64,000 nt of DNA from contig JAFDAM010000001.1 in NCBI GenBank assembly GCA_019313825.1, forward strand, positions 13,121 through 77,120, given 5' to 3'. This document shows, one piece after another, positions 1 through 64,000 of this stretch. The stretch is from Deltaproteobacteria bacterium. Its GTDB lineage: Bacteria > Desulfobacterota > DSM-4660 > Desulfatiglandales > HGW-15. How positions within the stretch are numbered: the first letter of the stretch is position 1; every line of letters begins with the position of its first letter. A program made the position numbers and the translations under genes. The notes beneath the pieces were generated by a model, which worked only from the letters and a program-made list of their open reading frames with translations, was not told where the DNA came from and ran no database searches.

Positions 1-1271
1 AGAACAGTGTCACGTGTATAGGGCCTGCAGGTGATCTCCGGATGCCTATCGCCTCCATTCAGACCACAGATCCGGACAATAGACCATGCAGGGCGGCCGG
101 GCGCGGCGGAATGGGCGCGGTCATGGGCTCCAAGGGGCTTAAGGCCCTTGTGGTGAATCGGCAGGGAGACAGGGTTGACACTATTGCTGACCCCGAAGCC
201 TTTAAGGAGGCGTCCAAGTTCTACGCGGGGATAATGAAAGACAGTCCGCACACAAAAGGCTATACCTATCTGGGTACAGCCTCGATGGTCTCACCTATCA
301 ATGAGGCAGGCGCGTTTCCGTCTTACAACGCCACACAGGGGAGGTTTGACAAATGGGAAAAGGTCAGCGGTGAGACCCTGGCCAAGACTATCAGGGAGCG
401 CGGGGGGAACCCGTCTCACAGCGGCTGTGCCCAGTGTATTATCAACTGTTCCAATGAATTTGTGGATAAACAGGGCAAGTTTGTGACCTCGGGCCTTGAG
501 TATGAGACGATCTGGTCCATGGGCGGCATGACCGGAGTTGGTGATCTGGATACAATTGCAAAGCTGGATTTTCTTTGCGACGACATCGGCCTCGACACAA
601 TGAGCGCCGGCGTGGCAATATCCGTGGCCATGGATGCTGGGCATAAGGAGTTCGGAGACGGCCAGGCCGCAATCGATATGGTCGAAGAGATCGCCAAGGG
701 CACGGACTTCGGCAAAATCCTTGGTGGGGGCCCGGTAGCCGTGGGCGAACACTTTGGCCATCACAGGGTCCCGGTCGTCAAGGGTCAGAGCATCTCCGCC
801 TATGATCCAAGGGCCCTCCACGGCATGGCCGTCACCTATGCCACATCAACAATGGGGGCGGATCACACGGCAGGATGGGTTGTCGGGTCAAACCTGGCAA
901 AGTTTGGCGGAAAGCTAGACCCCTTTTCCGCAAAAGGCCAGGTGGAGGTTTCTCGCAACGCCCAGATCCAAAGCGCCGGCTATGACACAACAGGGATATG
1001 CACATTTGCAAATGGAGGAACTCGATCCCCGGATGGCCTTAAGGCATTCTTCAAGATGATCGGCGCCAAGATCGGCAGGGCGTTCGGGCAGGCAGAGTGG
1101 GACGAACTCTGTCTTCGCGTGATAAAAGCGGAACGGGAGTTCAACCGAAAGGCCGGATTTACGAACAAGGACGATCGTCTGCCCAGGATGTTCTATGAAG
1201 AGCCGTTGCCTCCACACAACAAGGTGGTTGTTATAAGCGACGAAGAGATGGACACCACCTTTGATTTCTAA
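1..1271 (+). CDS. Aldehyde:ferredoxin oxidoreductase (tungsten/molybdopterin AOR family), C-terminal part; 5' end lies outside the window
   Basis: The reading frame is open to the window edge. AOR-family motifs are recognisable (GRGGMGAVMGSKGLKA, CAQCIINC, GADHTAGW), and a MoaD-like gene follows. Confidence 0.85.
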   Translation, partial: NSVTCIGPAGDLRMPIASIQTTDPDNRPCRAAGRGGMGAVMGSKGLKALVVNRQGDRVDTIADPEAFKEASKFYAGIMKDSPHTKGYTYLGTASMVSPINEAGAFPSYNATQGRFDKWEKVSGETLAKTIRERGGNPSHSGCAQCIINCSNEFVDKQGKFVTSGLEYETIWSMGGMTGVGDLDTIAKLDFLCDDIGLDTMSAGVAISVAMDAGHKEFGDGQAAIDMVEEIAKGTDFGKILGGGPVAVGEHFGHHRVPVVKGQSISAYDPRALHGMAVTYATSTMGADHTAGWVVGSNLAKFGGKLDPFSAKGQVEVSRNAQIQSAGYDTTGICTFANGGTRSPDGLKAFFKMIGAKIGRAFGQAEWDELCLRVIKAEREFNRKAGFTNKDDRLPRMFYEEPLPPHNKVVVISDEEMDTTFDF

Positions 1272-1281
1272 TGGTCCATTG

Positions 1282-1524
1282 ATGATAAAGGTGAACGTAA
1301 AACTGTTCGGGGTCTTGAGTCACCCTTTCCGGGATTATAATCCAGATCATGGGCTTGATGTCGAGATACCGGACAGAGCTACATACGAAGAGCTCCTGAC
1401 CCATCTCAAGATCTCAAAGCAAGAGGTAGGCATGGTCTCTGTCGAGGGTGCGCTTGTAAAGCCGGGTGAAAGACTGCAAAACGGAACCCGCATACGAATC
1501 TTTCAACCGGTTCTTGGAGGATAA
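1282..1524 (+). CDS. MoaD/ThiS-family ubiquitin-like sulfur-carrier protein
   Basis: About 80 aa, beginning MIKVNVKLFG and ending in a C-terminal Gly-Gly (..PVLGG). Sits directly after the AOR gene. The start was chosen at an internal ATG. Confidence 0.65.
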   Translation: MIKVNVKLFGVLSHPFRDYNPDHGLDVEIPDRATYEELLTHLKISKQEVGMVSVEGALVKPGERLQNGTRIRIFQPVLGG

Positions 1525-1525
1525 A

Positions 1526-2602
1526 ATGTTTGTTGTAATTATGGCAGGGGGCTCTGGTACCAGGTTCTGGCCGGTTAGTCGCCAGAAGAGACCAAAACAG
1601 TTCCTGAATATCAGTGGCAATGACCCCATGGTGGTCGAGACCTGTAACAGGTTGCGACCTGTGGCCCGCGATGAAGAGATGATAATTGTCCTTGTAAGGG
1701 AACATTTAGAAGAGGCCCGATCTCTTTTCAGGGATCGAAGCGTACATATCCTTGCCGAACCGGTTGGACGAAATACTGCCCCCTGCATCGGTATGGGAGC
1801 GATCTATGCCCGTTACTCGGGTTATGAAGGACCCGTGGCCTTTCTGCCCGCAGACCATTATATTCGCGACCCGTCCGCCTTTCTAAAGGCCCTCGATCAG
1901 GCCGGAAAGGTTGCAGAAGCAGGGGGTATTGCCACCCTTGGAATCGTGCCCACCCGGCCCGAGACAGGTTACGGCTATATCCGGAAGTCACAACCTCTTG
2001 CCGATTTTTCGGATTTCCCAGTCTATGGTGTCTCCGCCTTTGTAGAGAAGCCTGATAATGAAAAGGCTCATCAGTATCTTCAATGCGGAGAGTATCTCTG
2101 GAATGCCGGCATCTTTGTGGCCACACCAAAGACTATTATAAAGGAGATCAGGCAGCACCTTCCCGACCTTCATTATGGCCTTGAACGATTAAAAGAGACC
2201 CTGGGGACAGATTCCTTTGAGAAAGAGATGGAGAGGGTATACAACGGTCTGGAACCAGTTTCCTTTGACTACGGAATCATGGAGAAGACCGGGGATCCGT
2301 TGTTCGTGCTCCCGTGCGAATGCGGGTGGAGTGATGTGGGATCATGGGCCTCCCTGTATGATGTGAGAGCGCAGGATCAAGACAATAACCGGAACCTGTC
2401 TGAAGGAGAGACCCTCCTGATTGATTCCAGGAATAGTTTTGTTTCCGGAAGGAGCGGACGGCTTGTAGCCTGTCTGGGCATTGATAACTGCCTTGTTGTT
2501 GATACGCCGGAGGCATTACTGGTCGCGGACCTGGGGAGATCCCAGGAGATTCGAAAGGTCGTTGAGCAACTAAAGAAAATCCGCAAGGAGGAGTTGCTGT
2601 GA
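1526..2602 (+). CDS. Mannose-1-phosphate guanylyltransferase (NTP-transferase family)
   Basis: N-terminus MFVVIMAGGSGTRFWPVSR is the typical nucleotidyltransferase G-loop. The internal ATG at 1526 was preferred over the long ORF-track start. Confidence 0.85.
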   Translation: MFVVIMAGGSGTRFWPVSRQKRPKQFLNISGNDPMVVETCNRLRPVARDEEMIIVLVREHLEEARSLFRDRSVHILAEPVGRNTAPCIGMGAIYARYSGYEGPVAFLPADHYIRDPSAFLKALDQAGKVAEAGGIATLGIVPTRPETGYGYIRKSQPLADFSDFPVYGVSAFVEKPDNEKAHQYLQCGEYLWNAGIFVATPKTIIKEIRQHLPDLHYGLERLKETLGTDSFEKEMERVYNGLEPVSFDYGIMEKTGDPLFVLPCECGWSDVGSWASLYDVRAQDQDNNRNLSEGETLLIDSRNSFVSGRSGRLVACLGIDNCLVVDTPEALLVADLGRSQEIRKVVEQLKKIRKEELL

Positions 2603-3945
2603 ATCCGGTCATCTTCAGAGAATATGATATTCGGGGAAGGAGCCCTGATGAACTGAATCATGACACGGTCTATGGATTGGGCCTGGCGATCGGCACATAT
2701 TACCATGAACAGGGAGCAGGCAGGATCACACTTGGCCGCGATTGCCGATTAAGCTCGCCTGACCTTCGAGACGCGCTCACGAAAGGCTTGACAGAAACGG
2801 GTATGGATGTGGTGGACGCGGGCATGATTCCTACGCCGCTCCTCTATTTCTCCATCTTTCATTTAGAGGCGGACGGAGGCATTCAGGTTACGGGGAGTCA
2901 CAATCCTCCCGAGTATAACGGGTTCAAGATATGCCTCGGTAAAGGAACGATCCATGGCGAAGAGATACAGAAGATAAGGGAGATTGGAGATAAGGGAGCT
3001 TTTCACAGGGGAAAAGGCAGCATAGAAAAGATCGACGTTATTAAGCCCTACCTTGACTGCCTGAAAGAGAATATACGGCCCGGAGATATCCCGAGAAAAG
3101 TTGTCGTTGATGCGGGTAACGGTGTAGGCGGAATTGTGGCCCCCGAGGTCTACACGGCGATGGGGGTGGAGGTGGAAAGGCTTTTCTGCGAGCCGGACGG
3201 TCGTTTTCCCAACCATCATCCTGATCCCACAATACCTGAAAACCTGAAGGATCTTACCGCAAAGATCTCCGAACATTCTGCGGATCTGGGTATCGCCTTT
3301 GACGGTGATGCGGACAGAATCGGAGTGGTTGATCAAAACGGCAATATCATCTGGGGCGACCAATTGATGATCATCTTTTCGCGCGATCTCCTTGAGCACA
3401 GTCCCGGGGCAAAGATTATTGGAGAGGTAAAATGTTCCCAGGTACTGTATGATGATATTGAAAAACATGGTGGCAAGCCCATTATGTGGAAGGTCGGTCA
3501 TTCCCTGATCAAGAGGAAAATGAAAGAGGAGGGCGCCGTTTTTGCCGGAGAGATGAGCGGGCACCTCTTCTTTGCGGATCGCTATTTTGGTTATGATGAC
3601 GCCATCTATGCGGGTGCCCGACTTATAGAGATCCTTACGCGGAAAAGAGAAAGTGTCAGCGAACTCCTGTCTGATATTCCGCGTATGGTGAATACCCCTG
3701 AGATCCGTATGGATTGTCCTGATGAGAAAAAGTTTCAGGTGGTTGCGGAGCTTGCAGAGGGCTTTAAAAAGGAATATAAGGTTATTGACGTGGACGGGGC
3801 AAGGGTCCTCTTTGACGAAGGTTGGGGCCTGATAAGGGCATCCAATACACAGCCCATGCTGGTACTCCGTTTTGAGGCTAGGAATGAGGCGCGCCTTGAG
3901 GAGATAAGACAGATCTTTATGGATAGATTAAAAGGGGCAATATAG
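2599..3945 (+). CDS. Phosphomannomutase/phosphoglucomutase
   Basis: Active-site loop TGSHNPPEYNGFK and metal loop FDGDADR. Overlaps the upstream gene by 4 nt. Confidence 0.9.
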   Translation: MNPVIFREYDIRGRSPDELNHDTVYGLGLAIGTYYHEQGAGRITLGRDCRLSSPDLRDALTKGLTETGMDVVDAGMIPTPLLYFSIFHLEADGGIQVTGSHNPPEYNGFKICLGKGTIHGEEIQKIREIGDKGAFHRGKGSIEKIDVIKPYLDCLKENIRPGDIPRKVVVDAGNGVGGIVAPEVYTAMGVEVERLFCEPDGRFPNHHPDPTIPENLKDLTAKISEHSADLGIAFDGDADRIGVVDQNGNIIWGDQLMIIFSRDLLEHSPGAKIIGEVKCSQVLYDDIEKHGGKPIMWKVGHSLIKRKMKEEGAVFAGEMSGHLFFADRYFGYDDAIYAGARLIEILTRKRESVSELLSDIPRMVNTPEIRMDCPDEKKFQVVAELAEGFKKEYKVIDVDGARVLFDEGWGLIRASNTQPMLVLRFEARNEARLEEIRQIFMDRLKGAI

Positions 3946-3976
3946 ATATATCTCTTTCCCTCTGAATCAACTTATC

Positions 3977-4231
3977 GGAACTACTCAGGTTTAAAATTTC
4001 GGAGGTTCAGGGTTCCCCGATAAACCGGGATCTTCGACAAGGTTAAAATGATGAAAGAGGGGTTCGATTCAGAGACAAATGCCAAGTTCATACGGTTTTT
4101 ACGATACGCCAATCCTGTTTGCACGGAAGTCCAGAGCATACTCTATGTCGCCCTGGAAATATAAAGAAGATTGCAAAATGATTAACCGTGAACTGTGAAC
4201 ATTGAACCTGATAACCTGGACAGTTACAACC
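3977..4231 (+). mobile_element. Decayed copy of the four-helix-bundle (IVS-like) cassette: inverted arms plus a ~35-codon gene remnant
   Basis: The left arm carries AACTACTCAGGT. The right arm is a heptamer array (cgtgaac tgtgaac attgaac ctgataa cctggac). The internal frame 4057-4164 reads GFDSETNAKFIRFLRYANPVCTEVQSILYVALEI, matching residues of the intact copy at 36108-36479. Confidence 0.7.
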
Positions 4232-4261
4232 ACCTATCAAACTCAAAAGATAGGGTATGAT

Positions 4262-4594
4262 ATGGAATATACAGGAAAAGAGGAACGTGATAAGGCCAGG
4301 AATTACATCGAGCCCTATGATACCGGCACATATCTGGCATTCGAATTGAACGATAAAATATATAGATTCAATCTGCTGGATACATCCCCGGGAGGAATGG
4401 GTATGCTGGTCAAGAAAGAGGAGTCTGAAGTTCTAAATCGATTAAATATCGGAGATAAGATAAGGGTGGAATATAAAACACCTGAGGCCGGCGTACTCAT
4501 GGATTTTGAGATAATGCACATCACACAATTCAGGAGGGGCAGGTTTAACGGTCACCACCAGGTCGGTCTATCTCTTCTTCCCAATCCGGGGTAG
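4262..4594 (+). CDS. PilZ-domain protein (putative c-di-GMP binding)
   Basis: RxxxR (RDKAR) and DxSxxG (DTSPGG) motifs at PilZ-like spacing. Start taken at MEYTGK. Confidence 0.6.
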   Translation: MEYTGKEERDKARNYIEPYDTGTYLAFELNDKIYRFNLLDTSPGGMGMLVKKEESEVLNRLNIGDKIRVEYKTPEAGVLMDFEIMHITQFRRGRFNGHHQVGLSLLPNPG

Positions 4595-4627
4595 ATTCTT
4601 CAAACCTTTGGAAAAATCACTTTTTTT

Positions 4628-4656
4628 CAGTAATGTCCGGTAAGGATTTTGCAATG
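4628..4656 (+). repeat. Module C repeat (CAGTAATGTCCGGTWAGGATTTTGCA)
   Basis: The same ~30-nt module recurs at 21374-21407 (+), 24842-24870 (-), 36934-36958 (+) and 37361-37392 (-). Confidence 0.8.
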
Positions 4657-4712
4657 CAATAGTATAGGCCTTGATGGCCGGTAAATGTTGTAAAGGAGTG
4701 TCTTTCAAAGGA

Positions 4713-4892
4713 GGCAATAGCTGTCTCATCAAGGCGATATCTTTTTGAAATTCCACTGGCCTCTTCAGTGGTCAAATATTTGGGTTTTATGCCTTTGAAT
4801 CCCTTGGAATCTGCAATTGACTTGACAAAACCCAAATATTGACCACTTCCTCAAAAGGTAGTAGATATCGCCTTGAAGAGATGGTCATTGCC
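4713..4892. repeat. Family A hairpin (MITE-like) element, copy 1
   Basis: Outer stem CAAGGCGATATCT / AGATATCGCCTTG. Inner stem GGTCAAATATTTGGGTT / AACCCAAATATTGACC. Near-identical copies lie at 23722-23912 and 28355-28535. Confidence 0.85.
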
Positions 4893-4939
4893 GGATTTGA
4901 CTGTCATTTTCAAGATTAAGCAAAGGAGACATAGAATAT

Positions 4940-5383
4940 ATGGAAGGCGCTGTTGACGACTTTGTTCAGGAGTTGAAGAAACAGATCATTGAGGAAACAA
5001 AAGCGGCTTACGGAGAGATAGCTTATCAACGCTGGCGAAACCCCCTTTTTAAGGGGGCAATGGATAATCCCGATGCATTCGCCCGTTTAAGCGGGGGGTG
5101 CGGTGATACAATGGAAATCTACCTGAAATTCGAAAATAACCGGGTGAAAGAAGCCTCATACCAGACCGATGGATGCGGATCCAGTAATGTGTGCGGATCA
5201 TTTGCGGCAGAGATGTCTATTGGCAGAAGCCCCGACCAACTCCTGGAGATCACCGAAGATGCCATATCTGAAAAAGTGGGAGGGCTGCCCAAAGACGATG
5301 AGCAATGCGCCTTACTTGCCGCCCAGACCATTCATATGGCCTTGAATGCGTGGTTAAACAGGCCCGAAACCCCAGACGGTTAA
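4940..5383 (+). CDS. NifU/IscU-like Fe-S cluster scaffold domain protein
   Basis: Contains GGCGDTMEIYLKF, DGCGSS and a distal C (CALLAAQ), which is the three-Cys IscU-type pattern. A paralogue lies at 42939-43382. Confidence 0.75.
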   Translation: MEGAVDDFVQELKKQIIEETKAAYGEIAYQRWRNPLFKGAMDNPDAFARLSGGCGDTMEIYLKFENNRVKEASYQTDGCGSSNVCGSFAAEMSIGRSPDQLLEITEDAISEKVGGLPKDDEQCALLAAQTIHMALNAWLNRPETPDG

Positions 5384-5885
5384 TTTATTGGTACCGTTCA
5401 AAAGTGATGGCATATGATATTTTCATATCAAAGGTTATGCCGGTCTTTTCAAGACGATATCTCAAAAAAAAGTTCCGCCTAAACATTGAAGTAGCCTGAT
5501 TTTTAAGGGTTTACGCCCGGTAACGATTGCAGAATGTCCCGTTATAATTGGGAAAATCTTTTTTAAACTCTTAAAAATCAGGCTACAGGCAAAGAACGGA
5601 ATAGATATCGTCTTGAAAAGATTGGCATGACCGGAGATTAGGCTGACTTTTATTTTACCCGGTTTTAACCCAGATTGTGCATAAGGAACCGTAGCAAGGC
5701 GCAGAAAACCTTAGCGAAACGCGAAGTTGGAGCGATTTTGAGACGCAGGCATATTCATAAATCTGTTGAGGAACAAAATCGTGAAACAAGCGTTGCAGCA
5801 AGGATTTTCAAGCCGCAGTAGGTTTCTAATGCACAATCTGGGTTTAATATCCATGCCATCACTTTTGAACGTTACCAATTTATTA
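5384..5885. repeat. ~500-bp nested palindromic intergenic element
   Basis: Outer inverted arms of ~40 nt (TTATTGGTACCGTTCAAAAGTGATGGCAT at 5384-5420 versus 5845-5885) enclose a family-A variant (5438-5634) and a second hairpin (arms 5668-5702 / 5812-5846). Confidence 0.8.
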
Positions 5886-6317
5886 GGTTCTTCTCCCAAT
5901 TAGTTGGGAGAAAGTGATCAAGGGTTCCAGGATTCAAGGGTTCCCCGTAAAAGTGCGCGGTGAATCCTTATACTTAAGCATTTCACTCGAACCCTTGAAT
6001 CCTTGAATCCTCAATTACCTTCAACTTTTTTAGAGGTGATTCATTTATTTTATATGCTCACCCCCTGATAATGGCTATCGCTTCCTAATGGTTTATACAC
6101 ACCAAGATCCACATCTCATGTGAAGACCAGAGATCCTCTGAATCCTCCTGATTCATGCCCGTTCCCGGGGCGATCTCATATATCACTATAATTGTCATGA
6201 AAGAGGGTGTCATTATTTTGACTACTGTGTCACTTTCCAAAACATCTTCGTCCTGTCCTTCCTGTAAAACAGGCTCATCAGCCTCTGATTTAAGACCCTA
6301 ATCCCAAATTAAGGTTT

Positions 6318-6333
6318 TGGCACACTATTTGCT
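6318..6333 (+). promoter_or_regulatory. Sigma-54 (-24/-12) promoter candidate
   Basis: TGGCAC-ACTAT-TTGCT matches the TGGCAC-N5-TTGCW consensus exactly. It lies ~280 nt upstream of the MCP start. Confidence 0.5.
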
Positions 6334-6609
6334 GTGATAAAGAACGTTCCGTGAGGAAGACTTTGATCTAAAACCTATTCCCTGCGGAGCCACAATTAAA
6401 GATATAACGGTATCTGAACCTGGATATAGCCTGATAAAAAGAGAACCCGCCATACATCATTATTTTGGGTAAGCATGTCCCACACATGAATAATATTGGA
6501 AAATCTTATTTGAAAGATGCAGCCCTGGAACCGAAAAGCCAAAGACGTAAATAAGTATCATCTTGTAATGATAACAAACCCTGGTCAATAACATCTAAGG
6601 AGGACCAAT

Positions 6610-8193
6610 ATGACTTTCTTAAACCTAAATTGGAAGAAATCCATCCAAACAAAAATCAATCTTGTCCTGCTGATCCTTACTACGCTCATTCTGATCGCTT
6701 TTGGTGTATACGATCATTCTATCACAAAGATGAAAATGACGAGGGAACTGAACAGCCTGTCCGACCTTGTTGCCACCAGGTTATCGCGTAGCATGGTGGT
6801 GGCCCTCTGGGAGGTATCCAAGGAGATGGGAATTGCGAACGCCAAGTCGGAGATGGCTGAAAAGCGCATCTACTCGATTGTTGTCAGGGAAACGGACAAG
6901 GAAGAGGCCTTTGTTGCCATAAGGCGTAATGACAAAAACTGGGATGTCTCGGAATTTGATGGGGACCTGAAGGGTGATTTCATCTCCAATAGTATGGACA
7001 TCACACGGGAAAATGAGAAGCTGGGATCAGTTGATATCTTTATCACTCAAAAATTCATGCAGAAAGCGCTTAACGGGAATCTCTTCAAGCTTACGATCAA
7101 GATCCTTGTTCTTGACCTGCTTCTGGTGATTGGCATGTCCCTGGTCGTTAAGAAGGTCCTGGCTCGGCCTTTAAATCAGATTTTAGGAAGGGTTCGGGAC
7201 ATTGCTGAAGGGGGAGGCGATCTCACAATGAGAATCGAGGCCGAATCCCAGGATGAGGTCGGAAGACTGGCAGATCTTATTAACATATTTTTGGGCAATC
7301 TCCAGCAGATGATTCAGAATATCTCAGGCAATGCCGACACACTGAATACGTCTTCCTCTGATCTGTCAACCCTCGCAAATCAGATGTCCGACGGCGCAGA
7401 CCAGATGTCGAACAGGGCCAACACCGTGGCCGCTGCGAGCGAAGAAATGAGCACCAATATGGACTCTGTAGCAGCGGCCATGGAAGAGGCGTCTACCAAT
7501 ATAGGAGTGGTTGCGACTTCTGCTGAGGAGATGACCGCCACTATCAATGAGATTGCCCAGAATTCAGAAAAGGCCCGCAACATAACCAACGAAGCCGTCA
7601 CACAGGCCCATAATGCTTCAGAAAGGGTTGATGAGCTCGGTAAAGCAGCCCAGGAGATTGGAAAGGTGACCGAGGCCATCACCGAGATCTCAGAACAGAC
7701 AAATCTTTTAGCCCTGAACGCCACGATCGAGGCGGCCCGCGCGGGCGAGGCAGGTAAGGGCTTCGCAGTGGTGGCAAACGAGATCAAGGAATTGGCAAGA
7801 CAGACAGCCGCTGCTACGAGGGAGATAAAAGAGCAGATCGAAGGCATTCAGGCCTCGACCTCGGGAACTGTGAAGGAGATCGGGAACATTCTGAAGGTCA
7901 TCAACGATGTAAATGATATTGTGTCTACCATTGCCGCGGCAGTAGAGGAACAGTCCGTGACCACAAAGGAGATTGCGAGCAATGTGTCCCAGGCCTCACA
8001 AGGGATTCAGGAAGTCAATGAAAACGTGGCCCAGAGCAACACCGTGTCAAAGGATATCGCTAGAGAGATTACCGATGTCAACCAAGCTACCGCGGAGATC
8101 TCTAACAGCAGTTCTCAGGTGAACCTGAGCGCCGATGAGATGTCAGGCCTGGCCGCACAGCTTCAGGAGATGGTGGGGCGTTTCAAGGTCTAA
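6610..8193 (+). CDS. Methyl-accepting chemotaxis protein (TM-sensor-TM-HAMP-signalling domain)
   Basis: Highly conserved MCP hairpin core [35 protein letters not shown]. An RBS (AAGGAGG) precedes the ATG. Confidence 0.9.
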
Positions 8194-8220
8194 GCTTTAT
8201 AATCAACTACCCCCTCACCC

Positions 8221-8242
8221 CCCCTCTCCCCAGGGAGAGGGG
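8221..8242 (+). terminator. GC hairpin downstream of the MCP gene
   Basis: CCCCTCTCC-ccag-GGAGAGGGG lies 28 nt after the stop codon. There is no clear U-tract, so intrinsic-terminator status is uncertain. Confidence 0.3.
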
Positions 8243-8444
8243 GATCAAAATGAATTGCCGTCAAAGATAGGTATTAGACGTTCCCATCCTTCTTCCTTTC
8301 CTATATGAACGGGATCCGCCTCTCTGAGTGGTCCTTTGCCCCCTGCTTGCCCGTCGTTACTGTGGAGGGCACTTTGTGCCTCCTTTGCCGACTTTACTTG
8401 AGATCCTGCTATGCCCATTTTTTCAGGGCCATATCTATATGAAA

Positions 8445-8682
8445 AAGGCATAAGGCATACGGTATACGGGAAAACCAAACAGGACCAGTGTTTTGTTTTT
8501 CTGATCTCTTTCTAACGACCTCTATCTTCTGAGTTTTACGCTTTTTGCCTTGCTCTATAATCCTCTAATCCTTAAGCCTATATTCCTGATGTATCAGCTA
8601 TGAGCTATGAGCTAAACGTTTTTCGCTCTGCGCTATGCCCTATGCGCCTTACCCTATGCGCTTTGCGCCACGCGCCATGCTC
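8445..8682. repeat. Degenerate heptanucleotide tandem arrays in inverted arrangement
   Basis: Left array: aaggcat aaggcat acggtat acgggaa. Right arrays: gctatga gctatga and gcgctat gccctat gcgcctt accctat gcgcttt gcgccac gcgccat. The 7-nt periodicity is visible by eye. Confidence 0.75.
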
Positions 8683-8915
8683 TTCCCCTTGACACATAAT
8701 TGACTTTCCACCATACTTCCCTATCAAAAAGAGCTCCCATAGCTTAGTCCCTCGATTCATAAATTCGGTGACGCATTTATTCACTCGGGACTAAGTGCTT
8801 AGTGAGCAATTGCACAAGTTATATTCACAAAAATACGTTATAGTATTTGCGAATCGAAGTACTTAGTTAATCTTACATTCCCTTGTACGGGAGATGGAAA
8901 GTAGAGAGTCTTATA

Positions 8916-10145
8916 ATGAAAATAAAAAAAGAATGGTTTCTCTCTGTGGTAAGCGTCACTGTTTTCCTTTTTTTCATGAGCCCGTTACCGTACTGCTTTG
9001 CCCAGGAAAATAATAGCTTCAAACCCTTGTTTCCGGTGGGGCTCGATCACGATTTTCCTGAACCACGCAAGACATTTGATGAGATTAAAGGCTTGATCCT
9101 GGAACAGTATTACAGCGACGATATTACCGAGAAAGCGCTCTATTGGGCTGCGGTTCAGGGCATGCTCAGGCACATATCCCCCCCGGAAGAACCTGTGCTC
9201 GCAAAAATCTGGACTGCTGAAGAATATGAAAAAATTCTTCACTCCCTGCAGGGCGTCCAGGTTTCCCTGGGAATTAAAAGCTCGTTTAATCCCCAGGACG
9301 GCAGCCTGACCGTTACGGACGTGTTGCCCCGTTCACCGGCTGAGACGATCTTGAAACCCCTTGACCGGATCCTGCGTATAGATTCACAACCGTTAAAGGG
9401 AATATCCCTGAATGAAGTGGACAGGCTTCTTACGGGCGAAGAAGACACGGAAGTCACGCTCACGGTAAACCGGGATATCAAGACCTTTGATGTCACCCTC
9501 AAACGCAGTAGATTCGAGACGCAAACACTGGTTATCTCCCGGCTTAATAATACCATTGCCCTTGTGGAGATAAAAAAGTTTACATCCGATCTTTCAAAAA
9601 AAGTCAGTGATGAGCTGGAGAAATTAAAGGAAGAAGGATTCCAGGGACTGATTATAGACCTCCGCAATAATACCGGCGGCGTTCTCGCGGAATCCCTGCG
9701 CACCGCGGAACTGTTTCTTTCTGAGAATCTGATCCTTTTGAGATCCCTGCAGCGTGAAACTGACCTGCAAAATTACATCTCCATGAATGATAATCCGTTC
9801 GAGTTTGACATCACCGTTCTGGTGAATCGAAAAACCGCCTCTTCTGCGGAGATCCTGACAAGCGCTCTTCAGGACCACCAGAAAGCGGTCATTATAGGCA
9901 CTCGAACCTTTGGAAAAGGCGTATTTGAAAAAACGCTCAAGCTGAAAAATGATTTCCGGGTTAAGTTTATAACAGGGGCCATGTACTCCCCGAAAGGACA
10001 GTCCTGGCAAGGCAAGGGAATTACCCCGGATTTTCTGGTAGAACAGGACGATAAGACCCTGAAAGCCCTGTTAAAGATGGAGCCCAAGCAGCGGTTTCAC
10101 AAGGATGTAGCCATGATCACAGCCTATAAGCTTATGACGCGTTGA
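8916..10145 (+). CDS. S41-family C-terminal processing peptidase (PDZ + peptidase domain), secreted
   Basis: N-terminal signal-like segment, PDZ-like region, TASSAEIL and TFGKG catalytic-region motifs. Start taken at MKIKKEW. Confidence 0.8.
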   Translation: MKIKKEWFLSVVSVTVFLFFMSPLPYCFAQENNSFKPLFPVGLDHDFPEPRKTFDEIKGLILEQYYSDDITEKALYWAAVQGMLRHISPPEEPVLAKIWTAEEYEKILHSLQGVQVSLGIKSSFNPQDGSLTVTDVLPRSPAETILKPLDRILRIDSQPLKGISLNEVDRLLTGEEDTEVTLTVNRDIKTFDVTLKRSRFETQTLVISRLNNTIALVEIKKFTSDLSKKVSDELEKLKEEGFQGLIIDLRNNTGGVLAESLRTAELFLSENLILLRSLQRETDLQNYISMNDNPFEFDITVLVNRKTASSAEILTSALQDHQKAVIIGTRTFGKGVFEKTLKLKNDFRVKFITGAMYSPKGQSWQGKGITPDFLVEQDDKTLKALLKMEPKQRFHKDVAMITAYKLMTR

Positions 10146-10157
10146 TTATCTTTTTTA

Positions 10158-10280
10158 CTCCTCAAAATAATCTGTGGGTTTAGTTTGATTAAGGAGAAGG
10201 GTTGTCTCCTAATAAAACAATAAATACTGTTATTTAACTATTACTTTCAAATAAATTTACCCACAGATTCTTATGAGGAG
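10158..10280. repeat. Long-loop inverted repeat downstream of the peptidase gene
   Basis: CTCCTCAAAATAATCTGTGGGT (10158-10179) pairs with ACCCACAGATTCTTATGAGGAG (10259-10280). Confidence 0.6.
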
Positions 10281-10473
10281 CCTGAATTATTATATGAATC
10301 CATTAAACCCGGTCCTCTGACTCCAGCAATGCGGGATTTCCGCAATCAAAAGGAGCAATATAAGATACACTTGCATGAGCATGTATAAAAGTGATACTGG
10401 AATATAGATTGTCTCATTTGTCATCGGAGAAGGTTGCGAGCAACAGTACCCTGCTAAACAGGAAGGATCAACC

Positions 10474-11496
10474 ATGGTGAAGAATGAAATTCCCCGTATA
10501 GGTGTAATAGGGGCTGGTAGCTGGGGCACTACCCTGGCAAACCTATTAGCTGAACAAGAGTATAACGTAGATCTGTGGGTCAGGGAAGAGGAAGTCTATG
10601 ACCAGATAAAACAGGAACGGATCAATAGGACCTTTCTACCGGATAATAAGCTTGTCCCTCAATTGAATCCGGTGAAGTCATATGAAGAGGCGCTATCAGG
10701 GAAAGATCTGATTCTGATGGTTGTCCCATCACATGTCTTTAGAGAGGTCTTAAACCATATGAAGCCGTATCTTCGTCCTGGTATGACGCTTATAGCAGCA
10801 ACCAAGGGCATAGAGAACGACTCCCTGAAGATCATGTCACAGGTTGCCGAAGAAGTCCTGCCAAAGGAATACACCGACCTTTTCGTCTGCCTGGCAGGTC
10901 CCAGTTTTGCCAAAGAAGTCATAAAAAAACAGCCCACAGCAGTGACCATCGCATGCCGCGATTTGAGCCATGTGGAACGTCTCCAAAGAATATTTTACAC
11001 GGAATTTTTTCGGGTATATATCAGTGACGATCTGATCGGGGTACAGCTCTGCGGGGCATTAAAGAACGTAATCGCCATAGGCGCAGGAGCGGCAGACGGG
11101 CTGGGCTTCGGGCTAAACGCCAGGGCCGCCTTGATTACCAGGGGACTGGCAGAGATTACCAGACTGGGAGTGGCAATGGGGGCCAACCCCATGACCTTTG
11201 CAGGATTGGCCGGTATAGGTGACCTTGTCTTGACATGTACAGGAGATCTGAGCAGGAATCGGACCTTGGGTCTCAAGATCGGAAAAGGGATGACTCTCGA
11301 AGAGATCACCGGCGGGATGAACATGGTAGCCGAAGGAGTAAAAACATCTCTGTCAGCATATCAACTAGCAAAAAAGATGTCTGTTGATATGCCCATCATC
11401 AACCAGGTATATGAGATTCTCTATCAAGGCAAGGACCCAAAAGCAGCAGTCAAGGAACTCATGACCAGGGAGTTAAAAAAAGAACTGGAGACCTAG
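10474..11496 (+). CDS. gpsA: NAD(P)H-dependent glycerol-3-phosphate dehydrogenase
   Basis: N-terminal Rossmann motif IGVIGAGSWGTTLA and a GpsA-typical core (GPSFAKEV, ALKNVIAIGAG). Confidence 0.9.
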   Translation: MVKNEIPRIGVIGAGSWGTTLANLLAEQEYNVDLWVREEEVYDQIKQERINRTFLPDNKLVPQLNPVKSYEEALSGKDLILMVVPSHVFREVLNHMKPYLRPGMTLIAATKGIENDSLKIMSQVAEEVLPKEYTDLFVCLAGPSFAKEVIKKQPTAVTIACRDLSHVERLQRIFYTEFFRVYISDDLIGVQLCGALKNVIAIGAGAADGLGFGLNARAALITRGLAEITRLGVAMGANPMTFAGLAGIGDLVLTCTGDLSRNRTLGLKIGKGMTLEEITGGMNMVAEGVKTSLSAYQLAKKMSVDMPIINQVYEILYQGKDPKAAVKELMTRELKKELET

Positions 11497-11597
11497 TGCT
11501 TTATAACAGAGATTCGCATATCCGACATCCCATCTTACATACATGAACAGATGATATTAATAAAATGCTTCCTCTTATCTGAAAAGCGTATGAGATC

Positions 11598-12575
11598 ATG
11601 ACACTGCAACTGTTGTTATGCTTTATCGGTTTCGCGATGCTCTATTATGGAGCGGAATGGCTTGTCAAAGGATCTTCCAGCCTGGCACGGAGTCTCGGAA
11701 TGACCCCGGTAGTCATTGGACTCACCGTGGTTGCCTTCGGCACTTCCGCACCCGAGCTTGTGGTAAGCCTCATATCTTCCATTCAGAACAAGAGTATGAT
11801 CGCGGTAGGAAACGTGGTGGGAAGCAATATCTGCAATATCGCCCTGGTCCTTGGTTTGTCCGCCCTGTTTCAGCCAATCACAAGTCACAGTTCTATAGTA
11901 AGGCGTGATATACCCATCATGCTCGGCATATCCCTCTACCTCCTCCTTCTTTCCCTGAATTCTAGTCTTGGCAGGATCGAGGGGGCCACTCTTTTTGGCG
12001 GTATTATCCTCTATACCTTTTTCAATTACTATATAGCTATGAAAGAATCCGAACAGGAGCCTGAAATGGCGGCTGAATGTGAAACAGAGATAGAAGATAT
12101 CGGTTATGTGGCATCCAGATCCAGACAGGTTCTCCTTATCTGCGCGGGAATCATCGGAGTGGTCTTCGGAGCTCAACTCGTTGTAAATTCCGCCGTAAAT
12201 ATCATGAAGGTATTGGGTGTGAGCGAAAAGTTCATCGGCCTGACCATCGTTGCCTTCGGGACATCTCTGCCGGAGCTTGCAACATCCGTGGTGGCGGCCA
12301 TTAGAAAGGAGATGGACATAAGCATCGGTAATCTGGTAGGAAGCAACGTCTTCAATATTATGAGTGTACTGGGAGCGGCCTCCATGGTAAGGCCGATCAC
12401 CATCCCCGGAGGGTTTTTAGAAAGCGGTCTTATCTTTGATTACCTGGTCATGATTTTTACCAGCTTGCTGCCGTGGCTGATGATGAGAAAGACAAATACC
12501 GTTACCAGGGGCGGGGGCCTCTTACTACTTCTGTGTTATGCCGGGTATATCGCATATTTGATAATGCAGGCATAG
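11598..12575 (+). CDS. Ca2+/Na+ antiporter (CaCA/YrbG family)
   Basis: Two alpha-repeat motifs (GTSAPELVVS.., GNVVGSNICNI and GTSLPELATS.., GNLVGSNVFNI). Polytopic membrane protein. Confidence 0.85.
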   Translation: MTLQLLLCFIGFAMLYYGAEWLVKGSSSLARSLGMTPVVIGLTVVAFGTSAPELVVSLISSIQNKSMIAVGNVVGSNICNIALVLGLSALFQPITSHSSIVRRDIPIMLGISLYLLLLSLNSSLGRIEGATLFGGIILYTFFNYYIAMKESEQEPEMAAECETEIEDIGYVASRSRQVLLICAGIIGVVFGAQLVVNSAVNIMKVLGVSEKFIGLTIVAFGTSLPELATSVVAAIRKEMDISIGNLVGSNVFNIMSVLGAASMVRPITIPGGFLESGLIFDYLVMIFTSLLPWLMMRKTNTVTRGGGLLLLLCYAGYIAYLIMQA

Positions 12576-12647
12576 ATATTGTGGCCTAAATCTCTCAAAT
12601 AAATCGGGACTTTCAAAAAAGCGCAGGACGTAAGTAAAAAAGAGACA

Positions 12648-13454
12648 ATGACATTAAATAGCAAAAACGACCGCCTTAAGAAGGAGATACTCCTTGAAGG
12701 ATTGGGCAAGTCCTTATTTGCCACAAACATTATTTTGCATAAATCTCTTGATTCCACTAACCGGTTGGCAAAGGAGCTGGCCTCAAAGGGTTCACCGGAA
12801 GGAACGGTTGTGCTGTCAGAGGAACAGACAGCAGGTACGGGCAGGATGGAGAGGCGCTGGCTCTCTCAGGGATACATGAATCTCCTGGCCTCTGCCCTTA
12901 TCAGACCAGCCATGCCATCAGACCAGATCTTTGTACTGACCATGATATTGGCCCTCGCCACCATTAATGGTGTAAATGAGTTAACCAGTCTTAAACCCAT
13001 GATCAAGTGGCCCAATGATATCTATTTAGGTCCAAAGAAGCTTGGAGGTATCCTTACGGAATTTTCTGTGAAGGGAAAAGACGTAAAGTGGGTGGTTCTT
13101 GGGCTCGGCCTGAACGTAAACTGGATGCCCGAAAAAGACACAAACCTTCTTTACCCTGCCACAAGCATCCTTGCGGAGTCAGGGAAAAAGTGTCCCAGAA
13201 ACGAGCTTTTGGCACTGATCCTGAGATCACTTGAGGGTCTTTATAAAGAGGTACAGGCAGGTAGGCTTGATCCCCTCTACAGAAGATGGAATCAGCATTC
13301 CTTGATCATGGGAAAGGATGTAGAGATCCATTCTGCTGGAGAGATAATCATGGGAAAAGTCCTCCGTATAGATCGAAACGGCGGCCTTGTTATCAAAGAC
13401 AGCGCCGGCAGGGAGCAGGTAATCTTGAGCGGGGATGTGTCAGTAAGATTTTAG
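12648..13454 (+). CDS. birA: Biotin--[acetyl-CoA-carboxylase] ligase (no N-terminal HTH)
   Basis: Biotin-ligase motif EEQTAGTGRMERRW, the KWPNDI motif and a C-terminal SH3-like tail. Confidence 0.85.
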   Translation: MTLNSKNDRLKKEILLEGLGKSLFATNIILHKSLDSTNRLAKELASKGSPEGTVVLSEEQTAGTGRMERRWLSQGYMNLLASALIRPAMPSDQIFVLTMILALATINGVNELTSLKPMIKWPNDIYLGPKKLGGILTEFSVKGKDVKWVVLGLGLNVNWMPEKDTNLLYPATSILAESGKKCPRNELLALILRSLEGLYKEVQAGRLDPLYRRWNQHSLIMGKDVEIHSAGEIIMGKVLRIDRNGGLVIKDSAGREQVILSGDVSVRF

Positions 13455-13470
13455 CCGTCAGATTTGAACT

Positions 13471-14598
13471 CTATATATCAGATATATGGTTTTCCGTTTT
13501 TAATCCAACCGTTAAAGGCCTTGATGGGTCTCCTGCCAGGTACAGGGTCTGGGTCGGAAACGCAAAATCTATTTTTTCTTCACTAAAGCGACGAAAAACT
13601 TCTTTATTGAACCTTTCCGTAAAGGCCATATAGCCCCAGTAGTCGGGCGGGTGATACCAGTAGATGGCCATTATGTTCAGTGAATCCGCATTGAGGTCGC
13701 TGAAGTAGACACGGGGCGGAAAGTCTTCGTGCATCCCTTCATGGTTGTCCAGGAGTTCTTTTACGATATCAATGGCTTTATCGATCTTTTCCGGGGGTGT
13801 ATCATAGGTGATGGTCAGGTTTGCAATCCTCCGGATGTAGGGACGTTTACCGATATTTTGTATGGTCCTATTTGCAAGCTCACCGTTTGGTATGGTGACA
13901 AGATGTCCCTCCAAGGTCCTTATTTTGGTTGACCTCAATCCCACCTCTTCAACAGGGCCGTCATGCCCGTCGATAACTATCCTGTCTCCCATCTCAAAGG
14001 GCTTGTCAATGAAGAGCACAAAGGAGCCGAAAAAATTCTTTATGGTATCCTGGGCCGCCAAAGCCACGGCCAGGCCGCCGATACCCAGACCCGCAATGAT
14101 TGATGTGATCGGTTTATCGCTCAGTATTTGAGCAATCTGGACAAGGACAAGTATGACTATGGTGATTCGAAGGCTCTTTCGAATAACCGGAACAAGCATA
14201 TCATCAAGCTTGCTTTCAGTCCTCTCTGCCATTCCGGAAAGCCATTTAATGGGAATGTCCACCAGCCAGTAGAGGAAATAGCCAACACCCAGGCATATGA
14301 GAATTGACTGTATGGTGGCGGAAACTTCCGCGACCTTTGATTTCAGATCGAGGAAAGAGAGACCGAAGGATATGCCAAAAGCCACAAACAGAAAGACCAC
14401 TCCTTTACCAATAGCATGAAATGTTATGGACGCTATAACGCGTTGCCGGTTTTCATGTTTAGCTGCCGATCTCTGAAGGATAAATTTTGATATCTTTCCA
14501 AGGATAAAGGCCAAAAAAATGATGCCGAATAACGCAATAATACGCCATAAGCTATTACCGGCTATTTCGAACTCGATTAGTACTTTTGTAATGTCCAT
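13471..14598 (-). CDS. MscS-family mechanosensitive channel
   Basis: Multi-TM N-terminus followed by the MscS beta-domain signature (FEMGDRIVIDGHDGPVEEVGLRSTKIRT..G..VTIPNG). Confidence 0.85.
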   Translation of the reverse strand: MDITKVLIEFEIAGNSLWRIIALFGIIFLAFILGKISKFILQRSAAKHENRQRVIASITFHAIGKGVVFLFVAFGISFGLSFLDLKSKVAEVSATIQSILICLGVGYFLYWLVDIPIKWLSGMAERTESKLDDMLVPVIRKSLRITIVILVLVQIAQILSDKPITSIIAGLGIGGLAVALAAQDTIKNFFGSFVLFIDKPFEMGDRIVIDGHDGPVEEVGLRSTKIRTLEGHLVTIPNGELANRTIQNIGKRPYIRRIANLTITYDTPPEKIDKAIDIVKELLDNHEGMHEDFPPRVYFSDLNADSLNIMAIYWYHPPDYWGYMAFTERFNKEVFRRFSEEKIDFAFPTQTLYLAGDPSRPLTVGLKTENHISDI

Positions 14599-15042
14599 GG
14601 AAACCTCGCAAGTAAGATTTTATATGAAGAACAGAAAAACCTATTTCCGCAAATAATGGTTATTGTACCACCACTTTTATTATAAAATACTTCTATGAAA
14701 GGAAGGCTTACATATTTTAGTCTTTTTTTTCTTTATAACAATAATTTACCATAAATTTCAAATTGTTCAAGTTGATGATTCACCGTACTCATTTCACGGA
14801 TGACCCTAAAATTATTACTTTAAAGAATTTGGAAGAATATATATGTGGAAAAAATGACACTACTCCGAGAAGCCGAATCCTTGTGAACGAATTTTTTCCT
14901 GAATTATTTGTTTCTAGGCTATCCTGACATTATTCTATATAATTCCAACTGTATCTATTTATATTCACATTGCGACTTATAAATGGTTTCCATTAGAAAG
15001 TGTTTATGCTATTTTGAAGTAATATAAAAAAGGGGGACAAAA

Positions 15043-15225
15043 GTGGCTACTCTTCAGCCAAAGGGTGAGAAAGTCAGACAGGCGGTAAAATGGATCTCCG
15101 GAGAGCTGAAGGAGGATGAAAACAAGTCGATCCCTCAGCTTATTCAGGATGCCGCACTAAAATTCAATCTATCCCCAAAGGATGAGGAGTTCCTTATCGC
15201 TTTCTATCAAAAAAACAAGGCGTAG
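15043..15225 (+). CDS. Small hypothetical protein (60 aa)
   Basis: GTG start preceded by AAGGGGGA. The composition is protein-like, but no family was recognised. Confidence 0.4.
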   Translation: MATLQPKGEKVRQAVKWISGELKEDENKSIPQLIQDAALKFNLSPKDEEFLIAFYQKNKA

Positions 15226-15298
15226 ATATATTTTAGTATCCGCTGGAAGGTTGTAGACCGGTTTTATCTAAGATCAAAAGAGGTATGGGGGATGATAT

Positions 15299-15556
15299 TC
15301 AGATATTAATAATATCCTTTTCTTTCATTCGGCTGATGATGAATTTTAAAAAGTACAAAAACAGCCACAAACAGCCCACTATTGAGATTACTCCGGCCAG
15401 GATTGGTACCCAGAAACCGTCCTGTTGAAGATGATTCAGACCAACATTGATGGAGATAAGAGCTATCAAAATGATATAGCCTATTATAAGTCCCAGGACG
15501 ATAAGAAGAGACCAGAGACTAAAATTTTTCAGAGGAAATGGCTCCTGGTAGATCAA
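15299..15556 (-). CDS. Small membrane protein translationally coupled to dnaA paralogue 1
   Basis: Two to three hydrophobic helices. Its start overlaps the dnaA-1 stop (ATGA overlap at 15553-15556). Confidence 0.5.
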   Translation of the reverse strand: MIYQEPFPLKNFSLWSLLIVLGLIIGYIILIALISINVGLNHLQQDGFWVPILAGVISIVGCLWLFLYFLKFIISRMKEKDIINI

Positions 15557-16902
15557 TGTATCATGCCTTTCAGATTTTCACCTAAAAAATCTACCTGATT
15601 TTTAATGTTTTTATCAATCTTTATCTTCCGTTCAATAACCTCAGATGAATACAGTACCGTGGAATGGTTCCTATCGATTGATCTGCCGATATCTTCTAGG
15701 GTGGCTTCCGTATAACATCGACAAAGATATGCGTATACGTTTCGAGGATAAGAATGGATCTTTTTTCTCGATTTTGATCGAAGCATCATGGGTTCAATCT
15801 TGAAATACCGACATATAATCTTCTTAATACTATCTATAGTGATTTGGCTCTGATCAGAGATATGGCTCTTGATCACCTCTTTGGCCAGATCCAGATCTAG
15901 CTTCGCCTTCAGGAGGTCGGTCTTGGCACTGAGACACCTGAGAGCGCTTTCAATCTGACGGACATCACGATTGAGATGTTCGGCAAAGAGATGAACTATA
16001 TCCTCAGAAAGGCGAAGTTTCTGCTCAGAGGCTTTTTTTTCTATTATCCTGACTCGGGTCTCATAATCCGGTTTCTCAAGGGTGGTAATAATACCGGCAG
16101 TCAGCCGAGATGAAAGCTCTTTTGTCATGGCCGGAATATCTTTGGGCAAAAGGGAGCTGGTAAAGATAATCTTCTTATTATCGTTTGCCAAAACCTCCAG
16201 CGTATATCCGAGCTCTTGCTGTGTCTTTTCCTTGCCGCTTAAAAAATGGACCCCCTCAAGGAGAAGGACATCGCAAGAATGACGATATCTGTTTTTAAAC
16301 TCTTCAATCCGTTTATTTTTCAGGGCAAAGATCATTTCATTCACGAAATCTTCGGCAGTAATATAGTATGCCCTGATATTGGGATCCTGTTCCAGGAGCA
16401 TGTGTCCTATCGACTGGGAGAGGTGACTTTTCCCCAGACCCGTACTGGCCCACATAAAAAGAGAGTCATAGGGCAAGCTTCCCCCCATGGCCAGGGCTTT
16501 TGAGGCTGAATAGGCAAACTCGTTGCAACCTCCCACAACAAATCGATCAAAGGTGAATTTCTTATTAAACCTTCTCCTGCCATTCCCCCTCTTTACCGGT
16601 ACATTGGGAACGGTTAATTGTCTGGATTCTTTAAACATATCAGGGACTACCGCTCTTTTTTCAGGGGCTTTAACCTTTAGCGTGATTTTATTATTGCCGT
16701 TGCCTGTCTTTTCAAGCTTCTCTTCCATGATGCCCATATAGTTCTCCTTAATCCAGTTAAGGGAAAACCTGTTAGGGCATCCAAGAACAATGGAATCATC
16801 CTTTTCATCCAGGCATATAATGGGATTTATCCATAGAGAGAAGCTGTTTTCCGGCAGCTTATCCTTGATATGATTCTTTACTTCTTCCCAAATGGTATTC
16901 AT
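15553..16902 (-). CDS. dnaA: Chromosomal replication initiator DnaA paralogue 1 (full-length, atypical Walker B)
   Basis: All four DnaA domains are recognisable: P-loop ASTGLGKSHL, VRQIESAL (Arg finger kept) and domain IV DRNHSTVLYS. Walker B reads VLLLEGVHFL instead of ..IDDIQF. Start at MNTIWEEV, with GGAG 6 nt upstream. Confidence 0.85.
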   Translation of the reverse strand: MNTIWEEVKNHIKDKLPENSFSLWINPIICLDEKDDSIVLGCPNRFSLNWIKENYMGIMEEKLEKTGNGNNKITLKVKAPEKRAVVPDMFKESRQLTVPNVPVKRGNGRRRFNKKFTFDRFVVGGCNEFAYSASKALAMGGSLPYDSLFMWASTGLGKSHLSQSIGHMLLEQDPNIRAYYITAEDFVNEMIFALKNKRIEEFKNRYRHSCDVLLLEGVHFLSGKEKTQQELGYTLEVLANDNKKIIFTSSLLPKDIPAMTKELSSRLTAGIITTLEKPDYETRVRIIEKKASEQKLRLSEDIVHLFAEHLNRDVRQIESALRCLSAKTDLLKAKLDLDLAKEVIKSHISDQSQITIDSIKKIICRYFKIEPMMLRSKSRKKIHSYPRNVYAYLCRCYTEATLEDIGRSIDRNHSTVLYSSEVIERKIKIDKNIKNQVDFLGENLKGMIH

Positions 16903-16959
16903 TATAAACTCCAAAGATGCAATAAATGAATATAATGTACCCCCATTTCCTAAGGACAT

Positions 16960-17447
16960 GTTATCTAAAAAACCGCGACGACTGTCAAAACGGATTGATA
17001 ACAGGTATTACTTAGGGCCCACTATGTTTTTGACGTAAGACAAGTTGCAGGAAAGACAAAATTTATTGCGCCGATGGTCCTAAGGCTCAGTTAAAAAACA
17101 ATAAATCATAAGTTAAAATTTTGTCTTTGAATTCAAAAGCTTCCCATGATTTGCCTTATAGTGTATAAAAACATCCACAATTATTAATCTCCGGTTTTCT
17201 CTTATTTTTGCCCTATTTTGACGATTTTCATTTTTTTTGTTTCATTTTTCGATCTTCTTTCTAGTGCAAATGTTCCTCCCGTTTTAGGTAAGGTTCTTGC
17301 ACTGGCATGAAGACGCCTGTAAATCAAGGAGATTAAATTTTTATCATTGTGTTTGTCTTTATATTGAGATATGGATAAAAAATATTTTAATAAAAATTAA
17401 AAAAATTATTTTTCTTATTTTTCTTAAAATAATCGAAAAAGGTTGAA
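16960..17447. other. AT-rich divergent intergenic region (dnaA-1 / ddl); possible origin-like or DnaA-regulatory region
   Basis: Very AT-rich with long T/A tracts. Only degenerate DnaA-box-like 9-mers were seen (acATCCACA at 17171-17179, TaTGGATAA near 17372). Confidence 0.3.
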
Positions 17448-18389
17448 ATGGAAAAGACAAATATCGCCGTATTAGCGGGTGGCTGGTCCGGGGAGAGAGA
17501 GATATCCATTAAGAGCGGTGAGGCCGTTTATAACGCCCTGGATAAGGAAAAATATAACGTGACCAGGTATGACCCTCGTGATGATCTTGCCTCCCTGATA
17601 AAAGAGATGGATGGAATAGACCTCGCCTTCATATTACTCCACGGGAAATTCGGCGAAGACGGATGCGTTCAGGGTTTCCTCGATCTCTTGGGCGTCCCTT
17701 TTGTGGGATCCGGTGTCCTGACCAGCGCCATGACTTTGAACAAAAGGATCACCAAGGAGATATACAAAGGTGCCGGGCTAAATGTCGTTAAGGATGTCAT
17801 GCTTAATAAAGACCGGAAGTTCGCTGTTGATAATATTATACAGGCTCTTGGCCCTTCAACGGTGGTAAAACCCGTTGCAGAAGGATCAAGCCTTGGCATC
17901 TCTCTCTGCCATAATGAAAAAGATCTTTTAAAAGGGATTAATCTGGCATTTCAATACGATCAGGAAGTGATGGTGGAACAATATATAAAGGGCCGGGAGA
18001 TCACCTGCTGTGTAATCGGAGAAGGGCAGATTGAAGCTCTCCCCCTTGTTGAGATCGTGCCTAATCAAGGGTATGCTTTTTTTGATTATGAGGCAAAGTA
18101 TACGCCGGGCGCTACAAAAGAGATCTGTCCTGCTCCAATATCAGACGCCCTCAGTGAGAAGGCCCGGTATTGCGCAAAACAGGCACATCAGATCTTGAGA
18201 TGCAAGGTGTGGAGCAGGACGGATATGATTATCCAGGATAATAAGATCTATCTGTTAGAGACAAATACCATACCGGGCATGACCAAAACCAGTCTCTTTC
18301 CTCTTGCGGCCAAGGCTGCCGGCATGACACTTTCACAACTTCTTGACAGATTAATAGAGCTATCCCTTGACCAAAGAGGTTCCGATTAG
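17448..18389 (+). CDS. ddl: D-alanine--D-alanine ligase
   Basis: ATP-grasp Ddl pattern (IAVLAGGWSGEREISIKSG, HGKFGEDG, EVMVEQYIKGRE, ETNTIPGMT). Confidence 0.9.
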   Translation: MEKTNIAVLAGGWSGEREISIKSGEAVYNALDKEKYNVTRYDPRDDLASLIKEMDGIDLAFILLHGKFGEDGCVQGFLDLLGVPFVGSGVLTSAMTLNKRITKEIYKGAGLNVVKDVMLNKDRKFAVDNIIQALGPSTVVKPVAEGSSLGISLCHNEKDLLKGINLAFQYDQEVMVEQYIKGREITCCVIGEGQIEALPLVEIVPNQGYAFFDYEAKYTPGATKEICPAPISDALSEKARYCAKQAHQILRCKVWSRTDMIIQDNKIYLLETNTIPGMTKTSLFPLAAKAAGMTLSQLLDRLIELSLDQRGSD

Positions 18390-18526
18390 ACATTCACCTA
18401 TTTGCTTAAAATAGATAATATTCCCCCAATATGTCCGATATTCAACGGTTCTGACCGGTTTTTACGTCAGTTTCCCGCAACTGTCCGTAATTTCAGCCGG
18501 TATCTATTTTATCACATTGTCTTGAA

Positions 18527-18775
18527 AAATTTTTCGCAATCACAATGGGCTCGCTGTTACCCTGTTACACAATTGGAGACCTTTGAAAAACGCCCCCTTT
18601 TGCCCAATCTCTGTGTCAGGCTTAAATTTTAATCCTCAAAATACTCAATGTATTCCTGTGGTTAAAATTATCGCCTTCCTTAATCTTGGGCAAAATTGAA
18701 CATTTTTCAAAGGCATCAATTGAACTGCAAAATGCGCGGGAACCGAAGGGGCTTGCGAAATATTTCACAATCTCT
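18527..18775. repeat. ~250-bp imperfect palindrome upstream of parS
   Basis: Paired blocks: TTTCGCAA/TTGCGAAA, CAATTG/CAATTG, CCTTTGAAAAA/TTTTTCAAAGG and TTTTGCCCAA/TTGGGCAAAA. Confidence 0.65.
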
Positions 18776-18820
18776 CCCTTTATAGTCTTGAAACTACATT
18801 ATGGAGCCGCACAATAATAA

Positions 18821-18836
18821 TGTTTCACGTGAAACA
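18821..18836. promoter_or_regulatory. parS centromere site
   Basis: TGTTTCACGTGAAACA matches the chromosomal parS consensus tGTTNCACGTGAAACa. It is embedded in a 26-bp perfect palindrome (18816-18841), 170 nt upstream of parA. Confidence 0.85.
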
Positions 18837-19008
18837 TTATTTTTTCTTTGCAAATGAAGGTGATTATGTTATCAGCTTAACCTGCTGTTTGTGATAAAGG
18901 GGCATTAAGTCAAACGAGTCTATAAATATATCTCGCGGGCCCTTCTTTTCCGGCTTTTCGGCTCCACCTATGAAATATCTATCTTTTCTATAAGACGCAA
19001 AGAGAGTC

Positions 19009-19788
19009 ATGGGACAGGTCATCTCCATATCAAATCAGAAAGGCGGTGTCGGCAAGACCACGACCGCCGTGAATCTATCCGCTTCCCTCGCGTCGACAGA
19101 TAAAACATGTCTGCTTATAGACTGTGACCCCCAGGGTAATGCAACAACAGGTTTAGGCGTAGATAAGTCTGGTTTAGAAAACGGGTTTTATGAATTCATG
19201 TTTGGCTCCGAACCTGAGGAAAACGTTGTCACTGAGACCGATCTGCCCGGGCTATTCCTCATGGGTGCTACGAATGACTTGATAGGTGCTGAGGTGGAGA
19301 TGGTCATTTTTGATGATAGAGAATACCTTCTTAAAAAAAGACTTATGCCTCTAAAGGAAAAATATGACTATATCTTCCTGGATTGCCCCCCATCTCTCGG
19401 TTTTTTAACGCTGAATGCAATGACAGCCGCAGATTCGGTTCTGGTCCCCCTTCAGTGCGAATACTACGCCCTGGAGGGGCTGAGTGAATTGTTGAAAATC
19501 CTCAAAGCCGTCAAGAAGGGGCTTAATCCATCCCTTAATCTGGCCGGAATACTGTTAACAATGCATGATTCCCGCAATAATCTCTCAGCGCAGGTGGAGG
19601 ATGAGGTTAGGGGGCATTTTCAAGGGGTAGTATTCAATACGATTATTCCTCGAAATGTACGGCTGAGTGAGGCCCCAAGTTATGGGACGCCTATTCTTCT
19701 CTATGATATTAAGTCCATAGGTGCCCGGAGCTATCTTGCCCTGGCAAAAGAACTGATTAGCCGTGGAGGAAATTATGGCAAAACGTAA
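19009..19788 (+). CDS. parA: Chromosome partitioning ATPase ParA/Soj
   Basis: Deviant Walker A NQKGGVGKTTT. ParA-family throughout. Confidence 0.9.
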   Translation: MGQVISISNQKGGVGKTTTAVNLSASLASTDKTCLLIDCDPQGNATTGLGVDKSGLENGFYEFMFGSEPEENVVTETDLPGLFLMGATNDLIGAEVEMVIFDDREYLLKKRLMPLKEKYDYIFLDCPPSLGFLTLNAMTAADSVLVPLQCEYYALEGLSELLKILKAVKKGLNPSLNLAGILLTMHDSRNNLSAQVEDEVRGHFQGVVFNTIIPRNVRLSEAPSYGTPILLYDIKSIGARSYLALAKELISRGGNYGKT

Positions 19789-20620
19789 GGCCTTGGGAAA
19801 GGGATTATCGGCCCTTATCCCTGAAGCGAACAGGTTTGAAGCAGGGGGTGAGGAGTATTTTCAGTGCCCAATAGAGGAAATAGAGCCAAACCCGTATCAA
19901 CCACGCCAGGACTTCAAAAATGCTGATCTGGAAGAACTTGTCCTGTCAATAAAAGAGACGGGTATTATCACACCTATTCTGGTAAGCAAGGCAGAAAAGG
20001 GGTATCGTCTCATAGCGGGTGAACGCCGATGGAGGTCAGCTCAGAAGGCGGGTCTTAAAAGGGTACCTGTAGTAGTCAGAGAAACCACCCCCATTGAATC
20101 TCTGGAGTTGGCTTTAATAGAGAATATTCACAGAAAAGACCTGAATCCCATAGAAGAGGCCCTTGCCTATAAAAGATGGTTGGATGATGCCAATACCACC
20201 CAGGAGGCCCTTGCAAAGAAACTTGGCAAGGAACGTTCTACCATTACCAACATGCTAAGGCTACTTAATCTCTCACATGTCATTCAGAAGGATCTGATCG
20301 ACGGTCATCTCTCCATGGGCCATGCTCGTGTCCTGGCCGGGCTCAAAAGCGCGGATGAGCAAAAGAGAGTCCGGAATCTGATAATCAAAAAGGCCCTTTC
20401 AGTTCGCCAGTTGGAGGAATTGATTACAAAGAAGAGGCCGGGTGACCGTGTAAAAAAGAAAAAAGAGGAACAGGACCATTATATACAATCCCTTGCTGAC
20501 GATCTCAAAAGGTCATTGGGTACAAAAGTAGATATAAAGAAACGCGGGAATAGAGGAAGTATTAACATCTATTTCTATTCTGATGATGAACTCACTCGGC
20601 TTCTTGACCTTCTGACATGA
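19775..20620 (+). CDS. parB: Chromosome partitioning protein ParB/Spo0J
   Basis: MAKRKALGKGLSALI N-terminus, the GERRWRA arginine patch and an HTH region. Start taken at the internal ATG overlapping the parA end. Confidence 0.9.
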   Translation: MAKRKALGKGLSALIPEANRFEAGGEEYFQCPIEEIEPNPYQPRQDFKNADLEELVLSIKETGIITPILVSKAEKGYRLIAGERRWRSAQKAGLKRVPVVVRETTPIESLELALIENIHRKDLNPIEEALAYKRWLDDANTTQEALAKKLGKERSTITNMLRLLNLSHVIQKDLIDGHLSMGHARVLAGLKSADEQKRVRNLIIKKALSVRQLEELITKKRPGDRVKKKKEEQDHYIQSLADDLKRSLGTKVDIKKRGNRGSINIYFYSDDELTRLLDLLT

Positions 20621-21217
20621 TAGACCTTTTTCTCCATCTCCTCTCTTCTCCCCTTAACAGCCTCTGAATATTATCTTTGTGACTGATGCATATCATGGCT
20701 GCCATGATCAAAGAACTTATTATCAACGCGTATGATTCACTGAAAAGTATTAATAGTATGGGCATGGAAGAGACTGATATCATTGACCCAAGGGAAACAA
20801 AATCCGATTTATAGATCACTATTATAAAAATGAACAGGGCTATAAGAAAAGGAACAGGTGAGACGGCAAGATATATGCCCATTACCGTGGCTACACCCTT
20901 CCCTCCCCGAAATCTTTGAAAAAGAGAAAATTGGTGGCCGATGAAGGCGGCTAATCCCACGATTTACAGTCCAAGCCCAAAGTCGGGAATAATACGGGAG
21001 CATATAAAGACAGGGAAAAACCCTTCAAGAGGTCCATTACAAGGGTCAGGAACCCCCATTTTATACCGAGCTCTCTGGCCACATTTGTGGCACCAGTATT
21101 ACCGCTTCCCTTCCGGATAATATCAATCCTTGCAACACCTTGGCTTATCAGCACACCGAAAGGTATGGACCCGATAATATATAATGTTACAGGTAATAGT
21201 ATATAATATAACCACAT
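20592..21217 (-). pseudogene. plsY: Glycerol-3-phosphate acyltransferase PlsY interrupted by a single frameshift (or a sequence error)
   Basis: The N-terminal half (SIPFG..GSGNTGATNV) is in one frame and the C-terminal half (GHQFSLF..FRGGKGVAT) is in another. The switch is confined to about 20955-20965. Confidence 0.7.
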
Positions 21218-21370
21218 TATGATATTTAATTTCTGAGTTATTGTTATATTATGCTGCTCAAAGTAAAAAGAATCGGCGCATTTATTCAATCCTTAAGTCC
21301 TTGCTTCATAAGGAGGTCCCACCCTGGCCTGATCTTCGATACGCCCAAAGGTCAGGTGTTATGAATATTT

Positions 21371-21614
21371 GCCGGTAATATCCGGTTCGGATTTTGCGCT
21401 AATAATGTTTGTATCCAAAAAATGGCCGGTGGGGGTCTCTTTTCAATGGCAACCGGGTTAGAAGCAAAAGTTCAATAAAAGGTGCCTGCCAGGCGGACGG
21501 AATGCCTAAATCCACCATCTAATTTCCACATCATCAATGCGGATAAAAGATTTTGGTCTGTCCCTGGGCTCCAGCTAGGTATTAGATATCTGCAAGTTGA
21601 GCCCGCGAAATCCC
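21371..21614 (-). repeat. Partial copy (module C + left half) of the composite hairpin element at 36931-37392
   Basis: Reverse-complement match, high identity by eye, running from the ATGGCCGGTGGGGGTCTCTTTTCAATGG terminus through GAGCCCGCGAAATCCC. The distal half is missing. Confidence 0.8.
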
Positions 21615-21726
21615 AACCTGATATTACTTAATATTTACTAAATTTGCTTGCGATTTCAAGGAATATGTTAGAATATATCCACATCTGTATCTATATGCAA
21701 TCCTATTCTTTAACTGAGGTGTTCAA

Positions 21727-22131
21727 TTGATAGTGATGGTCATGGATGGTCAGGGTGGAGGGATTGGCTCCGCCATTATTAAGGGACTCAGAAAAGATAT
21801 CCCTGACGGCCTGGAGATATTGGCCCTGGGAACAAATTCCATTTCCACCTCGCGCATGATGAAGGCCGGTGCCAACAAAGGTGCGACCGGCGAAAATGCT
21901 ATCGTCCATACCTGCCCTAGGGTGGACGCAATTATTGGTCCCTTGGCCATTATTATGGCCAACGCCATGATGGGTGAGGTGACGCCAAGGATGTCTGAGG
22001 CCGTATGCTCAAGCGAGGCGGAAAAGGTACTGATTCCCCTTACTCAGGAAAAGATAATGCTTGTGGGCATTACTGACGAACCATTACCTCACCTGGTTGA
22101 ACACGCGGTAAAAATTATTAAGGAGATGTAA
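21727..22131 (+). CDS. DUF3842-family protein
   Basis: N-terminus VMDGQGGGIGSAII and overall length fit DUF3842 as I recall it. TTG start with GAGGTG upstream. Confidence 0.55.
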   Translation: MIVMVMDGQGGGIGSAIIKGLRKDIPDGLEILALGTNSISTSRMMKAGANKGATGENAIVHTCPRVDAIIGPLAIIMANAMMGEVTPRMSEAVCSSEAEKVLIPLTQEKIMLVGITDEPLPHLVEHAVKIIKEM

Positions 22132-22136
22132 CTACC

Positions 22137-22322
22137 ATGTGTGAATCCACAGCCTATCTTTTAGTTAATGGACAGGAAGAAATGGTCCTTGAGAGTGTTG
22201 ACGGCTTTGAATCCGAGGGGGATCAGATAAGATTGGTCAACATCTTTGGAGAGGAAAAAAAGATCAAGGCCAGGATTAAGTCCCTTTCCCTGGTGGAACA
22301 TAAGATTATCCTGGAACCTTAA
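22137..22322 (+). CDS. cooT: CooT-family nickel-binding protein
   Basis: 61 aa starting MCE (conserved Cys2), with a beta-rich small-protein pattern typical of CooT. Confidence 0.65.
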   Translation: MCESTAYLLVNGQEEMVLESVDGFESEGDQIRLVNIFGEEKKIKARIKSLSLVEHKIILEP

Positions 22323-22428
22323 ATACCTGATCCCTGGAGACGCATGTGATTTACAGGTTTACGCCCATCTACTCTTATATCAGTTGCAATTGCGTCTCTG
22401 GATGCTTGAAGGAGAGATAAAATTCGGA

Positions 22429-23613
22429 ATGATAAAGAAAAATGTGACAGACGTTGCCATAAAAGGCAAAAGGCTGTTGATTAGGGTTGATTTTAATGTT
22501 CCTCTCGATGACAACGGCAACATTACTGACGATAAAAGAGTAAGGGCGGCACTGCCTACAATTGAGTATGTATTGGATAAAGGCGCCAAACTTATGCTTA
22601 TGAGTCATTTGGGAAGACCAAAAGGGGAGGTTCGTGAAGATATGAGACTCACTCCTGTTGGCAAACGCCTTGAGGAATTGCTTAATCGGCCTGTCAAAAA
22701 AATTGATGACTGCATCGGTTCTAGTGTTGAAGATGCGGTTAACCGCATGAATTCAGGTGATGTCGTACTCCTTGAGAATCTACGATTCCATAAGGAAGAG
22801 ACAAAGAACGACCCTGAATTCGCAAGGCAGCTCGCCTCCCTGGGCGATCTTTTTGTAAACGATGCCTTTGGCACATGTCATCGGGCGCACGCCTCGACAG
22901 AAGGCGTAACTCATCACCTTGAATCCGTGGCAGGCTTCCTTGTCCAGAAGGAGATAGAATACTTTGAGAGGATAAACCTCTCTCCTGAAAAGCCTTTTGC
23001 GCTGGTCCTAGGCGGAGCCAAGGTGTCTGACAAGATTCCGGTTATAGAGAACATGTTATCAAAGATAGACGTGCTTATTATCGGTGGAGCCATGGCATAC
23101 ACATTCCTTAAACAGAAAGGGGTAAATATCGGTTCTTCTCGCTATGAGCAGGATATGGCCGATATTGCCAAATCACTGTTAGAGAACGCAAAAACCATGG
23201 GTGTTGAAATGTTTCTCCCTGTGGATCACATTGTATGTGATAACATTGATGAGCCAAAACATATAAAGACCACTGAGGACGCGGATATTAATGAAGGTTT
23301 CTTGGCAGTAGATATCGGACCCAAGACAATAGAACTGTTTAAGGCAAAATTGCGGACCGCAAAGACGGTGGTATGGAACGGCCCGATGGGCATTTTTGAA
23401 AAAGAGTCATTTTCCACCGGAACCAGGATGATTGCCGAGACGATAGCTGAATCTCCTGCCACGTCCGTTATATGCGGCGGTGACAGCGCTGCTGCCGCAA
23501 AGAAGTTTAATGTTGAAGATAAGATGTCACATATCTCTACCGGAGGTGGTGCATCGCTTGAGTATTTAGCAGGAAAGACCCTTCCCGGAATCGCCGCATT
23601 GGCTGACAGATAG
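22429..23613 (+). CDS. pgk: Phosphoglycerate kinase
   Basis: RVDFNVPL, SHLGRPKG and a C-terminal GGGASLE motif. Start at MIKKNV with AAGGAGAG upstream. The longer ORF-track start overlaps cooT and is unlikely. Confidence 0.92.
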   Translation: MIKKNVTDVAIKGKRLLIRVDFNVPLDDNGNITDDKRVRAALPTIEYVLDKGAKLMLMSHLGRPKGEVREDMRLTPVGKRLEELLNRPVKKIDDCIGSSVEDAVNRMNSGDVVLLENLRFHKEETKNDPEFARQLASLGDLFVNDAFGTCHRAHASTEGVTHHLESVAGFLVQKEIEYFERINLSPEKPFALVLGGAKVSDKIPVIENMLSKIDVLIIGGAMAYTFLKQKGVNIGSSRYEQDMADIAKSLLENAKTMGVEMFLPVDHIVCDNIDEPKHIKTTEDADINEGFLAVDIGPKTIELFKAKLRTAKTVVWNGPMGIFEKESFSTGTRMIAETIAESPATSVICGGDSAAAAKKFNVEDKMSHISTGGGASLEYLAGKTLPGIAALADR

Positions 23614-23721
23614 TAACGGATCCCCGCCCATCGAAGATTCCCGCCAAATTTGGCGGTAGAAGGATGTAGCTTTGTTTGCACCCTAAAAGGTTGTATCGAA
23701 CATAGGAGGTCCCGCTATGGC

Positions 23722-23912
23722 GGGATCTCTTCAAGACGATATCTTTTTAGAATTCCATCCCGCTATGGCGGGACAGTGGTCAAATATTTGGGTTTTATGC
23801 CTCTGAATCCCTTGGAATCTGCAACTGACTTTGCAAAGCCCAAATATTTGGCCACTTCCTCAAAAGGTAGCCATGCCCGGGCGGGGTCGTCTTGAAAAGA
23901 TAGTCATTGCCG
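23722..23912. repeat. Family A hairpin element, copy 2 (right outer arm replaced)
   Basis: Shares the core GGTCAAATATTTGGGTTTTATGCC...CCCAAATATTTGGCCAC. Flanked by small CCCGCTATGGCGGG hairpins (23711, 23758). Confidence 0.8.
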
Positions 23913-24098
23913 GAGAGACTGCCCTTTTCAGGCAGAGCCAATTTCCCCTAACCACACTCAAAGGGCGTGGCTTTTCAAGACAAAGTAAAAGAGTCAATAC
24001 CATGCCAGAGTGAGTATTACTGATGATTTAGGAGTTTTTCCGCAATAAATCTGTTGATGGGATATTGAAAAATGCAAAAGGAAGGGACTGATAAACAG

Positions 24099-24557
24099 TT
24101 ATTCCAGATTGGCGTACATTCGTTCCATCATATCTTTGAACTTTTTTAAATCATTCTTTGAAATATTATTAAATATCTTGTCCTGGGCAGATGAGGATAT
24201 AAGGAACAACTCCTTTTTCATTTTTACCGCCTTGTTCGTTTTAATGATCAGATGTTTCCGTCGATCATCAGGATCAGGCCTACGATCTATGAAGCCGTTT
24301 TTTTCCATCACATCTAGCATCCTAGTTATATTCGGTGTGTCCTTTGCTAATGCTTTTGCCAATTCTATCTGAGATAACCCGTCTTCTTTAAAAAGTACCT
24401 GCAATATACCCCAATGATCCGTGGTTAGGGGATAACCATTTTCATTAAATCTACGCTGGAGCTCAAGCTTCATCCTCAAAAGTGTTCTACTCATAAGAGA
24501 TCCAATATTATTAGCAAGCAAAAGCGGACTGATTTTCCGTTTGTCTTTCATTTTCAA
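24099..24557 (-). CDS. MarR-family transcriptional regulator
   Basis: Winged-HTH MarR pattern (LSQIELAKALAKDTPNITRMLDVMEKNGFIDRRPDPDDRR). Confidence 0.85.
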   Translation of the reverse strand: MKMKDKRKISPLLLANNIGSLMSRTLLRMKLELQRRFNENGYPLTTDHWGILQVLFKEDGLSQIELAKALAKDTPNITRMLDVMEKNGFIDRRPDPDDRRKHLIIKTNKAVKMKKELFLISSSAQDKIFNNISKNDLKKFKDMMERMYANLE

Positions 24558-24734
24558 TAGCCTCTCATTATCATTAATATCTTTTCCAAGAGATGATATA
24601 ATTATCTTAATATGGCATGGAATGCAAGCACAAGACAGGTCAGACGTTTATTTGCAATAAAATCAGTGGCTTAAATAAAGATATCGCTCTATGCTATTAC
24701 ATTTAAAGCAATATTCATACTTCAATACACTGCA

Positions 24735-24870
24735 GTGAAGAACCCCGACAAAAGGTCGGGGCTTCTTCTAAGGAAATAGCCTGTTTGATTTTTGAGGCTC
24801 CGCCCCCAAACCCTTACGGGCAATCAACTTCAATACGCCGGCATTGCAAAATCCTAACCGGACATTACTG
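24735..24870. repeat. Module D (hairpin GAAGAACCCCGAC..GTCGGGGCTTCTTC + GAGGCTCCGCCCCCAAACC) followed by module C
   Basis: Near-identical to 36804-36887. Module C lies at 24842-24870 in reverse orientation. Confidence 0.8.
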
Positions 24871-25109
24871 AATACAATGGGGATTGCGTATTTTTATCGG
24901 CTGTGTTATGTCATGAATGACATAATGAATCATGGGCTATTACGGTTAATCATATCTACCAACGCACATCTCTGCCTTTCCTCATTATCTGAGTATTTAT
25001 TCGGGACAAGGCAGGCAATGAAAGAGATTGCCAAGCTCGCGAATCAGTTGAAAACAGATGAAAAAATAGTGATCTTTAGATCCCATTTTTAAAAGGAGAG
25101 TTAAAAGGA

Positions 25110-26357
25110 GTGTTTTTCAAGGTAAAAACCTCTGAAGAGGTCTTGGAAATTCTTAAAGGCTTTGGTCCATCGGGAGATGAGAAGATATCCATTGAGCTCG
25201 CCCTGGGACGGACCTTAAGCAGAGACGTCTTGGCCCCGGAGAACCTTCCTGGTTTTTACAGGTCTTCCATGGACGGCTATGCGGTAAGGGCCAAAGATAC
25301 GTTTGGTGCGACTGAAAGCCTGCCGGCGCTTCTTGATCTAACAGGCGAGGTTATCATGGGACAACGTCCTGACATCATCGTCAGACCCGGTACGGCCGTG
25401 AAGATCTCCACCGGTGGCATGCTTCCCGAAGGTGCTGATGGTGTGGTTATGTTGGAATACAGCCATCCCCTGGACGAAAAGACCATTGAGATCAGCCATG
25501 CCATATCCCCCTTGGAGAATGTGATACAGCCGGACGATGATTTTAAAAAGGGGAAGACTGTCCTTGAAAAAGGTCACACATTACGACCTCAGGATCTGGG
25601 TGTAATGTCCGGCCTTGGCATATCCCGGGTTTCGGTCTTTCAGAGACCAAAAGTCGCTATCATATCCACGGGGGATGAAGTTGTCCCTATTGATCAAAGG
25701 CCTGAACCGGGACAGGTCCGGGATATAAACAGCTATACACTGAGCGCCTTTTGCCGACAGGCCGGCGCTGAACCGATTAATCTGGGATTGTGCGGTGATA
25801 ATTTCGAGCAACTCAAAGATACAGTAAAGCAAGGCCTGGACAGGGCGGATACCGTATGGATATCGGGAGGCAGTTCAGTAGGAACCCGGGACCTGACCCT
25901 GAAGGTCTTTGAAACCTTTGATAATATGGAACTGCTTGTCCACGGTATCTCCATCAGTCCGGGTAAACCCACAATCATCGCGAAGATCGGTTCCCGCGCC
26001 ATATTCGGTCTTCCCGGTCATACAGCCTCTGCCATGGTGGTGGCGGAAGTCTTTCTCGCTCCGTTCCTGGCCGGGCTATCAGGAGAAAGGGCTCTTTCCG
26101 GGACATCATATGAGGTAGAGGCCGAACTGAGCAGAAACATCGAATCGGCAAGCGGGAGAGATGACTATTTAAGGGTAAGATTAGAAAAAAAGGGTGACGG
26201 ATTAATGGCCGAACCTATCTTCGGCAAATCAGGACTTATCTCCACACTGGTGGAGGCCCATGGTTTGCTCCGGGTGGACAGGAATACTGAGGGGCTTTAC
26301 CAGGGTCAGAAGGTAAGAGTTATGGTCTTTAACCCTATAAAAGGAGGCTCCGGTTGA
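25110..26357 (+). CDS. moeA: Molybdopterin molybdotransferase MoeA
   Basis: MoeA N/MoCF-binding/C domains (SMDGYAVRA.., ISTGDEV.., SGGSSVG..D). GTG start after AAGGAG. Confidence 0.85.
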   Translation: MFFKVKTSEEVLEILKGFGPSGDEKISIELALGRTLSRDVLAPENLPGFYRSSMDGYAVRAKDTFGATESLPALLDLTGEVIMGQRPDIIVRPGTAVKISTGGMLPEGADGVVMLEYSHPLDEKTIEISHAISPLENVIQPDDDFKKGKTVLEKGHTLRPQDLGVMSGLGISRVSVFQRPKVAIISTGDEVVPIDQRPEPGQVRDINSYTLSAFCRQAGAEPINLGLCGDNFEQLKDTVKQGLDRADTVWISGGSSVGTRDLTLKVFETFDNMELLVHGISISPGKPTIIAKIGSRAIFGLPGHTASAMVVAEVFLAPFLAGLSGERALSGTSYEVEAELSRNIESASGRDDYLRVRLEKKGDGLMAEPIFGKSGLISTLVEAHGLLRVDRNTEGLYQGQKVRVMVFNPIKGGSG

Positions 26358-28288
26358 AGAGGCATGTTTACCTGGCCATGAAGACCCTTGAAGAGGCCAA
26401 AGAGATATTTTTTTCCAGATTCGGACATGAATATAGGAGCGGCGCTGAAGAGATCTCCACCGAAGAATCACTGGGCCGCGTTACCGCGGAGCCCATATTT
26501 GCCAGGATATCCGCGCCCTCTTACCACTCTGCTGCCATGGACGGTATCGCGGTAAATGCGGAAGATACCTATGGCACCACGGAGAAGAATCCGAAGATCC
26601 TCAGGATCGGTAAAGACGCCCTGTGGATCAACACCGGTCACGCGATCCCCGACGGCTTTAACGCGGTCATCATGATCGAAAAGGTCCATCAACTGGATGA
26701 CGAGAACATAGAGATCCGTTCTCCGGCCCATCCCCGGCAACATATAAGAAAGGTGGGTGAGGATATAGTCGCCACCCAGCTGCTCCTTCCCCGGAACCAA
26801 AGGATCCGACCCTATGATATGGGCGCACTCGTCTCAGCAGGCGTTTTCTCTCTCAAGGCATGGAAGAGACCAAGGGTGGTTATTATTCCCACTGGATCCG
26901 AGCTTGTGCACCATAGGGATCTCAAGGAGCCGGAACAGCTGAAAAAGAATCAGCTCCTCGAATCCAATTCCCTCACCCTTTCAGGTCTTATCCGTGAGTG
27001 TCACGGTATCCCGATAATCTACGATATCGTCTCCGATATCGAGCGGGATATCCGCGAGGCCCTGGAAAGGGCTGTCGATTCCAAGGCGCATCTGGTCATT
27101 ATCAATGCCGGGTCATCTGCCGGCAGTAAAGATTATACGGCCAACATCATTGAAGAGATGGGAGAGGTCCTTGTCCATGGTGTGGCCATGATGCCCGGCA
27201 AGCCTACTATTCTGGGGACCATAAAGGGTAAGCCCGTAGTCGGCAATCCCGGCTATATGGTTTCAGCCGCGTTATCCTTTGAGCAGTTTGTCAAACCACT
27301 GCTATACGGTCTTCAAGGTCTAAGGCCTCCCAGTACAAAATCCATAACAGTTCAGCCCTCCAGGGATATCCCCTCTAAGCTGGGGACCGAAGAATTTTTA
27401 CGGGTTAATATCGGCAGGGTGGGAGAGCAAGCAGTCGCCACGCCCCTGTCGCGGGCTGCCGGTTCCATTACCACCTTGACCAGGGCTGAAGGTATTCTTC
27501 GTATCCCGGCCCTTTCCGAGGGGGTGACCCAGGATGAACATGTGGAGGCAGAGCTTCTGGTGGAAGAGGAAGAGATCCGAAACACCGTGGTCGTTATCGG
27601 CAGTCACGATATTACCATTGATATCCTTGCTGATGAGATCCGTAGGCGGGGCGACAACATCCGAATCTCTTCCGGGAATGTCGGTAGTCTGGGTGGCCTT
27701 ATGGCGCTCAGAAAAGGGATATGCCATATATCAGGATCACATCTCCTGGATACGGAAACAGGTGAATACAATATTTCCTATATCAAGAGATATCTCAAAA
27801 ACATCAAGGTAGGCGTTTTTCACCTGGTCCTGAGGGATCAGGGCCTGATCGTTGCCAGGGGAAATCCCAAAGGCATAAAAGGTATCATGGATCTCACCAG
27901 AGATGACATAACCTTTGTTAACCGTCAGGCAGGATCCGGCACCCGCGTGCTCCTTGATTACAGACTGGAACAGTCCGGAATAAACCCTGACTCCATCGAG
28001 GGATATGATCACGATGAGTTCACGCATATGGCAGTTGCCGTGGATGTCCTGAGCGGCGCGGCAGATTGCGGCATGGGTATCTTTGCGGCGGCCAAGGCGC
28101 TTGGTCTGGATTTTGTTCCCATGGTGAGAGAACAATATGACCTGATCATTCCGTCCTCCATTTTAGAGAATCCTAATATTCAAGTGGTCATTGAGACAAT
28201 CAGATCACCTGGTTTTAAGAACAGGGTTAAGGGCCTTGGCGGATATGACCCATCAAAAAGCGGTAAATTCTGGATGGAGGTAGGTTGA
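26354..28288 (+). CDS. MoeA-like protein fused to a C-terminal periplasmic-binding-protein-like (molybdate/tungstate-binding type) domain
   Basis: The N-terminal ~400 aa are MoeA-like (AMDGIAVNA, IPTGSEL, NAGSSAGSKD). A C-terminal ~230 aa PBP-like domain follows. 4-nt overlap with moeA. Confidence 0.75.
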   Translation: MKRHVYLAMKTLEEAKEIFFSRFGHEYRSGAEEISTEESLGRVTAEPIFARISAPSYHSAAMDGIAVNAEDTYGTTEKNPKILRIGKDALWINTGHAIPDGFNAVIMIEKVHQLDDENIEIRSPAHPRQHIRKVGEDIVATQLLLPRNQRIRPYDMGALVSAGVFSLKAWKRPRVVIIPTGSELVHHRDLKEPEQLKKNQLLESNSLTLSGLIRECHGIPIIYDIVSDIERDIREALERAVDSKAHLVIINAGSSAGSKDYTANIIEEMGEVLVHGVAMMPGKPTILGTIKGKPVVGNPGYMVSAALSFEQFVKPLLYGLQGLRPPSTKSITVQPSRDIPSKLGTEEFLRVNIGRVGEQAVATPLSRAAGSITTLTRAEGILRIPALSEGVTQDEHVEAELLVEEEEIRNTVVVIGSHDITIDILADEIRRRGDNIRISSGNVGSLGGLMALRKGICHISGSHLLDTETGEYNISYIKRYLKNIKVGVFHLVLRDQGLIVARGNPKGIKGIMDLTRDDITFVNRQAGSGTRVLLDYRLEQSGINPDSIEGYDHDEFTHMAVAVDVLSGAADCGMGIFAAAKALGLDFVPMVREQYDLIIPSSILENPNIQVVIETIRSPGFKNRVKGLGGYDPSKSGKFWMEVG

Positions 28289-28354
28289 GGCCAGCCTTCA
28301 TCAGAAACTCTGAATAATGAATCCACGCCCAAAGGGGTGTATCTGTCTGAAGAA

Positions 28355-28535
28355 GGCAATGGCTGTCTTTTCAAGGCGATATCTTTTTGAAATTCCACAG
28401 GCCTCTGCAGTGGTCAAATATTTAGGTTTTATGCCTGAGAACCGCTTGGAATCTGCAACTTACGTGGTAAAGCCCAAATATTTGTCCACTTCCCTAAAAG
28501 GTAGTAGATATCGCCTTGAAGAGATGGGCATTGCC
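28355..28535. repeat. Family A hairpin element, copy 3
   Basis: Collinear with copy 1, including both the outer and inner stems. Sits inside the Mo-cofactor gene cluster. Confidence 0.85.
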
Positions 28536-28655
28536 GAATTAGACTAACCTTTTCAGACATAACCAATTTTCTCTGACTTCCCACAAGAGGCGGGAATCTT
28601 AGACACTCTCAGAGGACGTGGTTTTCCGGTTATAATAAAAAAGGAGTCGATCAAG

Positions 28656-28994
28656 ATGGTATCCTTTGGAATACATTCAAAACACTGGGTTGTGGATGAA
28701 GACGATAACATCATCATGGGAGAGGGCAGGATGGAGATCCTGGAAGATATTGAAAAAACAGGATCCATAAACCAGACCGCAAAAAACATGAAGATGTCAT
28801 ACAAGGGCGTCTGGGGCAGGATCAAGGCAACAGAGAAGGCCATGAAGCTCAAGATCGTGGACACTGACAGGAAGATGGGGTCCCGCCTTACCGAGGAAGG
28901 CAAGGACCTCCTCGCAAAATACACCCTGCTGAAAAAAGAGTGCCTGGAGGCAGATGATAAGGTCTTCAGGTCAATCTTTAAACATACAGAATAA
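28656..28994 (+). CDS. ModE N-terminal-like winged-HTH regulator (molybdate-responsive type)
   Basis: SINQTAKNMKMSYKGVWGRIKATE resembles the ModE/LysR-type HTH. Short (112 aa), with no Mop domains. Confidence 0.6.
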   Translation: MVSFGIHSKHWVVDEDDNIIMGEGRMEILEDIEKTGSINQTAKNMKMSYKGVWGRIKATEKAMKLKIVDTDRKMGSRLTEEGKDLLAKYTLLKKECLEADDKVFRSIFKHTE

Positions 28995-28998
28995 CGTC

Positions 28999-29550
28999 AT
29001 GAAAGAGAAAGATACGGATAAAAGGATAAATGACCCTGAAAAAGGATCACGGCTCCCTATCCTTGTTACCATTGTAGGCAGGTCCGAATCAGGCAAGACC
29101 ACCCTCATGGAAAAACTTATCCCTGAGTTCAGGAAAAGGGGGTTACGTGTAGGGACCATTAAACATCATCTCCACGACTTTGATATCGATCACCCGGGCA
29201 AGGACAGCCGGAGGCACAAGCAGTCCGGCTCAGAAACGACCATTATATCATCCCCCCATATGATCGGCATGGTAATGGATGTTGATCATGATCATAGTCT
29301 TGAGGAATTGCTTCCTTTTTTCAATGGTAAGGATATCGTTATTTCAGAAGGCTATAAGAAAGCGGACATCCCAAAAGTGGAGATATTCAGGCCCGAGGTC
29401 CACGACAGACCCGTCTGTGAGAACGATGAGACGCTGATCGCCATTATGACGGATGCGGATGTCCATCTTGACGTGCCAAGGTTTGGAACAGGCGATGTTA
29501 AAAGACTGGCAGATTTTCTTGTCAGACACTTCGAGCTGGATAAGAGATAA
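28999..29550 (+). CDS. mobB: Molybdopterin-guanine dinucleotide biosynthesis adapter MobB
   Basis: P-loop GRSESGKTTL, then GTIKHH..D.D.PGKDS. Start at MKEKD just after the upstream stop. Confidence 0.8.
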   Translation: MKEKDTDKRINDPEKGSRLPILVTIVGRSESGKTTLMEKLIPEFRKRGLRVGTIKHHLHDFDIDHPGKDSRRHKQSGSETTIISSPHMIGMVMDVDHDHSLEELLPFFNGKDIVISEGYKKADIPKVEIFRPEVHDRPVCENDETLIAIMTDADVHLDVPRFGTGDVKRLADFLVRHFELDKR

Positions 29551-29587
29551 TAAAAGACCTCACACCCTTCTACTTTTTTAGGCGTTG

Positions 29588-30883
29588 CTAGTGCTTGAAT
29601 GCCCTCTGTCCGGTAAAGACCATGGTCACCTGTGGATCGGCCTCATTACACGCCTGGATGACCTCAAAGTCCCTCAGGGACCCGCCCGGCTGCACAATGG
29701 CCCTTATCCCCTCCTTGATGGCCACAGCCACACCATCCCTGAAAGGGAAAAAAGCGTCGGATACCATTGTTGCATTGATCAGTCCGCCCTTTGCCTCTTT
29801 GGTCTCTTTTTCAATCTCTTCCAGAAGGCCGGGATCTTTTTCTCCTCCTTTGACCATAAGCTCCAGCTCCTTGTAAGGAAGACCGTGTCTGTTGAAACAG
29901 ATGGCGTCGGCATACTTGGTGTAGGCCTTGAAGATGGCTATCTCAGCCACTCCTACCCTGTCCTGTTCCCCGGTCCCTATCCCGATGGTAACACCGTCCT
30001 TGACATAGATCACCGAGTTGGAGGTGATGCCCTGTTCCACCTGCCAACCGAACAGCATGTCGGCAAATTCTTCATCTGTAGGTTTTCTTGCAATAGTATG
30101 TTTTTCTCCCTTGTACTCTGTACCGGCAATCGTGAGATCCGCGGAGGAACTTACGCGATTGAGTGGAGACTGTTGAATGATCAGCCCGCCGTCAATCAGG
30201 CTCTTGAAGTCTATGTACCTGGCATTGGCATAATAGGGGAGGTTATCAATATTATTGATGCGCACGATCCGGAGATTTGCGCTCTTTGTCAGTATCGGGA
30301 TGGTCCCCTCTTCATAATCCGGGGCTGCCACAACCTCCAGGTAGTTTTGCGAGATCAGCTCGGCCGTCGGCTTGTCCATCGGCCGGTTAAATACCGCGCA
30401 ACCGCCAAAGGCCGCGATCCTGTCAGCCATATTGGCCTTCTGGTAGGCCTCTGAAAGGCTTGCCCCGTAGGCCACACCGCAGGGGTTGTTGTGCTTTACA
30501 ATTACAGCCACCGCGCCTTCCGTTAGATACTTAATGATATTGATGGCGTTATCCATGTCTGTCAGGTTGGTCTTGCCGGGATGCTTTCCTGCCTGGATCA
30601 TATCTTCATCGGTAATGGCCGACACCAGACCTTTAAGGGGCTCGATAAACTTGCATTCACCCATGACAAGGTTCCCGTTAACAAGCTCATACAGGGCCGC
30701 CTCCTGGCCGGGATTTTCACCATAACGCAACCCCTTCTCTATCAGCTCGCCTGACTTCCCGTCAGGGATCTTCCATGCCCTCTTTCTATATACCAGCGCC
30801 TGATCCCCGAAAGAGATGGTAACGTCCGGGGGGAAATGGTCATCCATCACTGTGCGGTACATCTTCTTCAAATCATTCCTCAT
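29588..30883 (-). CDS. purH: AICAR transformylase-domain protein (PurH C-terminal-domain type; no MGS/IMP-cyclohydrolase domain evident)
   Basis: AICARFT signatures (LRYGENPGQ, VKHNNPCG, IVQPGGS.RD). Confidence 0.7.
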   Translation of the reverse strand: MRNDLKKMYRTVMDDHFPPDVTISFGDQALVYRKRAWKIPDGKSGELIEKGLRYGENPGQEAALYELVNGNLVMGECKFIEPLKGLVSAITDEDMIQAGKHPGKTNLTDMDNAINIIKYLTEGAVAVIVKHNNPCGVAYGASLSEAYQKANMADRIAAFGGCAVFNRPMDKPTAELISQNYLEVVAAPDYEEGTIPILTKSANLRIVRINNIDNLPYYANARYIDFKSLIDGGLIIQQSPLNRVSSSADLTIAGTEYKGEKHTIARKPTDEEFADMLFGWQVEQGITSNSVIYVKDGVTIGIGTGEQDRVGVAEIAIFKAYTKYADAICFNRHGLPYKELELMVKGGEKDPGLLEEIEKETKEAKGGLINATMVSDAFFPFRDGVAVAIKEGIRAIVQPGGSLRDFEVIQACNEADPQVTMVFTGQRAFKH

Positions 30884-30885
30884 AT

Positions 30886-31272
30886 CTATCCTCCTGAAAT
30901 CCTGTTGATGCCATCCATGAGGAATGTCTTATTGAAGTTGATCAACAGGCCAAGCGGTTTGTCTGCAAGACGCAAGTAGGTCAAAAGCTGCTTTTTATGT
31001 AATGATTGGATCTCTTCTACTGACTTCAGCGTAACGATAATACTATCTTCGACCAGCAGGTCCAGTCGAAACCCTTCCTCCTGAACCTTCTGTCCGCGAT
31101 AGAAGATCTGCAAAGGGACCTCGGACTTTGCTTCTACCCCCATATTCTTCAATTCCATGAGCATACAGGCCTTGTAGACAGATTCCAACAGGCCTGGTCC
31201 GAGTTCTTTATGTATGGTTTTTGCCGCTTCTATTATCTGGGATGAGAGTGTATTTGTATCCATAAGTATCAT
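30886..31272 (-). CDS. GxxExxY protein (PD-(D/E)XK-like small protein family)
   Basis: The family-defining motif GPGLLESVY is present. 128 aa, wedged with 2-6 nt gaps between the purH-like gene and folE2. Confidence 0.75.
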   Translation of the reverse strand: MILMDTNTLSSQIIEAAKTIHKELGPGLLESVYKACMLMELKNMGVEAKSEVPLQIFYRGQKVQEEGFRLDLLVEDSIIVTLKSVEEIQSLHKKQLLTYLRLADKPLGLLINFNKTFLMDGINRISGG

Positions 31273-31278
31273 GAATGT

Positions 31279-32055
31279 CTATCCATGCTTCTTATGTTTC
31301 TCTATATAGGCATACGCGTTATGGTTGTGAATGGATTCGAAGTTCTCCGATTCCACTGCGAACCAGGTAATGTTCGTGTCCTTATTCAATTTCTGGGCAA
31401 TATCCCTTACAACATCCTCCACAAACTTAGGATTGTCATATGCCCTCTCGGTCACGTATTTCTCATCCTCCCGCTTGAGCACGGAATAGACATCACTGGA
31501 CGCGGACTCCTCCACAAGGCTGATCAGGTCCTCTATCCATATAAACTTTTTGAACCTGACCTGGAGCTTCACCTCGCCACGCTGGTTATGGGCGCCGAAA
31601 TCGCTTATCTCCTTGGAGCATGGACAGAGGGTGGAGATCGGGACCTGGATGATGGTCACGAGATCGCTCCCGTTATTAAGCGAACCCCTAAAGGTGCACT
31701 TGTATTCCATGAGACCCTCGCTCCCTGACACGGGAGCCCTCTTTTTTACAAAATATGGAAAGGAGATCTCCATATGGGCGCTTTGGGCATCCAGACGCTC
31801 TTTCATCTCCTCCAGGATATCTGAAAAGTTCTGAAGGGATATACGCCGGCTGTGCTCGTTAAGTATCTCCACAAAACGGCTCATATGGGTCCCCTTGTAA
31901 TATCGCGGCAGATCCACATACATATTGATCCTGGCAACTGTCTGCTGCTTCCCCATATTCTTGTCAAGAACGGTGATAGGGTAACGGATCCCTTTCACCC
32001 CCACCTGGTCGATGTCTATGTTCCTGTCATCCTTATGATTTTGTATGTCTTTCAT
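31279..32055 (-). CDS. folE2: GTP cyclohydrolase I type 2 (FolE2/MptA)
   Basis: N-terminal DIDQVGVKGIRYPI and CPCS metal-site motifs typical of FolE2. Confidence 0.85.
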   Translation of the reverse strand: MKDIQNHKDDRNIDIDQVGVKGIRYPITVLDKNMGKQQTVARINMYVDLPRYYKGTHMSRFVEILNEHSRRISLQNFSDILEEMKERLDAQSAHMEISFPYFVKKRAPVSGSEGLMEYKCTFRGSLNNGSDLVTIIQVPISTLCPCSKEISDFGAHNQRGEVKLQVRFKKFIWIEDLISLVEESASSDVYSVLKREDEKYVTERAYDNPKFVEDVVRDIAQKLNKDTNITWFAVESENFESIHNHNAYAYIEKHKKHG

Positions 32056-32194
32056 GGTAAACTCTTAGTATCAGAATTAAATTTAGGCCTTATTTAAATA
32101 TCTCAGGCAGTTAAAGTCAATAAAAAGATCATCAAACATATCCCTATTTTATAGCTTGATATTGTATGCCTAAAGATATATTTTATAGACCTTC

Positions 32195-32251
32195 CGTGGC
32201 GTGGCGCAGTCTGGAAGCGCATCTCGCTGCTTTTGCGGGAGTGTCGGAGGT
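32195..32251 (+). pseudogene. Degenerate partial duplicate of the 5' two-thirds of tRNA-Pro
   Basis: CGTGGCGTGGCGCAGTCTGGAAGCGCA..GTCGGAGGT is collinear with the intact tRNA 58 nt downstream. The anticodon arm is corrupted and the T-arm 3' half is missing. Confidence 0.7.
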
Positions 32252-32308
32252 AAGCATACACAGGTTATCCATCCTTTTTATATTTTGTGAAGAATAAATA
32301 AGCAAGCT

Positions 32309-32385
<77 letters not shown>

Positions 32386-32640
32386 GTCTTCGTTCGAAAC
32401 GGAGTGAAGAGCGAAGACTGCCGCGACGGAGCTAAAAGCGAAGTCGGGCTAGACACATCACCTTCATAATCATCGTTTCGAACTACGCCTTGGCACGCCA
32501 TCCTCCGTTCAGAGCAAAGCGGAGAGTGAAGGCTGCCGCGACGTCTTGTCGCGTCAGAGTCCTGACGAAGACGGAAGCCGACAGGCGGAGGCGGGCAAAA
32601 TCCTTTAATTCGGGATTGCTCCAAGCTATGTCTCCCCCAC

Positions 32641-32928
32641 TCAGTCAGCGGCGTGTGCTCCGTTCATGTAGTGCTCTGCCAATTGTTGCTGTTTCCCATG
32701 CCTGAATTCAATAGTGAGGTGAGCATACCTATCAGTCATTGAGATGTCTGAACGGCCGATCATCTCCTTGACTTCCTTAAGGCCTGCTCCTGAGAGGAGA
32801 AGGTTTGAGCAGAAAGTATGCCGCAGGTCGTGGAAATGGAAATCCTTGATCCCGGCTTCCCCAAGGGATGCCCGCCATGCCTTATGGAAAGATTTAAGAG
32901 GCGTTCCATCTAGGAGGAGAATATCTAT
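32641..32928 (-). pseudogene. Tyrosine recombinase (phage-integrase family) C-terminal remnant, ~95 codons
   Basis: The minus-strand frame reads ..IKDFHFHDLRHTFCSNLLLSGAGLKEVKEMIGRSDISMTDRYAHL.., containing the HxLRHT and catalytic Tyr motifs. The N-terminal two-thirds are absent. It lies 255 nt from tRNA-Pro. Confidence 0.8.
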
Positions 32929-33249
32929 TCAGTGAACATTGGAAGGAGAATTCAGCATATCCCAGATTAGACCTTGCCAGCCACTGATAAGGCCTTCATC
33001 ATGGCAATTGCCACAAGACCAGTGAATCTGATTCGTTGTCGGATCAAGGTGAATGTCGAGAATCCCCTTACATGGTTTCCGTCCGGGCCGGCGCCAGCAT
33101 TTAGGTGTTGAATCTGTCGGAATACCGGCCTCTAATGAGGTGGCATAGGTTATGATTTCCGACATTTTCTTGACCTTCAGCTTTAGCTGGGGAACGCCTG
33201 CCTCGGTCTTTGCCTCATCAAGCCAGTGTTGAATATTGATCACCCACAT
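32929..33249 (-). CDS. Hypothetical Cys-rich protein (106 aa)
   Basis: ORF with a CWRRPGRKPC...CGNC pattern (possible zinc ribbon). No family recognised. Confidence 0.35.
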   Translation of the reverse strand: MWVINIQHWLDEAKTEAGVPQLKLKVKKMSEIITYATSLEAGIPTDSTPKCWRRPGRKPCKGILDIHLDPTTNQIHWSCGNCHDEGLISGWQGLIWDMLNSPSNVH

Positions 33250-33472
33250 CTATTTATTCCTGTCCTTTCTTTTTCCATTCTTCTTACACCCTCAGGATAT
33301 CAGCTGGCCATAACACCAGATATGTCTGATGTACAATATATATTATCAGCTTCTAAAATGATTAAAAGGTTTACGCCCTCTCAATCACTTCTCCACGGAC
33401 CAAGCTGGTTATGAATCTTACCCAATAACTTTTTTAATCTATATGTCGCCTGTGGGAATGTATAACAATTTA

Positions 33473-34900
33473 TCATACCAACTTTTTACTCCAATACTCG
33501 GCCATGGCTGAGAGCATCCAGGCAATATCATGGAGCCGGGTATAAACCCGCAACCCCTGTTCATTAAGTTCGCTGATAGTTTTACTTCCCCAAAAGCCGT
33601 GATGATTCCCGATAAAAACCGGCAAACCAATTTCTCTCTCAAGATCAGAAAAACCCATGATATGTTTATTTTCAGATTCCCGAAAAAACCTTAAAGTTTC
33701 CGTCTCCTGTGAGTCCATTCCTGCTCTACCGAATCCATGCAAAACTACTGCATCCACTTCGCCGGAATGCATTATTTCCCGGCCGAGGGAGAGTAAGAAG
33801 TCAGTCTCATTGAATTTGCCCGACGCTCCGAAGTCGACCGGATTTTTTGAAGAAGCCCGAGAAAGTAGACCCAGATCCCTCAATTTTCCCTGAAGACCAT
33901 CGCTGAATTCCGGAACGGTCAGTCCGGATTCCACCAAGCAATCGGTCAGGGCGACACCCCAAGATCCACCCATTGTGATGATACCTATTCGTCCCCCTCT
34001 CATTTGGGGCCGTTCTATGAGGCCATGAGCCAAAGGAATTAAAAGTTCCATTGCAGGTGAAATGACGATTCCCGTCTGTTTGAACATGCCCTTGGTTATC
34101 TGCCACTTACTTGATAGGGCTCCTGTATGACTTTGAGCAGCGCGAGCGCTGTCGGCTGTCCTGCCTCCATTGTAAACGATAATGGGTTTTACTTGATTGA
34201 CTCTCCTTGCGACCTCCATGAACCGTTTCCCATCCCGAATCGTTTCTAAATACATCACAATGGCCTGGGTTTCAGGATCTTTTTCAAAAAATTCAAGAAA
34301 ATCGGTCACAGTCAGATCCGCCTCGTTTCCGGTGTGGACAAATTTCCCGATGCCCATTTTTTGATGCGAAGCCGAGGCAAGGAGATCGTGAATGGCAAAA
34401 CCCCCTTGGCATACGGCGGCTATGGGCGTTTTTAGGAGATTCTTGGAATGGGTAGATGAGGCATAAAATCCTTCATAGAGGTTGAAGGTGCCGCTGACGT
34501 TTGGTCCCAGCAACCTCATATTCATGGAATGGGCAAGTCGGGTTAATCGTTCCTGGGTTTGAATCCCCCTATCAGAGGTTTCTGCAAATCCGGCAGTGAT
34601 AATCGTGATTCCCTTTACCTTTTTTTGCCCGCAGGCTGCTATTGTTTCTTCCAAATATTTTTCCGGAATGGCAATAACGGCTAAATCCACGGGTTCTTTG
34701 ATGTGTCTGATATCTTTGAAATTGGGTAAATTGAAAATCCGTTGGGCCTGCTTGTTCACCGGGTATATGATACCGGGATATTTTACGGAGTGAAGCCCTT
34801 CCATGATAAAGGTTCCCCAAGATCCGGGTCGCTCCGAGGCCCCTATGACGGCAACAGATTTCGGGTTAAGAAAGATGTTTAAATCTGAGGGACATACCAT
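33473..34900 (-). CDS. ADP-forming acetyl-CoA synthetase (acetate--CoA ligase) alpha-type subunit (CoA-binding + ligase-CoA domains)
   Basis: NPKSVAVIGAS CoA-binding start, GPN..G, and a phosphohistidine-loop-like SHTGAL. Confidence 0.8.
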   Translation of the reverse strand: MVCPSDLNIFLNPKSVAVIGASERPGSWGTFIMEGLHSVKYPGIIYPVNKQAQRIFNLPNFKDIRHIKEPVDLAVIAIPEKYLEETIAACGQKKVKGITIITAGFAETSDRGIQTQERLTRLAHSMNMRLLGPNVSGTFNLYEGFYASSTHSKNLLKTPIAAVCQGGFAIHDLLASASHQKMGIGKFVHTGNEADLTVTDFLEFFEKDPETQAIVMYLETIRDGKRFMEVARRVNQVKPIIVYNGGRTADSARAAQSHTGALSSKWQITKGMFKQTGIVISPAMELLIPLAHGLIERPQMRGGRIGIITMGGSWGVALTDCLVESGLTVPEFSDGLQGKLRDLGLLSRASSKNPVDFGASGKFNETDFLLSLGREIMHSGEVDAVVLHGFGRAGMDSQETETLRFFRESENKHIMGFSDLEREIGLPVFIGNHHGFWGSKTISELNEQGLRVYTRLHDIAWMLSAMAEYWSKKLV

Positions 34901-34903
34901 GGC

Positions 34904-35605
34904 TTAATTCCTTTCCAATAGCACTAGGGCATCTACTGCTATTGGTTTGTCGGCGGTAATAATTACCGGGTTGATGTCGATCTCTCTGATCTTATCATTC
35001 TCAATACCGATTTGGCCCACCGAAACCAGGGTTTTCGCCAGATTATCTTTATCCACACTCTCCATACCGCGGGCGGATTCCAGGGTTTTATGTCCTTTGA
35101 TCTCATACATCATTTCAAAGGCGTCACTTTTTTCAAATGGGGCAACTCGAAAGACCGTGTCATTTAACACCTTGGTGAATACACCTCCCAGCCCGAACAT
35201 CACACAGGGGCCGAATCGGGGGTCCCCAGTCATGCCAACCATAAGTTCTCGTTTCCCTTTGACCATCTGTGCTGAATTAATACTTGTTTATCGCCGCCAT
35301 CCATGCGATCCATGATCTTTTTATACGCCACAAGAGCTTCAGTATCATTTCTTATGTTCAGATGAATTAAACCCGTTTCCGTTTTGTGGGAGATTCCTCT
35401 CGAACAAACCTTAATAACTATAAGGATAGCCGATTTTTTCGGTAGCGGTAAGTAGGTTTTCAATATGGCGCACCAATACTTCTTCAATAACAGGAATGCC
35501 ATAAGCTCCCAAGATTTGTTTGGACTCGTATTCTGAAAGCGCGTATTGGCCTCTCCTGAGTGCTTCATCAATAATTTGTTTAACATCTGGGGGAATAGAT
35601 GGCAT
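34904..35605 (-). pseudogene. ADP-forming acetyl-CoA synthetase beta-type (ATP-grasp) subunit broken by two frameshifts
   Basis: Three consecutive overlapping frames (35605-35411, 35586-35230, 35266-34904) together reconstruct a ~234-aa ATP-grasp subunit (..LSEYESKQILGAYGIPV.., ..HKTETGLIHLN.., ..EIDINPV..). Confidence 0.7.
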
Positions 35606-36059
35606 GAAATTGCAATAATTGCAATTTTATTCTAAGAAACCTCTCAGAGTGCGGAGGACATTAATGGCCGGGGGAGACCCCTCGCCAAGGCTGTGTCCGA
35701 CTTTCAGAGATATTCTTATGGCAAGGAAAAGTGATTTGAAGGGAAGGAAAATTGGCGGGGAGAGACGACCATCAAAATCAACCATCGTCGTTCCTGCCGT
35801 ATAAAAACAAACCTGAAATACCTGCACTTTTTTCATTTTATTTAATAACCAAAACAACTGTTTTGGATCATTACAGTATAAAATATAGTGTACTTTTGCC
35901 CTTTATTTTGTGCACTATCACACAAGTTTATGTGCATTTAACTCCTATTCTTTCATGTATCAATCAATGAAAAACCCCTCATACCTCAGCTCTTCCTGAT
36001 GTCCTATTGCCCAGGCACATTCTGGCACAAATCTTGTAGATACTTTTCCGTAAAAACAA

Positions 36060-36512
36060 CTACTCAGGTTCATGGTTCAAGGGTTCACTGTTCAAGGTTA
36101 GGATGAGATGAAAATTAAACGGTTTGAAGATATTGAGGCTTGGCAACTGGCACTTCGTGCTGTAATCGATGTACTGGCATTTATCAACTATGGGCTAAAG
36201 AGACAGATACAAGATTCTGCCGGATCATCAATGCATAATATTGCCGAAGGTTTTGAATCCGAGACGAATGGGGAGTTCATCCGTTTCTTGCGGTATTCTA
36301 AGCGGTCTTGCTCGGAAGTCCAGCGCGAGCTTTACATCGCTGTGGAGGAAGAATACATATCGCACGGCGAATTCAAAGATGTCTTCAAGCAAGCCAGACG
36401 AACACGTGCTGCAGTTCGTGGTTTTATCAATTATCTCAAAAAATATGGGGGGTGCAAGGCGACCAACCGTGAACCATGAACCGTGAACCTGACAACCTGA
36501 GTAGTTATAAAA
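36060..36512 (+). mobile_element. Intact four-helix-bundle (23S-IVS-protein-like) cassette with inverted heptamer-array arms
   Basis: The left arm AACTACTCAGGTTCATGGTTCAAGGGTTCACTGTTCAAGGTT and the right arm AACCGTGAACCATGAACCGTGAACCTGACAACCTGAGTAGTT are reverse complements enclosing the ORF. Confidence 0.8.
36108..36479 (+). CDS. Four-helix-bundle protein (23S rRNA intervening-sequence protein / Avd-like family)
   Basis: MKIKRFEDIEAWQLA.. N-terminus, IAEGFE.., FIRFLRYSKRSCSEVQ.. The pattern and ~120-aa length are typical of the TIGR02436/PF05635-type family as I recall it. Confidence 0.8.
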   Translation: MKIKRFEDIEAWQLALRAVIDVLAFINYGLKRQIQDSAGSSMHNIAEGFESETNGEFIRFLRYSKRSCSEVQRELYIAVEEEYISHGEFKDVFKQARRTRAAVRGFINYLKKYGGCKATNREP

Positions 36513-36530
36513 AAACGGAGGTAAGAACAG

Positions 36531-36788
36531 ATGGCACAACCGGAAAAAAGATTTAAATGTGGCGCATGCGAGGTATCTATCTTTGAAAATACAATAACTA
36601 CAAAAGACGGGAAAAAAATGAGAACTAAAAAGGCCTCTTTCCAGAAACGATACAAAAATGCAGATGGAGAATGGAAATCCACAAACAGTCTTGATGTTAA
36701 TGATATCCCCAAAGCCAAACTGGTGCTTAGTGAGGCCTATAAATACCTGGCTCTTAGTAAAGACATTGAGGAAAACGGGGATAATTAA
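36531..36788 (+). CDS. Small hypothetical protein (85 aa)
   Basis: RBS GGAGG lies upstream. The sequence is basic, beta-rich and protein-like (..SFQKRYKNADGEWKSTNSL..). No confident family assignment. Confidence 0.45.
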   Translation: MAQPEKRFKCGACEVSIFENTITTKDGKKMRTKKASFQKRYKNADGEWKSTNSLDVNDIPKAKLVLSEAYKYLALSKDIEENGDN

Positions 36789-36803
36789 AACCATATTAAA
36801 TCA

Positions 36804-36887
36804 GTGAAGAACCCCGACCAAAGGTCGGGGTTCTTCTAAGGAAAAAGCCTGTTTGATTTTGGAGGCTCCGCCCCCAAACCACTACGG
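36804..36887. repeat. Module D repeat with a 14-bp perfect hairpin (36806-36836)
   Basis: GAAGAACCCCGACC-aaa-GGTCGGGGTTCTTC followed by GAGGCTCCGCCCCCAAACC. Second copy at 24735-24820. Confidence 0.8.
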
Positions 36888-36930
36888 CCATACATCCCCG
36901 TGCAAAGCCCGGGGCATTCTGGCTTTTTCA

Positions 36931-37392
36931 CGTCATGTCCGGTTAGGGTTTTGTAATGCCGGCATATGGAAGTTAATGGCCGGCGGGGGTCTCTTTCCAT
37001 GGTCGAACTGCATTATGTGCAGTGCATCCGCATGAAGCCGGAGGAGGCGGACGGGGGCTTCCTCTGATATTATCCGATCTGAACGAGGCTGAATAACGGA
37101 GAAGCATTCCCTGATCCACCATCAAGACATCATCTGTCCCGCTCCTATCGGGATTTCGCGGGCTCAACTTGCAGACATCTAAATACCTTGCTGGTGCCCA
37201 GGGACAGACCAAAATCCTTTGTCCGCATGGATGATGTGGAAATTAGATGGTGGATGTGGGCATTCCGTCCGCCCGGCAGGCGCCTTTTATAAAAGTTTTG
37301 CTTCTAACCCGTTCGCCATTGAAAAGAGACCCCCACCGGCCATCTTTAGAATACAAATGTCATTAATGCAAAATCCTAACCGGACATTACTG
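36931..37392. mobile_element. Composite MITE-like element: module-C outer inverted repeats + ~27-bp inner TIRs + long internally paired core, no ORF
   Basis: Inner TIRs ATGGCCGGCGGGGGTCTCTTTCCATGG (36976-37002) / CCATTGAAAAGAGACCCCCACCGGCCAT (37316-37343). Outer module C at 36934-36958 / 37361-37392. Internal long-range complementarity (ATCCACCATC..CATCATC with GATGATG..GATGGTGGAT). Confidence 0.75.
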
Positions 37393-37450
37393 TCTCACTG
37401 TATATTCTTTGAAAAATTATTGTTTTTTTTAACAACTATCTCAAGCTCAT

Positions 37451-37714
37451 CTATATCTTCGGGCCTGCTTCCTGGTGAGAACCGGCTAATATCAAAGTAA
37501 TACAACCTGCCTTTGTATAAAAGCGGAAATACTCGGCCTGACTCTCACGTGCGTACCCTTCAACGATCTTTGATGGAACTGAAATCGCAGCTCTTCTCAT
37601 TTGGGAAGTCAACCCATATACTTCCTCCTCAGGAAATTCTCTATGAGCTCGATAGACCAGAAGCGCCACTTCGTCAGCCAATTCAAACGCTCTGAGCTTC
37701 GTATGATCACGCAT
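37451..37714 (-). pseudogene. Truncated four-helix-bundle (Avd/23S-IVS-like) gene: only the first ~66 codons are family-like
   Basis: MRDHTKLRAFELADEVALLVYRAHREFPEEEVYGLTSQMRRAAISVPSKIVEGYARESQAEYFRF is family-typical. Similarity is lost near 37516, next to the composite element. An upstream anchor TAACTGCTCAGGT is present. Confidence 0.7.
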
Positions 37715-37761
37715 GATTCTTTCCTACAGCCTATCTACCTGAGCAGTTACATGAAAGTAAA

Positions 37762-38985
37762 TCAAAAATCCCTGACAACCCGAAATCCGATGAGGTAGTT
37801 GCTGTGCTTCGGGCTGAAGATGTTGCGATTGGCTGAGCGGACATATTTGGCCTTGGTGTACCAGCTGCCGCCCCTTAATACACGAAATCTGCCGTAGGAA
37901 GGCCCGGTAGAGTCCTTGACATCGCCCTTGAGATATGTCCCGTATAAGTCCTGACACCATTCCCATACATTACCGTGTATGTCGTACAACCCCCAGGGGT
38001 TCGGAGAAAAACTTCCTGTCTTAATTGTCCTTTTTCTATATACCCCTTTTGGGCAACCGGAAAGGGGATATTTCCCGTTATAGTTTGCCTGGTCCGTTGA
38101 AATACAGGCCCCGGTCCAGAACCGGGTGCTGGTATTGGCCCGACCGGCATACTCCCACTCAGCTTCAGCGGGCAGGCGATATCTGTCTGTCCCCTCCATC
38201 TGGTTAAGCCATTTTATGAACTCCAGGGCATCGTACCAGGAGACGCTCTCCACAGGACACTCATCCCCGCATTCTTTAAATGAGGAAGGATTATTCCCCA
38301 TCACTATCTTCCACTGACCTTGTGTCACCTCGGTCGTCTGCAAGAAAAAGGGCTTTGATATCGTTACCCAGTGCCGAATCTCATGCTTCAACCGCACCCT
38401 CTCTTCCGGTGGGCTTCCCATCATGAAACTGCCGGGGGGAATTAAAACGAACTTCATTCCGATGAAATTAGTAAAGGTCTTACTGCCCGGCGGAACTACT
38501 GTCTTCCTGAATGGCTCTATCTCCAATCTTTCCCTTTGCCTGCGTCTTTTCTGTTCCTTTTCCGTCAGCTCATCGTCCAGCATGCTGTAGGTATTGTATG
38601 TCCCGGGGGATATGAAGGCGGGGGTATTGTCAGGGCCTTGTTTATACTTTTCAGCCTTTGATAGGGGTTCTTCAAGGTTAATGGTATCAAGACACGCTTC
38701 CCGTGCTGACAGGTCTGTGCCGGAATGAACGGGCGCTCCATAATATAATACCTGAATTTTGCACCAACTATCTACTGCGGCTTGAAGCGCCTTATCTTTA
38801 AAGCTAGTTTCATGATTTTGATCCTCACCATATGGATAATATGCTTGCGGGTCAAAATCACTCCAACTTCGCTTTAAACACAAGGCTTTCGGCGCCTCGC
38901 TACGATACTTGGTGCAAAATCCAGGTAATAAGCTGACCACAATCAAACTTATCAGAAGAGTCAGTCCCATTTTTTCATGGTTCAC
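37762..38985 (-). CDS. Formylglycine-generating-enzyme (FGE/SUMF1, C-type-lectin-fold) domain protein with an N-terminal signal/anchor
   Basis: The C-terminal ~220 aa show FGE-sulfatase motifs (VSWYDA, RLPAEAEWEYA, NPWGLYDIHGNVWEW, RVLRGGSW...IGFRVV). Confidence 0.85.
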   Translation of the reverse strand: MNHEKMGLTLLISLIVVSLLPGFCTKYRSEAPKALCLKRSWSDFDPQAYYPYGEDQNHETSFKDKALQAAVDSWCKIQVLYYGAPVHSGTDLSAREACLDTINLEEPLSKAEKYKQGPDNTPAFISPGTYNTYSMLDDELTEKEQKRRRQRERLEIEPFRKTVVPPGSKTFTNFIGMKFVLIPPGSFMMGSPPEERVRLKHEIRHWVTISKPFFLQTTEVTQGQWKIVMGNNPSSFKECGDECPVESVSWYDALEFIKWLNQMEGTDRYRLPAEAEWEYAGRANTSTRFWTGACISTDQANYNGKYPLSGCPKGVYRKRTIKTGSFSPNPWGLYDIHGNVWEWCQDLYGTYLKGDVKDSTGPSYGRFRVLRGGSWYTKAKYVRSANRNIFSPKHSNYLIGFRVVRDF

Positions 38986-39170
38986 CTCCTTCTCTGATTG
39001 CCTTTTCCAGGGGGCTGTTGCCGTGGATGATTGTATTGATAGAAAACCCGTCGTGTGTAGTAAAAAGGAGCATAGAAAAATGACGTTTCTGTGTCAAGAT
39101 TATTGAATAATATCTGTTGACACATAACCGTCATTTACCTACTATCTTATCCCAGAAAACGGAGTTAGTA

Positions 39171-40412
39171 ATGAACTTCCCGGATATACAATCAGATAAG
39201 AATAACCGCCGTATGCTGGGCAAAAAGGCCGTAATACTGGTCACCAGCAGTATGACCATTATGGCCGGGGCTATCATCTCACCCTCGCTTCCTGAAATTC
39301 AAGCCGCTTTTCAGGAAGTGCCAAACGTGGAGATCCTGACTCCTCTTGTCCTGACAATTACCGCCCTGTTCATAGCAATCTTCGCGCCAATCGCGGGCCT
39401 GATCATTGACCGGTTCGGACGAAAACCACTGCTGTTGGCGTCACTCACGCTGTATGGCTTGGCCGGCAGCAGCGGGCTCTACCTGAACTCCATCTGGGAC
39501 CTGATCATTGGGCGCGTACTCCTTGGCACGGCTGTCGGCGGTCTGGTGACCTGTACGGCGACGCTGATCGCGGACTATTTCAGCGGCATTGAACGACAGA
39601 AGTTCATGGGCTTTAGGGTAGCTTTTATAAATTTTGGCGGTGTCGTCTTTCTCGTTGCCGGCGGGTTTCTGGCAGACCTGAGCTGGCGTGCCCCCTTTGC
39701 CCTCTATCTCATGGCGTTTATTGTGCTGCCGTGCGCGTATATGTGGATAGAGGAACCTCGGTTGCCAGGCAAGATAGGACGGGATATTCAAAAACCGTCT
39801 CAGGCCATTCCCTGGTCATACATACTTCTCCTGTACGGTATCGGCTCAATCGGATGGATTATTTTTTACATCATTCCCGTGAAGCTCCCCTTCTACCTCA
39901 AAGAGATGACAGACGCGTCTGCCACTCAGATAGGAATAGCCACGGGGCAATGGTCGTTTATTGGAGCGATAGTCGCATCCCAGTACCAGCACATTCGCAA
40001 GTTCTTATCATACCTGTCGGTTTTCGCGGTCCTGTTCCTCGTCACCGGTCTCGGCTTCGGAATCCTTGCCTTTGCAGACAGATACTCCGTCGTAATGTAC
40101 GCCATGACCCTGTGCGGCCTCGGGTTCGGCTTCATGATGCCAAATATCCTGATCTGGCTGTCTGAACTGGCTCCGTTGCATGTCCGAGGCAGAATCCTGG
40201 GGGGGTCGTCAACATGCAACTTTCTGGGACAATTCCTATCGCCCCTGGCGTTTCAACCTATCATCGCGACCTCCGGGCTCGGCGGCACCCTGGGAGCATA
40301 CGGCATCACGTCAATCACGGCCTTCATCCTTGGGCTTTGTTTCCTTGTATGGGCATTATTTTTCCCAATAAAGACTCCGCGCCTAAAGGACGAAACTTTT
40401 ATTACACCCTAA
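39171..40412 (+). CDS. MFS transporter
   Basis: 12-TM-like hydrophobic pattern and the MFS loop motif IIDRFGRKPLL. Start at MNFPD with GGAG upstream. Confidence 0.8.
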   Translation: MNFPDIQSDKNNRRMLGKKAVILVTSSMTIMAGAIISPSLPEIQAAFQEVPNVEILTPLVLTITALFIAIFAPIAGLIIDRFGRKPLLLASLTLYGLAGSSGLYLNSIWDLIIGRVLLGTAVGGLVTCTATLIADYFSGIERQKFMGFRVAFINFGGVVFLVAGGFLADLSWRAPFALYLMAFIVLPCAYMWIEEPRLPGKIGRDIQKPSQAIPWSYILLLYGIGSIGWIIFYIIPVKLPFYLKEMTDASATQIGIATGQWSFIGAIVASQYQHIRKFLSYLSVFAVLFLVTGLGFGILAFADRYSVVMYAMTLCGLGFGFMMPNILIWLSELAPLHVRGRILGGSSTCNFLGQFLSPLAFQPIIATSGLGGTLGAYGITSITAFILGLCFLVWALFFPIKTPRLKDETFITP

Positions 40413-40435
40413 AAGAGTGTATTAACGATAGAAGG

Positions 40436-40537
40436 CGATGACTCTCTCTTCAAGACGATATCTTTTGGGGAATTCCACTGGCCCATGCGATGGTCAAATA
40501 GGTAGTAGATATTGTCTTGAAGAGATAGATATCGCCG
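40436..40537. repeat. Family A hairpin element, internally deleted copy 4
   Basis: The outer stems are retained (TCAAGACGATATCT ... AGATATTGTCTTGA). The core jumps from GGTCAAATA directly to GGTAGTAGAT. Confidence 0.75.
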
Positions 40538-40628
40538 GATTTCAATATATTATTCAGGCAAAGCCTATTGCCTCATACAAATCAACAGTCGAGGCTTGAC
40601 ACCAATGCCAACAGAAAGGGGTAAGGGA

Positions 40629-41789
40629 ATGAAAGAAGTTGTGATTGAGGCGCTGCGCCCCTATGGGACCTCTATTTTTACCGAAATGACCGATCTGGCG
40701 GAGGCCCATGACGCCGTAAACCTCTCGCAGGGCTTTCCGGACTTTGACGGACCCGAGAAGATCAGGGAGATGGCGGCAGACGGTATCATGCGCGGACCCA
40801 ATCAGTATGTATCATCCCTGGGAATCCCGGAACTTCGCCGGGCCATAGCCCGAAAGATGAACCGATTTTACCAATTATCCGTGGATGCGGATGACGAGGT
40901 AACGGTCACCTCAGGCGCGACAGAAGGATTGTGCGCCACAATGCTGGGCATCCTGGAGCCGGGTGATGAGGTCGTTTTGCTTGAACCAACCTATGACGCT
41001 TACGCGCCCCTGGCCTCCATGGCAGGGGCGCGTATACGCTATGTACCCCTTAAAGACCCCGAATTCGGGCTTCCAAGGGAAGAGCTTGCTGAGGCCTTTG
41101 GTCCCAAGACCAAGGCCATCGTGATCAACAACCCGCAAAACCCCTGCGGCAAGGTGTTCAGCCGGGATGAGTTGGCATTCATCGGTAACCTATGTAAAAA
41201 ACATGACGCCTTTGCCATCGGGGATGAGGTCTATGAGCATCTGGTCTACAACGGCCGCAGGCATGTTCCCCTCCTGAGTGTGCCCGAACTCAGGGACCGC
41301 GCATTTATCGTCTCATCTACGGCCAAGACCTTCTCCATGACCGGATGGAAGGTGGGCTATGTGATAGCAGCCCCCGAACTCTCCCGCGCGGTGCGCATGA
41401 GTCACCAGTTCATTACCTTCTGCGGCAATCCGCCAATACAGCAGGCCATGGCCTTTGCCATGGATCTTCCCGACACTTACTACACCAGCCTTCTCAGCGA
41501 TTATACCAGGCGGCGCATCTGGCTCTGCGAAGCACTCGGGGACCTTGGATTTCTGATCCATCCGCCTGAAGGGGCCTATTACGTCCTCGCTGATATCACC
41601 CCGTTGGGTTTTGATGATGATCTTTCCTTCTGCCGTATGCTTCCAGAGCAGGCAGGCGTAGCGGCCATACCCTGCTCCTGTTTCTGGAAGGACAGGCGAA
41701 AGGGGCGTGAGCTTGTGCGCTTCTGTTTCTGTAAAAAGGATGAAACCCTCAGAGACGCGATTCAACGGCTCAGGAATTGGCTGCGTTAA
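40629..41789 (+). CDS. Class I/II pyridoxal-phosphate aminotransferase (YbdL/kynurenine-aminotransferase-like)
   Basis: NLSQGFPDFDGP, the SSTAKTFSMTGWKVGY PLP-lysine region and a C-terminal RFCF motif. Confidence 0.85.
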   Translation: MKEVVIEALRPYGTSIFTEMTDLAEAHDAVNLSQGFPDFDGPEKIREMAADGIMRGPNQYVSSLGIPELRRAIARKMNRFYQLSVDADDEVTVTSGATEGLCATMLGILEPGDEVVLLEPTYDAYAPLASMAGARIRYVPLKDPEFGLPREELAEAFGPKTKAIVINNPQNPCGKVFSRDELAFIGNLCKKHDAFAIGDEVYEHLVYNGRRHVPLLSVPELRDRAFIVSSTAKTFSMTGWKVGYVIAAPELSRAVRMSHQFITFCGNPPIQQAMAFAMDLPDTYYTSLLSDYTRRRIWLCEALGDLGFLIHPPEGAYYVLADITPLGFDDDLSFCRMLPEQAGVAAIPCSCFWKDRRKGRELVRFCFCKKDETLRDAIQRLRNWLR

Positions 41790-41872
41790 GAATCAAGTCC
41801 GGATCACGACCTTGCTTTTAGAGTGCTTTTAAAATCATTTATGGTTACAAGTTAAATTAAATATCTTAAATC

Positions 41873-42307
41873 ATGGTTAATTCCTTCACCCTAACCGGCC
41901 TGATCCGATATATAAAACTAAAACTGCTTGGCAGGGACATCATCATATCCGGCAGCTGCCTTCAATGCGGCCTCTGCTGTCGGAAATTATGCCTTGAAAT
42001 AAAAGGCAGGTGGGTAACTTCTGAAAATACGTTTTACAAACTTGTTAAGGCCAACTCTGATTATGAGCGTTTTAAGATTATCGGCCGAGATGAACAAGGC
42101 TTTCTCGAGTTCGCATGTACATGTCTTCAGGAAGACGGCTCCTGCCGCGATCACGATAATCGCTTAAAGATCTGCAGGGATTTTCCGGAAAAGGACATGT
42201 TTTTTATGAATGGTATCCTGCCCGAGGGATGCGGGTATTCTGTCCAAGAATGGGTATCCTTCGAAAAGATACTAAAGAAAACCATAAGGAAAAAAGGGCA
42301 AAAATGA
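41873..42307 (+). CDS. YkgJ-family cysteine-cluster protein (UPF0153)
   Basis: CLQCGLCC..C N-terminal cluster and C.C....GSC...D.R...C..FP, typical of the family. Confidence 0.7.
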   Translation: MVNSFTLTGLIRYIKLKLLGRDIIISGSCLQCGLCCRKLCLEIKGRWVTSENTFYKLVKANSDYERFKIIGRDEQGFLEFACTCLQEDGSCRDHDNRLKICRDFPEKDMFFMNGILPEGCGYSVQEWVSFEKILKKTIRKKGQK

Positions 42308-42470
42308 CAGAGACGCCTCCCATTGCAAGTCCTGCGGGCATGTTATTTATCAGGAGAATGACGGGGATTAGTTGTGAAAAGCAAAGAATCCACACCCAAA
42401 GGGAGTAGTTTTAAGTGGAAATTAGATGGTGGGTTTGGGAAAGCAGGGAAAGCAGGAAAGCAGGGTCCCC

Positions 42471-42499
42471 TTGACAGAAGGCCATTCTTTTCTTAGATT
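42471..42499 (+). promoter_or_regulatory. Sigma-70-like promoter candidate for the nifX-like operon
   Basis: TTGACA-17 nt-TAGATT, about 50 nt upstream of the ATG at 42548. Preceded by three tandem GGAAAGCA-type repeats (42438-42466). Confidence 0.35.
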
Positions 42500-42547
42500 T
42501 ATATGGTTTAAAAAATATCAACTTTGGATAAGGAGAGGAATAATAAC

Positions 42548-42928
42548 ATGATCATTGTATTTCCGGCCCAGGAGAATAACGGTATAGAGAGTCCGGTATA
42601 CGGTCACTTCGGTTCAGCACCCCATTTTATTGTCGTGGACAGTAAAAGCAATACTGTTAAGGCTGTTGTGAATACGGACAAAGATCATCGACACGGACAG
42701 TGACAGCCCTTGACCGCCCTGGCAGGGCGGGCCGTAGACGCTATCATCGTGGGGGGAATCGGCGCCGGTGCGCTTAACAAACTGAATGCCAAAGGAATAA
42801 TGGCATACCGTGCCGTGGAAGGTACTGTTAATGAAAACCTTGCATTGATCAAATCCGGGTTGCTCCCCTTGTTCACATTGGACCAGACCTGCGCAGGACA
42901 TGGCTCAGGTGAAGAATGTAATCATTAA
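42548..42928 (+). CDS. NifX/NifB-type (dinitrogenase FeMo-cofactor-binding domain) protein with in-frame TGA at 42701-42703: candidate selenoprotein (alternatively a nonsense-disrupted gene)
   Basis: SD AAGGAGAGG followed by ATG. The frame reads ..SPVYGHFGSAPHFIVVD..DHRHGQ-TGA-QPLTALAGRAVDAIIVGGIGAGALNKL... Both halves form one domain, and a hairpin follows the TGA. Confidence 0.55.
42714..42730 (+). promoter_or_regulatory. SECIS-like stem-loop downstream of the in-frame UGA
   Basis: CCGCCC-UGGCA-GGGCGG. The stem begins 10 nt after the UGA and the apical loop 16 nt after it. The loop contains GG. Confidence 0.45.
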
Positions 42929-42938
42929 CGGAGGTAAA

Positions 42939-43382
42939 ATGTCTCAATGTAAAAATATCAGCATACAGGATCCGGAAAGCCTGCGGGAAATGCTTTCCCT
43001 TTCAGGGTATGCTGATAAGGCAATTGATTATTTTATAAACAAGACGAATATGGGCACCCTGCCCGACGCAGATCAAGTGACGGAATTGACAGGGCCTTGC
43101 GGCGATACCATGAGGATCTATCTGAAACTGGAAGATGGACGTATTAATGACGCCAAGATTCAGGTCCTTGGCTGTCCCGCGGCGATCGCATCTGCCATGG
43201 CCACTATAGACTATATCAAGGGCATGACCCTGGAAGAAGCCTTGAAGGTTCAAGACCGGGATATCTTCCGAATGCTGGAAGCTCTTCCTGACCAGAAGCA
43301 GCACTGTATTCGGCTGACTATTAAGACCCTTCAAAAGGCGATCGATGAATATGGGAGTAAAGACAATCAGGAAGGAGAATAG
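42939..43382 (+). CDS. NifU/IscU-like Fe-S scaffold domain protein (paralogue of 4940-5383)
   Basis: GPCGDTMRIYLKL, LGCPAAIAS and QKQHCIRL motifs. Start at MSQCK after GGAGG. Confidence 0.7.
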   Translation: MSQCKNISIQDPESLREMLSLSGYADKAIDYFINKTNMGTLPDADQVTELTGPCGDTMRIYLKLEDGRINDAKIQVLGCPAAIASAMATIDYIKGMTLEEALKVQDRDIFRMLEALPDQKQHCIRLTIKTLQKAIDEYGSKDNQEGE

Positions 43383-43384
43383 AT

Positions 43385-43639
43385 ATGCCTCTTTTTGATT
43401 ACCTGTGCGTAGAATGTGGAAAATCCAGTGAAATCCTTGTCACTGCTTCAGATGACAGGCCGCAGTGTCAGGCCTGTGGCAGCATTAATCTCAAAAAACT
43501 GATTTCAGCCCACTCTTCACTGTCCGGGACGCAGACATCCTCGATCCCTGGGCTCGGTGATACAGCATGCTGCGGTTCCTCACCAGCACAGGCCGGTTGT
43601 GCCGGTCCCGGCAGCTGCTGCGGGAAGTTACAGGCATAG
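43385..43639 (+). CDS. FmdB-family zinc-ribbon protein with a Cys-rich tail
   Basis: MPLFDYLCVECG...CQACGS is the FmdB/CxxC-CxxC signature. The C-terminus carries CC..C..CC. Confidence 0.7.
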   Translation: MPLFDYLCVECGKSSEILVTASDDRPQCQACGSINLKKLISAHSSLSGTQTSSIPGLGDTACCGSSPAQAGCAGPGSCCGKLQA

Positions 43640-43906
43640 ATCAAACTACCCTGTGATTTCGGGATATCCTGCATTCTCTTTAGGATCTAAATCTCTGAAT
43701 TAGTCATAAAGACCGTTTCTTCCAACACAAACATCTTTCCTTTACCACATTTTATTTCATGTGTCCTGGAGTTCCCGGGCAATAATGAGGTTATAATGGG
43801 ACCCAAGATATTTCAGCTTTATTACATTGGATCAAGTGCATCGAAAATATTCCGCTCGCGTGAAATAGGCGCTTATGTAGGCCCGATAATATTGTCTGTT
43901 TTGAGC

Positions 43907-43935
43907 TTGACACATAATAGTCTTTTCCCTATATT
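43907..43935 (+). promoter_or_regulatory. Sigma-70-like promoter candidate with a ~300-nt leader before the RnfB-GltD fusion gene
   Basis: TTGACA-17 nt-TATATT. The same CTTGACACATAAT 13-mer also occurs at 8687-8699. Confidence 0.4.
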
Positions 43936-44237
43936 TCCTGAAAAAGTGCGGTTTTACCGCTGCATCCGGAGTGTGCAGGGAAATATAAAATATATGATAT
44001 TTTACAACACCCTCCTTCTGTGCCTGACTATAGACCACCAATAAACAGCCTGTAAAAGGATAAACTCCGGACCTCTTCCTTCTGCAGTTTTATGGTTTAT
44101 CGTCTCCTTTCAGAGATTCTGGATGGAGTGTCAGGGAATTATTTACGTAATTTTAATAAATGGATGTATAAAAACGCCAGGTCTGGGTCCGCCGTCCGGG
44201 CAAAACAGACTAACAGACGTAATATCAAGGAGACATT

Positions 44238-46358
44238 ATGATTCAAGCGACACTTTTTATGATGGGATTGGGTGCATTTTGCGGCCTTGTGCTGAGTGCC
44301 GCATCGCGAATATTCTACGTGTATGAAGATCCCCGAATCGAACTTGTGGAAGAATGCTTTGCCGGTGCCAACTGCGGTGGATGCGGTTTTGCCGGATGTT
44401 CTGCCGCTGCCGTAGCGGTAGTGAAAAATAAGGCCGCCCCTAATCTCTGTATAGTGGGTGGGGCGGAATCCGCAACAAACGTTTCAGACGTAATGGGCGT
44501 GGAGGCCGAATTGGCAGAGCCCTTAACCTGCTTTAATCCCTGTCAAGGCGGGGACCGTGCCCAAGATAAATTTATTTATATAGGCGTCAACAGTTGCAAA
44601 GCCCAGTCCATGCTTTACGGCGGCAAACGGACATGCGCGGTCGGATGCCTTGGGCATGGAGACTGTGTCCGGGCATGTATGTTTGATGCCCTGAAGATGG
44701 GACCGGATGGTTATCCGATTGTAGACGAGAAAAAATGCGTCGGGTGCGGCGCCTGTGAACGTGCATGCCCAAAAGAGATCCTGAATATAAAGACTCCTTC
44801 GGAACGGCTCCTTCATTTCAACCAGTACAGTGATCGTCTCGCCCCATGCAGACAGACCTGCCCCGCTGAGATAAACATCCCCCTCTATATAGCCCAGATC
44901 CGAGAAGGGGATTATGAGGGGGCGGTCCATACCATCAGGGAAAGGAATCCACTCCTCCTCTCCTGTGGCCGCGTATGCCCCCATCCCTGTGAAGACATCT
45001 GTCGTCGGGGAATAGAGGACGAAGCAGTATCCATCAACCAGCTTAAACGTTTTGCGGCAGACTATGAGATGACATCAGGTAAGCGTCTTCCAATATCTGT
45101 AGCCCCTTCCACAAATAAAAGGATTGCGGTGGTGGGTGGTGGACCTGCCGGGCTCAGTTGCGCTTACTTTCTGAGGAGATTGGGACATGATGTGACCATC
45201 TTTGAGGCAATGCAGAAGCTTGGCGGTATGATCCGTTACGGGATTCCTGAATACCGTCTTCCAAAAAAGATACTTGACTGGGAGATAGAAGGTATACTCA
45301 ATCTCGGTATAGAGAGTCATACAGGTGTAAGGTTCGGAATTGATTTTGATCTTACATCTCTTGTCGCCTCCGGTTATGATGCGATCTTTCTGGGTCTTGG
45401 CGCGTGGAAAGACTATACCTTGGGCGTTGAAGGCGAAGACCTTAACGGTTGTTACACTGGCATCGATTTTCTCTCAAGACTTACACGAGGAGAAAAAATA
45501 CCCATGGGTAAAACCGCGATTATCATTGGTGGTGGAAACTCTGCCATTGACTGTTCAAGAAATCTTCTTCGCTATGGGGTTGAAAAGGTCTATATTGTTT
45601 ATAGAAGAACCCGCAAAGAGATGCCCGCCAATGAGATGGAGATAGAGGCCGCAGAACATGAAGGCGTGGAGCTCTTCTTCCTCGCGGCGCCGGTGAGTGT
45701 TAAAAGCGATGAAGATGGAAATGTTACGCATCTTGAGTATCTTAAGATGGAACTTGGCGAACCTGATGCAAGCGGAAGACAAAGGCCGGTCCCGATTGAA
45801 GGCACGGAAACTCTTCTTCAGACCGATATGGTTATCACCGCCATTGGTCAGACCCCTGATATCTTTTTTAAAGACGATGAAACCCAGAAACGCCTTAATC
45901 AACTTAAGACTACCCGCTGGAACACTATAGATACGGACCCTGCTACACTTCAGAGCAGTATCCCTTATATATTCACAGCCGGTGATTCTGCCACAGGCCC
46001 TGCCCTTGTTGTTTCCGCCATTGGCGGAGGCCGCAGGGCAGCCCGTTCAATTCACCAGTTTGTAATGGGGGAAGAAGTTAAGGCATCGGATAATGAACTT
46101 TTCAACAAGAATATACCCGGAACCATATTTGACAAAGCAGAAGGTATTTCACGAAAATCCAGGTCCGCAATGGTAGAGCTTCCGGCAGCTGAAAGGATCA
46201 AGTCTTTTCTTGAAGTGGATCAAGTCCTGACAGAGGATGCTGCCGTTCAAGAGAGCCAAAGATGTCTCTCTTGCTGCCTGACATGTTACGACCCGGACCA
46301 GTACCTTACCAACATATCCCCCGCGGGCTACCATCGCAGTGAGTCAAAGGCCGCTTGA
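44238..46358 (+). CDS. Fusion protein: RnfB-like membrane-anchored Fe-S domain + 2x[4Fe-4S] ferredoxin + glutamate-synthase-small-subunit-like (GltD) NAD(P)H/FAD oxidoreductase
   Basis: N-terminal TM followed by CGGCGFAGC (RnfB-type), CVGCGACERACP, then GltD-like RIAVVGGGPAGLSCAYFL..YGIPEYRLPK and a second dinucleotide fold IIGGGNSAIDC. Confidence 0.8.
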   Translation: MIQATLFMMGLGAFCGLVLSAASRIFYVYEDPRIELVEECFAGANCGGCGFAGCSAAAVAVVKNKAAPNLCIVGGAESATNVSDVMGVEAELAEPLTCFNPCQGGDRAQDKFIYIGVNSCKAQSMLYGGKRTCAVGCLGHGDCVRACMFDALKMGPDGYPIVDEKKCVGCGACERACPKEILNIKTPSERLLHFNQYSDRLAPCRQTCPAEINIPLYIAQIREGDYEGAVHTIRERNPLLLSCGRVCPHPCEDICRRGIEDEAVSINQLKRFAADYEMTSGKRLPISVAPSTNKRIAVVGGGPAGLSCAYFLRRLGHDVTIFEAMQKLGGMIRYGIPEYRLPKKILDWEIEGILNLGIESHTGVRFGIDFDLTSLVASGYDAIFLGLGAWKDYTLGVEGEDLNGCYTGIDFLSRLTRGEKIPMGKTAIIIGGGNSAIDCSRNLLRYGVEKVYIVYRRTRKEMPANEMEIEAAEHEGVELFFLAAPVSVKSDEDGNVTHLEYLKMELGEPDASGRQRPVPIEGTETLLQTDMVITAIGQTPDIFFKDDETQKRLNQLKTTRWNTIDTDPATLQSSIPYIFTAGDSATGPALVVSAIGGGRRAARSIHQFVMGEEVKASDNELFNKNIPGTIFDKAEGISRKSRSAMVELPAAERIKSFLEVDQVLTEDAAVQESQRCLSCCLTCYDPDQYLTNISPAGYHRSESKAA

Positions 46359-46402
46359 TTCAGTCTGAGACTCTCCGTTTTGTCGGAAGGTAAACCGGTT
46401 TT

Positions 46403-46533
46403 CTGGATGGAGCGTTCAGCTCTCAGCGGTCAGCGGTCAGCCAAATACCTTGAAATTAAATGCCTTTTGCTGACGGCTGAATGCTGATAGCTGATAGCAT
46501 GAATCCAAAAACAGCTGTTTTTGGATGAACACT
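46403..46533. repeat. Inverted-repeat element, left copy (pairs with 62928-63067)
   Basis: Its reverse complement is collinear with the right copy (AGTGTTCATCCAAAAACAG.TGTTTTTGGATTCATGCTATCAG...CAGCCGTCAGCAAAAGGCATTT...GAACGCTCCATCCAG). Contains heptamer arrays cagcggt x2 and ctgatag x2. Confidence 0.85.
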
Positions 46534-46562
46534 ACTTCACTTTAGTCACTTATAACTTTCTT

Positions 46563-49022
46563 CTATTCATCCATTAATTTTGCCACTCCAACTACCTTCT
46601 CTCCTTCGCCCAGGTTAATCAGTTTTACACCCTGGGTGTTCCGGCCGATGACAGAGATATCCGCCACCCCCATCCTGATGATCTTCCCCTGTTCGGTAAT
46701 GATCATCAGCTCATCCTGATTAGCCACCTGATAGGAATAGACAACCGGTCCGTTTCTCTCCGTGGCCTTTATGGTCAGTATCCCTTTACCGCCCCTTGAC
46801 TGGCACCGGTATTCTTCTGTCTTGGTCCTCTTTCCAAATCCGTTCTCCGTAACAGTGAGGATCGTGGCCCCCTCCTTAAGAGCCTCCATCCCGACCGCTT
46901 CATCGTCAGGCTCCATCCGGATCCCGATGTTCCCCGCAGCCACCCTTCCCATACCCCTCAGGTCAGACTCCTTGAACCGGATGGATTTTCCCTGGCGTGT
47001 TGCTATAAAGATATCGTCTTCACCGCCTGTAACCCTCACACAGATCAGTTCATCGTCTTCATTGATCTTTAACGCGATAATGCCCTTGGTCCTCGGGTTG
47101 CTGTAAGCAATGAGTTCGGTCTTTTTGACCAGGCCCTTCTTTGTGGCCATGACAACGTACTTTGCATCCTCAAAGTCCCTGACATTCAGAGTGGTTGCTA
47201 CGCGCTCTCCCTTCTGTAGCTCAAGGAGGTTTACTATTGCCTTACCCCTTGCCATACGGCCCGCCTCTTGAATCTCGTGTACCTTCTTCCAGTAGACCCT
47301 GCCCTTGTTTGTGAAAAAGAGGAGATAATCAAGGGAGGAGGCTACAAAGAGGTGCTCAACAAAGTCCTCGTCCTTCGGCACAACACCGGTAAGGCCCTTT
47401 CCACCTCGGCGCTGTGCCCTGTAAAGGCTTATGGGGTTCCGCTTGATATAACCCCTGTGGCTCATGGTAACGACCATGTCCTCTTCGGCAATCAGGTCTT
47501 CAAGCCCTATCTCTCCGTCCTCTTCGAGGATCTCGGTCCTTCGCTCATCACCATAGAGTTTGGTGATCTCCTTCATCTCGTCCTTGATTATCTGAAGGAC
47601 CTTGTCCGGACTATCCATGATGGCCTTGAAGTGGGCAATATTTGTTATAAGCTCACTGTATTCAGCATCAATCTTCTCGCGCTCCAGGCCCGTAAGTCTC
47701 TGGAGTCTCAAGTTAAGGATCTCCTGGGCCTGGATATCTGTGAACTCAAACTCCTCGATCAGTCTTGCCTTTGCCTCCGCAGGATCAGATGAAGACCTGA
47801 TAAGAGCGATCACATCATCGAGAAAATCCAACGCCTTTTTATAGCCCTCAAGGATGTGTGCCCTGGCCTCGGCCTTATTGAGATCAAAAAGGGTCCTTCT
47901 TATTATGACCTCTCGGCGGTGATCGATGAATTGTTCCAGGATCTCCTTGAGGTTCAGGACCTGTGGCCTTCCCTTTACGATCGCGAGAAAGATGATCCCA
48001 AAAGAGATCTCCATCTGGGTGAACTTGTAGAGGCGATTAAGTATCACAAGGGCCTTTCCATCCCTCTTGACATCGATCACGATCCGCATACCGTCCCGGT
48101 CGGATTCATCCCTGATGTCTGATATCCCTTCAATTTTCTTGTTCTTTACAAGCTCCGCGATCTTCTCCAGAAGTCGTGCCTTATTAACCTGATAGGGAAT
48201 CTCCGAGACAATAACCCTCTCCAGGTTCTTGCCGACCATCTCGACAAAGGCCCTCGCCCGTATCTTGATAATTCCCCTTCCTGTTTTATAGGCCTCGGTT
48301 ATTCCCCTGCGACCAATGATAAATCCCGCTGTGGGAAAATCCGGACCCTGCACGACCCCTGTAAGTTCTCCCATGGAAATCTCAGGATTGTCGATCAGAT
48401 CGACTGTGGCACTACACACCTCACCAAGATTATGCGGAGGGATGTTTGTTGCCATACCGACGGCAATGCCTGATGATCCGTTTACCAGCAAGTTGGGTAT
48501 GCTTGTGGGAAGGACAAGCGGTTCAAGGAGAGAGTCGTCATAGTTTGGCCCGAAATCCACTGTCTCCTTCTCCAGGTCTGACAGGAAGTCCTGGGCAAGT
48601 CTGGTCATGCGGACTTCGGTATATCGCATTGCGGCAGCAGGATCACCGTCAACAGAGCCGAAATTCCCCTGCCCGTCTATAAGGGGGTACCTTAAAGAGA
48701 AGTCCTGGGCCATCCTTACGATCGTGTCATAGACCGCAACATCCCCGTGAGGGTGGTACTTACCTATTACATCACCCACAACGCGGGCCGATTTTTTATA
48801 CGGCCTGTTGTAGTAATTTTTCAGGTCGTGCATTCCAAACAATACACGTCTGTGTACCGGTTTCAGCCCATCACGAATATCGGGCAGCGCCCTCCCCACT
48901 ATCACACTCATGGAGTACTCGAGATAGGCCTTCTTCATCTCTTCTTCTATGTTTACAAAAGTAAAATTACCATTCGAGACCATTTCTATTCCCCAAAATT
49001 CAGGCGAAGAGCGTTCGGCCAA
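46563..49022 (-). CDS. gyrA: DNA gyrase subunit A
   Basis: [27 protein letters not shown], the active-site region AAMRYTE and C-terminal beta-pinwheel repeats. The exact start is uncertain (alternative Met 14 codons in). Confidence 0.95.
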
Positions 49023-49064
49023 AACAGACCTATCTTTTAGTTTTGACTTCCTGCCTTTCGCCTC

Positions 49065-51467
<2,403 letters not shown>

Positions 51468-52583
51468 CTATATCCTCATCGGCATAACCAGGCCTAAAAA
51501 ACCTTTATCTTCTTCACCTTTTATTAGACATGGGCTGGAATTATCTATTAGTCCCAGTTCAACAATATCACTATCCATAGACTGAAGCACATCTAAAAAA
51601 TACCGTGAATTAAAACCCATCTCAAGGTGTTCATCTTTATATTCCACTACTATATTATCCTGAGCATCTCCAAGATCGGGATTAATTGAAACAAGTTTTA
51701 GATTATTATCTTCCATAATAATTTTTACTCCCCTGTAACTCTCACTACTCAAGATAATCATTCTCTTCATACCATCTAATAGCTCCTTATTTTTTATCTT
51801 TACTTGATATTTAACAGCCTTAGGAATAACAGAATTATAATCAGGAAACTTAGTTTCTAAAAGTCTAATCACAATAAGAGAATTCCCTTTTCTAGCCACA
51901 CAATTATTCTTTTTAAACCCTAAAAATATCTTCTCACCTTTAGTTATTAATCTATCCAACTCCTGCATTCCTTTTTTTGGTATCATAACTCCGTTGTCTA
52001 TCTTTAGATCTTCAATATTCTCGATCTCTTTATCCATCATAGATAAGCGGTGTCCATCTGTCGAGACCATTCTTAGATATGTCTTTCCCTTTTTATCTAC
52101 CTTTTCTATATATATCCCTGAGAGTTTAAACCCTGCCTCCTCTAATGTTACGGAATATATGGTCTTATTAATCATCTCGCTTAATACATCTCCTTCTATT
52201 TCAACCATACTTACCCCTTCAGGTTCAACAAAGACGGGAAATTCTTCAGCCGGGAGACATGCCATATTATATTTTGTCTTATCATCTGATATAAATACCC
52301 AGTTATTTTCTTTCTCTTTTAAATAAATATCCTGACTTTTACTTTCCTTTAATATCTCAAATAATTTTCTACCTAATATGGTGATACTTCCTGGATTTAT
52401 GACTTCAGCCGGAATCGTCTGCTGAAGACTTATCTCTAAATCAGTGGCTGATATCTGTATTCCCGAATCAACAGTTGATAAAAGTATCATTGATAGAATA
52501 GGCATATTACTCCTCTTCTCAACAATACTTTGAACCCTGGAAAGAGATCCATAAAGTTCGTCCCTTTTAATCTTTATCTCCAT
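51468..52583 (-). CDS. dnaN: DNA polymerase III beta sliding clamp
   Basis: Three-domain clamp pattern and a C-terminal ..GLVMPMRI. Start at MEIKIKRDEL with GGAGGAG 6 nt upstream. Markedly AT-rich coding sequence. Confidence 0.9.
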   Translation of the reverse strand: MEIKIKRDELYGSLSRVQSIVEKRSNMPILSMILLSTVDSGIQISATDLEISLQQTIPAEVINPGSITILGRKLFEILKESKSQDIYLKEKENNWVFISDDKTKYNMACLPAEEFPVFVEPEGVSMVEIEGDVLSEMINKTIYSVTLEEAGFKLSGIYIEKVDKKGKTYLRMVSTDGHRLSMMDKEIENIEDLKIDNGVMIPKKGMQELDRLITKGEKIFLGFKKNNCVARKGNSLIVIRLLETKFPDYNSVIPKAVKYQVKIKNKELLDGMKRMIILSSESYRGVKIIMEDNNLKLVSINPDLGDAQDNIVVEYKDEHLEMGFNSRYFLDVLQSMDSDIVELGLIDNSSPCLIKGEEDKGFLGLVMPMRI

Positions 52584-52844
52584 ATGTATCTCCTCCATTC
52601 TAAATATTATTTTTATAGTATTAAATATTAATAATAATAATATATATTGTTACATTTTTAGAAACTTAATTAACTCATTGAAAATAGAATAAATTTATTA
52701 ATTAAAATTTAAACATAGATTCTATTGTTTTAAAATATATTAGTTAAAAAATTATATTTTTCTTCTTCTAAATAAAAATTTTGAAAGAGATAGAAAGTTT
52801 TTTTAAAAGTAGTGAAAAAAAGTATAGAAAGTATTTTATTAATA
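52584..52844. other. Extremely AT-rich dnaA-dnaN intergenic region (candidate DNA-unwinding/origin element)
   Basis: Almost pure A/T for ~250 bp. Direct repeat ATAGAAAGT x2 (about 52790 and 52824). No consensus TTATCCACA boxes seen. Confidence 0.35.
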
Positions 52845-54152
52845 TCAGTTTAAAAAATTTTCAATATTATTAATATCTTCCCTTATATCTTTTCTTTTGT
52901 TTTTTAATTTATCTATCTTTTTAACCGCGTAGATTATTGTTGAGTGATCTTTATCTCCATATAGATATCCAATCTCAGAAAAAGAAAGATCTGTATGTTT
53001 TCTGCATAGATACATAGAAATATGTCTTGGGTAAGAATAAAACCTCTTTTTTTTATCAGAAATAAGCTCAGATACTGAGATATTAAAATACCCGGACGTA
53101 ATAGATTGTATATCTTTTACACTTAACTTAATACCTTTATTATTTTTAATAATAGATTTTATCATAGAGATATTAATATCTCCGTTATTCAGAGATGAAT
53201 AAGTTTCAAATCTAACAATATTTTTTAATAAACTTTTTATATTATCATTGGTTTTAACTAATAAAGATATTATATCCTTTGGAATATTAATTTTATTCTC
53301 TTTTATTTTTCTTTTAATAATATTTAATTTTGTATTTTGATCATATTCCTTAATCTCGATTAAAAGACCCCATCCTAATCTCGACTTTAATTGAGAATTA
53401 ATATTATTGATTCTGTTTAAAGGTCTGTCTCCGGTTACGACAATCTGTTTGTTTTCCATGTATAGATCATTAAATATAGAGAGAAATTCTTCCTGTACCC
53501 TTTTTCGGTTGGAGATATGTTGAATATCGTCAAATAATAATATATCTATATTAAGATATTTTTCTCTAAATTTATCAAAAATATTATTTCTTACTGAATA
53601 ATTATAATCAGACAGAAAGGTTTTAGATGATACATATCCTATTCGAAAATAAGGATCTTTATTAAGTATCTGATTACCTATTGCATTTAATAGATGAGTC
53701 TTACCAAGGCTTAGATTAGAAAAGATGTAGATAGGGTTATAATGGTTTCCCGGTCTATTAGCCACTTCAAAAGATGAGGAAAAGGCAAACCTATTACACT
53801 CCCCTATTATAAAACTGTCAAAAGTCATAGATATGTTTATATTATATTTAAATAAATCTGATTGTTTGGTTTGCTGTGGCTGAGATGATATGACTGTGGT
53901 TGACGGGTTATTATGTGAAAAGACTATCTCAGGAGCCTCTTTTAGTATCCGTTTAAAAGATTGTTTTATCTCTTCGAGGTAGTTATCGCGTAACCATTTG
54001 ATAATGAACTTGTTTGGGACCCCTATAATTGCGACATTATTATCCAGTTTATTAAGGGTTATCTGTGAGAACCATGTTTCAAATTCAGGTCTGGGTATTC
54101 GCTGTTTTAGACTTCTTGTGATCTGGTCCCAAATCCCAATTTCTGTTGACAT
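52845..54152 (-). CDS. dnaA: Chromosomal replication initiator DnaA paralogue 2 (canonical synteny, very AT-rich, atypical P-loop and Arg-finger region)
   Basis: Walker B LLFDDIQHI, SLGKTHLLNAIGN, RL.WGL and domain IV DKDHSTIIYA. The P-loop starts SNLSLGKT, and the box VII position reads NIKSLLKNI (Lys where Arg is expected). Confidence 0.85.
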   Translation of the reverse strand: MSTEIGIWDQITRSLKQRIPRPEFETWFSQITLNKLDNNVAIIGVPNKFIIKWLRDNYLEEIKQSFKRILKEAPEIVFSHNNPSTTVISSQPQQTKQSDLFKYNINISMTFDSFIIGECNRFAFSSSFEVANRPGNHYNPIYIFSNLSLGKTHLLNAIGNQILNKDPYFRIGYVSSKTFLSDYNYSVRNNIFDKFREKYLNIDILLFDDIQHISNRKRVQEEFLSIFNDLYMENKQIVVTGDRPLNRINNINSQLKSRLGWGLLIEIKEYDQNTKLNIIKRKIKENKINIPKDIISLLVKTNDNIKSLLKNIVRFETYSSLNNGDINISMIKSIIKNNKGIKLSVKDIQSITSGYFNISVSELISDKKKRFYSYPRHISMYLCRKHTDLSFSEIGYLYGDKDHSTIIYAVKKIDKLKNKRKDIREDINNIENFLN

Positions 54153-54252
54153 ATTAAGATATTAACCTATATGTTTTATTAAGATAAAAATAAATTAATT
54201 TTAGAAAATTTTTAGTGGAATATCAACTAAAAATTTCTAAAAGGAGGATATA

Positions 54253-55002
54253 ATGACGTACTCTATTGGACTTGCCGGGAAAGGTGGAACCGGCAAGACA
54301 ACCATTGCAGGTCTGTTGATCAAATATCTCAATGAAAAAGGGAAGATTCCGGTCCTGGCAGTAGATGCAGATTCAAATGCCAATCTGAATGAGGTCCTGG
54401 GGCTTGAGGTCACGGAGACCCTTGGAGACGCAAGGGAAGAGATGAAGAAAGGTGTCTCTACTGGTATGACAAAAGATATATTTATGGAGATGAAACTGGG
54501 GGAGGCGGTTGTTGAGACAGAAGGCTTTGACCTTATCGTCATGGGTAGGCCTGAAGGGAGTGGTTGTTATTGTGCGGCCAACACATTACTTACCCAGTAT
54601 CTTGACAGATTAATAGATAATTATTCATGTGTAGTAATAGACAATGAAGCGGGGATGGAACATATCAGCAGGCTGACCACCAATAACATCGACCTACTTC
54701 TGATCATCTCCGATGCGTCACGAAGAGGCATCCTGTCCGCTGCCAGGATATCTGCTCTGACAGATGATTTGGGATTGAATATAGGAAATAAACTATTTAT
54801 TATTAATCAAGTGAAAGAGGGACAAGAGGAGGCATTAAAAAAGGCTGCGGATGAGCATCAACTGGAACTGGCCGGTATCATACCTGAGGACGACCTGGTA
54901 CGGGAATTTGATCTAAAGGGTAGACCTACAATTGAGCTTGACAAAAAGAGTAATGCCTTTAAGGCGGCATATGAGGTCTTTGATAGGATAATAGACATAT
55001 AA
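54253..55002 (+). CDS. cooC: CODH/ACS nickel-insertion accessory ATPase CooC/AcsF
   Basis: Deviant Walker A GKGGTGKTT and CooC-type CxC (GSGCYCAAN). RBS AAGGAGG. Confidence 0.85.
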   Translation: MTYSIGLAGKGGTGKTTIAGLLIKYLNEKGKIPVLAVDADSNANLNEVLGLEVTETLGDAREEMKKGVSTGMTKDIFMEMKLGEAVVETEGFDLIVMGRPEGSGCYCAANTLLTQYLDRLIDNYSCVVIDNEAGMEHISRLTTNNIDLLLIISDASRRGILSAARISALTDDLGLNIGNKLFIINQVKEGQEEALKKAADEHQLELAGIIPEDDLVREFDLKGRPTIELDKKSNAFKAAYEVFDRIIDI

Positions 55003-55089
55003 AATCAATATATAGTGTTGTTATAACAATAAAACTCAATATATAGTTTTTTACCTATATAAACAGCTCGTTTTATTGAGAAAAACTGC

Positions 55090-55118
55090 TTGACAAGAAA
55101 CACGTTGGAATCTATATG
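55090..55118 (+). promoter_or_regulatory. Sigma-70-like promoter candidate upstream of acsD
   Basis: TTGACA-17 nt-TATATG. Preceded by a direct repeat TCAATATATAGT x2 (about 55006 and 55037). Confidence 0.35.
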
Positions 55119-55273
55119 TTACTGTCTGAACCCTCTTGAAAAGGGTTTATTTTTTTGTTATGCTTTGTTATATTTTTCACATAAAAACAAGTGTCATAAT
55201 TTCAATAAGTTACCATACTTAACAATCGGAATCCAAGAATTTTTTTATAATCCAAATAAAGGAGGTAAAGAAA

Positions 55274-56824
55274 TTGGCCTTTGAAATTCCAAAACAACCC
55301 TATTCCGGAGAGATAGGAGAGACCACCATCGGTACAGGTAAGGGCGCTGTTACGCTGGGAGGGGAAGATTCATACCCTTTCCATACCTTTGAAGGAAAGA
55401 TGCCGAACCCTCCAAAGATCGCCATGGAGGTCTGGGATTACGATCCAACAGAGGAGTGGCCGGCAGCGGCAGTTGAGCCCTTTAAGGATGTAATATCATC
55501 GCCGGATGCATGGGCAAAAAAATGTGTTGATGAACATGGGGCTGACATGATAGTGCTCCAACTAAAGAGTACCGACCCCAACGGAATGGACAGGGGTGCG
55601 GACGAGGCCGCTGAAGTAGCGAAAAAGGTGGCTGATGCCGTTGACGTGCCGCTGGTCTTATGGGGTACGGCAAATAACCAGAAAGACGAAGAGGTCCTTA
55701 AAAAGATCTCAGAGGTATGTGAAGGGAAAAATGTGGCGCTTGGTCCGGTTGAAGAGGGGAATTACAAGGCAGTCGGTGCAAGCGCCTTGGGTTATAATCA
55801 CATTATTATCTCATCATCACCCATTGACGTGAATCTGGCCAAGCAGTTGAATATTCTCCTTGGAAACCTCGGGGTCCAGAGCAATAAAATCATCATAGAT
55901 CCCACGACAGGCGGACTCGGTTACGGCATGGAATACGGCTACTCCGTCATGGAGCGGATCCGTATGGCTGCCCTGACACAGGAAGACGAAAAACTCCAGA
56001 TCCCCATGATCAACAATATAGGTAATGAGGTATGGAAGTGCAAGGAGGTCAAGCAGCCCATAGATGAGGCCCCTGCGCAGGGTGACCCGGAGAAACGGGC
56101 TATCATGATGGAGGCGACAGCCGCTGTATGTTATCTGCTTGCCGGATCTGATGTGGCCATCCTCAGGCACCCTGAGAGCGTGCGTCTGACCCGTTCTTTC
56201 ATCGATCTCATGATCAACGGCGGTATGGCCACCGACGTTACGGAGATTGCAAAGAACCTGGACCTTGAAGAGGCTGATCTGACTGCCATATCGCCTGAGC
56301 CGAACCTTGACTTTGGTGAAAAAGAGGCATCCAGAGAGAAGCCTGCCAAGCCCAAGAAGAAGGAAGCGCCCAAGCCCAAAAAGGAAGCAAAGACGGCCGC
56401 GCCCAAACTCAAGAAGAAGGAAGAGCCTAAGGTAAAGGCCAAAGATGAGGCCAAGGCAAAGGCCGAGGATGAGGCCAAGGCAAAGGCCGAGGATGAGGCC
56501 AAGGCAAAGGCCGATGCCGACGCCAAGGTAAAGGCCGAAGAGGGTGCCAAGGCTGAGGCGGATGCTAAGGCAAAGGCCGACGCTGCGGCAAAGGCCGAAG
56601 ATGATGCCCGGAAAAAGGCCGAGGCCGACGCCAGGGCAAAACGCGAGGCTGGAGAGGATGAGCAGAGGCAGAAGAGGGCGGCTGAGCGGGAAAAACTCGC
56701 GGCAGAGAGAAAAAAGGTCCCTGAAAAGCCTGATACAATGACCCCTGCGGCTGTGCAGAAGACAGAGCAGGAAAAGATATTAGAGCATCTGAACAGGATA
56801 CACAGGAGAATACCTTTATATTAA
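55274..56824 (+). CDS. acsD: Corrinoid iron-sulfur protein small subunit (AcsD/CdhD type) with a ~190-aa Lys/Ala/Glu-rich C-terminal extension
   Basis: TTG start after AAAGGAGGT. The N-terminal ~330 aa are AcsD-like (TIM-barrel pterin-binding-like, ..LVLWGTAN.., ..IIDPTTGGLGYG..). The tail is low-complexity AKAKAEDE repeats. Confidence 0.8.
   Translation: MAFEIPKQPYSGEIGETTIGTGKGAVTLGGEDSYPFHTFEGKMPNPPKIAMEVWDYDPTEEWPAAAVEPFKDVISSPDAWAKKCVDEHGADMIVLQLKSTDPNGMDRGADEAAEVAKKVADAVDVPLVLWGTANNQKDEEVLKKISEVCEGKNVALGPVEEGNYKAVGASALGYNHIIISSSPIDVNLAKQLNILLGNLGVQSNKIIIDPTTGGLGYGMEYGYSVMERIRMAALTQEDEKLQIPMINNIGNEVWKCKEVKQPIDEAPAQGDPEKRAIMMEATAAVCYLLAGSDVAILRHPESVRLTRSFIDLMINGGMATDVTEIAKNLDLEEADLTAISPEPNLDFGEKEASREKPAKPKKKEAPKPKKEAKTAAPKLKKKEEPKVKAKDEAKAKAEDEAKAKAEDEAKAKADADAKVKAEEGAKAEADAKAKADAAAKAEDDARKKAEADARAKREAGEDEQRQKRAAEREKLAAERKKVPEKPDTMTPAAVQKTEQEKILEHLNRIHRRIPLY
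56444..56515 (+). repeat. Three tandem 24-nt coding repeats (GATGAGGCCAAGGCAAAGGCCGAG) inside the acsD tail
   Basis: Perfect x2 plus one copy with one end mismatch. Encodes (DEAKAKAE)x3. Confidence 0.9.
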
Positions 56825-57027
56825 TAAAATCATTTCATGATTTTATATAACGCGGCTTCGCCGCTCTAAGCTTCGCCATGGGCGGAGCGTTATATAAAAT
56901 TGCGTAGCAATTTTATCCCTGTGCACGGCACGGGGTATTCTGGCTGAGTTATTTTGAAAGTCCCGCGAAACGGGACGTTACATGAAATCGTGTAGCGATT
57001 TCATAAAACTATGAGGAGGAACCTCTG
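56825..57027. repeat. Mosaic of small hairpin modules in the acsD-acsA intergenic spacer
   Basis: AAAATCATttcATGATTTT; a GC unit AACGCGGCTTCGCCGC..GGCGGAGCGTT; AAAATTGCgtaGCAATTTT; CCCTGTGCACGGCACGGGGTATTCTGGCT (also at 36895-36927); GTCCCGCGAAACGGGAC; GAAATCGtgtaGCGATTTC. Confidence 0.8.
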
Positions 57028-59055
57028 ATGGCAGAAGAGAAAAAAGAAAAGGCAGCCAAACCGTTGAAACTAGCTGATCCGGTCGCGGCTTCCATGGATG
57101 TGGCAACCCAGGAGATGATAGTGCGATCCCATGACCTGGGTATAGAGACGGTCTTTGACAGGGCCCAGACAATGAAACCATGTAATATCGGAATCCAGGG
57201 CACATGCTGTAAGAATTGTTCCATGGGTCCATGCCGCCTTCCCTTGCCCAAGAGCGGGATAGAGGGGGAAGACACACGAAAAGGCCTTTGTGGCGCCACG
57301 GCCAACACCATCGCTGCGCGTAATTTTATCAGGATGATCGCCGGCGGCGCCGCGGCGCACTCCGATCACGGCCGCTGCGTTGCAGAGGTCTTTATGTCGG
57401 CTGCTCGAAAAGAGACAGAAGCCTATAAGATAAAGGACACGGTAAAACTCCTTGCAATCGCCCCACATCTCGGCGTCGAGACTACGGTTGAGGTTGATGG
57501 CGAGACAAAGGACAGGGATATCGATGAGATCGCCCTTGAAGTGGCTGAAAAGGCCCTTAACGAATGGGGCAAGGCAGAAGGTGAGCTGCTCTACCCTAAG
57601 AGAGCCCCGGAGGCGTTGTATGAGAAGTGGAAAAAGAACGGTGTGCTTCCCAGGAACATAGACAGGGAGATTGTTGAGATCATGCACCGAACCCACATGG
57701 GCGTTGACCAGGACTACAGGAACCTGATCAAGCAGGGCACCAGGGCGGCCATTGCGGACGGCTGGGGCGGCTCCATGCTGGCGACGGACCTTCAGGACGT
57801 TCTCTTCGGGACACCATCACCTATCTTGTCGGAAGCGAACCTCGGTGTCATGAAGGAGGACCATGTAAACATCATTGTACACGGACATGAGCCCGTATTA
57901 TCCGAGATGATCGTGGCTGTCTCCCAGAAGCCGGAGATAATAGAGTATGCCAAATCCAAGGGTGCCAAGGGCATCCAGTTGGGCGGTATATGCTGTACAG
58001 CCAATGAGATCCTACAGCGTCACGGGATCCCCACTGCGGCGACATTCCTCCAGCAGGAGCTCGCCATCATCACAGGGGCGTGCGATGCTATGGTTGTGGA
58101 TATCCAGTGTATCTTCCAGAACCTTGCAAACGTTGCAAAGTGCTTCCACACCAAGCTGATTACCACCCATCCCATAGCCAAGATGGAGCAGGACAACGTC
58201 ATCCACATCGAGTTTGACGAGCATCACGCGCTTGAGGACGCCGAGAGGATCATCAGGATGGCAATCGATAACTTTGAAAACAGAGGCACTGAAGTTATGA
58301 TACCGAAACACAAGGCGACCCAGGTCGCTGGTTTCGGTGTTGAATCCATAGAGTACCACCTCGGCGGTACATTCCGCGGCTCATATTACACCTTGAACGA
58401 TAATATAATCAATGGCCGCATCCGGGGTATCGCCGGCGTGGTGGGTTGCAACAACGCCAGGACAAGACACAATGAAGGCCATATCACGGTCGTAAAAGAG
58501 CTGATCAAGAACGACGTGATAGTGCTTACAACCGGTTGCAACGGCATCGCCTGTGCCATGGAGGGGCTGCTGACACCCGAGAGCGCCGCTGTCCATTGCG
58601 GTCCCGGCCTGGCAGAGGTCTGCGAGACAGTAGGTATTCCGCCTGTCCTGCACCTCGGATCATGTGTCGATAATAGCCGTATCCTGCTGGCCGCAACAGA
58701 GGTGGTAAAGGCAGGAGGACTCGGAAATGACATCTGTGATCTGCCTGTCGCAGGCAGCGCCCCTGAGTGGATGAGCGAAAAGGCCATCAGCATCGGTCAT
58801 TATTTCGTTGTGTCAGGCGTGTATACGGTCTTCGGCGTCACCCTGCCCACATCAGGTGCACCAGTATTCCATAACTACATCAGCAAGGATCTGGAGAAGA
58901 TCTACGGTGGGATGTGGGATATCGAGCCTGACCCGATTAAGCACGCACGGCTTATGATCGCCCATATCGACAAGAAACGTAAGGAACTCGGCATAGACAA
59001 GGCCAGAGAGAGGGTTCTTATGGATATGGCGGATCGCCAGGCCTTGGACGCTTAA
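57028..59055 (+). CDS. acsA: Carbon monoxide dehydrogenase catalytic subunit (AcsA/CooS type)
   Basis: N-terminal Cys clusters (CNIGIQGTCCKNCSMGPCRL), C-cluster ligand regions (HGHEP, GGICCTANE, GCNN, GSCVDN). Confidence 0.92.
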   Translation: MAEEKKEKAAKPLKLADPVAASMDVATQEMIVRSHDLGIETVFDRAQTMKPCNIGIQGTCCKNCSMGPCRLPLPKSGIEGEDTRKGLCGATANTIAARNFIRMIAGGAAAHSDHGRCVAEVFMSAARKETEAYKIKDTVKLLAIAPHLGVETTVEVDGETKDRDIDEIALEVAEKALNEWGKAEGELLYPKRAPEALYEKWKKNGVLPRNIDREIVEIMHRTHMGVDQDYRNLIKQGTRAAIADGWGGSMLATDLQDVLFGTPSPILSEANLGVMKEDHVNIIVHGHEPVLSEMIVAVSQKPEIIEYAKSKGAKGIQLGGICCTANEILQRHGIPTAATFLQQELAIITGACDAMVVDIQCIFQNLANVAKCFHTKLITTHPIAKMEQDNVIHIEFDEHHALEDAERIIRMAIDNFENRGTEVMIPKHKATQVAGFGVESIEYHLGGTFRGSYYTLNDNIINGRIRGIAGVVGCNNARTRHNEGHITVVKELIKNDVIVLTTGCNGIACAMEGLLTPESAAVHCGPGLAEVCETVGIPPVLHLGSCVDNSRILLAATEVVKAGGLGNDICDLPVAGSAPEWMSEKAISIGHYFVVSGVYTVFGVTLPTSGAPVFHNYISKDLEKIYGGMWDIEPDPIKHARLMIAHIDKKRKELGIDKARERVLMDMADRQALDA

Positions 59056-59090
59056 TTAATAAATAATAATCCTCAACGAAGGAGGAAGAT

Positions 59091-61304
59091 ATGTCAAAGT
59101 TAGTAGCATTTGCTGCCATTCAGGGCGGCTACAAGGTTGTTTCAACGGTCGAGGGTGAATTGCGAAACGCCCTCGATAGTTATGATGCAAGCACAAAGAT
59201 AGGGTTTCCGAATACAGCCTATTACCTTCCGGTTATCTATTCACTGACCGGCATGAAGTGTGAGACCCTTGAAGACCTTCAGAAACCCATGGAATTTGCC
59301 CACGGACTTCTTCCGCCGCATATAAAGAGCAAGAACCACCTGCCCTATCTCGGGCCGCTTCTGGACGCGGGCATGGCAGCCATCTTTGCCTATGAGGTAA
59401 AAGAGGCGTTGCGTATTCTAAGGGAGCCGGACTTCTATATCGCAGAGGAAGACCCGGACCTTGATGCGGGAAAGATGTGGGTAGGCCCGGCTGATGACAC
59501 GATCCTCAGAAAGAGGGGTGTTGAGTTTGTTGACGGTTCCGCCCCGGGTTTTGCCGCAATCGTGGGCGCTGCGCCTGATCCGGAGATCGCCAAGATGATA
59601 GTTGAAGACTACCAGAAGAAGAGTCTCTATATCTTCTGTGCCGCGAACCACAATGGCAGGACCCTTATTGAGCAGTGTATCGAGGCAGGCATGCAGGTCG
59701 GCTGGAATACGAGGATCGTTCCCTTCGGACCGGACATCTCGTCCGCCGTATTTGCCCTCGGTTTTGCCAACAGGGCCGCGATGGCATTCGGCAATGTCCA
59801 GCCCGGTGACCATAGCAAGATGCTCATGTACAACAAGGACAGGATCTTTGCCTTTGTCAACGCCCTGGGTGATATCGGGACGGAATGGGCCTGCGCTGCC
59901 GCAGGATGCGTAAACTGGGGTTTCCCCACACTTGCGGACACGGATATCCCGGAGATCCTCCCCACCGGTATCTGTACATACGAGCACGTGGTGGCAAACG
60001 TGCCCCATGACGAGATGTGCCAGAGGTCGGTTGAGGTCAGGGGCCTGAAGGTCACCATAGCCGAAATCGATATCCCATGCTCCTTTGGTCCTGCCTTTGA
60101 GGGAGAACGCGTAAGGGGCGCTGACCTGTATGCCCAGTGCGGGGGCGGCAAGAGCCAGTGTACGGAGCTCGCCAAGATGGCCGACATGAAGGAGATAGAG
60201 GACGGAAAGGTCGAGGTTGTCGGACCGGAACTGAATGAAGTCGAAGAAGGAGGCATCTTTCCGCTGGGCATCTATGTCCAGTGTGCGGGCCGTGAATTCC
60301 AGACCGATTTTGAGCCGATCCTGGAACGCCAGATCCATCACCTGGTCAACTATATCCAGGGCATCATGCACATAGGACAGAGGGATATCGCATGGATCCG
60401 AGTGAGCAAGGCGGCCGTTGACAAGGGCTTTTCCATAAAGGATATCGGCACCGTGATTCACGCCAAGTTCCATCAGGATTTCAAAAAGATCATAGACAAG
60501 GTCCAGGTAACCCTCTACACCAAGAAGGATGACGTAGACGCGCTGACAAAGAGGGCCAGGGCCGAATACAAGACAAGGGATGAGCGCGTGGAGAACATGA
60601 GGGACGAGGATGTGGAGACCTACTACTCATGCACCCTCTGCCAGTCATTTGCCCCATCCCACGTCTGTTCCGTAAGCCCTGAAAGGACGGGGCTCTGCGG
60701 TGCGTATAACTGGATGGACTGTAAGGCATCATATGAGATCAATCCCACGGGACCCAACCAGCCCATTGAGAAGGGAGAGTGCCTTGACCCGGTGCTGGGC
60801 CAGTGGAAGGGTGTCAACGAGTTTATTGAAAAGGCGTCCAGGGGCACCGTCACCCATTACAACTTCTACTCCATGCTGCTCGATCCCATGACCACGTGCG
60901 GCTGCTGTGAGTGTATCGCGGCAGTGCTGCCGTCATGTAACGGCGTGATGACCGTGCACAGGGATTATCGTGGCGAAACCCCCTGCGGCATGAAGTTCAC
61001 GACCCTGGCAGGTGTCATGGGCGGCGGCGCTGCTTCGCCGGGCTTTGTGGGTCACTCCAAGTTCAATATTACCCAGGGCAAGTTTATCCTGGGGGACGGC
61101 GGACTCCTGAGAATGGTATGGATGCCCAAGTCCTTGAAGGAGGAGATCAAGGAGAGGATCGATAAACGCGGCGCGGAGATGGGTTGTCCTGATCTGTATG
61201 ACAGGATCGCCGATGAGACGGTTGGAATCACAGAGGACGAGATTCTTCCTTTCCTCCGGGAGAAGGAGCATCCGGCCGTGAAGATGGATTCCATTGTGGG
61301 TTAA
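59091..61304 (+). CDS. acsB: CO-methylating acetyl-CoA synthase (AcsB, bacterial alpha subunit)
   Basis: A-cluster motifs (SCTLCQSFAPSHVC...GLCG, CGCCEC) and the typical ~730-aa length. Confidence 0.92.
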   Translation: MSKLVAFAAIQGGYKVVSTVEGELRNALDSYDASTKIGFPNTAYYLPVIYSLTGMKCETLEDLQKPMEFAHGLLPPHIKSKNHLPYLGPLLDAGMAAIFAYEVKEALRILREPDFYIAEEDPDLDAGKMWVGPADDTILRKRGVEFVDGSAPGFAAIVGAAPDPEIAKMIVEDYQKKSLYIFCAANHNGRTLIEQCIEAGMQVGWNTRIVPFGPDISSAVFALGFANRAAMAFGNVQPGDHSKMLMYNKDRIFAFVNALGDIGTEWACAAAGCVNWGFPTLADTDIPEILPTGICTYEHVVANVPHDEMCQRSVEVRGLKVTIAEIDIPCSFGPAFEGERVRGADLYAQCGGGKSQCTELAKMADMKEIEDGKVEVVGPELNEVEEGGIFPLGIYVQCAGREFQTDFEPILERQIHHLVNYIQGIMHIGQRDIAWIRVSKAAVDKGFSIKDIGTVIHAKFHQDFKKIIDKVQVTLYTKKDDVDALTKRARAEYKTRDERVENMRDEDVETYYSCTLCQSFAPSHVCSVSPERTGLCGAYNWMDCKASYEINPTGPNQPIEKGECLDPVLGQWKGVNEFIEKASRGTVTHYNFYSMLLDPMTTCGCCECIAAVLPSCNGVMTVHRDYRGETPCGMKFTTLAGVMGGGAASPGFVGHSKFNITQGKFILGDGGLLRMVWMPKSLKEEIKERIDKRGAEMGCPDLYDRIADETVGITEDEILPFLREKEHPAVKMDSIVG

Positions 61305-61482
61305 TAAAATTGCTATGCAATTTTATAGAACGCACCGCCTGCGGCGGAGCACAGAGCGGCGAAGCCGTATTATAGAAAAATATGTTATACAATTTTATAC
61401 AACGCTCCGCCTGCGGCGGAGCTTAGAGCGGCGAAGCCGCATTATATAAAATCGTGAAACGATTTTATTAGAGGAGATAATT
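61305..61482. repeat. Alternating AT-hairpin / GC double-hairpin modules in the acsB-acsC spacer (two tandem GC units)
   Basis: AAAATTGCtatGCAATTTT; [CGCACCGCCtgcGGCGGAGC..GCGGCgaaGCCG]; ..; [CGCTCCGCCtgcGGCGGAGCTTAGAGCGGCgaaGCCGC]; AAAATCGtgaaaCGATTTT. The GC unit is the reverse complement of the one at 56848-56894. Confidence 0.85.
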
Positions 61483-62826
61483 ATGGGATTAACCGGAATT
61501 CAGATCTTTAAATTGTTGCCCAAGACAAACTGTGCGGAGTGCGGTGTTCCAACATGTCTGGCCTTTGCAATGAACCTGGCATCAGGAAAGGCGGAGCTGG
61601 ACGATTGCCCCTATGTGTCTGATGAGGCAAAAGAGCAACTGGCAGAGGCCTCGGCGCCCCCGATCAGGCCGGTCGCGATCGGCGCAGGAGACAGGGCCTT
61701 CAAGTCCGGCGGTGAGACGGTTTTGTTCAGGCATGAGAAAACCTTTTATAACCCCACTGGTCTTGCCGCCATGATAAGCTCTGACATGGACCTGGGGGAC
61801 CTGGATAAGAAGCTGAAGGAATGGAATGCCCTTCAGTACGAGAGAGTCGGTCTGAACCTGAGGCCCGAGCTCGTTGCCCTGAAGGACGCAGGTGACGCCG
61901 CTGCATTTGCAGCTGCCGCTAAAAAGATCGCCGAAGAGAGCGAGTTCGGCCTCGTCCTGATGAGTGAGAACGCGGACGCCATAAAGGCCGCGGTCGAGGC
62001 GAGCGCCTTCAAGAAGCCGATCATCTATGTTGCGACAGCAGACAATGCGGATGATATGGGTGCTATTGCCAAGGACAGCAATGTGCCCCTTGCGATAAAG
62101 GCTGACAATGTGGAGGGCCTGATCGCCTTGAGCGACAAGCTGACAGGCATGGGCCTTAAGGACCTGATCCTTGATTCAGGATCAAGGGAGATGAAGCAGC
62201 TATTTGAGGACCAGGTTGCCATCAGAAGGGCGGCCCTCAGGGGCGGGAACAAGTCTCTTGGTTTTCCAACCATCACCTTCCCGTGCGAGATGGCCTCGAA
62301 CCTTGATATGGAGACCATCATAGCCTCCATGCTGATCGCCAAGTATGCGGGCATAGTGGTGCTCTCGGATTTCAAGGGCGAGAACGTATTCCCGCTGCTC
62401 CTGGAGAGGTTGAACATATTTACCGATCCGCAGAGACCAATGACCGTTACCCAGGGTATCTACGAGATCGGCAGCCCGGATGAGAACTCACCGGTGCTGG
62501 TCACCACCAATTTCTCCCTGACCTACTTTATTGTCAGCGGTGAGATCGAGGCGAGCAGGGTCCCGAGCTGGCTACTCATCCTGGATACAGAGGGGCTTTC
62601 GGTCATGACCGCGTGGGCCGCGGGCAAGTTCTCAGGCGATGTTGTGGGCATGTTCGTCAAGAAGTGCGGTATTGCGGACAAGGTAGCCCACAAGAAGATC
62701 ATCATCCCAGGCTATGCCGCAGCCATAGCCGGCGAAATGGAAGAGGAGCTTCCTGACTGGGATATCATGATCGGGCCCAGGGATGCGGCGCTGATAACAA
62801 AGTTTCTTAAAGATAACTGGAAATAA
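61483..62826 (+). CDS. acsC: Corrinoid iron-sulfur protein large subunit (AcsC/CdhE type)
   Basis: N-terminal [4Fe-4S] motif KTNCAECGVPTCLAFA...CPY, a TIM-barrel middle and a C-terminal B12-binding-like domain. Confidence 0.9.
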   Translation: MGLTGIQIFKLLPKTNCAECGVPTCLAFAMNLASGKAELDDCPYVSDEAKEQLAEASAPPIRPVAIGAGDRAFKSGGETVLFRHEKTFYNPTGLAAMISSDMDLGDLDKKLKEWNALQYERVGLNLRPELVALKDAGDAAAFAAAAKKIAEESEFGLVLMSENADAIKAAVEASAFKKPIIYVATADNADDMGAIAKDSNVPLAIKADNVEGLIALSDKLTGMGLKDLILDSGSREMKQLFEDQVAIRRAALRGGNKSLGFPTITFPCEMASNLDMETIIASMLIAKYAGIVVLSDFKGENVFPLLLERLNIFTDPQRPMTVTQGIYEIGSPDENSPVLVTTNFSLTYFIVSGEIEASRVPSWLLILDTEGLSVMTAWAAGKFSGDVVGMFVKKCGIADKVAHKKIIIPGYAAAIAGEMEEELPDWDIMIGPRDAALITKFLKDNWK

Positions 62827-62927
62827 GTATAAAAGATGGTTAATTGTTATCTGTTATTGGTTAATTGTACGCGATGACCCATTACAGTTCGAAGCCGGTG
62901 TTGTTAAATAGCTGATAACTGATAACT

Positions 62928-63067
62928 AGTGTTCATCCAAAAACAGGTGTTTTTGGATTCATGCTATCAGTCCCGCTACAGCGGGACATTCAGCCGTCAG
63001 CAAAAGGCATTTCATTACAAGGGATTTGGCTGATCGCTGACCGCTGAGATCTGAACGCTCCATCCAG
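62928..63067. repeat. Inverted-repeat element, right copy (pairs with 46403-46533), carrying an extra CCCGCTACAGCGGG mini-hairpin
   Basis: Collinear with the reverse complement of the left copy. A 17-nt insertion TCCCGCTACAGCGGGAC lies at about 62970-62986. Flanked by heptamer arrays at 62838-62870, 62909-62927 and 63093-63118. Confidence 0.85.
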
Positions 63068-63127
63068 ATTTTCTTATTTCTGGATGGCAACCAACTAATA
63101 ACCGATAACTATAACAGAGGAGAAAGC

Positions 63128-64000
63128 CAATGTTACTGATCGGAGAAAACCTGAATGTCATTAGCAGGGTTATTGGCAAGGCATTTAAGGAGATGGATCC
63201 CGGCCCCATAGCCCAGGAGGCCAAGCTCCAGCAGGAAAAGGGCATGGACTGGATCGACATCAACCTGGGTCCCGCAAGAAAGGGCGGGCCTGAGTTGATG
63301 GAATTCGTAGTGAAGACGGTCCAGGAAGAGATCGGCGATTCCATACCTCTATGCCTTGATACTTCAAACATCGAGGCCATGGAAGCGGGCCTGGCCGTCC
63401 ACAAGGGAAAGGCCATAATCAACTCCATCATGTGCCGGCCTGAGCGCTATGAGAAGATGATACCCCTGGCGGTCAAGTACCAGGCATGCATGATCGCCCT
63501 TATGTGGGGGCCGGATGGTCTACCCAGGGACGAGAACGAAAGGGGCGCCCTGGCAGCCGAGCTTATCTATGCCGCCAATGAGGCAGGGGTCCCGAACGAG
63601 GATATATTTGTGGACGGTATCGTTACACCGGTGAATATCCAGCAGCCCCAGCTCTTGAGTCTTCTGGCTTTTCAGGAGATGTTGCAGGATATGTTCCCTG
63701 GAGTAAAATCCACCTGCGGGCTCTCCAATATCTCCAACGGGCCGCCGGAAGATCTCAGGTCTATACTGAATACGACCTATCTGGTGATGTTGGAGAGGAA
63801 AGGAATGTACTCCTGTATTGCCGATGCATATGATGATGCTCTGATAGCCGTGGCCGGGGGTGAGAGGTCGGATATTGTAGACCTTATTCATAAGGTCATG
63901 GACGAAGAGGGTCCTGACATTGGATCTCTCTCAAAAGAGCTTCAGGACTATGTCAAGACAGCCAAGGTGATCCTGGGCCATTCCCTGTATTCGGATTCCT
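63128..64000 (+). CDS. acsE: Methyltetrahydrofolate:corrinoid/iron-sulfur protein methyltransferase (AcsE), 3' end outside the window
   Basis: Absent from the ORF track because there is no stop in the window. Hand translation from the ATG after AGGAG gives MLLIGENLNVISRVIGKAF...DINLGP...LCLDTSN...INSI..., an open frame of 291 codons with a pterin-binding fold. Confidence 0.85.

Follow-up and report, generated by a model that had tools for sequence, protein, structure and literature searches.

The window, by which we mean the whole stretch of 64,000 nucleotides that was analysed, carries two complete dnaA genes. They are called here dnaA1 (15553..16902, minus strand; 449 amino acids, MBW2608741.1), an E-type DnaA paralogue as defined below, and dnaA2 (52845..54152, minus strand; 435 amino acids, MBW2608776.1), a dnaN-linked gene of the canonical DnaA lineage; both are labelled DnaA in GenBank, on a single 85-kb MAG contig. 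Each protein carries the Pfam domains DnaA_N, Bac_DnaA and Bac_DnaA_C and passes the TIGR00362 equivalog cut-off of 343.9 bits (389.6 for DnaA1 and 418.4 for DnaA2), and the alignment of DnaA1 to B. subtilis DnaA (8BTG) covers residues 6–446. These matches bear out the initial annotation, which had read two full-length, four-domain DnaA proteins in the window. The two copies are only 26% identical. A GGAG precedes the dnaA1 start at 16902, and the 449-amino acid form agrees with the relatives and with the GenBank protein; a 468-amino acid version starting at 16959 was discarded as an upstream extension devoid of an RBS. A homology search returned 120 relatives of DnaA1 with 63–89% identity, the upper limit being 89% because the exact protein is clustered under a 52-amino acid fragment representative. 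Apart from one glycine in Walker B, dnaA1 is under purifying selection (dN/dS of 0.18 against the nearest relative), and among the 132 columns with a family conservation of 95% or more the protein of the window shows just three deviations, all conservative. DnaA1 is a real, conserved second DnaA in a genome of the sulfate-reducer type.

As first noted, dnaA1 has no dnaN neighbour: dnaN (51468-52598), gyrB (49065-51461) and gyrA (46563-49022), all on the minus strand (46563..52598), come after dnaA2 instead. The ddl gene for D-Ala-D-Ala ligase (17448..18389, plus strand) is divergent from dnaA1 and is followed by a perfect parS site, TGTTTCACGTGAAACA (18821..18836), and by parA (19009-19788) and parB (19763-20620; 19009..20620, plus strand), so that the ddl and parS-parAB neighbours claimed for dnaA1 are all present. 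Downstream of dnaA1 lies an ORF for an 85-amino acid protein with two predicted transmembrane helices (15299..15556, minus strand), which is unannotated in GenBank, no accession existing between MBW2608740 and MBW2608741, where it would fall. The coupling of dnaA1 to this ORF was read correctly, but the junction is not the ATGA initially given: in the window a TTG start overlaps the dnaA1 stop (TTGA), while most relatives have ATGA. The ORF is kept downstream of dnaA1 in relatives, with a 4-nucleotide overlap in 46 of 60 loci and a loop motif Q[DP]GFW[VM]P. A conserved 60-amino acid ORF (15043..15225, plus strand; MBW2608740.1, hypothetical) is convergent with the dnaA1 operon.

In Desulfatiglandales-like MAGs these genes form a conserved block, parB-parA-(ddl) / dnaA1 / 85-amino acid two-helix membrane protein. 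The dnaA1 neighbourhood is conserved in about 60 loci; in relatives no more than 10 kb (about 6–10 kb) usually separates the block from dnaA2-dnaN-gyrB, and both dnaA copies are linked in at least eight related loci. The flanks of dnaA2 are conserved too, in a comparison of four complete and two partial flanks, and so is its low GC content (28% in a window of 47%; 25–37% in relatives). The gene order of the window is unlike that of the relatives; a rearrangement with a single gyrA-gpsA breakpoint explains the difference. A single clean inversion was considered and rejected, since the GC skew of 1–28 kb versus 29–46 kb does not fit.

The Walker B codons of dnaA1, GAG GGG (16252..16257, minus strand), specify E216 and G217 where canonical DnaA has DD. 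HMMER alignments to the DnaA proteins of B. subtilis (8BTG) and Thermotoga maritima (2Z4R) place LLLEGVHF over LLIDDIQF; the register read earlier by eye is therefore right, and the check for a misread register by proper alignment came out negative. The DnaA1 of the window thus departs from the two-acid DD motif of DnaA. In its family the first position is E in 116 of 116 sequences and the second is E in 110, D in four, Q in one and G in one; at these two codons the nearest relative reads GAG GAA, against GAG GGG in the window. The description of a DD-to-EG change was correct for the absence of the second acid but overstated the size of the change: EE is the family norm, and a single residue is therefore aberrant. 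Judging from the family alignment, the glycine is private to this genome and not a designed feature of the paralogue; it could be a population variant or a MAG consensus error. With the second Walker B acid gone, nucleotide binding should persist and hydrolysis should slow.

The other motifs of DnaA1 are those of a family that has kept most of its AAA+ core. The P-loop ASTGLGKS (16426..16449, minus strand), previously judged acceptable, was read correctly and fits the general pattern [AG]x4GK[ST]; compared with GxxGxGK[ST], the canonical first Gly pair is replaced by A-S, and TGLGKSH does not vary among 116 relatives. The segment EDFVNEMI (16330..16353, minus strand) holds the equivalent of E. 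coli E204 and the single-stranded DNA-binding Ile (B. subtilis I190, E. coli V211), the hydrophobic residue of the initiator-specific motif (ISM), which is I in 100 and V in 15 members of the family. Alignment to 8BTG and 2Z4R and the family profile show that the box VII Arg finger (R285 equivalent) is kept in SSRL (16102..16113, minus strand) and that the sensor II Arg (R334 equivalent) is kept in DVRQIESAL (15940..15966, minus strand). The corresponding residues, R266 and R315, are each present in 116 of 116 sequences, and DnaA1 has both of the Arg residues expected of a DnaA; VRQIESAL had been labelled box VII in the initial annotation, wrongly, as it is sensor II and the true finger is SSRL. 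The family keeps K178, E204 (116 of 116), I/V211, R285 and R334, and the DnaB-contact Phe of domain I, the single-stranded DNA-binding Ile, the Arg finger, E204 and the sensor II Arg are invariant or nearly so in the 116 relatives. In domain IV, the box-reading positions R399, R407 and D433-H434-T435-T436 are R, R and N-H-S-T: R399, R407, H434 and T436 are kept, and D433 is changed to N family-wide. H136 is lost. The positions of the sensor I Asp (D269) and of R281, which matter in E. coli DnaA, are S and E.

The E-type clade was defined here from sequence, with a motif scan over 150 representatives. In a neighbour-joining tree DnaA1 falls within a 68-member clade that contains all sequences with a Walker B motif starting with E, and DnaA2 lies outside this clade in 100 of 100 bootstraps; by BLASTP, DnaA2 is closest to canonical DD DnaAs. 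DnaA1 has all the traits of the E-type clade: Glu first in Walker B, a P-loop without GG, a sensor II D[VI]RQ[LIM]ES, an Arg finger SRLxxG without Trp, loss of the sensor I Asp (which, like that of R281, is clade-wide), and a gene located away from dnaN, as are the E-type genes in the three loci sampled (3/3). Annotated Desulfovibrio DnaAs fall inside the clade as well. DnaA1 is therefore a member of a deep clade of DnaA paralogues unlinked to dnaN. About 16% of the representatives of this clade lack the second Walker B acid, with EG, EQ, EK, EN and DG arising repeatedly and independently, so the paralogue may be able to do without hydrolysis, a property that may suit a regulator as well as an initiator.

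DnaA2 has the P-loop SNLSLGKT, a DD Walker B and an intact Arg finger, KSRL, together with a sensor II R changed to K, E204 changed to K and the ISM Ile changed to N. The initial annotation had seen in it the reverse pattern of DnaA1; this stands for the intact Walker B and the altered P-loop Gly, and fails for the Arg finger, sensor II being the altered element. These changes are not peculiar to the window: in the DnaA2 family E204 is K, N or D, position 211 is N or T, R334 is K in 112 of 115 sequences and G175 is S in about half, while 85 other canonical DnaAs have G (85), E (78), I or V (81) and R (84) at the same positions. A conservation index of the AAA+ core is 0.85 for DnaA1 versus 0.69 for DnaA2; for domains I and IV the two families do not differ in conservation. 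As read from these alignments, erosion is one-sided at the family level: DnaA2 loses G172/G175, E204, the single-stranded DNA-binding Ile and the sensor II Arg, most of which DnaA1 keeps. The complementary defects first proposed are thus to be recast. The two copies do retain different AAA+ motifs, and a division of labour is plausible, but the motif labels were partly wrong and rescue in trans does not hold. In AAA+ proteins, Walker A, Walker B and sensor II act in cis on one nucleotide and the Arg finger alone acts in trans; joining the two proteins in a hetero-oligomer can therefore not make good the defects listed. The residues lost from DnaA2 are important ones elsewhere, as the I190A mutation in DnaA abolishes strand separation, mutating this Ile doing so in four species (PMC8287927), and as DnaA R334A, which still binds ATP, resists the hydrolysis that Hda stimulates and is hyperactive (PMC3905854). 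These losses might be compensated in ways invisible to sequence analysis.

The divergent dnaA1-ddl spacer (16903..17447) is 545 bp long and has 30% GC, as expected from its earlier description as very AT-rich, and its length is conserved in relatives (about 500–770 bp). It contains a head-to-head pair of DnaA boxes, TGTGGATGT-TT-TTATACACT on the dnaA1 strand (17160..17179), a probable operator. Of 77 upstream spacers, 36 have the pattern TGTGNATAA-NN-TTATNCACA, with at most three mismatches, at conserved positions, an enrichment of about 30-fold over the remaining parts of the loci. The pair is palindromic, and it is also present upstream of E-type copies outside the conserved parAB/ddl neighbourhood, for example upstream of the atp operon. 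It was recognised through positional inspection and not through k-mer enrichment, which yielded mostly the -35-like TTGACAG and poly-A; the top k-mer, the conserved -35-like CTTTGACAG of the dnaA1 promoter region (16982..16989, minus strand), occurs in 47 of 76 spacers versus at most 16 in shuffles. A promoter/terminator scan gave no signal above shuffles. A recurrent "box" within dnaA1 turned out to be merely the codons of a conserved LWIN motif, and a DnaA-trio/BUS sought by eye in the spacer (definition of PMC8287927) was unconvincing and was dropped. The presence of a palindromic pair of putative boxes upstream of dnaA1 suggests autoregulation.

The best candidate for an unwinding region is the dnaA2-dnaN spacer (52599..52844), 246 bp long with 11.8% GC, which lies at the GC-skew minimum. 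The GC skew switches at dnaA2, both in the window and in two MAG assemblies of chromosome level (CP070840.1 and OY762721.1); no switch is seen at dnaA1/ddl in either the window or L069. Clusters of canonical boxes (TTATCCACA with at most one mismatch, or exact TTATNCACA) were found at neither dnaA locus of the window, and the density of DnaA boxes across 87 loci is at most three per 400 bp; the origin was therefore placed by skew and AT content alone. It is likely to lie at dnaA2 and not at dnaA1.

DnaA2 has lost family-wide residues tied to ATP hydrolysis and to single-stranded DNA binding, and DnaA1 keeps them, which makes joint action of the two proteins at the dnaA2-dnaN origin the most likely arrangement; replication start is probably shared between them. 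DnaA1 would use its invariant TGLGKS P-loop and its Walker B residue Glu216 to bind ATP-Mg, would oligomerise through its intact Arg finger and would engage single-stranded DNA through the retained initiator-specific Ile, while its domain IV would bind DnaA boxes, including the palindromic pair upstream of its own gene. The protein and its two-helix membrane partner would be made stoichiometrically. DnaA2, with the domains I and IV that it retains, would supply origin-proximal box binding, and DnaA1 would supply the ATP switch and unwinding competence. That DnaA1 is the local orthologue of a conserved and functional second DnaA-family protein, which co-exists with DnaA2 throughout Desulfatiglandales-like bacteria and acts jointly with it at the origin, is a proposal to which we give a little less than an even chance. 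A bolder form of it appears rather doubtful, namely that in Desulfatiglandales, and perhaps in the wider Desulfobacterota, the initiator is split into two obligatory paralogues, DnaA2 being a degenerate box-binding scaffold and DnaA1 an ATP-switched unwinding subunit made with a membrane protein beside parS-parAB, in an ORC-like hetero-oligomeric orisome with membrane coupling.

Several other accounts of the two genes have to be weighed against joint action. DnaA1, perhaps tethered to the membrane, might be an accessory regulator, acting either as a transcription factor that binds DnaA boxes or by titration or negative control of initiation or segregation, with DnaA2 alone firing the origin. 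This is possible, if on balance unlikely: the E-type genes sampled all lie away from dnaN, the sole robust cis element is an operator-like palindrome that travels with the gene, the skew switch sits at DnaA2, about 16% of the E-type clade can do without the second Walker B acid, and the sensor I Asp and R281 are lost clade-wide. A regulator would nevertheless have no need of the DnaB-contact Phe, the single-stranded DNA-binding Ile, the Arg finger, E204 and the sensor II Arg that are (nearly) invariant in 116 relatives, and DnaA2 would have to open the origin without the Ile that strand separation was shown to need in four species (PMC8287927). Two initiators could also serve two origins, DnaA1 firing the ddl-dnaA1 spacer close to parS and DnaA2 firing dnaA2-dnaN. 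The ddl-dnaA1 spacer is indeed long, length-conserved and AT-rich, has DnaA-box-like sites and adjoins parS-parAB; this arrangement is still improbable, as the skew switches at dnaA2 and not at dnaA1/ddl, the spacer has one box pair instead of a cluster, the pair also stands ahead of E-type copies in unrelated settings, for example upstream of the atp operon, and the two loci are just about 6–10 kb apart in relatives.

The remaining two accounts question the genes themselves. The E217G change is radical, at a catalytic position, private to this genome and drawn from a MAG, and one could see in it the first lesion of a decaying or inactivated DnaA1, or a sequencing or consensus artefact. Either would be quite improbable given that the ORF is intact and under purifying selection with only conservative deviations at conserved columns, that GAA and GGG differ at two bases, which is atypical of a single-base or homopolymer-length error, and that EG, EQ, EK, EN and DG recur independently in the E-type clade. 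The GC content of dnaA2, far below that of the window, and the gene order, which differs from that of relatives, might be expected if the two dnaA genes came from different organisms through a chimeric contig, or if one of them had recently been acquired horizontally. The linkage of the two genes on single contigs in at least eight related loci, including two chromosome-level MAG assemblies, excludes a chimeric contig; in addition the low GC of dnaA2 is kept in relatives, both flanks of each dnaA are syntenic with relatives and one gyrA-gpsA breakpoint accounts for the order, so that a foreign source for either gene is scarcely credible.

Compared with canonical DnaA (B. subtilis 8BTG, E. coli), DnaA1 shares the four domains end to end and the TIGR00362 score, as well as the P-loop Lys, the first Walker B acid, the E204 equivalent, the ISM Ile, the Arg finger and the sensor II Arg. 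It differs in the site of its gene, which is not by dnaN or the skew switch, in an EE or EG Walker B, in a P-loop without GG, in the loss of the sensor I Asp, R281 and H136, in having N at D433, in its co-existence with another DnaA and in the coupled membrane ORF. Hda/HdaA is, like DnaA1, a DnaA-derived AAA+ paralogue working beside DnaA, but Hda consists of the AAA+ module only (about 230–250 amino acids) whereas DnaA1 has domains I and IV, and DnaA1 scores 76.6 bits on TIGR03420 (Hda), below the cut-off of 194.8. On NF038214 (IstB/DnaC-type helper ATPases) it reaches 34.5 bits for a cut-off of 200, with only partial AAA+ overlap. Its score on NF009087 (PRK12422), which we take to be the chlamydial DnaA model, is 149.4 bits, far under the cut-off of 657, and DnaA1 is therefore not of that family. 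Chlamydiae likewise have two complete dnaA genes per chromosome (bioRxiv 10.1101/2025.08.05.668638), DnaA1 and DnaA2; the duplication described here is independent. Closer to DnaA1 are the second dnaA genes of Desulfovibrionia (WP_424303197.1 of Desulfovibrio sp. 7SRBS1 and WP_434755482.1 of Nitratidesulfovibrio sp. D1), which belong to the same E-type clade, have a motif signature in common with it (LLLED, xxxPGLGKTH, DVRQ[LI]ES, R.HSTV) and are unlinked to dnaN; they are, however, only about 31–37% identical to DnaA1, have thyX and kup as neighbours and have no conserved two-helix membrane partner. The occasional presence of two complete dnaA genes in Desulfovibrionia was noted in passing (bioRxiv 10.1101/2025.08.05.668638). 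Beyond this passing remark, we found nothing in the literature on characterised DnaA paralogues in Desulfobacterota. In archaeal Orc1/Cdc6 sets and in eukaryotic ORC, AAA+ initiator paralogues co-operate and only some subunits have a full ATPase site; this is an analogy only, as the lineage differs and a DnaA1-DnaA2 hetero-oligomer is conjectural.

Both genes being automatically annotated as DnaA, origin prediction and dnaA-rotation pipelines can choose the wrong copy, and the coupled membrane ORF is absent from public annotation. In almost all bacteria, initiation is regarded as the work of one self-sufficient DnaA; here an entire order retains two. The origin copy is without residues that are near-invariant elsewhere and are needed, as experiments show, for regulated ATP hydrolysis and strand separation; the unlinked copy has these residues. 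Joint action of the two, if real, would be a case of subfunctionalisation of a bacterial initiator, and would offer a natural test of which DnaA activities must share one polypeptide.

The window encodes two complete DnaA proteins, as the initial annotation had claimed, each full-length and above the TIGR00362 cut-off, and both genes lie on a single public MAG contig of 85,368 bp labelled 'Deltaproteobacteria bacterium'. The dnaA1 ORF (15553–16959, minus strand) spans 468 amino acids (AA), and DnaA proper (MNTIWEE...; 449 AA) begins at the ATG at 16902, six bases downstream of a GGAG; relatives of DnaA1 are all 444–453 AA long, and GenBank entry MBW2608741.1 is DnaA1 exactly in the 449-AA form. 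DnaA1 contains the DnaA_N, Bac_DnaA and Bac_DnaA_C domains, scores 389.6 bits against TIGR00362 (cut-off 343.9) and aligns over its full length with Bacillus subtilis DnaA (8BTG, E = 4e-76). DnaA2 (52845–54152, minus strand; 435 AA, MBW2608776.1; 418.4 bits), whose gene is followed by dnaN, gyrB and gyrA, is 26% identical to DnaA1. The 90% protein cluster that holds the exact DnaA1 sequence has a 52-AA fragment as its representative; homology searches miss DnaA1 and look-ups may mislead. DnaA1 is annotated as 'a DnaA', and the novelty lies in the clade-level picture.

The initial annotation was largely right in its observations and right only in part in their interpretation. Motifs were placed not by eye but by aligning the proteins to 8BTG and 2Z4R with HMMER and by a MAFFT alignment of 234 sequences, the latter numbered on an E. 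coli DnaA sequence in which residues 178, 235, 236, 285, 334 and 433–436 agree with published names, an internal check. The functional roles of E204, D269, R281, R285, V211/R245 and the domain IV residues are those established for E. coli DnaA. The alignments place LLLEG at the Walker B motif of DnaA1, so that the register proposed by eye (VLLLEGVHFL) was correct; DnaA2 has LLFDD. The P-loop reads ASTGLGKS in DnaA1 and SNLSLGKT in DnaA2. DnaA1 has Glu at E204, Ile at the ssDNA-binding residue (B. subtilis I190, E. coli V211), Arg at sensor II (R334, DVRQIESAL) and RNHSTV as domain IV signature, the DnaA2 counterparts being Lys, Asn, Lys (NIKSLLKN) and KDHSTI. The sensor I Asp (D269) is kept in DnaA2 and is Ser in DnaA1, and R281 is Glu in DnaA1 and Gln in DnaA2. 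Motif retention is reciprocal between the two proteins. VRQIESAL, formerly read as the box VII Arg, is sensor II, and the Arg finger (R285), formerly described as altered in DnaA2, is intact in both DnaA1 (SSRL) and DnaA2 (KSRL). The B. subtilis I190A mutation, like the corresponding mutations in three further species, abolishes strand separation and leaves nucleotide binding intact (PMC8287927). E. coli R334A binds ATP, does not respond to Hda with stimulated hydrolysis and is hyperactive (table in PMC3905854).

The two proteins belong to different lineages. We searched 1.84 billion representatives exhaustively with HMMER and added a motif scan and a neighbour-joining tree (156 sequences, 100 bootstraps), in which DnaA1 falls within a 68-member clade that holds every sequence with Glu as first Walker B acid (E-type). 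E-type proteins have a P-loop without GG, D[VI]RQ[LIM]ES as sensor II and an Arg finger SRLxxG without Trp; the sensor I Asp and R281 are lost and the D433 position is variable. Their Walker B pairs are EE (28), ED (19), EG (6), EK (2), EN (2), EQ (1), DG (2), DN (2) and DE (1). In the 156-DnaA alignment a Glu-first Walker B strictly covaries with loss of the sensor I Asp (S/T/C/N/P) and is usually accompanied by loss of R281, a covariation by which the nucleotide pocket may have been re-wired in compensation. DnaA2 proteins form a monophyletic family that lies outside the E-type clade in 100 of 100 bootstraps and is nearest to canonical DD (D-type) DnaAs (about 275 bits vs about 190 to E-type members). 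The E-type clade takes in proteins annotated as DnaA in Desulfovibrio sp. 7SRBS1 and in Nitratidesulfovibrio sp. D1, and in all three non-Desulfatiglandales loci sampled the E-type gene does not adjoin dnaN. A preprint (bioRxiv 10.1101/2025.08.05.668638) mentions two complete dnaA genes in Chlamydiales and, occasionally, in Desulfovibrionia. Two E-type copies are present in some MAGs of Desulfatiglandales (loci L018 and L078, on the same 4.14-Mb contig; L014 and L036; L030 and L037), the extra one outside the parAB/ddl context; any of these MAGs that also encodes DnaA2 would have three dnaA genes.

The 116 full-length DnaA1 relatives (63–89% identity) invariably begin the Walker B pair with Glu; at the second position 110 carry E and 4 carry D, while Q and G occur once each. 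Glu-Glu is thus the family norm, and in this comparison the Gly is private to the window genome. The nearest relative (91% nucleotide, 89% amino-acid identity) has Walker B codons GAG GAA where the window has GAG GGG; this two-base difference makes a trivial single-base error unlikely. The dN/dS between these two genes is 0.18, and DnaA1 departs from the family only three times, always conservatively, across the 132 columns with 95% conservation or more. This indicates a well-maintained gene in which a single, isolated radical change affects a catalytic residue. The E217G change (DnaA1 numbering) should leave Mg-ATP binding via E216 intact and should slow hydrolysis. About one-sixth of E-type clade representatives lack the second acid, so the E-type paralogue evidently tolerates such a loss.

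At the family level erosion is one-sided, affecting DnaA2 and not DnaA1. We compared the DnaA2 family (n = 115), the DnaA1 family (n = 116) and, from the same search, other D-type DnaAs (n = 85). G172 is S (99) or C (12) in DnaA2, A (83) or S (33) in DnaA1 and G (71), S (12) or A (2) in the others; G175 is G (66) or S (48) in DnaA2 and G in all 116 DnaA1 and all 85 others. E204 is replaced in most DnaA2 proteins (K 47, N 34, D 21, E 12) and is kept in 116 DnaA1 and 78 others, and I/V211 is N (53) or T (49) in DnaA2, I (100) or V (15) in DnaA1 and I/V in 81 others. Lys occupies R334 in 112 DnaA2 proteins (Arg in 116 DnaA1 and 84 others) and likewise R399 (K in 112; R in 116 DnaA1). Averaged over columns, conservation of the AAA+ core reaches 0.85 in the DnaA1 family against 0.69 in the DnaA2 family; since domains I (0.65 vs 0.66) and IV (0.74 vs 0.72) are equally conserved, the two sets are comparable in depth, which confines the relaxation to the DnaA2 ATPase module.

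Scanning a single genome for each GTDB species gave 493 loci with relatives, and the best 80 of these come almost all from MAGs labelled Desulfatiglandales, Desulfatiglans or Desulfobacteraceae. Window proteins compared with these loci by tblastn recur in the order plsY, parB, parA, (ddl), divergent dnaA1, an 85-AA ORF, a 60-AA ORF, (birA), gyrB-dnaN-dnaA2, dnaA2 usually lying 6–10 kb downstream of dnaA1 and convergent with it (as in L016, L017, L027, L032, L044, L065, L067 and L069, the last a chromosome-level MAG assembly, OY762721.1). The dnaA1 gene is therefore linked with parS-parAB as well as with dnaA2-dnaN-gyrBA, the origin region. A perfect 16-bp parS (TGTTTCACGTGAAACA, 18821–18836) lies 170 bp upstream of parA and is the only one in the window with up to three mismatches allowed. 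The other dnaA2 flank is also conserved: a cooC-like ATPase gene (54253–55002) separates dnaA2 from a cdhD homologue (CO dehydrogenase/acetyl-CoA synthase delta subunit; 55274–56824, plus strand), an adjacency kept in L085 and L069. The window CdhD ends in a low-complexity Lys/Ala/Glu-rich tail of about 170 AA. In relatives gyrA-(gpsA)-birA are contiguous, and in the window gpsA (10474–11496) is 35 kb from gyrA (46563–49022), so that the 37-kb separation of dnaA1 from dnaA2 is a derived rearrangement that broke the order between gyrA and gpsA. The GC skew is poorly explained by one clean inversion (positive at 1–28 kb, mostly negative at 29–53 kb), and we limit the claim to this breakpoint.

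Directly after dnaA1, a minus-strand 85-AA ORF (15299–15556) has two hydrophobic segments, predicted to be transmembrane helices, and a loop that the family conserves as Q[DP]GFW[VM]P (QDGFWVP in the window). The ORF is found after dnaA1 in 50 loci or more and is translationally coupled to it, the start of the one and the stop of the other sharing 4 nt in 46 of 60 loci. The start codon is ATG in most relatives and TTG in the window, where the overlap reads TTGA and not ATGA as formerly described. The ORF has no Pfam or NCBIfam match and appears unannotated in GenBank, as the accessions of the flanking genes are consecutive. A 60-AA hypothetical ORF (MBW2608740.1, 15043–15225, plus strand), convergent with the dnaA1 operon and without a Pfam match, is kept at 45–75% identity in most related loci.

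The origin probably lies at dnaA2. Cumulative GC skew has its minimum at 52–53 kb, the skew passing from about -0.1 to -0.4 at 46–53 kb to about +0.1 to +0.2 at 54–64 kb, and the sign also switches at dnaA2 in the chromosome-level MAG assemblies L085 (CP070840.1) and L069. The dnaA2-dnaN spacer (52599–52844, 246 bp) has 11.8% GC. No canonical DnaA-box cluster was found at either dnaA locus, and the assignment thus relies on skew, AT content and canonical synteny. In the window and in relatives the GC trough extends over dnaA2 itself, a persistently AT-rich initiator gene at the skew switch. Upstream of dnaA1 lies a palindromic pair of DnaA-box-like 9-mers (17160–17179), head to head with a fixed 2-bp gap. 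When up to three mismatches are allowed over its 16 specified positions, the pattern TGTGNATAA-NN-TTATNCACA is present in 36 of 77 spacers upstream of E-type dnaA, at conserved positions about -280 or -445 (perfectly at two loci), against only 67 sites in all 1.27 Mb of fetched loci. It also precedes E-type copies outside the parAB/ddl neighbourhood, such as that upstream of the atp operon in L039; as the pair travels with the gene, an (auto)regulatory operator is favoured over an origin element, and we consider it a probable operator.

DnaA1 is a conserved, selected, four-domain E-type DnaA paralogue. The main rival to a role as co-initiator is that it acts as a regulator. Less likely is a pair of origins, since the divergent dnaA1/ddl region of L069 lies in a uniformly negative stretch with no skew switch, which also shows that divergent transcription alone does not account for the switch at dnaA2, and since the box pair accompanies the E-type gene into other contexts. 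Decay or artefact is less likely still, given the low dN/dS and few conservative deviations of DnaA1 on the one hand and the two-base codon difference on the other. Least likely is a chimeric contig, which the initial annotation had allowed for, or recent horizontal transfer: dnaA2 has 28% GC against a window average of 46.7%, but the gene is also GC-poor in relatives (25–37% in L015, L017, L044, L069 and L084); this, combined with the linkage of the two genes in related loci, rules both out.

The complementary defects proposed initially cannot rescue each other in trans, since a single nucleotide site comprises Walker A, Walker B and sensor II, and the Arg finger, which alone comes from the neighbouring subunit, is intact in both proteins. 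A division of labour between the whole DnaA1 and DnaA2 proteins is plausible. DnaA1 would bind ATP, oligomerise, and bind ssDNA and DnaA boxes, acting jointly with DnaA2 at the origin, and DnaA2, with a weakened ATPase, would mainly bind boxes near the origin.

Follow-up and report, generated by a model that had tools for sequence, protein, structure and literature searches.

The locus raises the question of how a small four-helix-bundle (4HB) gene, enclosed by inverted arms in the manner of the intervening sequences (IVSs) of 23S rRNA, comes to lie several times in a stretch of DNA that holds neither an rRNA gene nor an associated transposase. A sequence-only reading had described this cassette and had found its mechanism of spread not obvious; the likely answer is now the terminal inverted repeat (TIR) of the IS66 family, together with the 8-bp target-site duplications (TSDs) of related cassettes. 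We think it probable that IS66-family elements (single-ORF, ISBst12-group type) gave rise to the cassettes as non-autonomous derivatives, that is, as MITE-like mobile insertion cassettes with a passenger gene.

Copy 1 of the cassette lies at 36056..36508 on the plus strand of the window, by which we mean the whole 64-kb stretch of DNA analysed. Both of its ends are complete, and it consists of a left TIR, a left heptamer array, a PF05635 ORF, a right heptamer array and a right TIR. The arms (36058-36099 and 36465-36506) are inverted relative to each other, 42 nt long each, 74% complementary and separated by a spacer of 365 nt; each is made of the anchor AACTACTCAGGT and period-7 units, with the unit GGTTCAN in the left arm and NTGAACC in the right arm. 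Tandem Repeats Finder called period-7 repeats at 36066-36099 and 36465-36489, corresponding to a left subterminal array of GGTTCAN heptamers (36067..36099, +; period 7, 4.7 copies) and a right subterminal array of NTGAACC heptamers (36465..36489, +; period 7). The 4HB protein gene (36108..36479, +) encodes 123 aa and matches PF05635 (Pfam, 7e-20) and TIGR02436 (3.7e-20), which, with the arms, bears out the earlier description of an IVS-like 4HB gene cassette whose inverted arms join an anchor to heptamers. An SD-like AGGATGAG is placed between the left array and the ATG, directly before the latter. At the other end of the gene, the last residues (NREP) and the stop codon come from the right-arm heptamers, and the sequence of the right array is such that its period-7 TGA gives a stop codon in all reading frames.

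When the whole unit including both ends was aligned with five related cassettes (L001, L005, L006, L007, and L010), the mean column identity of copy 1 with them was ~88%. The cassette alignment and the protein sequences of homologues identified an in-frame replaced patch in the helix-1/loop region of the copy 1 ORF, with a net loss of 21 nt. Thus, the copy that had been called intact does have both ends and its ORF, but the ORF is abnormal, with 123 aa versus 130 aa in relatives. Likewise, the anchor is conserved as had been proposed, but the true end is 2 nt longer, with the consensus GTAACTACTCAGGT. In copy 1, the left TIR (36056..36069, +) reads ACAACTACTCAGGT, with the first two bases mutated, and the right TIR (36495..36508, -) reads ATAACTACTCAGGT inward on the minus strand; the outermost bases are changed (AC at the left end, T at the right). 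The neighbours of copy 1 are an acetyl-CoA-synthetase-like ORF and an 85-aa ORF, the downstream one being co-oriented with the cassette. Folding as RNA, which had been suggested as a check, predicted pairing of the arms across the whole unit (MFE -147 kcal/mol, z = -5.0).

The exact anchor occurs at 3979(+), 36058(+), and 36495(-) in the 64-kb window, and with one mismatch at 37737(-). By simple arithmetic, the three exact 12-mers compare with ~0.008 expected in 64 kb; a shuffle test with ≤2 mismatches allowed was, taken alone, not significant. These sites mark two further cassettes. Copy 2 (3977..4227, +) belongs to the same subfamily as copy 1 and has decayed ends (GGAACTACTCAGG and GTAACTGTCCAGG) and degenerate arrays. 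Internal deletions have reduced its gene to a 38-codon remnant at 4048-4165 with a weak PF05635 match (1.6e-5, under the gathering score). It is located among sugar-nucleotide genes; a phosphomannomutase-like gene precedes it and a small gene follows, each on the plus strand and co-oriented with the remnant. Copy 3 (~37527..37750, -) has the TIR GTAACTGCTCAGGT (37737-37750) and GATAGGCTGTAGG-type subterminal repeats, and starts 12 nt past the stop codon of the co-oriented upstream FGE-sulfatase gene. It retains ~63 codons from the start of a PF05635 gene; homology ends near 37527, the distal end is absent, and for the ORF at 37451-37714(-) the PF05635 match covers the N-terminal half of the model (2e-18). 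The copy 3 protein is 81% identical in amino acids to that of the L107 cassette, and its subfamily differs from copy 1 in protein (35-40% identity) and in subterminal repeats (GGCTGNAGG-type), with only the TIR in common. The three had been read as copies of one cassette, and this stands for copy 2, whereas copy 3 represents a sister cassette family. All three are decaying relics, with mutated terminal bases in copy 1, an internal deletion in copy 2, and truncation in copy 3.

Rfam found no rRNA in the window, the sole structured RNA gene reported there being a tRNA-Pro, and no Rfam family for the arms or the cassette either at the gathering score or at E ≤ 1. Further, tblastn with an IS66 transposase found no such transposase in the window. 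The placement outside rRNA and the absence of an associated transposase were therefore correctly read from the sequence. None of the window copies has a clean 8-bp TSD. The best case is copy 1, whose flanks GTAAAAAC and AAAAAAAC match at 6/8 positions and are A-rich, which makes the TSD ambiguous. This observation counts against derivation from IS66.

Given that the window copies are decayed, we turned to their relatives. Homologues of the window 4HB protein are numerous (2837 detectable), most of them 130 aa long, ~70-75% identical and with the C-terminus ...NREP; an exact look-up of the window protein itself gave no record. More than 542 relatives were present in a collection with one genome per species, and the best 80 of these (loci L001-L080) come from MAGs assigned to many phyla. 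Among the closest relatives, protein identity is 86-100% across MAGs of Desulfobacterota, Methylomirabilota, Nitrospirota, Chloroflexota, Thermotogae, and Planctomycetota, most of these taxonomic assignments coming from MAG bins, with possible contamination. The layout of the related cassettes matches that of copy 1, running from GTAACTACTCAGG through TTCANGG units, AAGGTTAGAGAGCG-ATG, the ORF and AACCGTGAACC units to CCTGAGTAGTTAC. The arms and anchor are thus widespread in relatives, not unique to this locus, and several genomes or contigs carry multiple cassettes (L001 with L013, L040 with L045, and the window itself). The sister subfamily of the copy 3 type has 570 relatives. The best 120 of these are only 65-113 aa long, their shortness resulting from genes with stops, frameshifts or internal replacement. 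The same class of ends also encloses GxxExxY / PD-(D/E)XK genes (PF13366, TIGR04256) at L037:2410-2875 and L013:6119-6390, and these cassettes bear subterminal repeats of their own.

The signature of the IS66 family is ends starting with GTAA and an 8-bp duplication. The cassettes have a family-type TIR starting 5'-GTAA (GTAACTACTCAGG(T)), and exact 8-bp TSDs were found outside G-TAAC...GTTA-C in L004, L006, L007, L010, and L072. A 7/8 match was present in L001, L005, L009, L014, and L069; the TSDs of L040 and L042 are again exact, and their TIRs are the variants GTAACCGTTCAC and GTAAGCGTTCAC. In a systematic scan, at least 7 of 8 bases matched in 8/44 candidates versus 0/44 when the right flank was shifted as a control. 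Moreover, all six short paired elements (L083, L107, L109, L146, L147, and L227) have exact TSDs. Insertion therefore duplicates 8 bp of an AT-rich target, in many relatives if at 6/8 at best in the window.

The TSDs bear directly on an alternative of stationary host genes, in which duplication instead of transposition made the copies and the arms are REP-type intergenic repeats or ordinary palindromes of a regulatory or terminator-like kind. Such an origin would suit the window copies, with their lack of clean TSDs, and the many relatives at conserved operon positions (e.g., L008 with L012, and L060 with L066). Nevertheless, exact 8-bp TSDs recur at many independent insertions and the shifted-flank control argues against an AT-rich artefact, autonomous ISs have identical ends, one element is found in unrelated flanks at 99.6% identity, and the family is distributed across phyla. 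We regard stationary genes as very improbable.

For the IS66-derived origin, the comparison is with elements that encode their own transposase. ISDge4 (IS66 family, ISBst12 group, with a single 449-aa transposase) has an 8-bp direct repeat, with GTGACTACTCAGCA and GTAACTGCTCAGCA as its TIRs (PMC12898284). An IS66-like element on Geobacillus kaustophilus pHTA426 has the ends GTATCTATTCAGCCC and GTAACTATTCAGCCC and the TSD GACGAGTT, and its transposase matches PF03050 and NF033517. Metagenome and viral contigs were scanned for GTAACTACTCAGGT and then searched by tblastn with the pHTA426 IS66 transposase. Fourteen loci holding GTAACTACTCAGGT encode IS66-type transposases, with the TIR at both ends in most and 8-bp TSDs in L252, L105, L162, and L187. 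The cassette ends are therefore also found on autonomous ISs that encode a PF03050 DDE transposase. The cassettes resemble the ISBst12-group elements (ISDge4 and the Geobacillus pHTA426 element) in a 5'-GTAA TIR that is identical over 12-14 nt (GTAACTACTCAGG / GTAACTATTCAG), the identical 14-mer standing at both ends of PF03050-encoding elements, and in 8-bp TSDs in AT-rich targets. The cassette anchor is thus the TIR found on IS66-family insertion sequences with a single ORF (ISBst12-group type). The cassettes differ from these elements in size (~450 bp versus 1.5-2.7 kb), in having a PF05635 gene and heptamer arrays, both absent from the autonomous elements, and in lacking the PF03050 transposase, for which reason we class them as non-autonomous derivatives and not as ISs. 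None of the 14 transposase loci has a GGTTCA array, so the heptamers belong to the cassettes and not to the IS. It is also unlikely that the heptamers serve as transposase-binding sites, since they are absent from autonomous ISs that share the TIR.

The same termini weigh on the idea that the cassettes move by an RNA route, as a retroelement or DGR-linked unit (an Avd-like protein with a reverse transcriptase), or are integron-type gene cassettes. A compact ORF cassette would be in keeping with this idea, as would the inclusion of DGR Avd proteins in PF05635 (PMC10053308). The cassettes share with DGR Avd the Pfam family and the four-helix-bundle fold class, but lack an adjacent reverse transcriptase or template/variable repeat; at the three window copies neither a DGR reverse transcriptase nor such repeats adjoin the gene, and no reverse transcriptase-like ORF was present in the listed window stretches around them (34-40 kb and 1.5-7 kb). 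Integron gene cassettes, which lie in arrays next to intI, have one attC site each, at the 3' end and with the R''/R' core GTTRRRY. Here, arms stand on both sides of the ORF, no attC core and no integrase are found, the sequence of the ends is GTAAC...GTTAC, and relatives have an 8-bp TSD. TIRs combined with a TSD of constant 8-bp length are the hallmark of DDE transposition, and PADLOC gave no defence-system match. Retro-mobility, DGR and integron origins were rejected on this cassette anatomy, and we give them next to no credence.

If the cassettes derive from IS66, they are most likely moved by a transposase encoded elsewhere. No IS66 transposase was found by tblastn within ~3 kb of the 80 related cassettes (L001-L080). 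A defective sister-subfamily cassette of 476-483 nt with a broken ORF is present at three sites with unrelated flanks, 97.5-99.6% identical among them, and two of these sites carry their own distinct TSDs, AGCAAAAT and ATTTAGCC. This cassette has thus moved without an intact ORF, which argues for mobilisation in trans and shows that the ORF is not needed; a requirement for the 4HB protein in cis was rejected on these grounds. It also upholds the earlier suggestion of a mobile family, along with the TSDs and IS66-type TIRs of the relatives. Short paired elements (60-483 nt) that share these ends and have exact TSDs are present as well, including internally deleted derivatives of 60-350 nt, and one of the short elements, L146, has kept the GGTTCA arrays and lost the ORF. 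In the mechanism that we propose, the transposase of a resident IS66-type element would bind the TIRs and move the cassette in trans.

Parent-IS ends with a TSD, no transposase, dispersed copies and movement are also what characterizes MITEs and mobile insertion cassettes (MICs). MIC231 of Bacillus cereus is an example of such elements, which have IS ends and a TSD but no transposase, some with a passenger gene. The present cassettes are like them in having IS ends and TSDs without a transposase, and in having internally deleted derivatives. They differ in their parent family, IS66, in a passenger under strong purifying selection, in arms extended by inverted tandem arrays, and in retained copies that are strongly sense-oriented in transcription units.

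Selection on the passenger was estimated from 16 full-length cassettes, with a median pS of 0.51, a pN of 0.053, and a dN/dS of ~0.07. Purifying selection on the intact 4HB gene is thus strong, and on this ground the 4HB protein is functional, though dispensable for movement; conceivable roles are binding to the arm repeats or a function for the host. A search of solved structures (E ≤ 0.001) with the relative P0006 gave only XCC0516 (2GSC, E = 3e-10), a pentameric toroid of four-helix bundles (PMC4990558). No Avd structure was matched, and the earlier assignment to the Avd family therefore applies at the level of PF05635 only.

The array units vary by lineage, yet stay mutually inverted across the ORF. 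AGTTCCC arrays are found in two Acidobacteriota cassettes, AGTTCAC arrays in L024 (Verrucomicrobiota) and L038 (Desulfobacterium), and the unit GGCTGAAG in the sister subfamily. Arrays also flank PF05635 genes in Riemerella (GGTTTAA) and in Nostoc ATCC 53789 (GGGAAAA/TTTTCCC), whereas those of a Nostoc PCC 7120 example are not complementary. A recognisable TIR, as defined by our search patterns, is missing in 46/80 related cassettes, and in several of these the arrays directly adjoin host stop and start codons. This figure speaks against the IS66-derived origin and points either to decay or overwriting of the TIR or to a second route of spread.

Alternatively, the 4HB gene and the inverted short-repeat arrays around it could form the primary unit, an IVS-type module with its own means of spread or persistence (e.g., template switching or hairpin-dependent recombination), and only one branch would have captured the IS66 TIRs, secondarily. 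In favour of this are the 46 of 80 cassettes with arrays and no recognisable TIR, the Riemerella and Nostoc genes, flanked by arrays of unrelated sequence without a GTAA end, the heptamers of the Coxiella IVS, the GxxExxY cassettes with arrays of their own, and the absence of arrays from autonomous ISs with this TIR. Nevertheless, the TIR-less copies yielded no TSD, end signature or enzyme, whereas all demonstrably recent insertions have the IS66 TIR and an 8-bp TSD. TIR decay is moreover expected after immobilisation, and intermediate, degenerate TIRs are present in L025, L048, and L070. We consider such a module unlikely as the primary unit, and retain derivation from IS66.

The arm duplexes of 68 cassettes, in all of which the arms are complementary, have a median of -49 kcal/mol versus -27 kcal/mol with the right arm shuffled. 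Left arms paired with their own right arm gave -49 kcal/mol versus -42 kcal/mol with the right arms of other cassettes. The own right arm ranked in the top 5 for 17/68 left arms, so that covariation is moderate only. Selection at the RNA level specific to one strand (G-U) received no support, the antisense duplex being slightly more stable in 47 cassettes and the sense duplex in 21. This result, together with the non-complementary Nostoc PCC 7120 arrays, counts against the hairpin part of the mechanism. Co-orientation of the cassette ORF with its neighbours is the rule (~85% of cases), at 60/69 loci with the upstream neighbour and at 53/63 with the downstream one, and many cassettes fill precisely the gap from a host stop codon to the start codon that follows. 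From this co-orientation, the placement between stop and start codons and the complementary arms, we infer read-through transcription, an IVS-like hairpin, and an end of translation in the right arm. The cassette would have no promoter of its own and would be transcribed by read-through from the upstream host gene. Its arms (the TIR with the inverted short-repeat arrays) would pair into a long hairpin enclosing the ORF, as in 23S rRNA IVSs, and this hairpin would be a likely RNase III substrate that may insulate the insert or excise it from the host transcript. The period-7 TGA of the right arm would end translation in all frames just upstream of the next host gene. Such a hairpin may act at the level of RNA or of DNA.

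The likeness to ORF-bearing 23S IVSs is accordingly close in form. The defining location of a 23S IVS is inside the 23S rRNA gene, in helix 9, 25 or 45. The earlier reading had proposed a check for copies in 23S rRNA genes, and there are none among the window and ~320 loci, in which blastn with E. coli rrlH found no 23S rRNA sequence. The cassette copies thus differ from IVSs in lying outside rRNA genes. The two classes agree in complementary ends that would form a stem enclosing the insert, with a PF05635 ORF inside (predicted fold z = -5.0 for copy 1, and the arm duplexes of 68 relatives). Like the IVSs of Leptospira and of Coxiella burnetii helix 45, the cassettes are ~430-480 nt long, encode a protein of the S23p/PF05635 family, have an inverted-repeat stem enclosing the ORF (predicted in the cassettes), and carry variable-number heptamers beside the ORF (PMC4990558). 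The Coxiella IVS has variable-number tandem heptamers before its S23p ORF and a 28-bp terminal stem, with RNase III cleavage in the stem and excision (PMC4990558). Both ORF families associated with IVSs occur in the present cassettes, namely PF05635 and GxxExxY/PD-(D/E)XK.

Mobility of 23S IVSs has been suspected since about 1990, yet their mechanism of transposition has not been established (hypotheses reviewed in PMC4990558). A search of the open literature, with subscription journals and ISfinder outside its range, found no papers linking PF05635 cassettes or IVSs to IS66 ends. The present analysis offers a concrete, testable transposition mechanism for IVS-like cassettes. It is possible, although we put this forward tentatively, that the classical ORF-bearing 23S IVSs (Leptospira, Coxiella, and others) are insertions of the same IS66-mobilised cassette class. 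The repeat arms might then be an adaptation for RNase III excision or insulation from any transcript, allowing survival in rRNA genes and operons, and the 4HB protein might act on the repeats. The origin of IVSs would thereby become directly testable through the termini of real IVSs.

Genes of the PF05635 "four helix bundle" type abound and have lacked an explanation. One large PF05635 subfamily, its sister subfamily and some GxxExxY genes are here tied to IS66-type ends, an 8-bp TSD and movement in trans, which would explain the multicopy, cross-phylum, operon-embedded distribution of these genes. Annotators can accordingly recognise such units, and the many truncated ORFs called "four helix bundle protein", as relics of transposons. 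For the genomes that carry it, the cassette would be a compact natural insertion, seemingly built for tolerance inside transcription units.

The four-helix-bundle gene of cassette copy 1 (PF05635; ORF at 36108-36479 within the cassette at 36056-36508 of the window, forward strand) differs from cassettes of approximately 90% identity found elsewhere by an in-frame replaced patch at 36135-36190, with a net change of -21 nt. Because of this replacement, helix 1 and its loop are altered, and the predicted protein has 123 aa versus 130 aa in its relatives. Judged from sequence, the copy 1 gene may be non-functional or recombinant. Directly downstream of the cassette lies an 85-aa ORF (36531-36788) with its own GGAGG ribosome-binding site, for which no match was found in Pfam or PADLOC, and it is followed by a perfect 14-bp hairpin at 36806-36836.

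Further along, a non-coding element of approximately 460 nt (36932-37392) contains nested long-range inverted repeats. Its predicted fold is very stable (-197.6 kcal/mol, z = -7.2), and a search of Rfam returned no match for it. A 241-nt stretch with 89% identity was found at 21375-21614, and terminal fragments were present at two further sites (24819-24872 and 4628-4653); therefore, this genome has a second repeated family. A foldback MITE is the probable identity of the element, with a structured RNA as the alternative. Tandem Repeats Finder also reported a 72-nt unit present twice with 88% matches and holding a GC-rich palindrome (61306-61451), together with a coding-type repeat of 24/48 nt in which AAGGC/GCC is abundant (56429-56608).

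Among the related loci from genome, metagenome and viral collections (L numbers, with positions within each locus), some cassettes have much enlarged right-arm arrays of subterminal short repeats, with at least 10 copies of CCATTGAA, CCTCGAA or CCCTGAACCTTTGAA (L013:3380-3480, L028:3270-3340, L019, and L037:3380-3460). Array copy number thus varies through slippage, a behavior also described for the heptamer repeats in the Coxiella 23S rRNA intervening sequence (PMC4990558). The IS66-type ends, i.e., terminal inverted repeats starting with GTAA, also enclose other cargo. At L037:2410-2875 and L013:6119-6390, they flank GxxExxY / PD-(D/E)XK genes (PF13366, TIGR04256) instead of four-helix-bundle genes, and the subterminal short repeats there are GCACCAAG and CACAGAT, unlike those of the four-helix-bundle cassettes; the GACAGAT heptamer of the Coxiella intervening sequence (PMC4990558) resembles the latter. 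Larger IS66-type elements sharing the terminal inverted repeats of the cassettes (L192:111-2687, L156:30-2706, and L199:537-3641) carry an additional ORF of approximately 291 aa upstream of the transposase, which in L192 matches the Druantia protein DruA (PF14236, 7e-35).

The 8-bp target-site duplications end in ATG in the right flanks of L007, L008/L012, L009, and L083. At L007 and L008/L012, translation of the host gene downstream appears to start at this ATG; the encoded N-terminus is similar to that of Lgt at L007 and of GDP-fucose synthase at L008/L012. At L008/L012, the stop codon of the upstream gene is now the TAA within the terminal inverted repeat (G-TAA-C). Insertions at gene junctions seem to keep both reading frames intact.

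Follow-up and report, generated by a model that had tools for sequence, protein, structure and literature searches.

The 64-kb stretch of DNA that was analysed (64,000 nucleotides; hereafter, the window), which comes from an uncultured bacterium of the sulfate-reducer type, contains a gene for a small protein of the NifX/NafY/ORP fold, and the reading frame of this gene is interrupted by a single TGA codon. Genes predicted to encode a NifU/IscU-type scaffold and an FmdB-family zinc ribbon follow directly downstream. The features of this locus are as follows.

42471..42499, plus strand: sigma-70-like promoter candidate, TTGACA-17-TAGATT, with 10/12 consensus matches, ~49 nt upstream of the ATG
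42530..42538, plus strand: Shine-Dalgarno sequence AAGGAGAGG, 9 nt ahead of the ATG at 42548
42548..42928, plus strand: PF02579 (NifX/NafY/ORP-fold) protein gene, a 126-codon frame with selenocysteine (Sec) proposed at codon 52
42701..42703, plus strand: in-frame TGA, the proposed Sec codon (residue 52, H-x-H-G-x-U-Q-P)
42714..42730, plus strand: bSECIS-type hairpin, CCGCCC-U-GGC-A-GGGCGG, with a 7-bp stem (6 G-C) and the loop GGC (or U-GGC-A)
42939..43382, plus strand: NifU/IscU-type Fe-S scaffold gene (PF01592, 101.7 bits; TIGR03419 NifU_clost), identical to MBW2608770.1
43385..43639, plus strand: FmdB-family zinc-ribbon gene with a Cys-rich C-terminal tail (PF09723, TIGR02605; MBW2608771.1)

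Reading frame and operon context

The frame extends from the ATG at 42548 to a TAA at 42926-42928 and contains one in-frame TGA only, at 42701-42703; it reads MIIVFPAQENNGIESPVYGHFGSAPHFIVVDSKSNTVKAVVNTDKDHRHGQ, the TGA, QPLTALAGRAVDAIIVGGIG...GEECNH and the TAA. A preliminary description of this DNA had placed the ATG, the Shine-Dalgarno sequence and the TGA at these same coordinates, all of which check out. The purine-rich Shine-Dalgarno sequence is retained in two orthologous loci, L003 and L004, which are described below. Promoter-like sites in the region were no more numerous than in shuffled sequences, and the candidate at 42471..42499 is reported for its placement only, not as proof of a promoter.

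The open frames that flank the TGA are 63 and 74 codons long. Among the window's frames that are interrupted by one or two TGAs and have pieces of at least 40 codons, just the frame at 42548-42928 is free of overlap with a longer gene. The preliminary description stated that the open reading frame track gives the back half of the gene only, but both halves are listed there, at 42524-42703 and 42710-42928. Gene callers split or truncate the gene, and the IMG annotation calls the 51-aa piece only.

When the TGA is read as Cys, the full-length product was assigned to Pfam family PF02579 (Nitro_FeMo-Co) with a score of 73.1 bits, compared to a cut-off of 26.3. One continuous match covers residues 14-101 of the product and positions 2-92 of the 94 in the profile. 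Because this match is unbroken, the domain runs across the TGA, as expected from the earlier proposal that the two halves make up one domain.

The NifU-type gene starts 10 nt past the stop codon of the candidate selenoprotein gene, and the FmdB gene starts 2 nt past the stop codon of the NifU-type gene; these are the two neighbors that had been named from the DNA alone, here delimited as a NifU_N gene and a zinc-ribbon gene. The same three-gene order (NifX-like, NifU-like, FmdB) occurs in L003, in Desulfococcus multivorans (L007) and in L011. Locus L009 contains the first two genes of the operon and then reaches the end of the contig, and the NifU-like gene is missing from L010. Neither the window nor the orthologous loci contain nif genes, and the neighboring genes there encode NifU_N and Zn_ribbon_8 domains; association with nifB, nifEN or nifHDK, by which NifX/NafY proper would be recognized, was likewise not observed. 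Given that nif genes are absent nearby, the protein is not a nitrogenase NifX. The earlier label of a NifX/NifB-type protein therefore holds for the fold, but it does not hold for the functional context, as there are no nif genes and the Cys/Sec position is specific to this subfamily. Based on its gene content, the operon points to the handling of Fe-S or other metal-sulfide clusters.

Residue 52 in Cys-form homologues and TGA-form orthologues

A homologue search of 5.8 billion proteins identified 834 sequences, and we aligned the best 120 of the 834 with the query. Almost all of these best 120 homologues are 126 aa long; they are named as NifB/NifX-family proteins and come from Thermodesulfobacteriota, Desulfococcus and metagenome-assembled genomes (MAGs) labelled “delta proteobacterium.” The column of the TGA is occupied by Cys in 120/121 aligned sequences (the query’s own Cys being a placeholder), within the motif H-x-H-G-x-C-Q-P, and one homologue has Tyr. 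We also ran an exhaustive HMMER search with residues 1-51 as the query, which yielded 150 representatives of 50%-identity clusters; the motif H-x-[HQ]-G-x is present in 119 of them, of which 114 have Cys as the next residue, and no other representative in this search ends at H-x-H-G-x. Both searches thus agree with the preliminary description in finding Cys under the TGA. Across the alignment of 121 sequences, the subfamily has exactly three invariant Cys residues (52, 115 and 124), invariant His residues at positions 20, 47 and 118, near-invariant His residues at positions 49 and 126, and a C-terminal tail of the form C-x2-H-x5-C-x-H.

The 51-residue N-terminal piece that is called as a gene in IMG belongs to a 90% cluster with two further 51-residue proteins from other samples. 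We fetched the contigs that encode these two proteins (L003, JGI Ga0366829_1184269; L004, an ENA scaffold). Both contigs have TGA at the same codon and a frame that is intact to the same stop, with no further stop codons or frameshifts. The three TGA-form proteins share 87-90% identity with each other and at most 74% identity with any Cys form, and the three loci differ at pS 0.33-0.49. In comparisons of these loci, dN/dS was 0.06-0.14 for codons 1-51 and 0.056-0.157 for codons 53-126 (at pS 0.36-0.52), such that the half after the TGA matches the half before it. The low dN/dS after the TGA indicates that each of the three lineages translates the downstream half in this frame. Orthologues with a kept TGA, for which the preliminary description had suggested looking, therefore exist, and in both of them the downstream frame is under selection.

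A TGA that is one base from TGC or TGT, in a form of the gene that is rare, could be a nonsense mutation or a miscalled base in an ordinary Cys-form gene. We consider such a pseudogene or assembly error the least probable explanation of the locus, to the point of being nearly negligible. The TGA is common to three independent assemblies from three samples, which excludes sequencing error; the divergence among the loci (pS 0.33-0.49) has been accompanied by no other stop or frameshift and by a downstream dN/dS of 0.06-0.16; the three-gene operon is intact; and a perfect hairpin that is specific to the TGA forms, described below, has co-evolved with the TGA.

The two halves could also be made as two chains (51 aa and ~72 aa) that associate without a covalent link, as an in-frame TTG at codon 55 of the window gene and the reporting of the 51-aa piece as a gene by gene callers might suggest. 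However, codon 55 is TTA in both L003 and L004, and L003 has no in-frame ATG, GTG or TTG from the TGA to codon 100. Since the TTG is not kept and one locus has no start codon before codon 100, separate initiation of the second half is excluded. Furthermore, the TTG has no Shine-Dalgarno sequence, codons 53-55 (from the TGA to the TTG) are conserved as protein, and in a split gene the invariant Cys would vanish without being replaced.

The predicted structure also argues against a split gene. We used AlphaFold2 to model the closest Cys orthologue, P0001, which is 71% identical to the window protein and of the same length. The model is a single alpha/beta domain (pLDDT 89.5, pTM 0.83) with strands at residues 2-7, 26-31, 37-41, 65-68 and 85-88 and helices at residues 54-57, 73-81 and 94-102. 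Residue 52 is located in a loop just ahead of the helix at 54-57, with strands on both sides of it in the sequence. Because the central sheet takes strands from both sides of residue 52, neither half is likely to fold alone. Taken with the absence of a usable start codon, this leaves the split gene as a very improbable reading, if slightly less so than a pseudogene, and we favor a single protein that is translated across the TGA.

The known TGA-form sequences are three in number, and all belong to one narrow clade. A degenerate DNA pattern with TGA at codon 52, which does match the window, was found in 0/185,579 species genomes. Two metagenome matches to this pattern were rejected as chance matches without a NifX-like ORF; the metagenome collection is incomplete, as L003 fits the pattern yet was not returned. 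A protein search with the 51-aa fragment, which is subject to a word-index limit, returned the fragment’s own cluster only, and a related-locus search with a single protein returned only two loci, both of the Cys form. Based on these searches, the TGA form looks rare.

The hairpin downstream of the TGA

The hairpin at 42714-42730 begins 10 nt after the UGA, its loop lies 16-17 nt after the UGA, and it has a predicted dG of -11.9 kcal/mol. In the published bSECIS model, the apical loop is 3-9 nt long and the upper stem 4-16 bp; the loop has a G in its first two positions, for the most part as N1-G-[G/U]-N-N2 with N1 and N2 paired; the distance from the UGA to the loop is 16-37 nt; and the minimum free energy is at or below -7.5 kcal/mol (PMC13188914). 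The hairpin agrees with the model in all four respects, and its U-G-G-C-A corresponds to the N1-G-[G/U]-N-N2 pattern. The preliminary description had noted a GC stem-loop at this position and distance and had judged this spacing to be in the range of bacterial SECIS elements; the coordinates are confirmed, and the spacing agrees with the published model. This arrangement exceeds what chance would give: of the 2,572 TGA trinucleotides in the window, just 4 have a perfect stem (≥7 bp, ≥6 of them G-C) at bSECIS spacing downstream, and among these four only the TGA at 42701-42703 has long open frames on both sides.

The 17 nt of the hairpin are 100% identical in the three TGA loci and form the gene’s longest invariant nucleotide run. 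All five fourfold-degenerate sites within the hairpin are unchanged, compared to 38% of such sites elsewhere (P ~0.008). When the segments were placed in register, all three TGA forms had 7/7 stem pairs and -11.9 kcal/mol, whereas all five Cys forms (with TGC or TGT) formed between 1 and 5 of the 7 pairs, at 0 to -2.6 kcal/mol. Among the five Cys forms are D. multivorans (L007) and L009; a further locus, L006, could not be put in register. L009, the closest Cys form tested, has 5/7 stem pairs, and its segment looks like a proto-hairpin. The in-register comparison is the only one that separates the two forms, as the minimum free energy of the whole segment does not distinguish TGA from Cys forms. 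Folding of the 66-nt region as a whole was no better than that of shuffled sequences (z = +0.8), and RNAalifold identified no compensatory covariation in the hairpin, because the stem is invariant. As judged from these alignments, the hairpin is specific to the TGA forms and has co-evolved with the TGA.

We rejected the hairpin as an intrinsic terminator, as it has no T-run and a terminator scan found none. Global reassignment of TGA was likewise rejected: of the window’s 41 stop-to-stop frames that reach 200 codons, 12 end in TGA, which is thus an ordinary stop in this organism.

The mechanism that we propose is standard bacterial Sec decoding. UGA-52 would be decoded as selenocysteine by SelB and Sec-tRNA, both of which would be recruited by the hairpin from its position inside the coding sequence. 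Comparison of the forms suggests a recent origin of the Sec form from a Cys ancestor, in which TGY became TGA through one substitution. Synonymous tuning of codons 56-61 (T/S-A-L-A-G-R) would have produced a perfect hairpin while leaving the A-L-x-G-R peptide unchanged.

Scans of the 64-kb window identified no selA, selB, selD or tRNA-Sec genes; Rfam and ARAGORN returned tRNA-Pro only, and a scan of the window for a second selenoprotein gene was negative. The MAG that contains MBW2608770.1 and MBW2608771.1, on an 85-kb contig, is labelled Deltaproteobacteria bacterium. Among bacteria, Deltaproteobacteria are the group richest in selenoproteins, and one survey classed 10 of its 11 members of this group as selenoprotein-rich (PMC1794560). 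The same survey described rare selenoprotein families confined to Deltaproteobacteria and Clostridia, and a general trend of Cys-to-Sec replacement (PMC1794560). At the level of the taxon, the prior for Sec decoding is favorable.

The absence of Sec machinery genes from the window is also what would be seen if the UGA were read without Sec, by a near-cognate tRNA (Trp, Cys or Arg) and perhaps with help from the hairpin, or if it mostly caused termination; any full-length product would then be minor and free of selenium. Stable hairpins 3' of stop codons can aid read-through generally, and the hairpin at this locus shows no covariation. However, the residue that would be lost is an essentially invariant Cys, for which Sec is the sole conservative substitute, and the hairpin fits the specific loop pattern and spacing of a bSECIS element. 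Purifying selection downstream of the TGA equals that upstream, a level of constraint that occasional leaky translation could hardly maintain, and the host belongs to the bacterial group with the most abundant use of Sec (PMC1794560). We therefore regard read-through without Sec as improbable, albeit less so than a split gene or a pseudogene. Based on the sequence evidence as a whole, the frame at 42548-42928 is very probably a selenoprotein gene, of a family that has not yet been catalogued.

Structural relatives, cluster binding and novelty

Using Foldseek, we matched the P0001 model to TM1290/TM1816, PH0822, MTH1175, ORP, NifX and NafY, with 1RDU, 1O13, 2WFB, 9IAN_F and 1P90 among the matching entries; these matches, together with a Pfam score above the gathering score, place the protein within PF02579 at the level of the fold. 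The best structural match was the Desulfovibrio gigas orange protein ORP (2WFB), with a TMq of 0.79 and an rmsd of 1.8 Å. ORP/Orp8, TM1290/TM1816, MTH1175 and PH0822 share size and domain layout with the window protein, with sequence E values from 4e-12 to 3e-3; to our knowledge, none of these proteins contains Sec. NifX in the NifEN complex (9IAN_F) and the NafY core (1P90) have the same fold (Foldseek probability 1.00; TM 0.60-0.63 to P0001), and the FeMo-cofactor carriers NifX, NafY and the C-terminal domain of NifB belong to the same Pfam family, PF02579. However, sequence identity to NifX, NafY and NifB is only ~20-26%, and Cys52 and the C-x2-H-x5-C-x-H tail belong to the window subfamily. 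The solved relatives have no Cys at the Sec/Cys column, with Val in the best-matching Thermotoga chains (1T3V/1O13). Since solved sequence relatives lack this Cys, Cys52 and the C-terminal tail are specific to the window subfamily.

ORP holds a Mo-Cu cluster non-covalently, and other members of the PF02579 family carry Mo-Cu-S clusters or thioferrate (PMC6345978). In MrpORP of Desulfovibrio, the [3Fe-4S] cluster of the Di-Nase (PF02579) domain has been attributed to three conserved Cys and His (PMC6345978). The sole NCBIfam match of the window protein was to MrpORP (NF041136), at residues 17-95 and with a score of 27.8 bits, compared to a cut-off of 450; the protein is therefore not a member of the MrpORP family. 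The window subfamily resembles the Di-Nase domain in having three invariant Cys and conserved His; however, the window protein (126 aa) has no P-loop NTPase domain, and only the C-terminal domain region of MrpORP matches it. The Cys motifs also differ: CxHFGHCE and CDH occur in MrpORP, whereas HFG, HxHGxC and CxxHx5CxH occur in the window subfamily.

Residue 52, together with Cys 115/124 and His 20, 47, 49, 118 and 126, would most likely ligate a small Fe-S or metal-sulfide cluster. We infer this ligand role from conservation and from a distant relative, MrpORP, that has different Cys positions. Together with the products of the co-transcribed NifU-type scaffold and FmdB zinc-ribbon genes, the protein would probably receive, hold or pass on the cluster. 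Sec-52 would then replace one of three Cys cluster ligands and provide a more nucleophilic ligand with a lower pKa. A more specific proposal has the selenolate of residue 52 directly coordinating an Fe-S (or Mo/W-S) cluster, with the NifX-fold protein acting as a carrier alongside a NifU-type scaffold; this proposal is tentative, and we regard it as possible rather than probable.

The catalogue of prokaryotic selenoproteins from 2026, which lists 119 families and subfamilies (PMC13188914 Table 1), has no entry for PF02579, NifX or NifB, which extends the earlier observation that the family lies outside the classical selenoprotein lists. The PF02579/NifX family is also not mentioned in the main text of BSepDB, in the Olavius-symbiont paper or in the deep-Sep text and supplements. 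Literature searches returned no co-mention of selenoprotein and NifX, or of selenocysteine and COG1433; co-mentions of selenoprotein and NifB look incidental, as judged from their titles. In a comparison that covered the main texts of PMC13188914 and BSepDB and the other sources named here, the PF02579 selenoprotein family is thus probably new.

The same catalogue includes predicted replacements of Cys ligands by Sec in CopZ-type (2Fe-2S)-binding proteins, HgcB ferredoxin, the Fe-S cluster domain protein NF005503 and FmdB-family proteins with UxxU (PMC13188914). Like the window gene, these have a UGA at a Cys column and a bSECIS element just downstream in the coding region, and they are rare, lineage-restricted and found in anaerobes. 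The window protein differs in its motif, which is H-x-H-G-x-U-Q-P rather than a CxxU or UxxC redox motif, and in that PF02579 is outside the catalogued families.

If the selenoprotein is confirmed, the bacterial selenoproteome would gain PF02579, the fold of nitrogenase cofactor chaperones and of the Desulfovibrio orange protein, and the use of Sec, hitherto in redox motifs and at catalytic Mo/W/Ni sites, would widen to include a small cluster carrier beside a NifU scaffold. If residue 52 is indeed a selenolate ligand, the protein would be the first selenoprotein with a part in the assembly or trafficking of metalloclusters, and it would represent a natural swap of Se for S at a cluster ligand, caught soon after its origin, with a SECIS element built by synonymous tuning of an existing A-L-x-G-R proto-hairpin. 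The Sec clade is young (87-90% identity within the clade, ≤74% to Cys forms) and would thereby offer a clear view of the birth of a selenoprotein.

The operon and the hairpin position in Cys-form loci

The Cys-form locus L010 (8001-9033) lacks the NifU-like gene; here 211 nt separate the PF02579 gene from a downstream gene for a longer Zn_ribbon_8 protein (146 aa). Not every locus, therefore, carries the full three-gene unit. In L009, the gene at 1736-2116 was the closest among the Cys-form genes tested, and its sequence at the hairpin position, CTGCCTTGTCAGGAAGG, already presents five of the seven in-register stem pairs. The conserved A-L-x-G-R peptide apparently makes this position prone to forming a hairpin.

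Flanks and neighbors of the operon

Two features lie upstream of the operon in the window:
41873-42307, + strand, gene for a CxxCxxCC protein (PF03692, putative Zn/Fe-chelating)
42438-42466, short tandem repeat of GGAAAGCAG, ~3 copies

The PF03692 gene is the immediate upstream same-strand neighbor of the operon, and comparison with other loci places it outside the conserved synteny. The tandem repeat lies just upstream of the operon's promoter-like TTGACA.

Sec forms have been catalogued elsewhere for the FmdB family (TIGR02605; motif UxxU) and for the RnfB-like Fe-S domain (NF005503; UxxC) (PMC13188914). In the window, both the FmdB-family neighbor (43385-43639) and the RnfB-like neighbor (44238-46358) are all-Cys. 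The latter encodes a 706-aa RnfB-like/GltD-like NAD(P)-binding fusion, which also weakly matches the "diclust_near_Sec" model.

Repeated elements and genes in the window

One and the same 24-nt palindrome with a 10-bp stem, ATCCAAAAAC-NNNN-GTTTTTGGAT, is present at two sites (chance expectation, 0) and resembles either a shared bidirectional terminator or a REP-like element:
46503-46526, between the 44238-46358 gene and the convergent gyrA
62935-62958, after the ACS gamma-subunit gene

Two full-length DnaA genes were also identified within 64 kb:
15553-16959, - strand, TIGR00362
52845-54152, - strand, TIGR00362

Their scores, 389.6 and 418.4 bits, both exceed the equivalog cut-off of TIGR00362 (343.9). 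One is housed in the canonical dnaA-dnaN-gyrB-gyrA array, and parA/parB (19009-20620) lie near the other.

Metal-cofactor genes and lifestyle

Two groups of metal-cofactor genes were annotated:
25110-29550, + strand, molybdenum-cofactor cluster (MoeA-type genes, MobB)
55274-62826, CODH/ACS genes

The molybdenum-cofactor cluster, ~13-17 kb upstream of the operon, comprises MobB and a tandem pair of MoeA-type genes (415 and 644 aa) that overlap. Both this cluster and the CODH/ACS genes point to an anaerobe that uses the Wood-Ljungdahl pathway and needs metal cofactors in large amounts.

Follow-up and report, generated by a model that had tools for sequence, protein, structure and literature searches.

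Two copies of a short repeat at gyrA and in the acs operon

Between 44 and 64 kb, the window (the whole 64-kb stretch of DNA analysed) contains only housekeeping genes: an RnfB-GltD-like gene, gyrAB, dnaN, dnaA, cooC and acsDABCE. A short repeat occurs here twice, in opposite orientations, once between the RnfB-GltD-like gene and gyrA and once between acsC and acsE, which starts at 63130. The segment between the copies carries gyrA, gyrB, dnaN, dnaA, cooC, acsD, acsA, acsB and acsC, as correctly listed in a first-pass annotation of the same sequence, which had also described the pair as collinear inverted repeats of about 130 bp. Repeat search of the window and pairwise alignment agree with this description: positions 46402-46537 of the plus strand are the reverse complement of 62924-63068. 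The search returned the pair as two pieces, indicated as I3 (46402-46483 / 62987-63068; 82 nt, 94% complementary) and I7 (46491-46537 / 62924-62970; 47 nt, 96%), and the copies are collinear except for a GC hairpin in the right one, TCCCGCTGTAGCGGGA, located at 62971-62986. The annotation had reported this hairpin as a 17-nt insertion; it is indeed present, with a size of 16 nt, and stands where the left copy has about 7 nt. When the two copies are compared, the repeat measures 134 nt at 88% identity, with the indel counted, and the longest unbroken identical run is 26 nt. Two long sub-patterns each match at the two repeat sites and nowhere else, against 0 matches expected from 100 shuffles. 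No third copy was found in the 64-kb window, low-stringency search included: the count for the source genome is accordingly 2 per 64 kb, as seen in the window only.

The extent originally assigned to the pair holds for the part that is shared; the right copy, however, runs about 25 nt further, to 63091, or to 63097 if the target duplication is included. Complete, it spans 62929-63091 on the minus strand (163 bp) and corresponds to positions 1-153 of the family HMM, its boundaries being defined by the family alignment and by the tabulated terminal inverted repeats and target duplications. It is flanked, on the minus strand, by TAGTTG at the 5' side (63092-63097) and TAGTTA at the 3' side (62923-62928), which agree at 5 of 6 positions. 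Once the element and one duplication are taken out, the (TTATNNG)n register of the spacer between acsC and acsE returns, and its 7-nt periodicity with it. This copy has inserted, intact, into a heptamer array. On the same strand, a 5' terminal hairpin, CCATCCAGAAA...TTCTGGATGG, occupies 63060-63087 and takes in the greater part of the 5' terminal inverted repeat (63072-63091); a long imperfect central hairpin, made of TCAGCNN / NNGCTGA heptamers, occupies 62987-63055. The GC mini-hairpin, found in no other family member, follows, and a 3' terminal hairpin or palindrome, ATCCAAAAACACCTGTTTTTGGAT, is located at 62935-62958, the 3' terminal inverted repeat ending at 62929.

The left copy, at 46399-46532 on the plus strand, covers family HMM positions 22-153 only, in agreement with the alignments, and the extra 25 nt or so at the 5' end of the right copy have no counterpart in it. 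Its central heptamer hairpin lies at 46415-46498 and its 3' terminal palindrome, which is perfect (ATCCAAAAACAGCTGTTTTTGGAT), at 46503-46526; the 3' terminal inverted repeat ends at 46532. Since neither a 5' terminal repeat arm nor a duplication is recognisable, it is by homology that this copy is identified as an insertion. It is an older remnant, devoid of the 5' end and for this reason presumably immobile.

Termini, target sites and distribution of the family

The window copies and three matches in relatives were the sole input of the family HMM. Metagenome copies were reached through a shorter motif, conserved between species. Full-length copies were detected by the HMM, with E values from 1e-20 to 1e-35, on L088, L089, L091, L098, L103, L112, L115, L125, L127, L134 and L136; in all, full-length relatives are present on at least 12 metagenome contigs, eight of them from metagenome Ga0209287. 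Members are 146-165 bp long and end in the terminal inverted repeats GTGTCCATCCATAAA / TTTTTGGATGAACAC, which agree, across the family, at 14 of 20 positions (13 of 15 over the first 15 nt) and, in the right window copy, at 13 of 20; of the two window copies, only the right one displays them. The flanks are 6-bp direct duplications of the form TANNTA, whose central dinucleotides vary (AT, GT, GG, AA, TC, TT). The flanking 6-mers are identical at all six positions in 8 of 13 copies; over the 12 well-delimited ones, 67 of 72 flank positions are identical, versus 16 of 72 in an offset control. A duplication limited to TA, as in IS630-like elements, was considered and rejected, as every target would then have had to contain a 4-nt tandem repeat beforehand.

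Three hairpins are found inside the element. TCAGCNN heptamers, in numbers that vary between family members, make up the central one, while each end folds back on a second, internal copy of the terminal motif, generating the two terminal hairpins. This three-hairpin consensus is common to the family; a single compensatory pair, U-A to G-C, occurs in the right copy and in L098, and both strands fold far better than shuffled sequences (z about -5.2 to -5.9). No coding capacity is apparent: the only ORF overlapping a copy is a spurious antisense one across the acsE start.

All of the 18 copies (18/18) are intergenic, lying between ORFs of at least 120 aa; those from metagenomes are bordered by unrelated housekeeping genes. 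In other species the copies occupy non-orthologous spacers: cooC-acsD and cooC-dnaA in L018, acsD-acsA in L007, both sides of gpsA in L038. Where gene order is shared with the window, relatives have no element at either of the two sites. The acsC-acsE spacers of L001, L142 and L143 are empty, measuring 98, 96 and 59 nt versus 303 nt in the window, and in L012 the spacer between gyrA and RnfB-GltD is empty too. GTDB relatives contributed copies only from loci picked around gyrA, so that a preference for the origin region may exist among them. The exact 3' palindrome has 0 matches in the collections of genome contigs and metagenome contigs, BLAST gave no match to the full element in the plasmid collection, and a terminal-repeat scan of viral contigs returned five chance matches only.

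A probable family of miniature inverted-repeat elements

Prokaryotic MITEs are defined as elements shorter than 500 bp, with terminal inverted repeats of 4-30 bp and flanking direct repeats, found at AT-rich intergenic locations (PMC10969869). The family described here is short and non-coding, and features terminal inverted repeats, flanking duplications and dispersed intergenic copies; the two repeats of the window are very probably independent insertions of one such family, that is, of a non-autonomous, non-coding DNA transposon. Further points of likeness to prokaryotic MITEs (PMC10969869, PMC3184786, PMC11602168), besides the small non-coding body, the terminal repeats and the direct target duplications, are the AT-rich intergenic spacers, the strong secondary structure, the many dispersed copies and their presence or absence at orthologous sites. 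Unlike MITEs in general, the family has at each end a fold-back second terminal motif, and a heptamer-repeat hairpin core of varying unit number; its duplication, 6-bp TANNTA or 2 bp within TANNTA, could not be assigned to any known IS family. This MITE family of uncultured Desulfobacterota, dispersed in the genomes of relatives of sulfate reducers, is previously undescribed.

As for its mobilisation, a transposase acting in trans would recognise the terminal repeats and direct insertion to TANNTA sites within AT-rich spacers, where all 6 bp of the site, or just its central 2 bp, would be duplicated. A full-size parent element would be defined by the termini GTGTCCATCCATAAA...TTTATGGATGGACAC, with TANNTA duplications. 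The window and 1.8 Mb of loci, searched for terminus pairs 0.5-3 kb apart, yielded neither an autonomous IS with these termini nor a transposase. The sole pair enclosing an ORF, in L038, was discarded as a parent candidate, the ORF being gpsA and not a transposase. Literature searches on MITEs of Desulfobacter relatives, on ISDol1, on TANNTA and on 6-bp target-site duplications yielded nothing relevant. ISDol1, an ISNCY group with 6-7-bp duplications, is a possible lead for the window family. The definition of the family by its termini, its TANNTA target and its three-hairpin architecture is of use for repeat masking, for the hunt for the cognate transposase and for flagging repeats that break assemblies of MAGs.

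Among characterised repeats, the Correia elements of Neisseria are alike in size, in having terminal inverted repeats, in their intergenic, often intra-operon, location and in their hairpin-forming transcripts. They feature a TA duplication and 26-bp repeats of a sequence unrelated to that of the window family. Promoter and RNase III activity has been shown for them. Local rearrangement and inversion are also known to arise from Correia elements (PMC10969869).

Alternative roles of the repeat pair

The element might primarily be a selected cis-acting RNA signal, kept at both sites as a 3'-end stabiliser, as a processing site or attenuator in the acs operon, or as a small RNA. Correia, ERIC and REP elements have cis-acting RNA effects of such kinds; the folding of both strands and the three-hairpin consensus kept in the family, with its compensatory pair, are in line with this possibility, and the right copy is transcribed within the operon. 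It is nevertheless unlikely: the copies reside at unrelated loci and, in other species, in other spacers, while the same spacers are empty in relatives; the target duplications mark the copies as insertions; covariation is nearly absent, leaving little by which RNA-level selection may be gauged. Rfam produced no match in the window at the gathering score, and none at E<=1 within 62800-63140. No terminator-like U tract is present, and the consensus scan detected neither a terminator in the two copies nor promoters above shuffle expectation. By analogy with MITEs and REPs of other bacteria, the insertion would probably place stable hairpins in the acs mRNA between acsC and acsE, and these could change the processing of the transcript or its stability.

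According to the first-pass annotation, recombination between the copies would invert the segment about the origin. A pair maintained as, or acting as, a homologous recombination substrate would flip the 16.5-kb dnaA segment, generating two isomers. The geometry is suggestive: the copies are inverted, about 7.7 and 8.8 kb either side of the dnaA/cooC spacer (54153-54252), and their midpoint, at 54.73 kb, does lie within 0.5 kb of it, as had been pointed out. MITEs have been described as recombination hotspots (PMC10969869), and origin-symmetric inversion is the commonest bacterial rearrangement (PMC9584773). The symmetry, however, is not statistically notable: by our estimate from the gene map, chance would produce it about one time in four, because few usable spacers are available on each side. 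Inverted orientation and rough symmetry would both follow from the position of the usable spacers flanking the dnaA-gyrA and acs blocks. The origin itself, which the annotation had placed in the vicinity of the dnaA/cooC spacer, is of uncertain assignment, as a second dnaA is present in the window at 15553-16959 and a DnaA-box scan found no cluster at 52.6-54.3 kb; "origin-proximal" is therefore a plausible, not an established, description of the segment.

Nor are the repeats well suited to recombination. With at most 26 nt of unbroken identity, 88% identity including an indel, and one copy truncated, they make a poor substrate: RecA-dependent exchange in E. coli has a reported lower limit, and 26 nt sits right at it; sequence divergence suppresses exchange further. 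Inverted homology on opposite sides of the dnaA region is also the geometry of the origin-symmetric inversions that take place via rRNA operons or IS copies (PMC9584773); the window repeats, by comparison, are 134 nt long and 88% identical, and relatives yielded no inverted isomer. Known mediators of such inversions are long, near-identical repeats, on the kilobase scale. No recombinase or invertase gene is found in or beside the segment, the genes at 44 to 64 kb including no recombinase, which a programmed invertible segment would be expected to have, and the inversion would sever acsE from the acs operon.

Comparison of synteny, which the annotation had suggested, shows both window junctions as they are in relatives: L012 and L004 have gyrA and RnfB-GltD in convergent orientation, and L001 and L142 have acsE after acsC. 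In none of 23 relatives (0/23) is acsE found downstream of gyrA, although this is a weak test, since most of these relatives, selected for sharing the dnaA/acs synteny with at least 2.4 kb sequenced downstream of gyrA, do not carry the repeats. The annotation had itself indicated that a high-copy dispersed repeat with no orientation bias around the origin, along with no reads or relatives having the inverted isomer, would speak against inversion, and this is mostly what was found. A role of the pair in inverting the segment is quite improbable, and the proposal is largely unsupported: the main result is the removal of a false lead, the "origin-bracketing inverted repeat" being ordinary transposon debris. 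The MITE pair is likely to be only a very low-probability substrate for ectopic recombination. There is a slight chance that, in the natural population, the copies recombine at low frequency despite their divergence. The resulting minority isomer would have the dnaA-gyrA/acs block turned round about the origin, with acsE and the genes beyond it cut off from the acs operon and carried to a position downstream of gyrA; if so, MITEs would be the cause of a structural polymorphism that affects the Wood-Ljungdahl operon.

It is very improbable that the element is not a classical MITE, but a palindromic one of REP/REPIN type, or derived from IS200/IS605, moved by a tyrosine (Y1/RAYT) transposase. 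The long imperfect hairpin core, the hairpin at each end and the intergenic, dispersed location recall such elements; like REP, BIME and REPIN sequences with their RAYT, the family is a dispersed extragenic repeat able to form hairpins, which could make upstream mRNA in operons more stable. REPs, however, are smaller, and REP/REPIN and IS200/IS605 elements insert without target duplication and are devoid of terminal inverted repeats, while the window family has both; moreover, no Y1 transposase (Y1_Tnp) is found among the window ORFs scanned. Finally, it is hardly credible that metagenome assembly produced the inverted pair, or the orientation of the intervening segment, as an artefact. Repeats can mislead assemblers, and the source, 85,368 bp long, is a contig from a MAG; yet the exact shared run of 26 nt is shorter than usual assembly k-mers and gene adjacency at both junctions is the same in independent assemblies of relatives.

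The spacers of the acetyl-CoA synthase operon have been repeatedly invaded, in the source genome, by small repeats, which could affect the stoichiometry of Wood-Ljungdahl enzymes. The window also holds several heptamer arrays, of differing units (TCAGCNN, TTATNNG, GGTTCAN). Tandem 7-nt units forming hairpin arms in intergenic DNA are known from the cyanobacterial heptanucleotide STRR repeats, and from MITEs containing them; both the phylum and the unit sequences differ from those of the window arrays.

The repeat pair and its element family

The contig, of 85,368 bp, comes from an NCBI MAG labelled Deltaproteobacteria bacterium. Its two inverted repeats, one next to gyrA (left copy) and one in the acsC-acsE spacer (right copy), are detected by a repeat finder as two pieces, I3 (46402-46483 / 62987-63068; 82 nt, 94% complementary) and I7 (46491-46537 / 62924-62970; 47 nt, 96%), which form a single collinear element when the copies are aligned. 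The inverted pair reported in the first-pass annotation is thus real, as is its mini-hairpin insertion: pairwise alignment locates in the right copy a 16-nt GC hairpin (TCCCGCTGTAGCGGGA, 62971-62986), facing about 7 nt at left, the sole large difference between the copies. The reported 5' boundary has to be corrected, as alignment with flanks extends the element at that end. The copies are 88% identical, indel included, with a longest unbroken identical run of 26 nt; identity to all other copies being 67-85%, they are mutual closest relatives. Two long sub-patterns of the repeat occur exactly twice each in the window, against 0 expected, and no third copy was found there by low-stringency blastn and nhmmer.

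A sensitive search of relatives' loci found homologous copies in the cooC-acsD and cooC-dnaA spacers of L018 and in the acsD-acsA spacer of L007. Scanning the metagenome collection for an 18-nt motif shared across species (GATAGCRTGAATCCAAAA) gave 50 matches. A family HMM, trained solely on the window, L018 and L007 copies, identified full-length elements (E 1e-20 to 1e-35) on contigs L088, L089, L091, L098, L103, L112, L115, L125, L127, L134 and L136. Another contig, L096, carries a near-full element, and eight of the HMM-positive contigs belong to one metagenome, Ga0209287.

When copies are aligned with their flanks, the element measures 146-165 bp, and its termini (5' GTGTCCATCCATAAA, 3' TTTTTGGATGAACAC) match at 13/15 positions, or 14/20 over 20 nt. 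On either side stand 6-bp direct repeats that follow the pattern TANNTA (TAATTA, TAGTTA, TAGGTA, TAAATA, TATCTA, TATTTA), identical at 6/6 positions in 8 of the 13 copies; over 12 well-delimited copies, 67/72 flank positions are identical, against 16/72 in an offset control. The same data fit a duplication of 6 bp or one of 2 bp within a TANNTA target, while a TA-only duplication is incompatible with them. This anatomy is that of a MITE, in agreement with the published definition for prokaryotes (PMC10969869; also PMC3184786, PMC11602168), and the family is a previously undescribed one of uncultured Desulfobacterota. A REP/REPIN or IS200/IS605-type identity is ruled out by the terminal repeats and target duplications, in which the element differs from both. 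It works in the manner of Correia, ERIC or RUP-type elements, but in sequence it matches nothing searched (Rfam and a plasmid collection).

Each of the 18 copies examined is intergenic with respect to ORFs of 120 aa or more. Metagenome copies neighbor unrelated housekeeping genes, including those for a methyltransferase and a Glu/Leu dehydrogenase, a C1 peptidase, a radical-SAM protein and a cyclophilin, a YdbH-like protein, an oxaloacetate decarboxylase beta subunit, a SPOR protein, a carboxylase subunit, an acyl-CoA dehydrogenase and a FadB-like (3-hydroxyacyl-CoA dehydrogenase/enoyl-CoA hydratase) protein. A search of 1.8 Mb of fetched DNA turned up no autonomous partner.

The family consensus folds into three hairpins: the 5' one pairs the terminal motif with an internal inverted copy of itself; the central one, long and imperfect, is built of TCAGCNN / NNGCTGA heptamers, whose number varies by copy; the 3' one includes the 3' terminal motif. 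Single copies score folding z values of about -5.2 to -5.9 on both strands. Only one base pair of the consensus features a compensatory change, so that covariation is barely informative. The element has no Rfam match; neither window copy contains a terminator-like site, and promoter matches in the copies do not exceed shuffle expectation.

A subfamily with the family termini and TANNTA duplications (TAAATA, TATTTA), and a different interior, occurs in L038 as two direct copies (12460-12625 and 13818-13982) either side of gpsA, a composite-like layout that encloses a housekeeping gene and directly follows gyrA. In a Pelobacter-labelled MAG, a 29-bp unit (L072, 18742-18770) consists of the two terminal motifs alone (GTGTCCATCCATAGTTTCCGGATGAACAC), possibly a minimal element or what an excision left behind.

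The two window copies

The right copy is complete (62929-63091, minus strand), bordered by the duplications TAGTTA (62923-62928, minus strand) and TAGTTG (63092-63097, minus strand). With the copy and one duplication removed in silico, the acsC-acsE spacer regains a continuous 7-nt register (GTTATAG TTATCGG TTATTAG TTGTCAG TTATCAG), direct evidence that the copy inserted into an older heptamer array. The left copy (46399-46532) matches only positions 22-153 of the family HMM; with no 5' terminal repeat recognisable by family alignment or HMM, it is a truncated relic.

Heptamer-built intergenic hairpins are also observed at 62840-62925, 63092-63125, 5910-6022 and 36058-36506, and in L001 (11350-11440); their unit is TTATNNG in the acsC-acsE spacer, CAGGATA in L001 and GGTTCAN at the other sites, and the MITE core uses TCAGCNN. 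Such arrays seem a general trait of this clade's spacers. In L004 (12098-13583), the RnfB-GltD-like gene is separated from gyrA by two cNMP-binding-domain genes, which in L005 (12119-13600) stand between it and the rnf genes; L012 and the window (46359-46562) lack them, and the truncated MITE occupies the window's shortened spacer.

Gene order and the proposed inversion about the origin

The gene map confirms all genes named within the bracketed segment: after the RnfB/FeS + GltD-like oxidoreductase gene (44238-46358, plus strand) come, on the minus strand, gyrA (46563-49022), gyrB (49065-51461), dnaN (51468-52598) and dnaA (52845-54152), then, on the plus strand, cooC (54253-55002), acsD (55274-56824), acsA (57028-59055), acsB (59091-61304), acsC (61483-62826) and acsE (from 63130). 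The first-pass annotation had proposed that recombination between the copies would invert this segment about the origin. The idea is reasonable in kind, since MITEs are described as hotspots of recombination (PMC10969869) and inversions symmetric about the origin are common (PMC9584773), but inversion finds no support here, and of the interpretation only the descriptive part stands.

In L001 and L142 (AcsC 86-87% identical), dnaN-dnaA is followed by a divergent cooC-acsD-acsA-acsB-acsC-acsE, and the element is absent from their acsC-acsE spacers (98 and 96 nt). The RnfB-GltD gene lies at the far side of gyrA-gyrB-dnaN-dnaA in L004 and, as in the window, directly convergent with gyrA in L012. 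The acs / dnaA-dnaN-gyrB-gyrA order is common to about 30 species (GyrA 72-80% identical), and the inverted junction, with acsE downstream of gyrA, is found in 0 of 23 syntenic loci with at least 2.4 kb sequenced there. At both junctions, then, the window matches the usual gene order, which also argues against a misassembled segment orientation.

RecA-dependent exchange needs a minimal processing segment, and sequence divergence suppresses recombination. Here the alignable stretch is 134 nt long and 88% identical, no identical run exceeds 26 nt, and the left copy is truncated, which makes the pair a very poor substrate; no recombinase gene is encoded nearby. Inversion would split acsE from the acs operon.

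The copies lie 7.7 and 8.8 kb from the dnaA/cooC spacer, but 6.3 and 10.3 kb from the 12%-GC dnaN-dnaA spacer, the better candidate for an unwinding region. Since only a handful of spacers reach 100 nt (four or five on the right; on the left, the gyrA 3' spacer is the first), symmetry this close is estimated to arise by chance about one time in four. The segment is at most plausibly origin-proximal, given a second dnaA (15553-16959, minus strand), which makes either dnaA a candidate marker of oriC, and no DnaA-box cluster within 52.6-54.3 kb.

The dnaA genes and other repeats

The second dnaA is a full-length paralog (DnaA_N, Bac_DnaA, Bac_DnaA_C domains), 37 kb from the first. In L009, L019, L023, L030, L033, L034, L037, L041-L043, L047 and L052 it lies 0.1-6 kb 3' of gyrA on the opposite strand; its window location, 30 kb from gyrA on the same strand, implies a rearrangement. 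GC content drops stepwise from gyrA (50%) to the dnaN-adjacent dnaA: within 51468-54152, dnaN has 33.5%, dnaA 28% and their spacer 12%, in a neighbourhood of 46-55%. A low-GC dnaA is also present in L001 (28.5%, 1-2521) and L004 (31.8%, 18535-21189). The DnaA encoded next to dnaN is also unusually divergent, 32-58% identical in species whose GyrA is 72-80% identical.

Relatives have far shorter versions of all three enlarged acs spacers, L001 for example 41, 113 and 98 nt. A separate repeat family occupies the acsD-acsA (56822-56917) and acsB-acsC (61304-61470) spacers, its arms (83-85% identity) forming a second inverted pair around acsA-acsB; two tandem 72-nt units span 61306-61449. Within acsD, a 12-nt coding tandem repeat (56390-56664) encodes a Lys/Ala/Glu/Asp-rich low-complexity stretch. 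A roughly 240-nt inverted repeat (21375-21614 / 37150-37390), whose arms are separated by 15.5 kb, comprises 209 nt at 89% and, next to them, 33 nt at 97%, and exceeds the MITE pair in size and match. A further family of dispersed repeats, each some 215 nt long, has three to five window copies (4708-4923, 28350-28566, 23716-23870, 40432-40567) and features internal inverted 30-mers (GGCAATGGCTGTCTTTTCAAGGCGATATCT).
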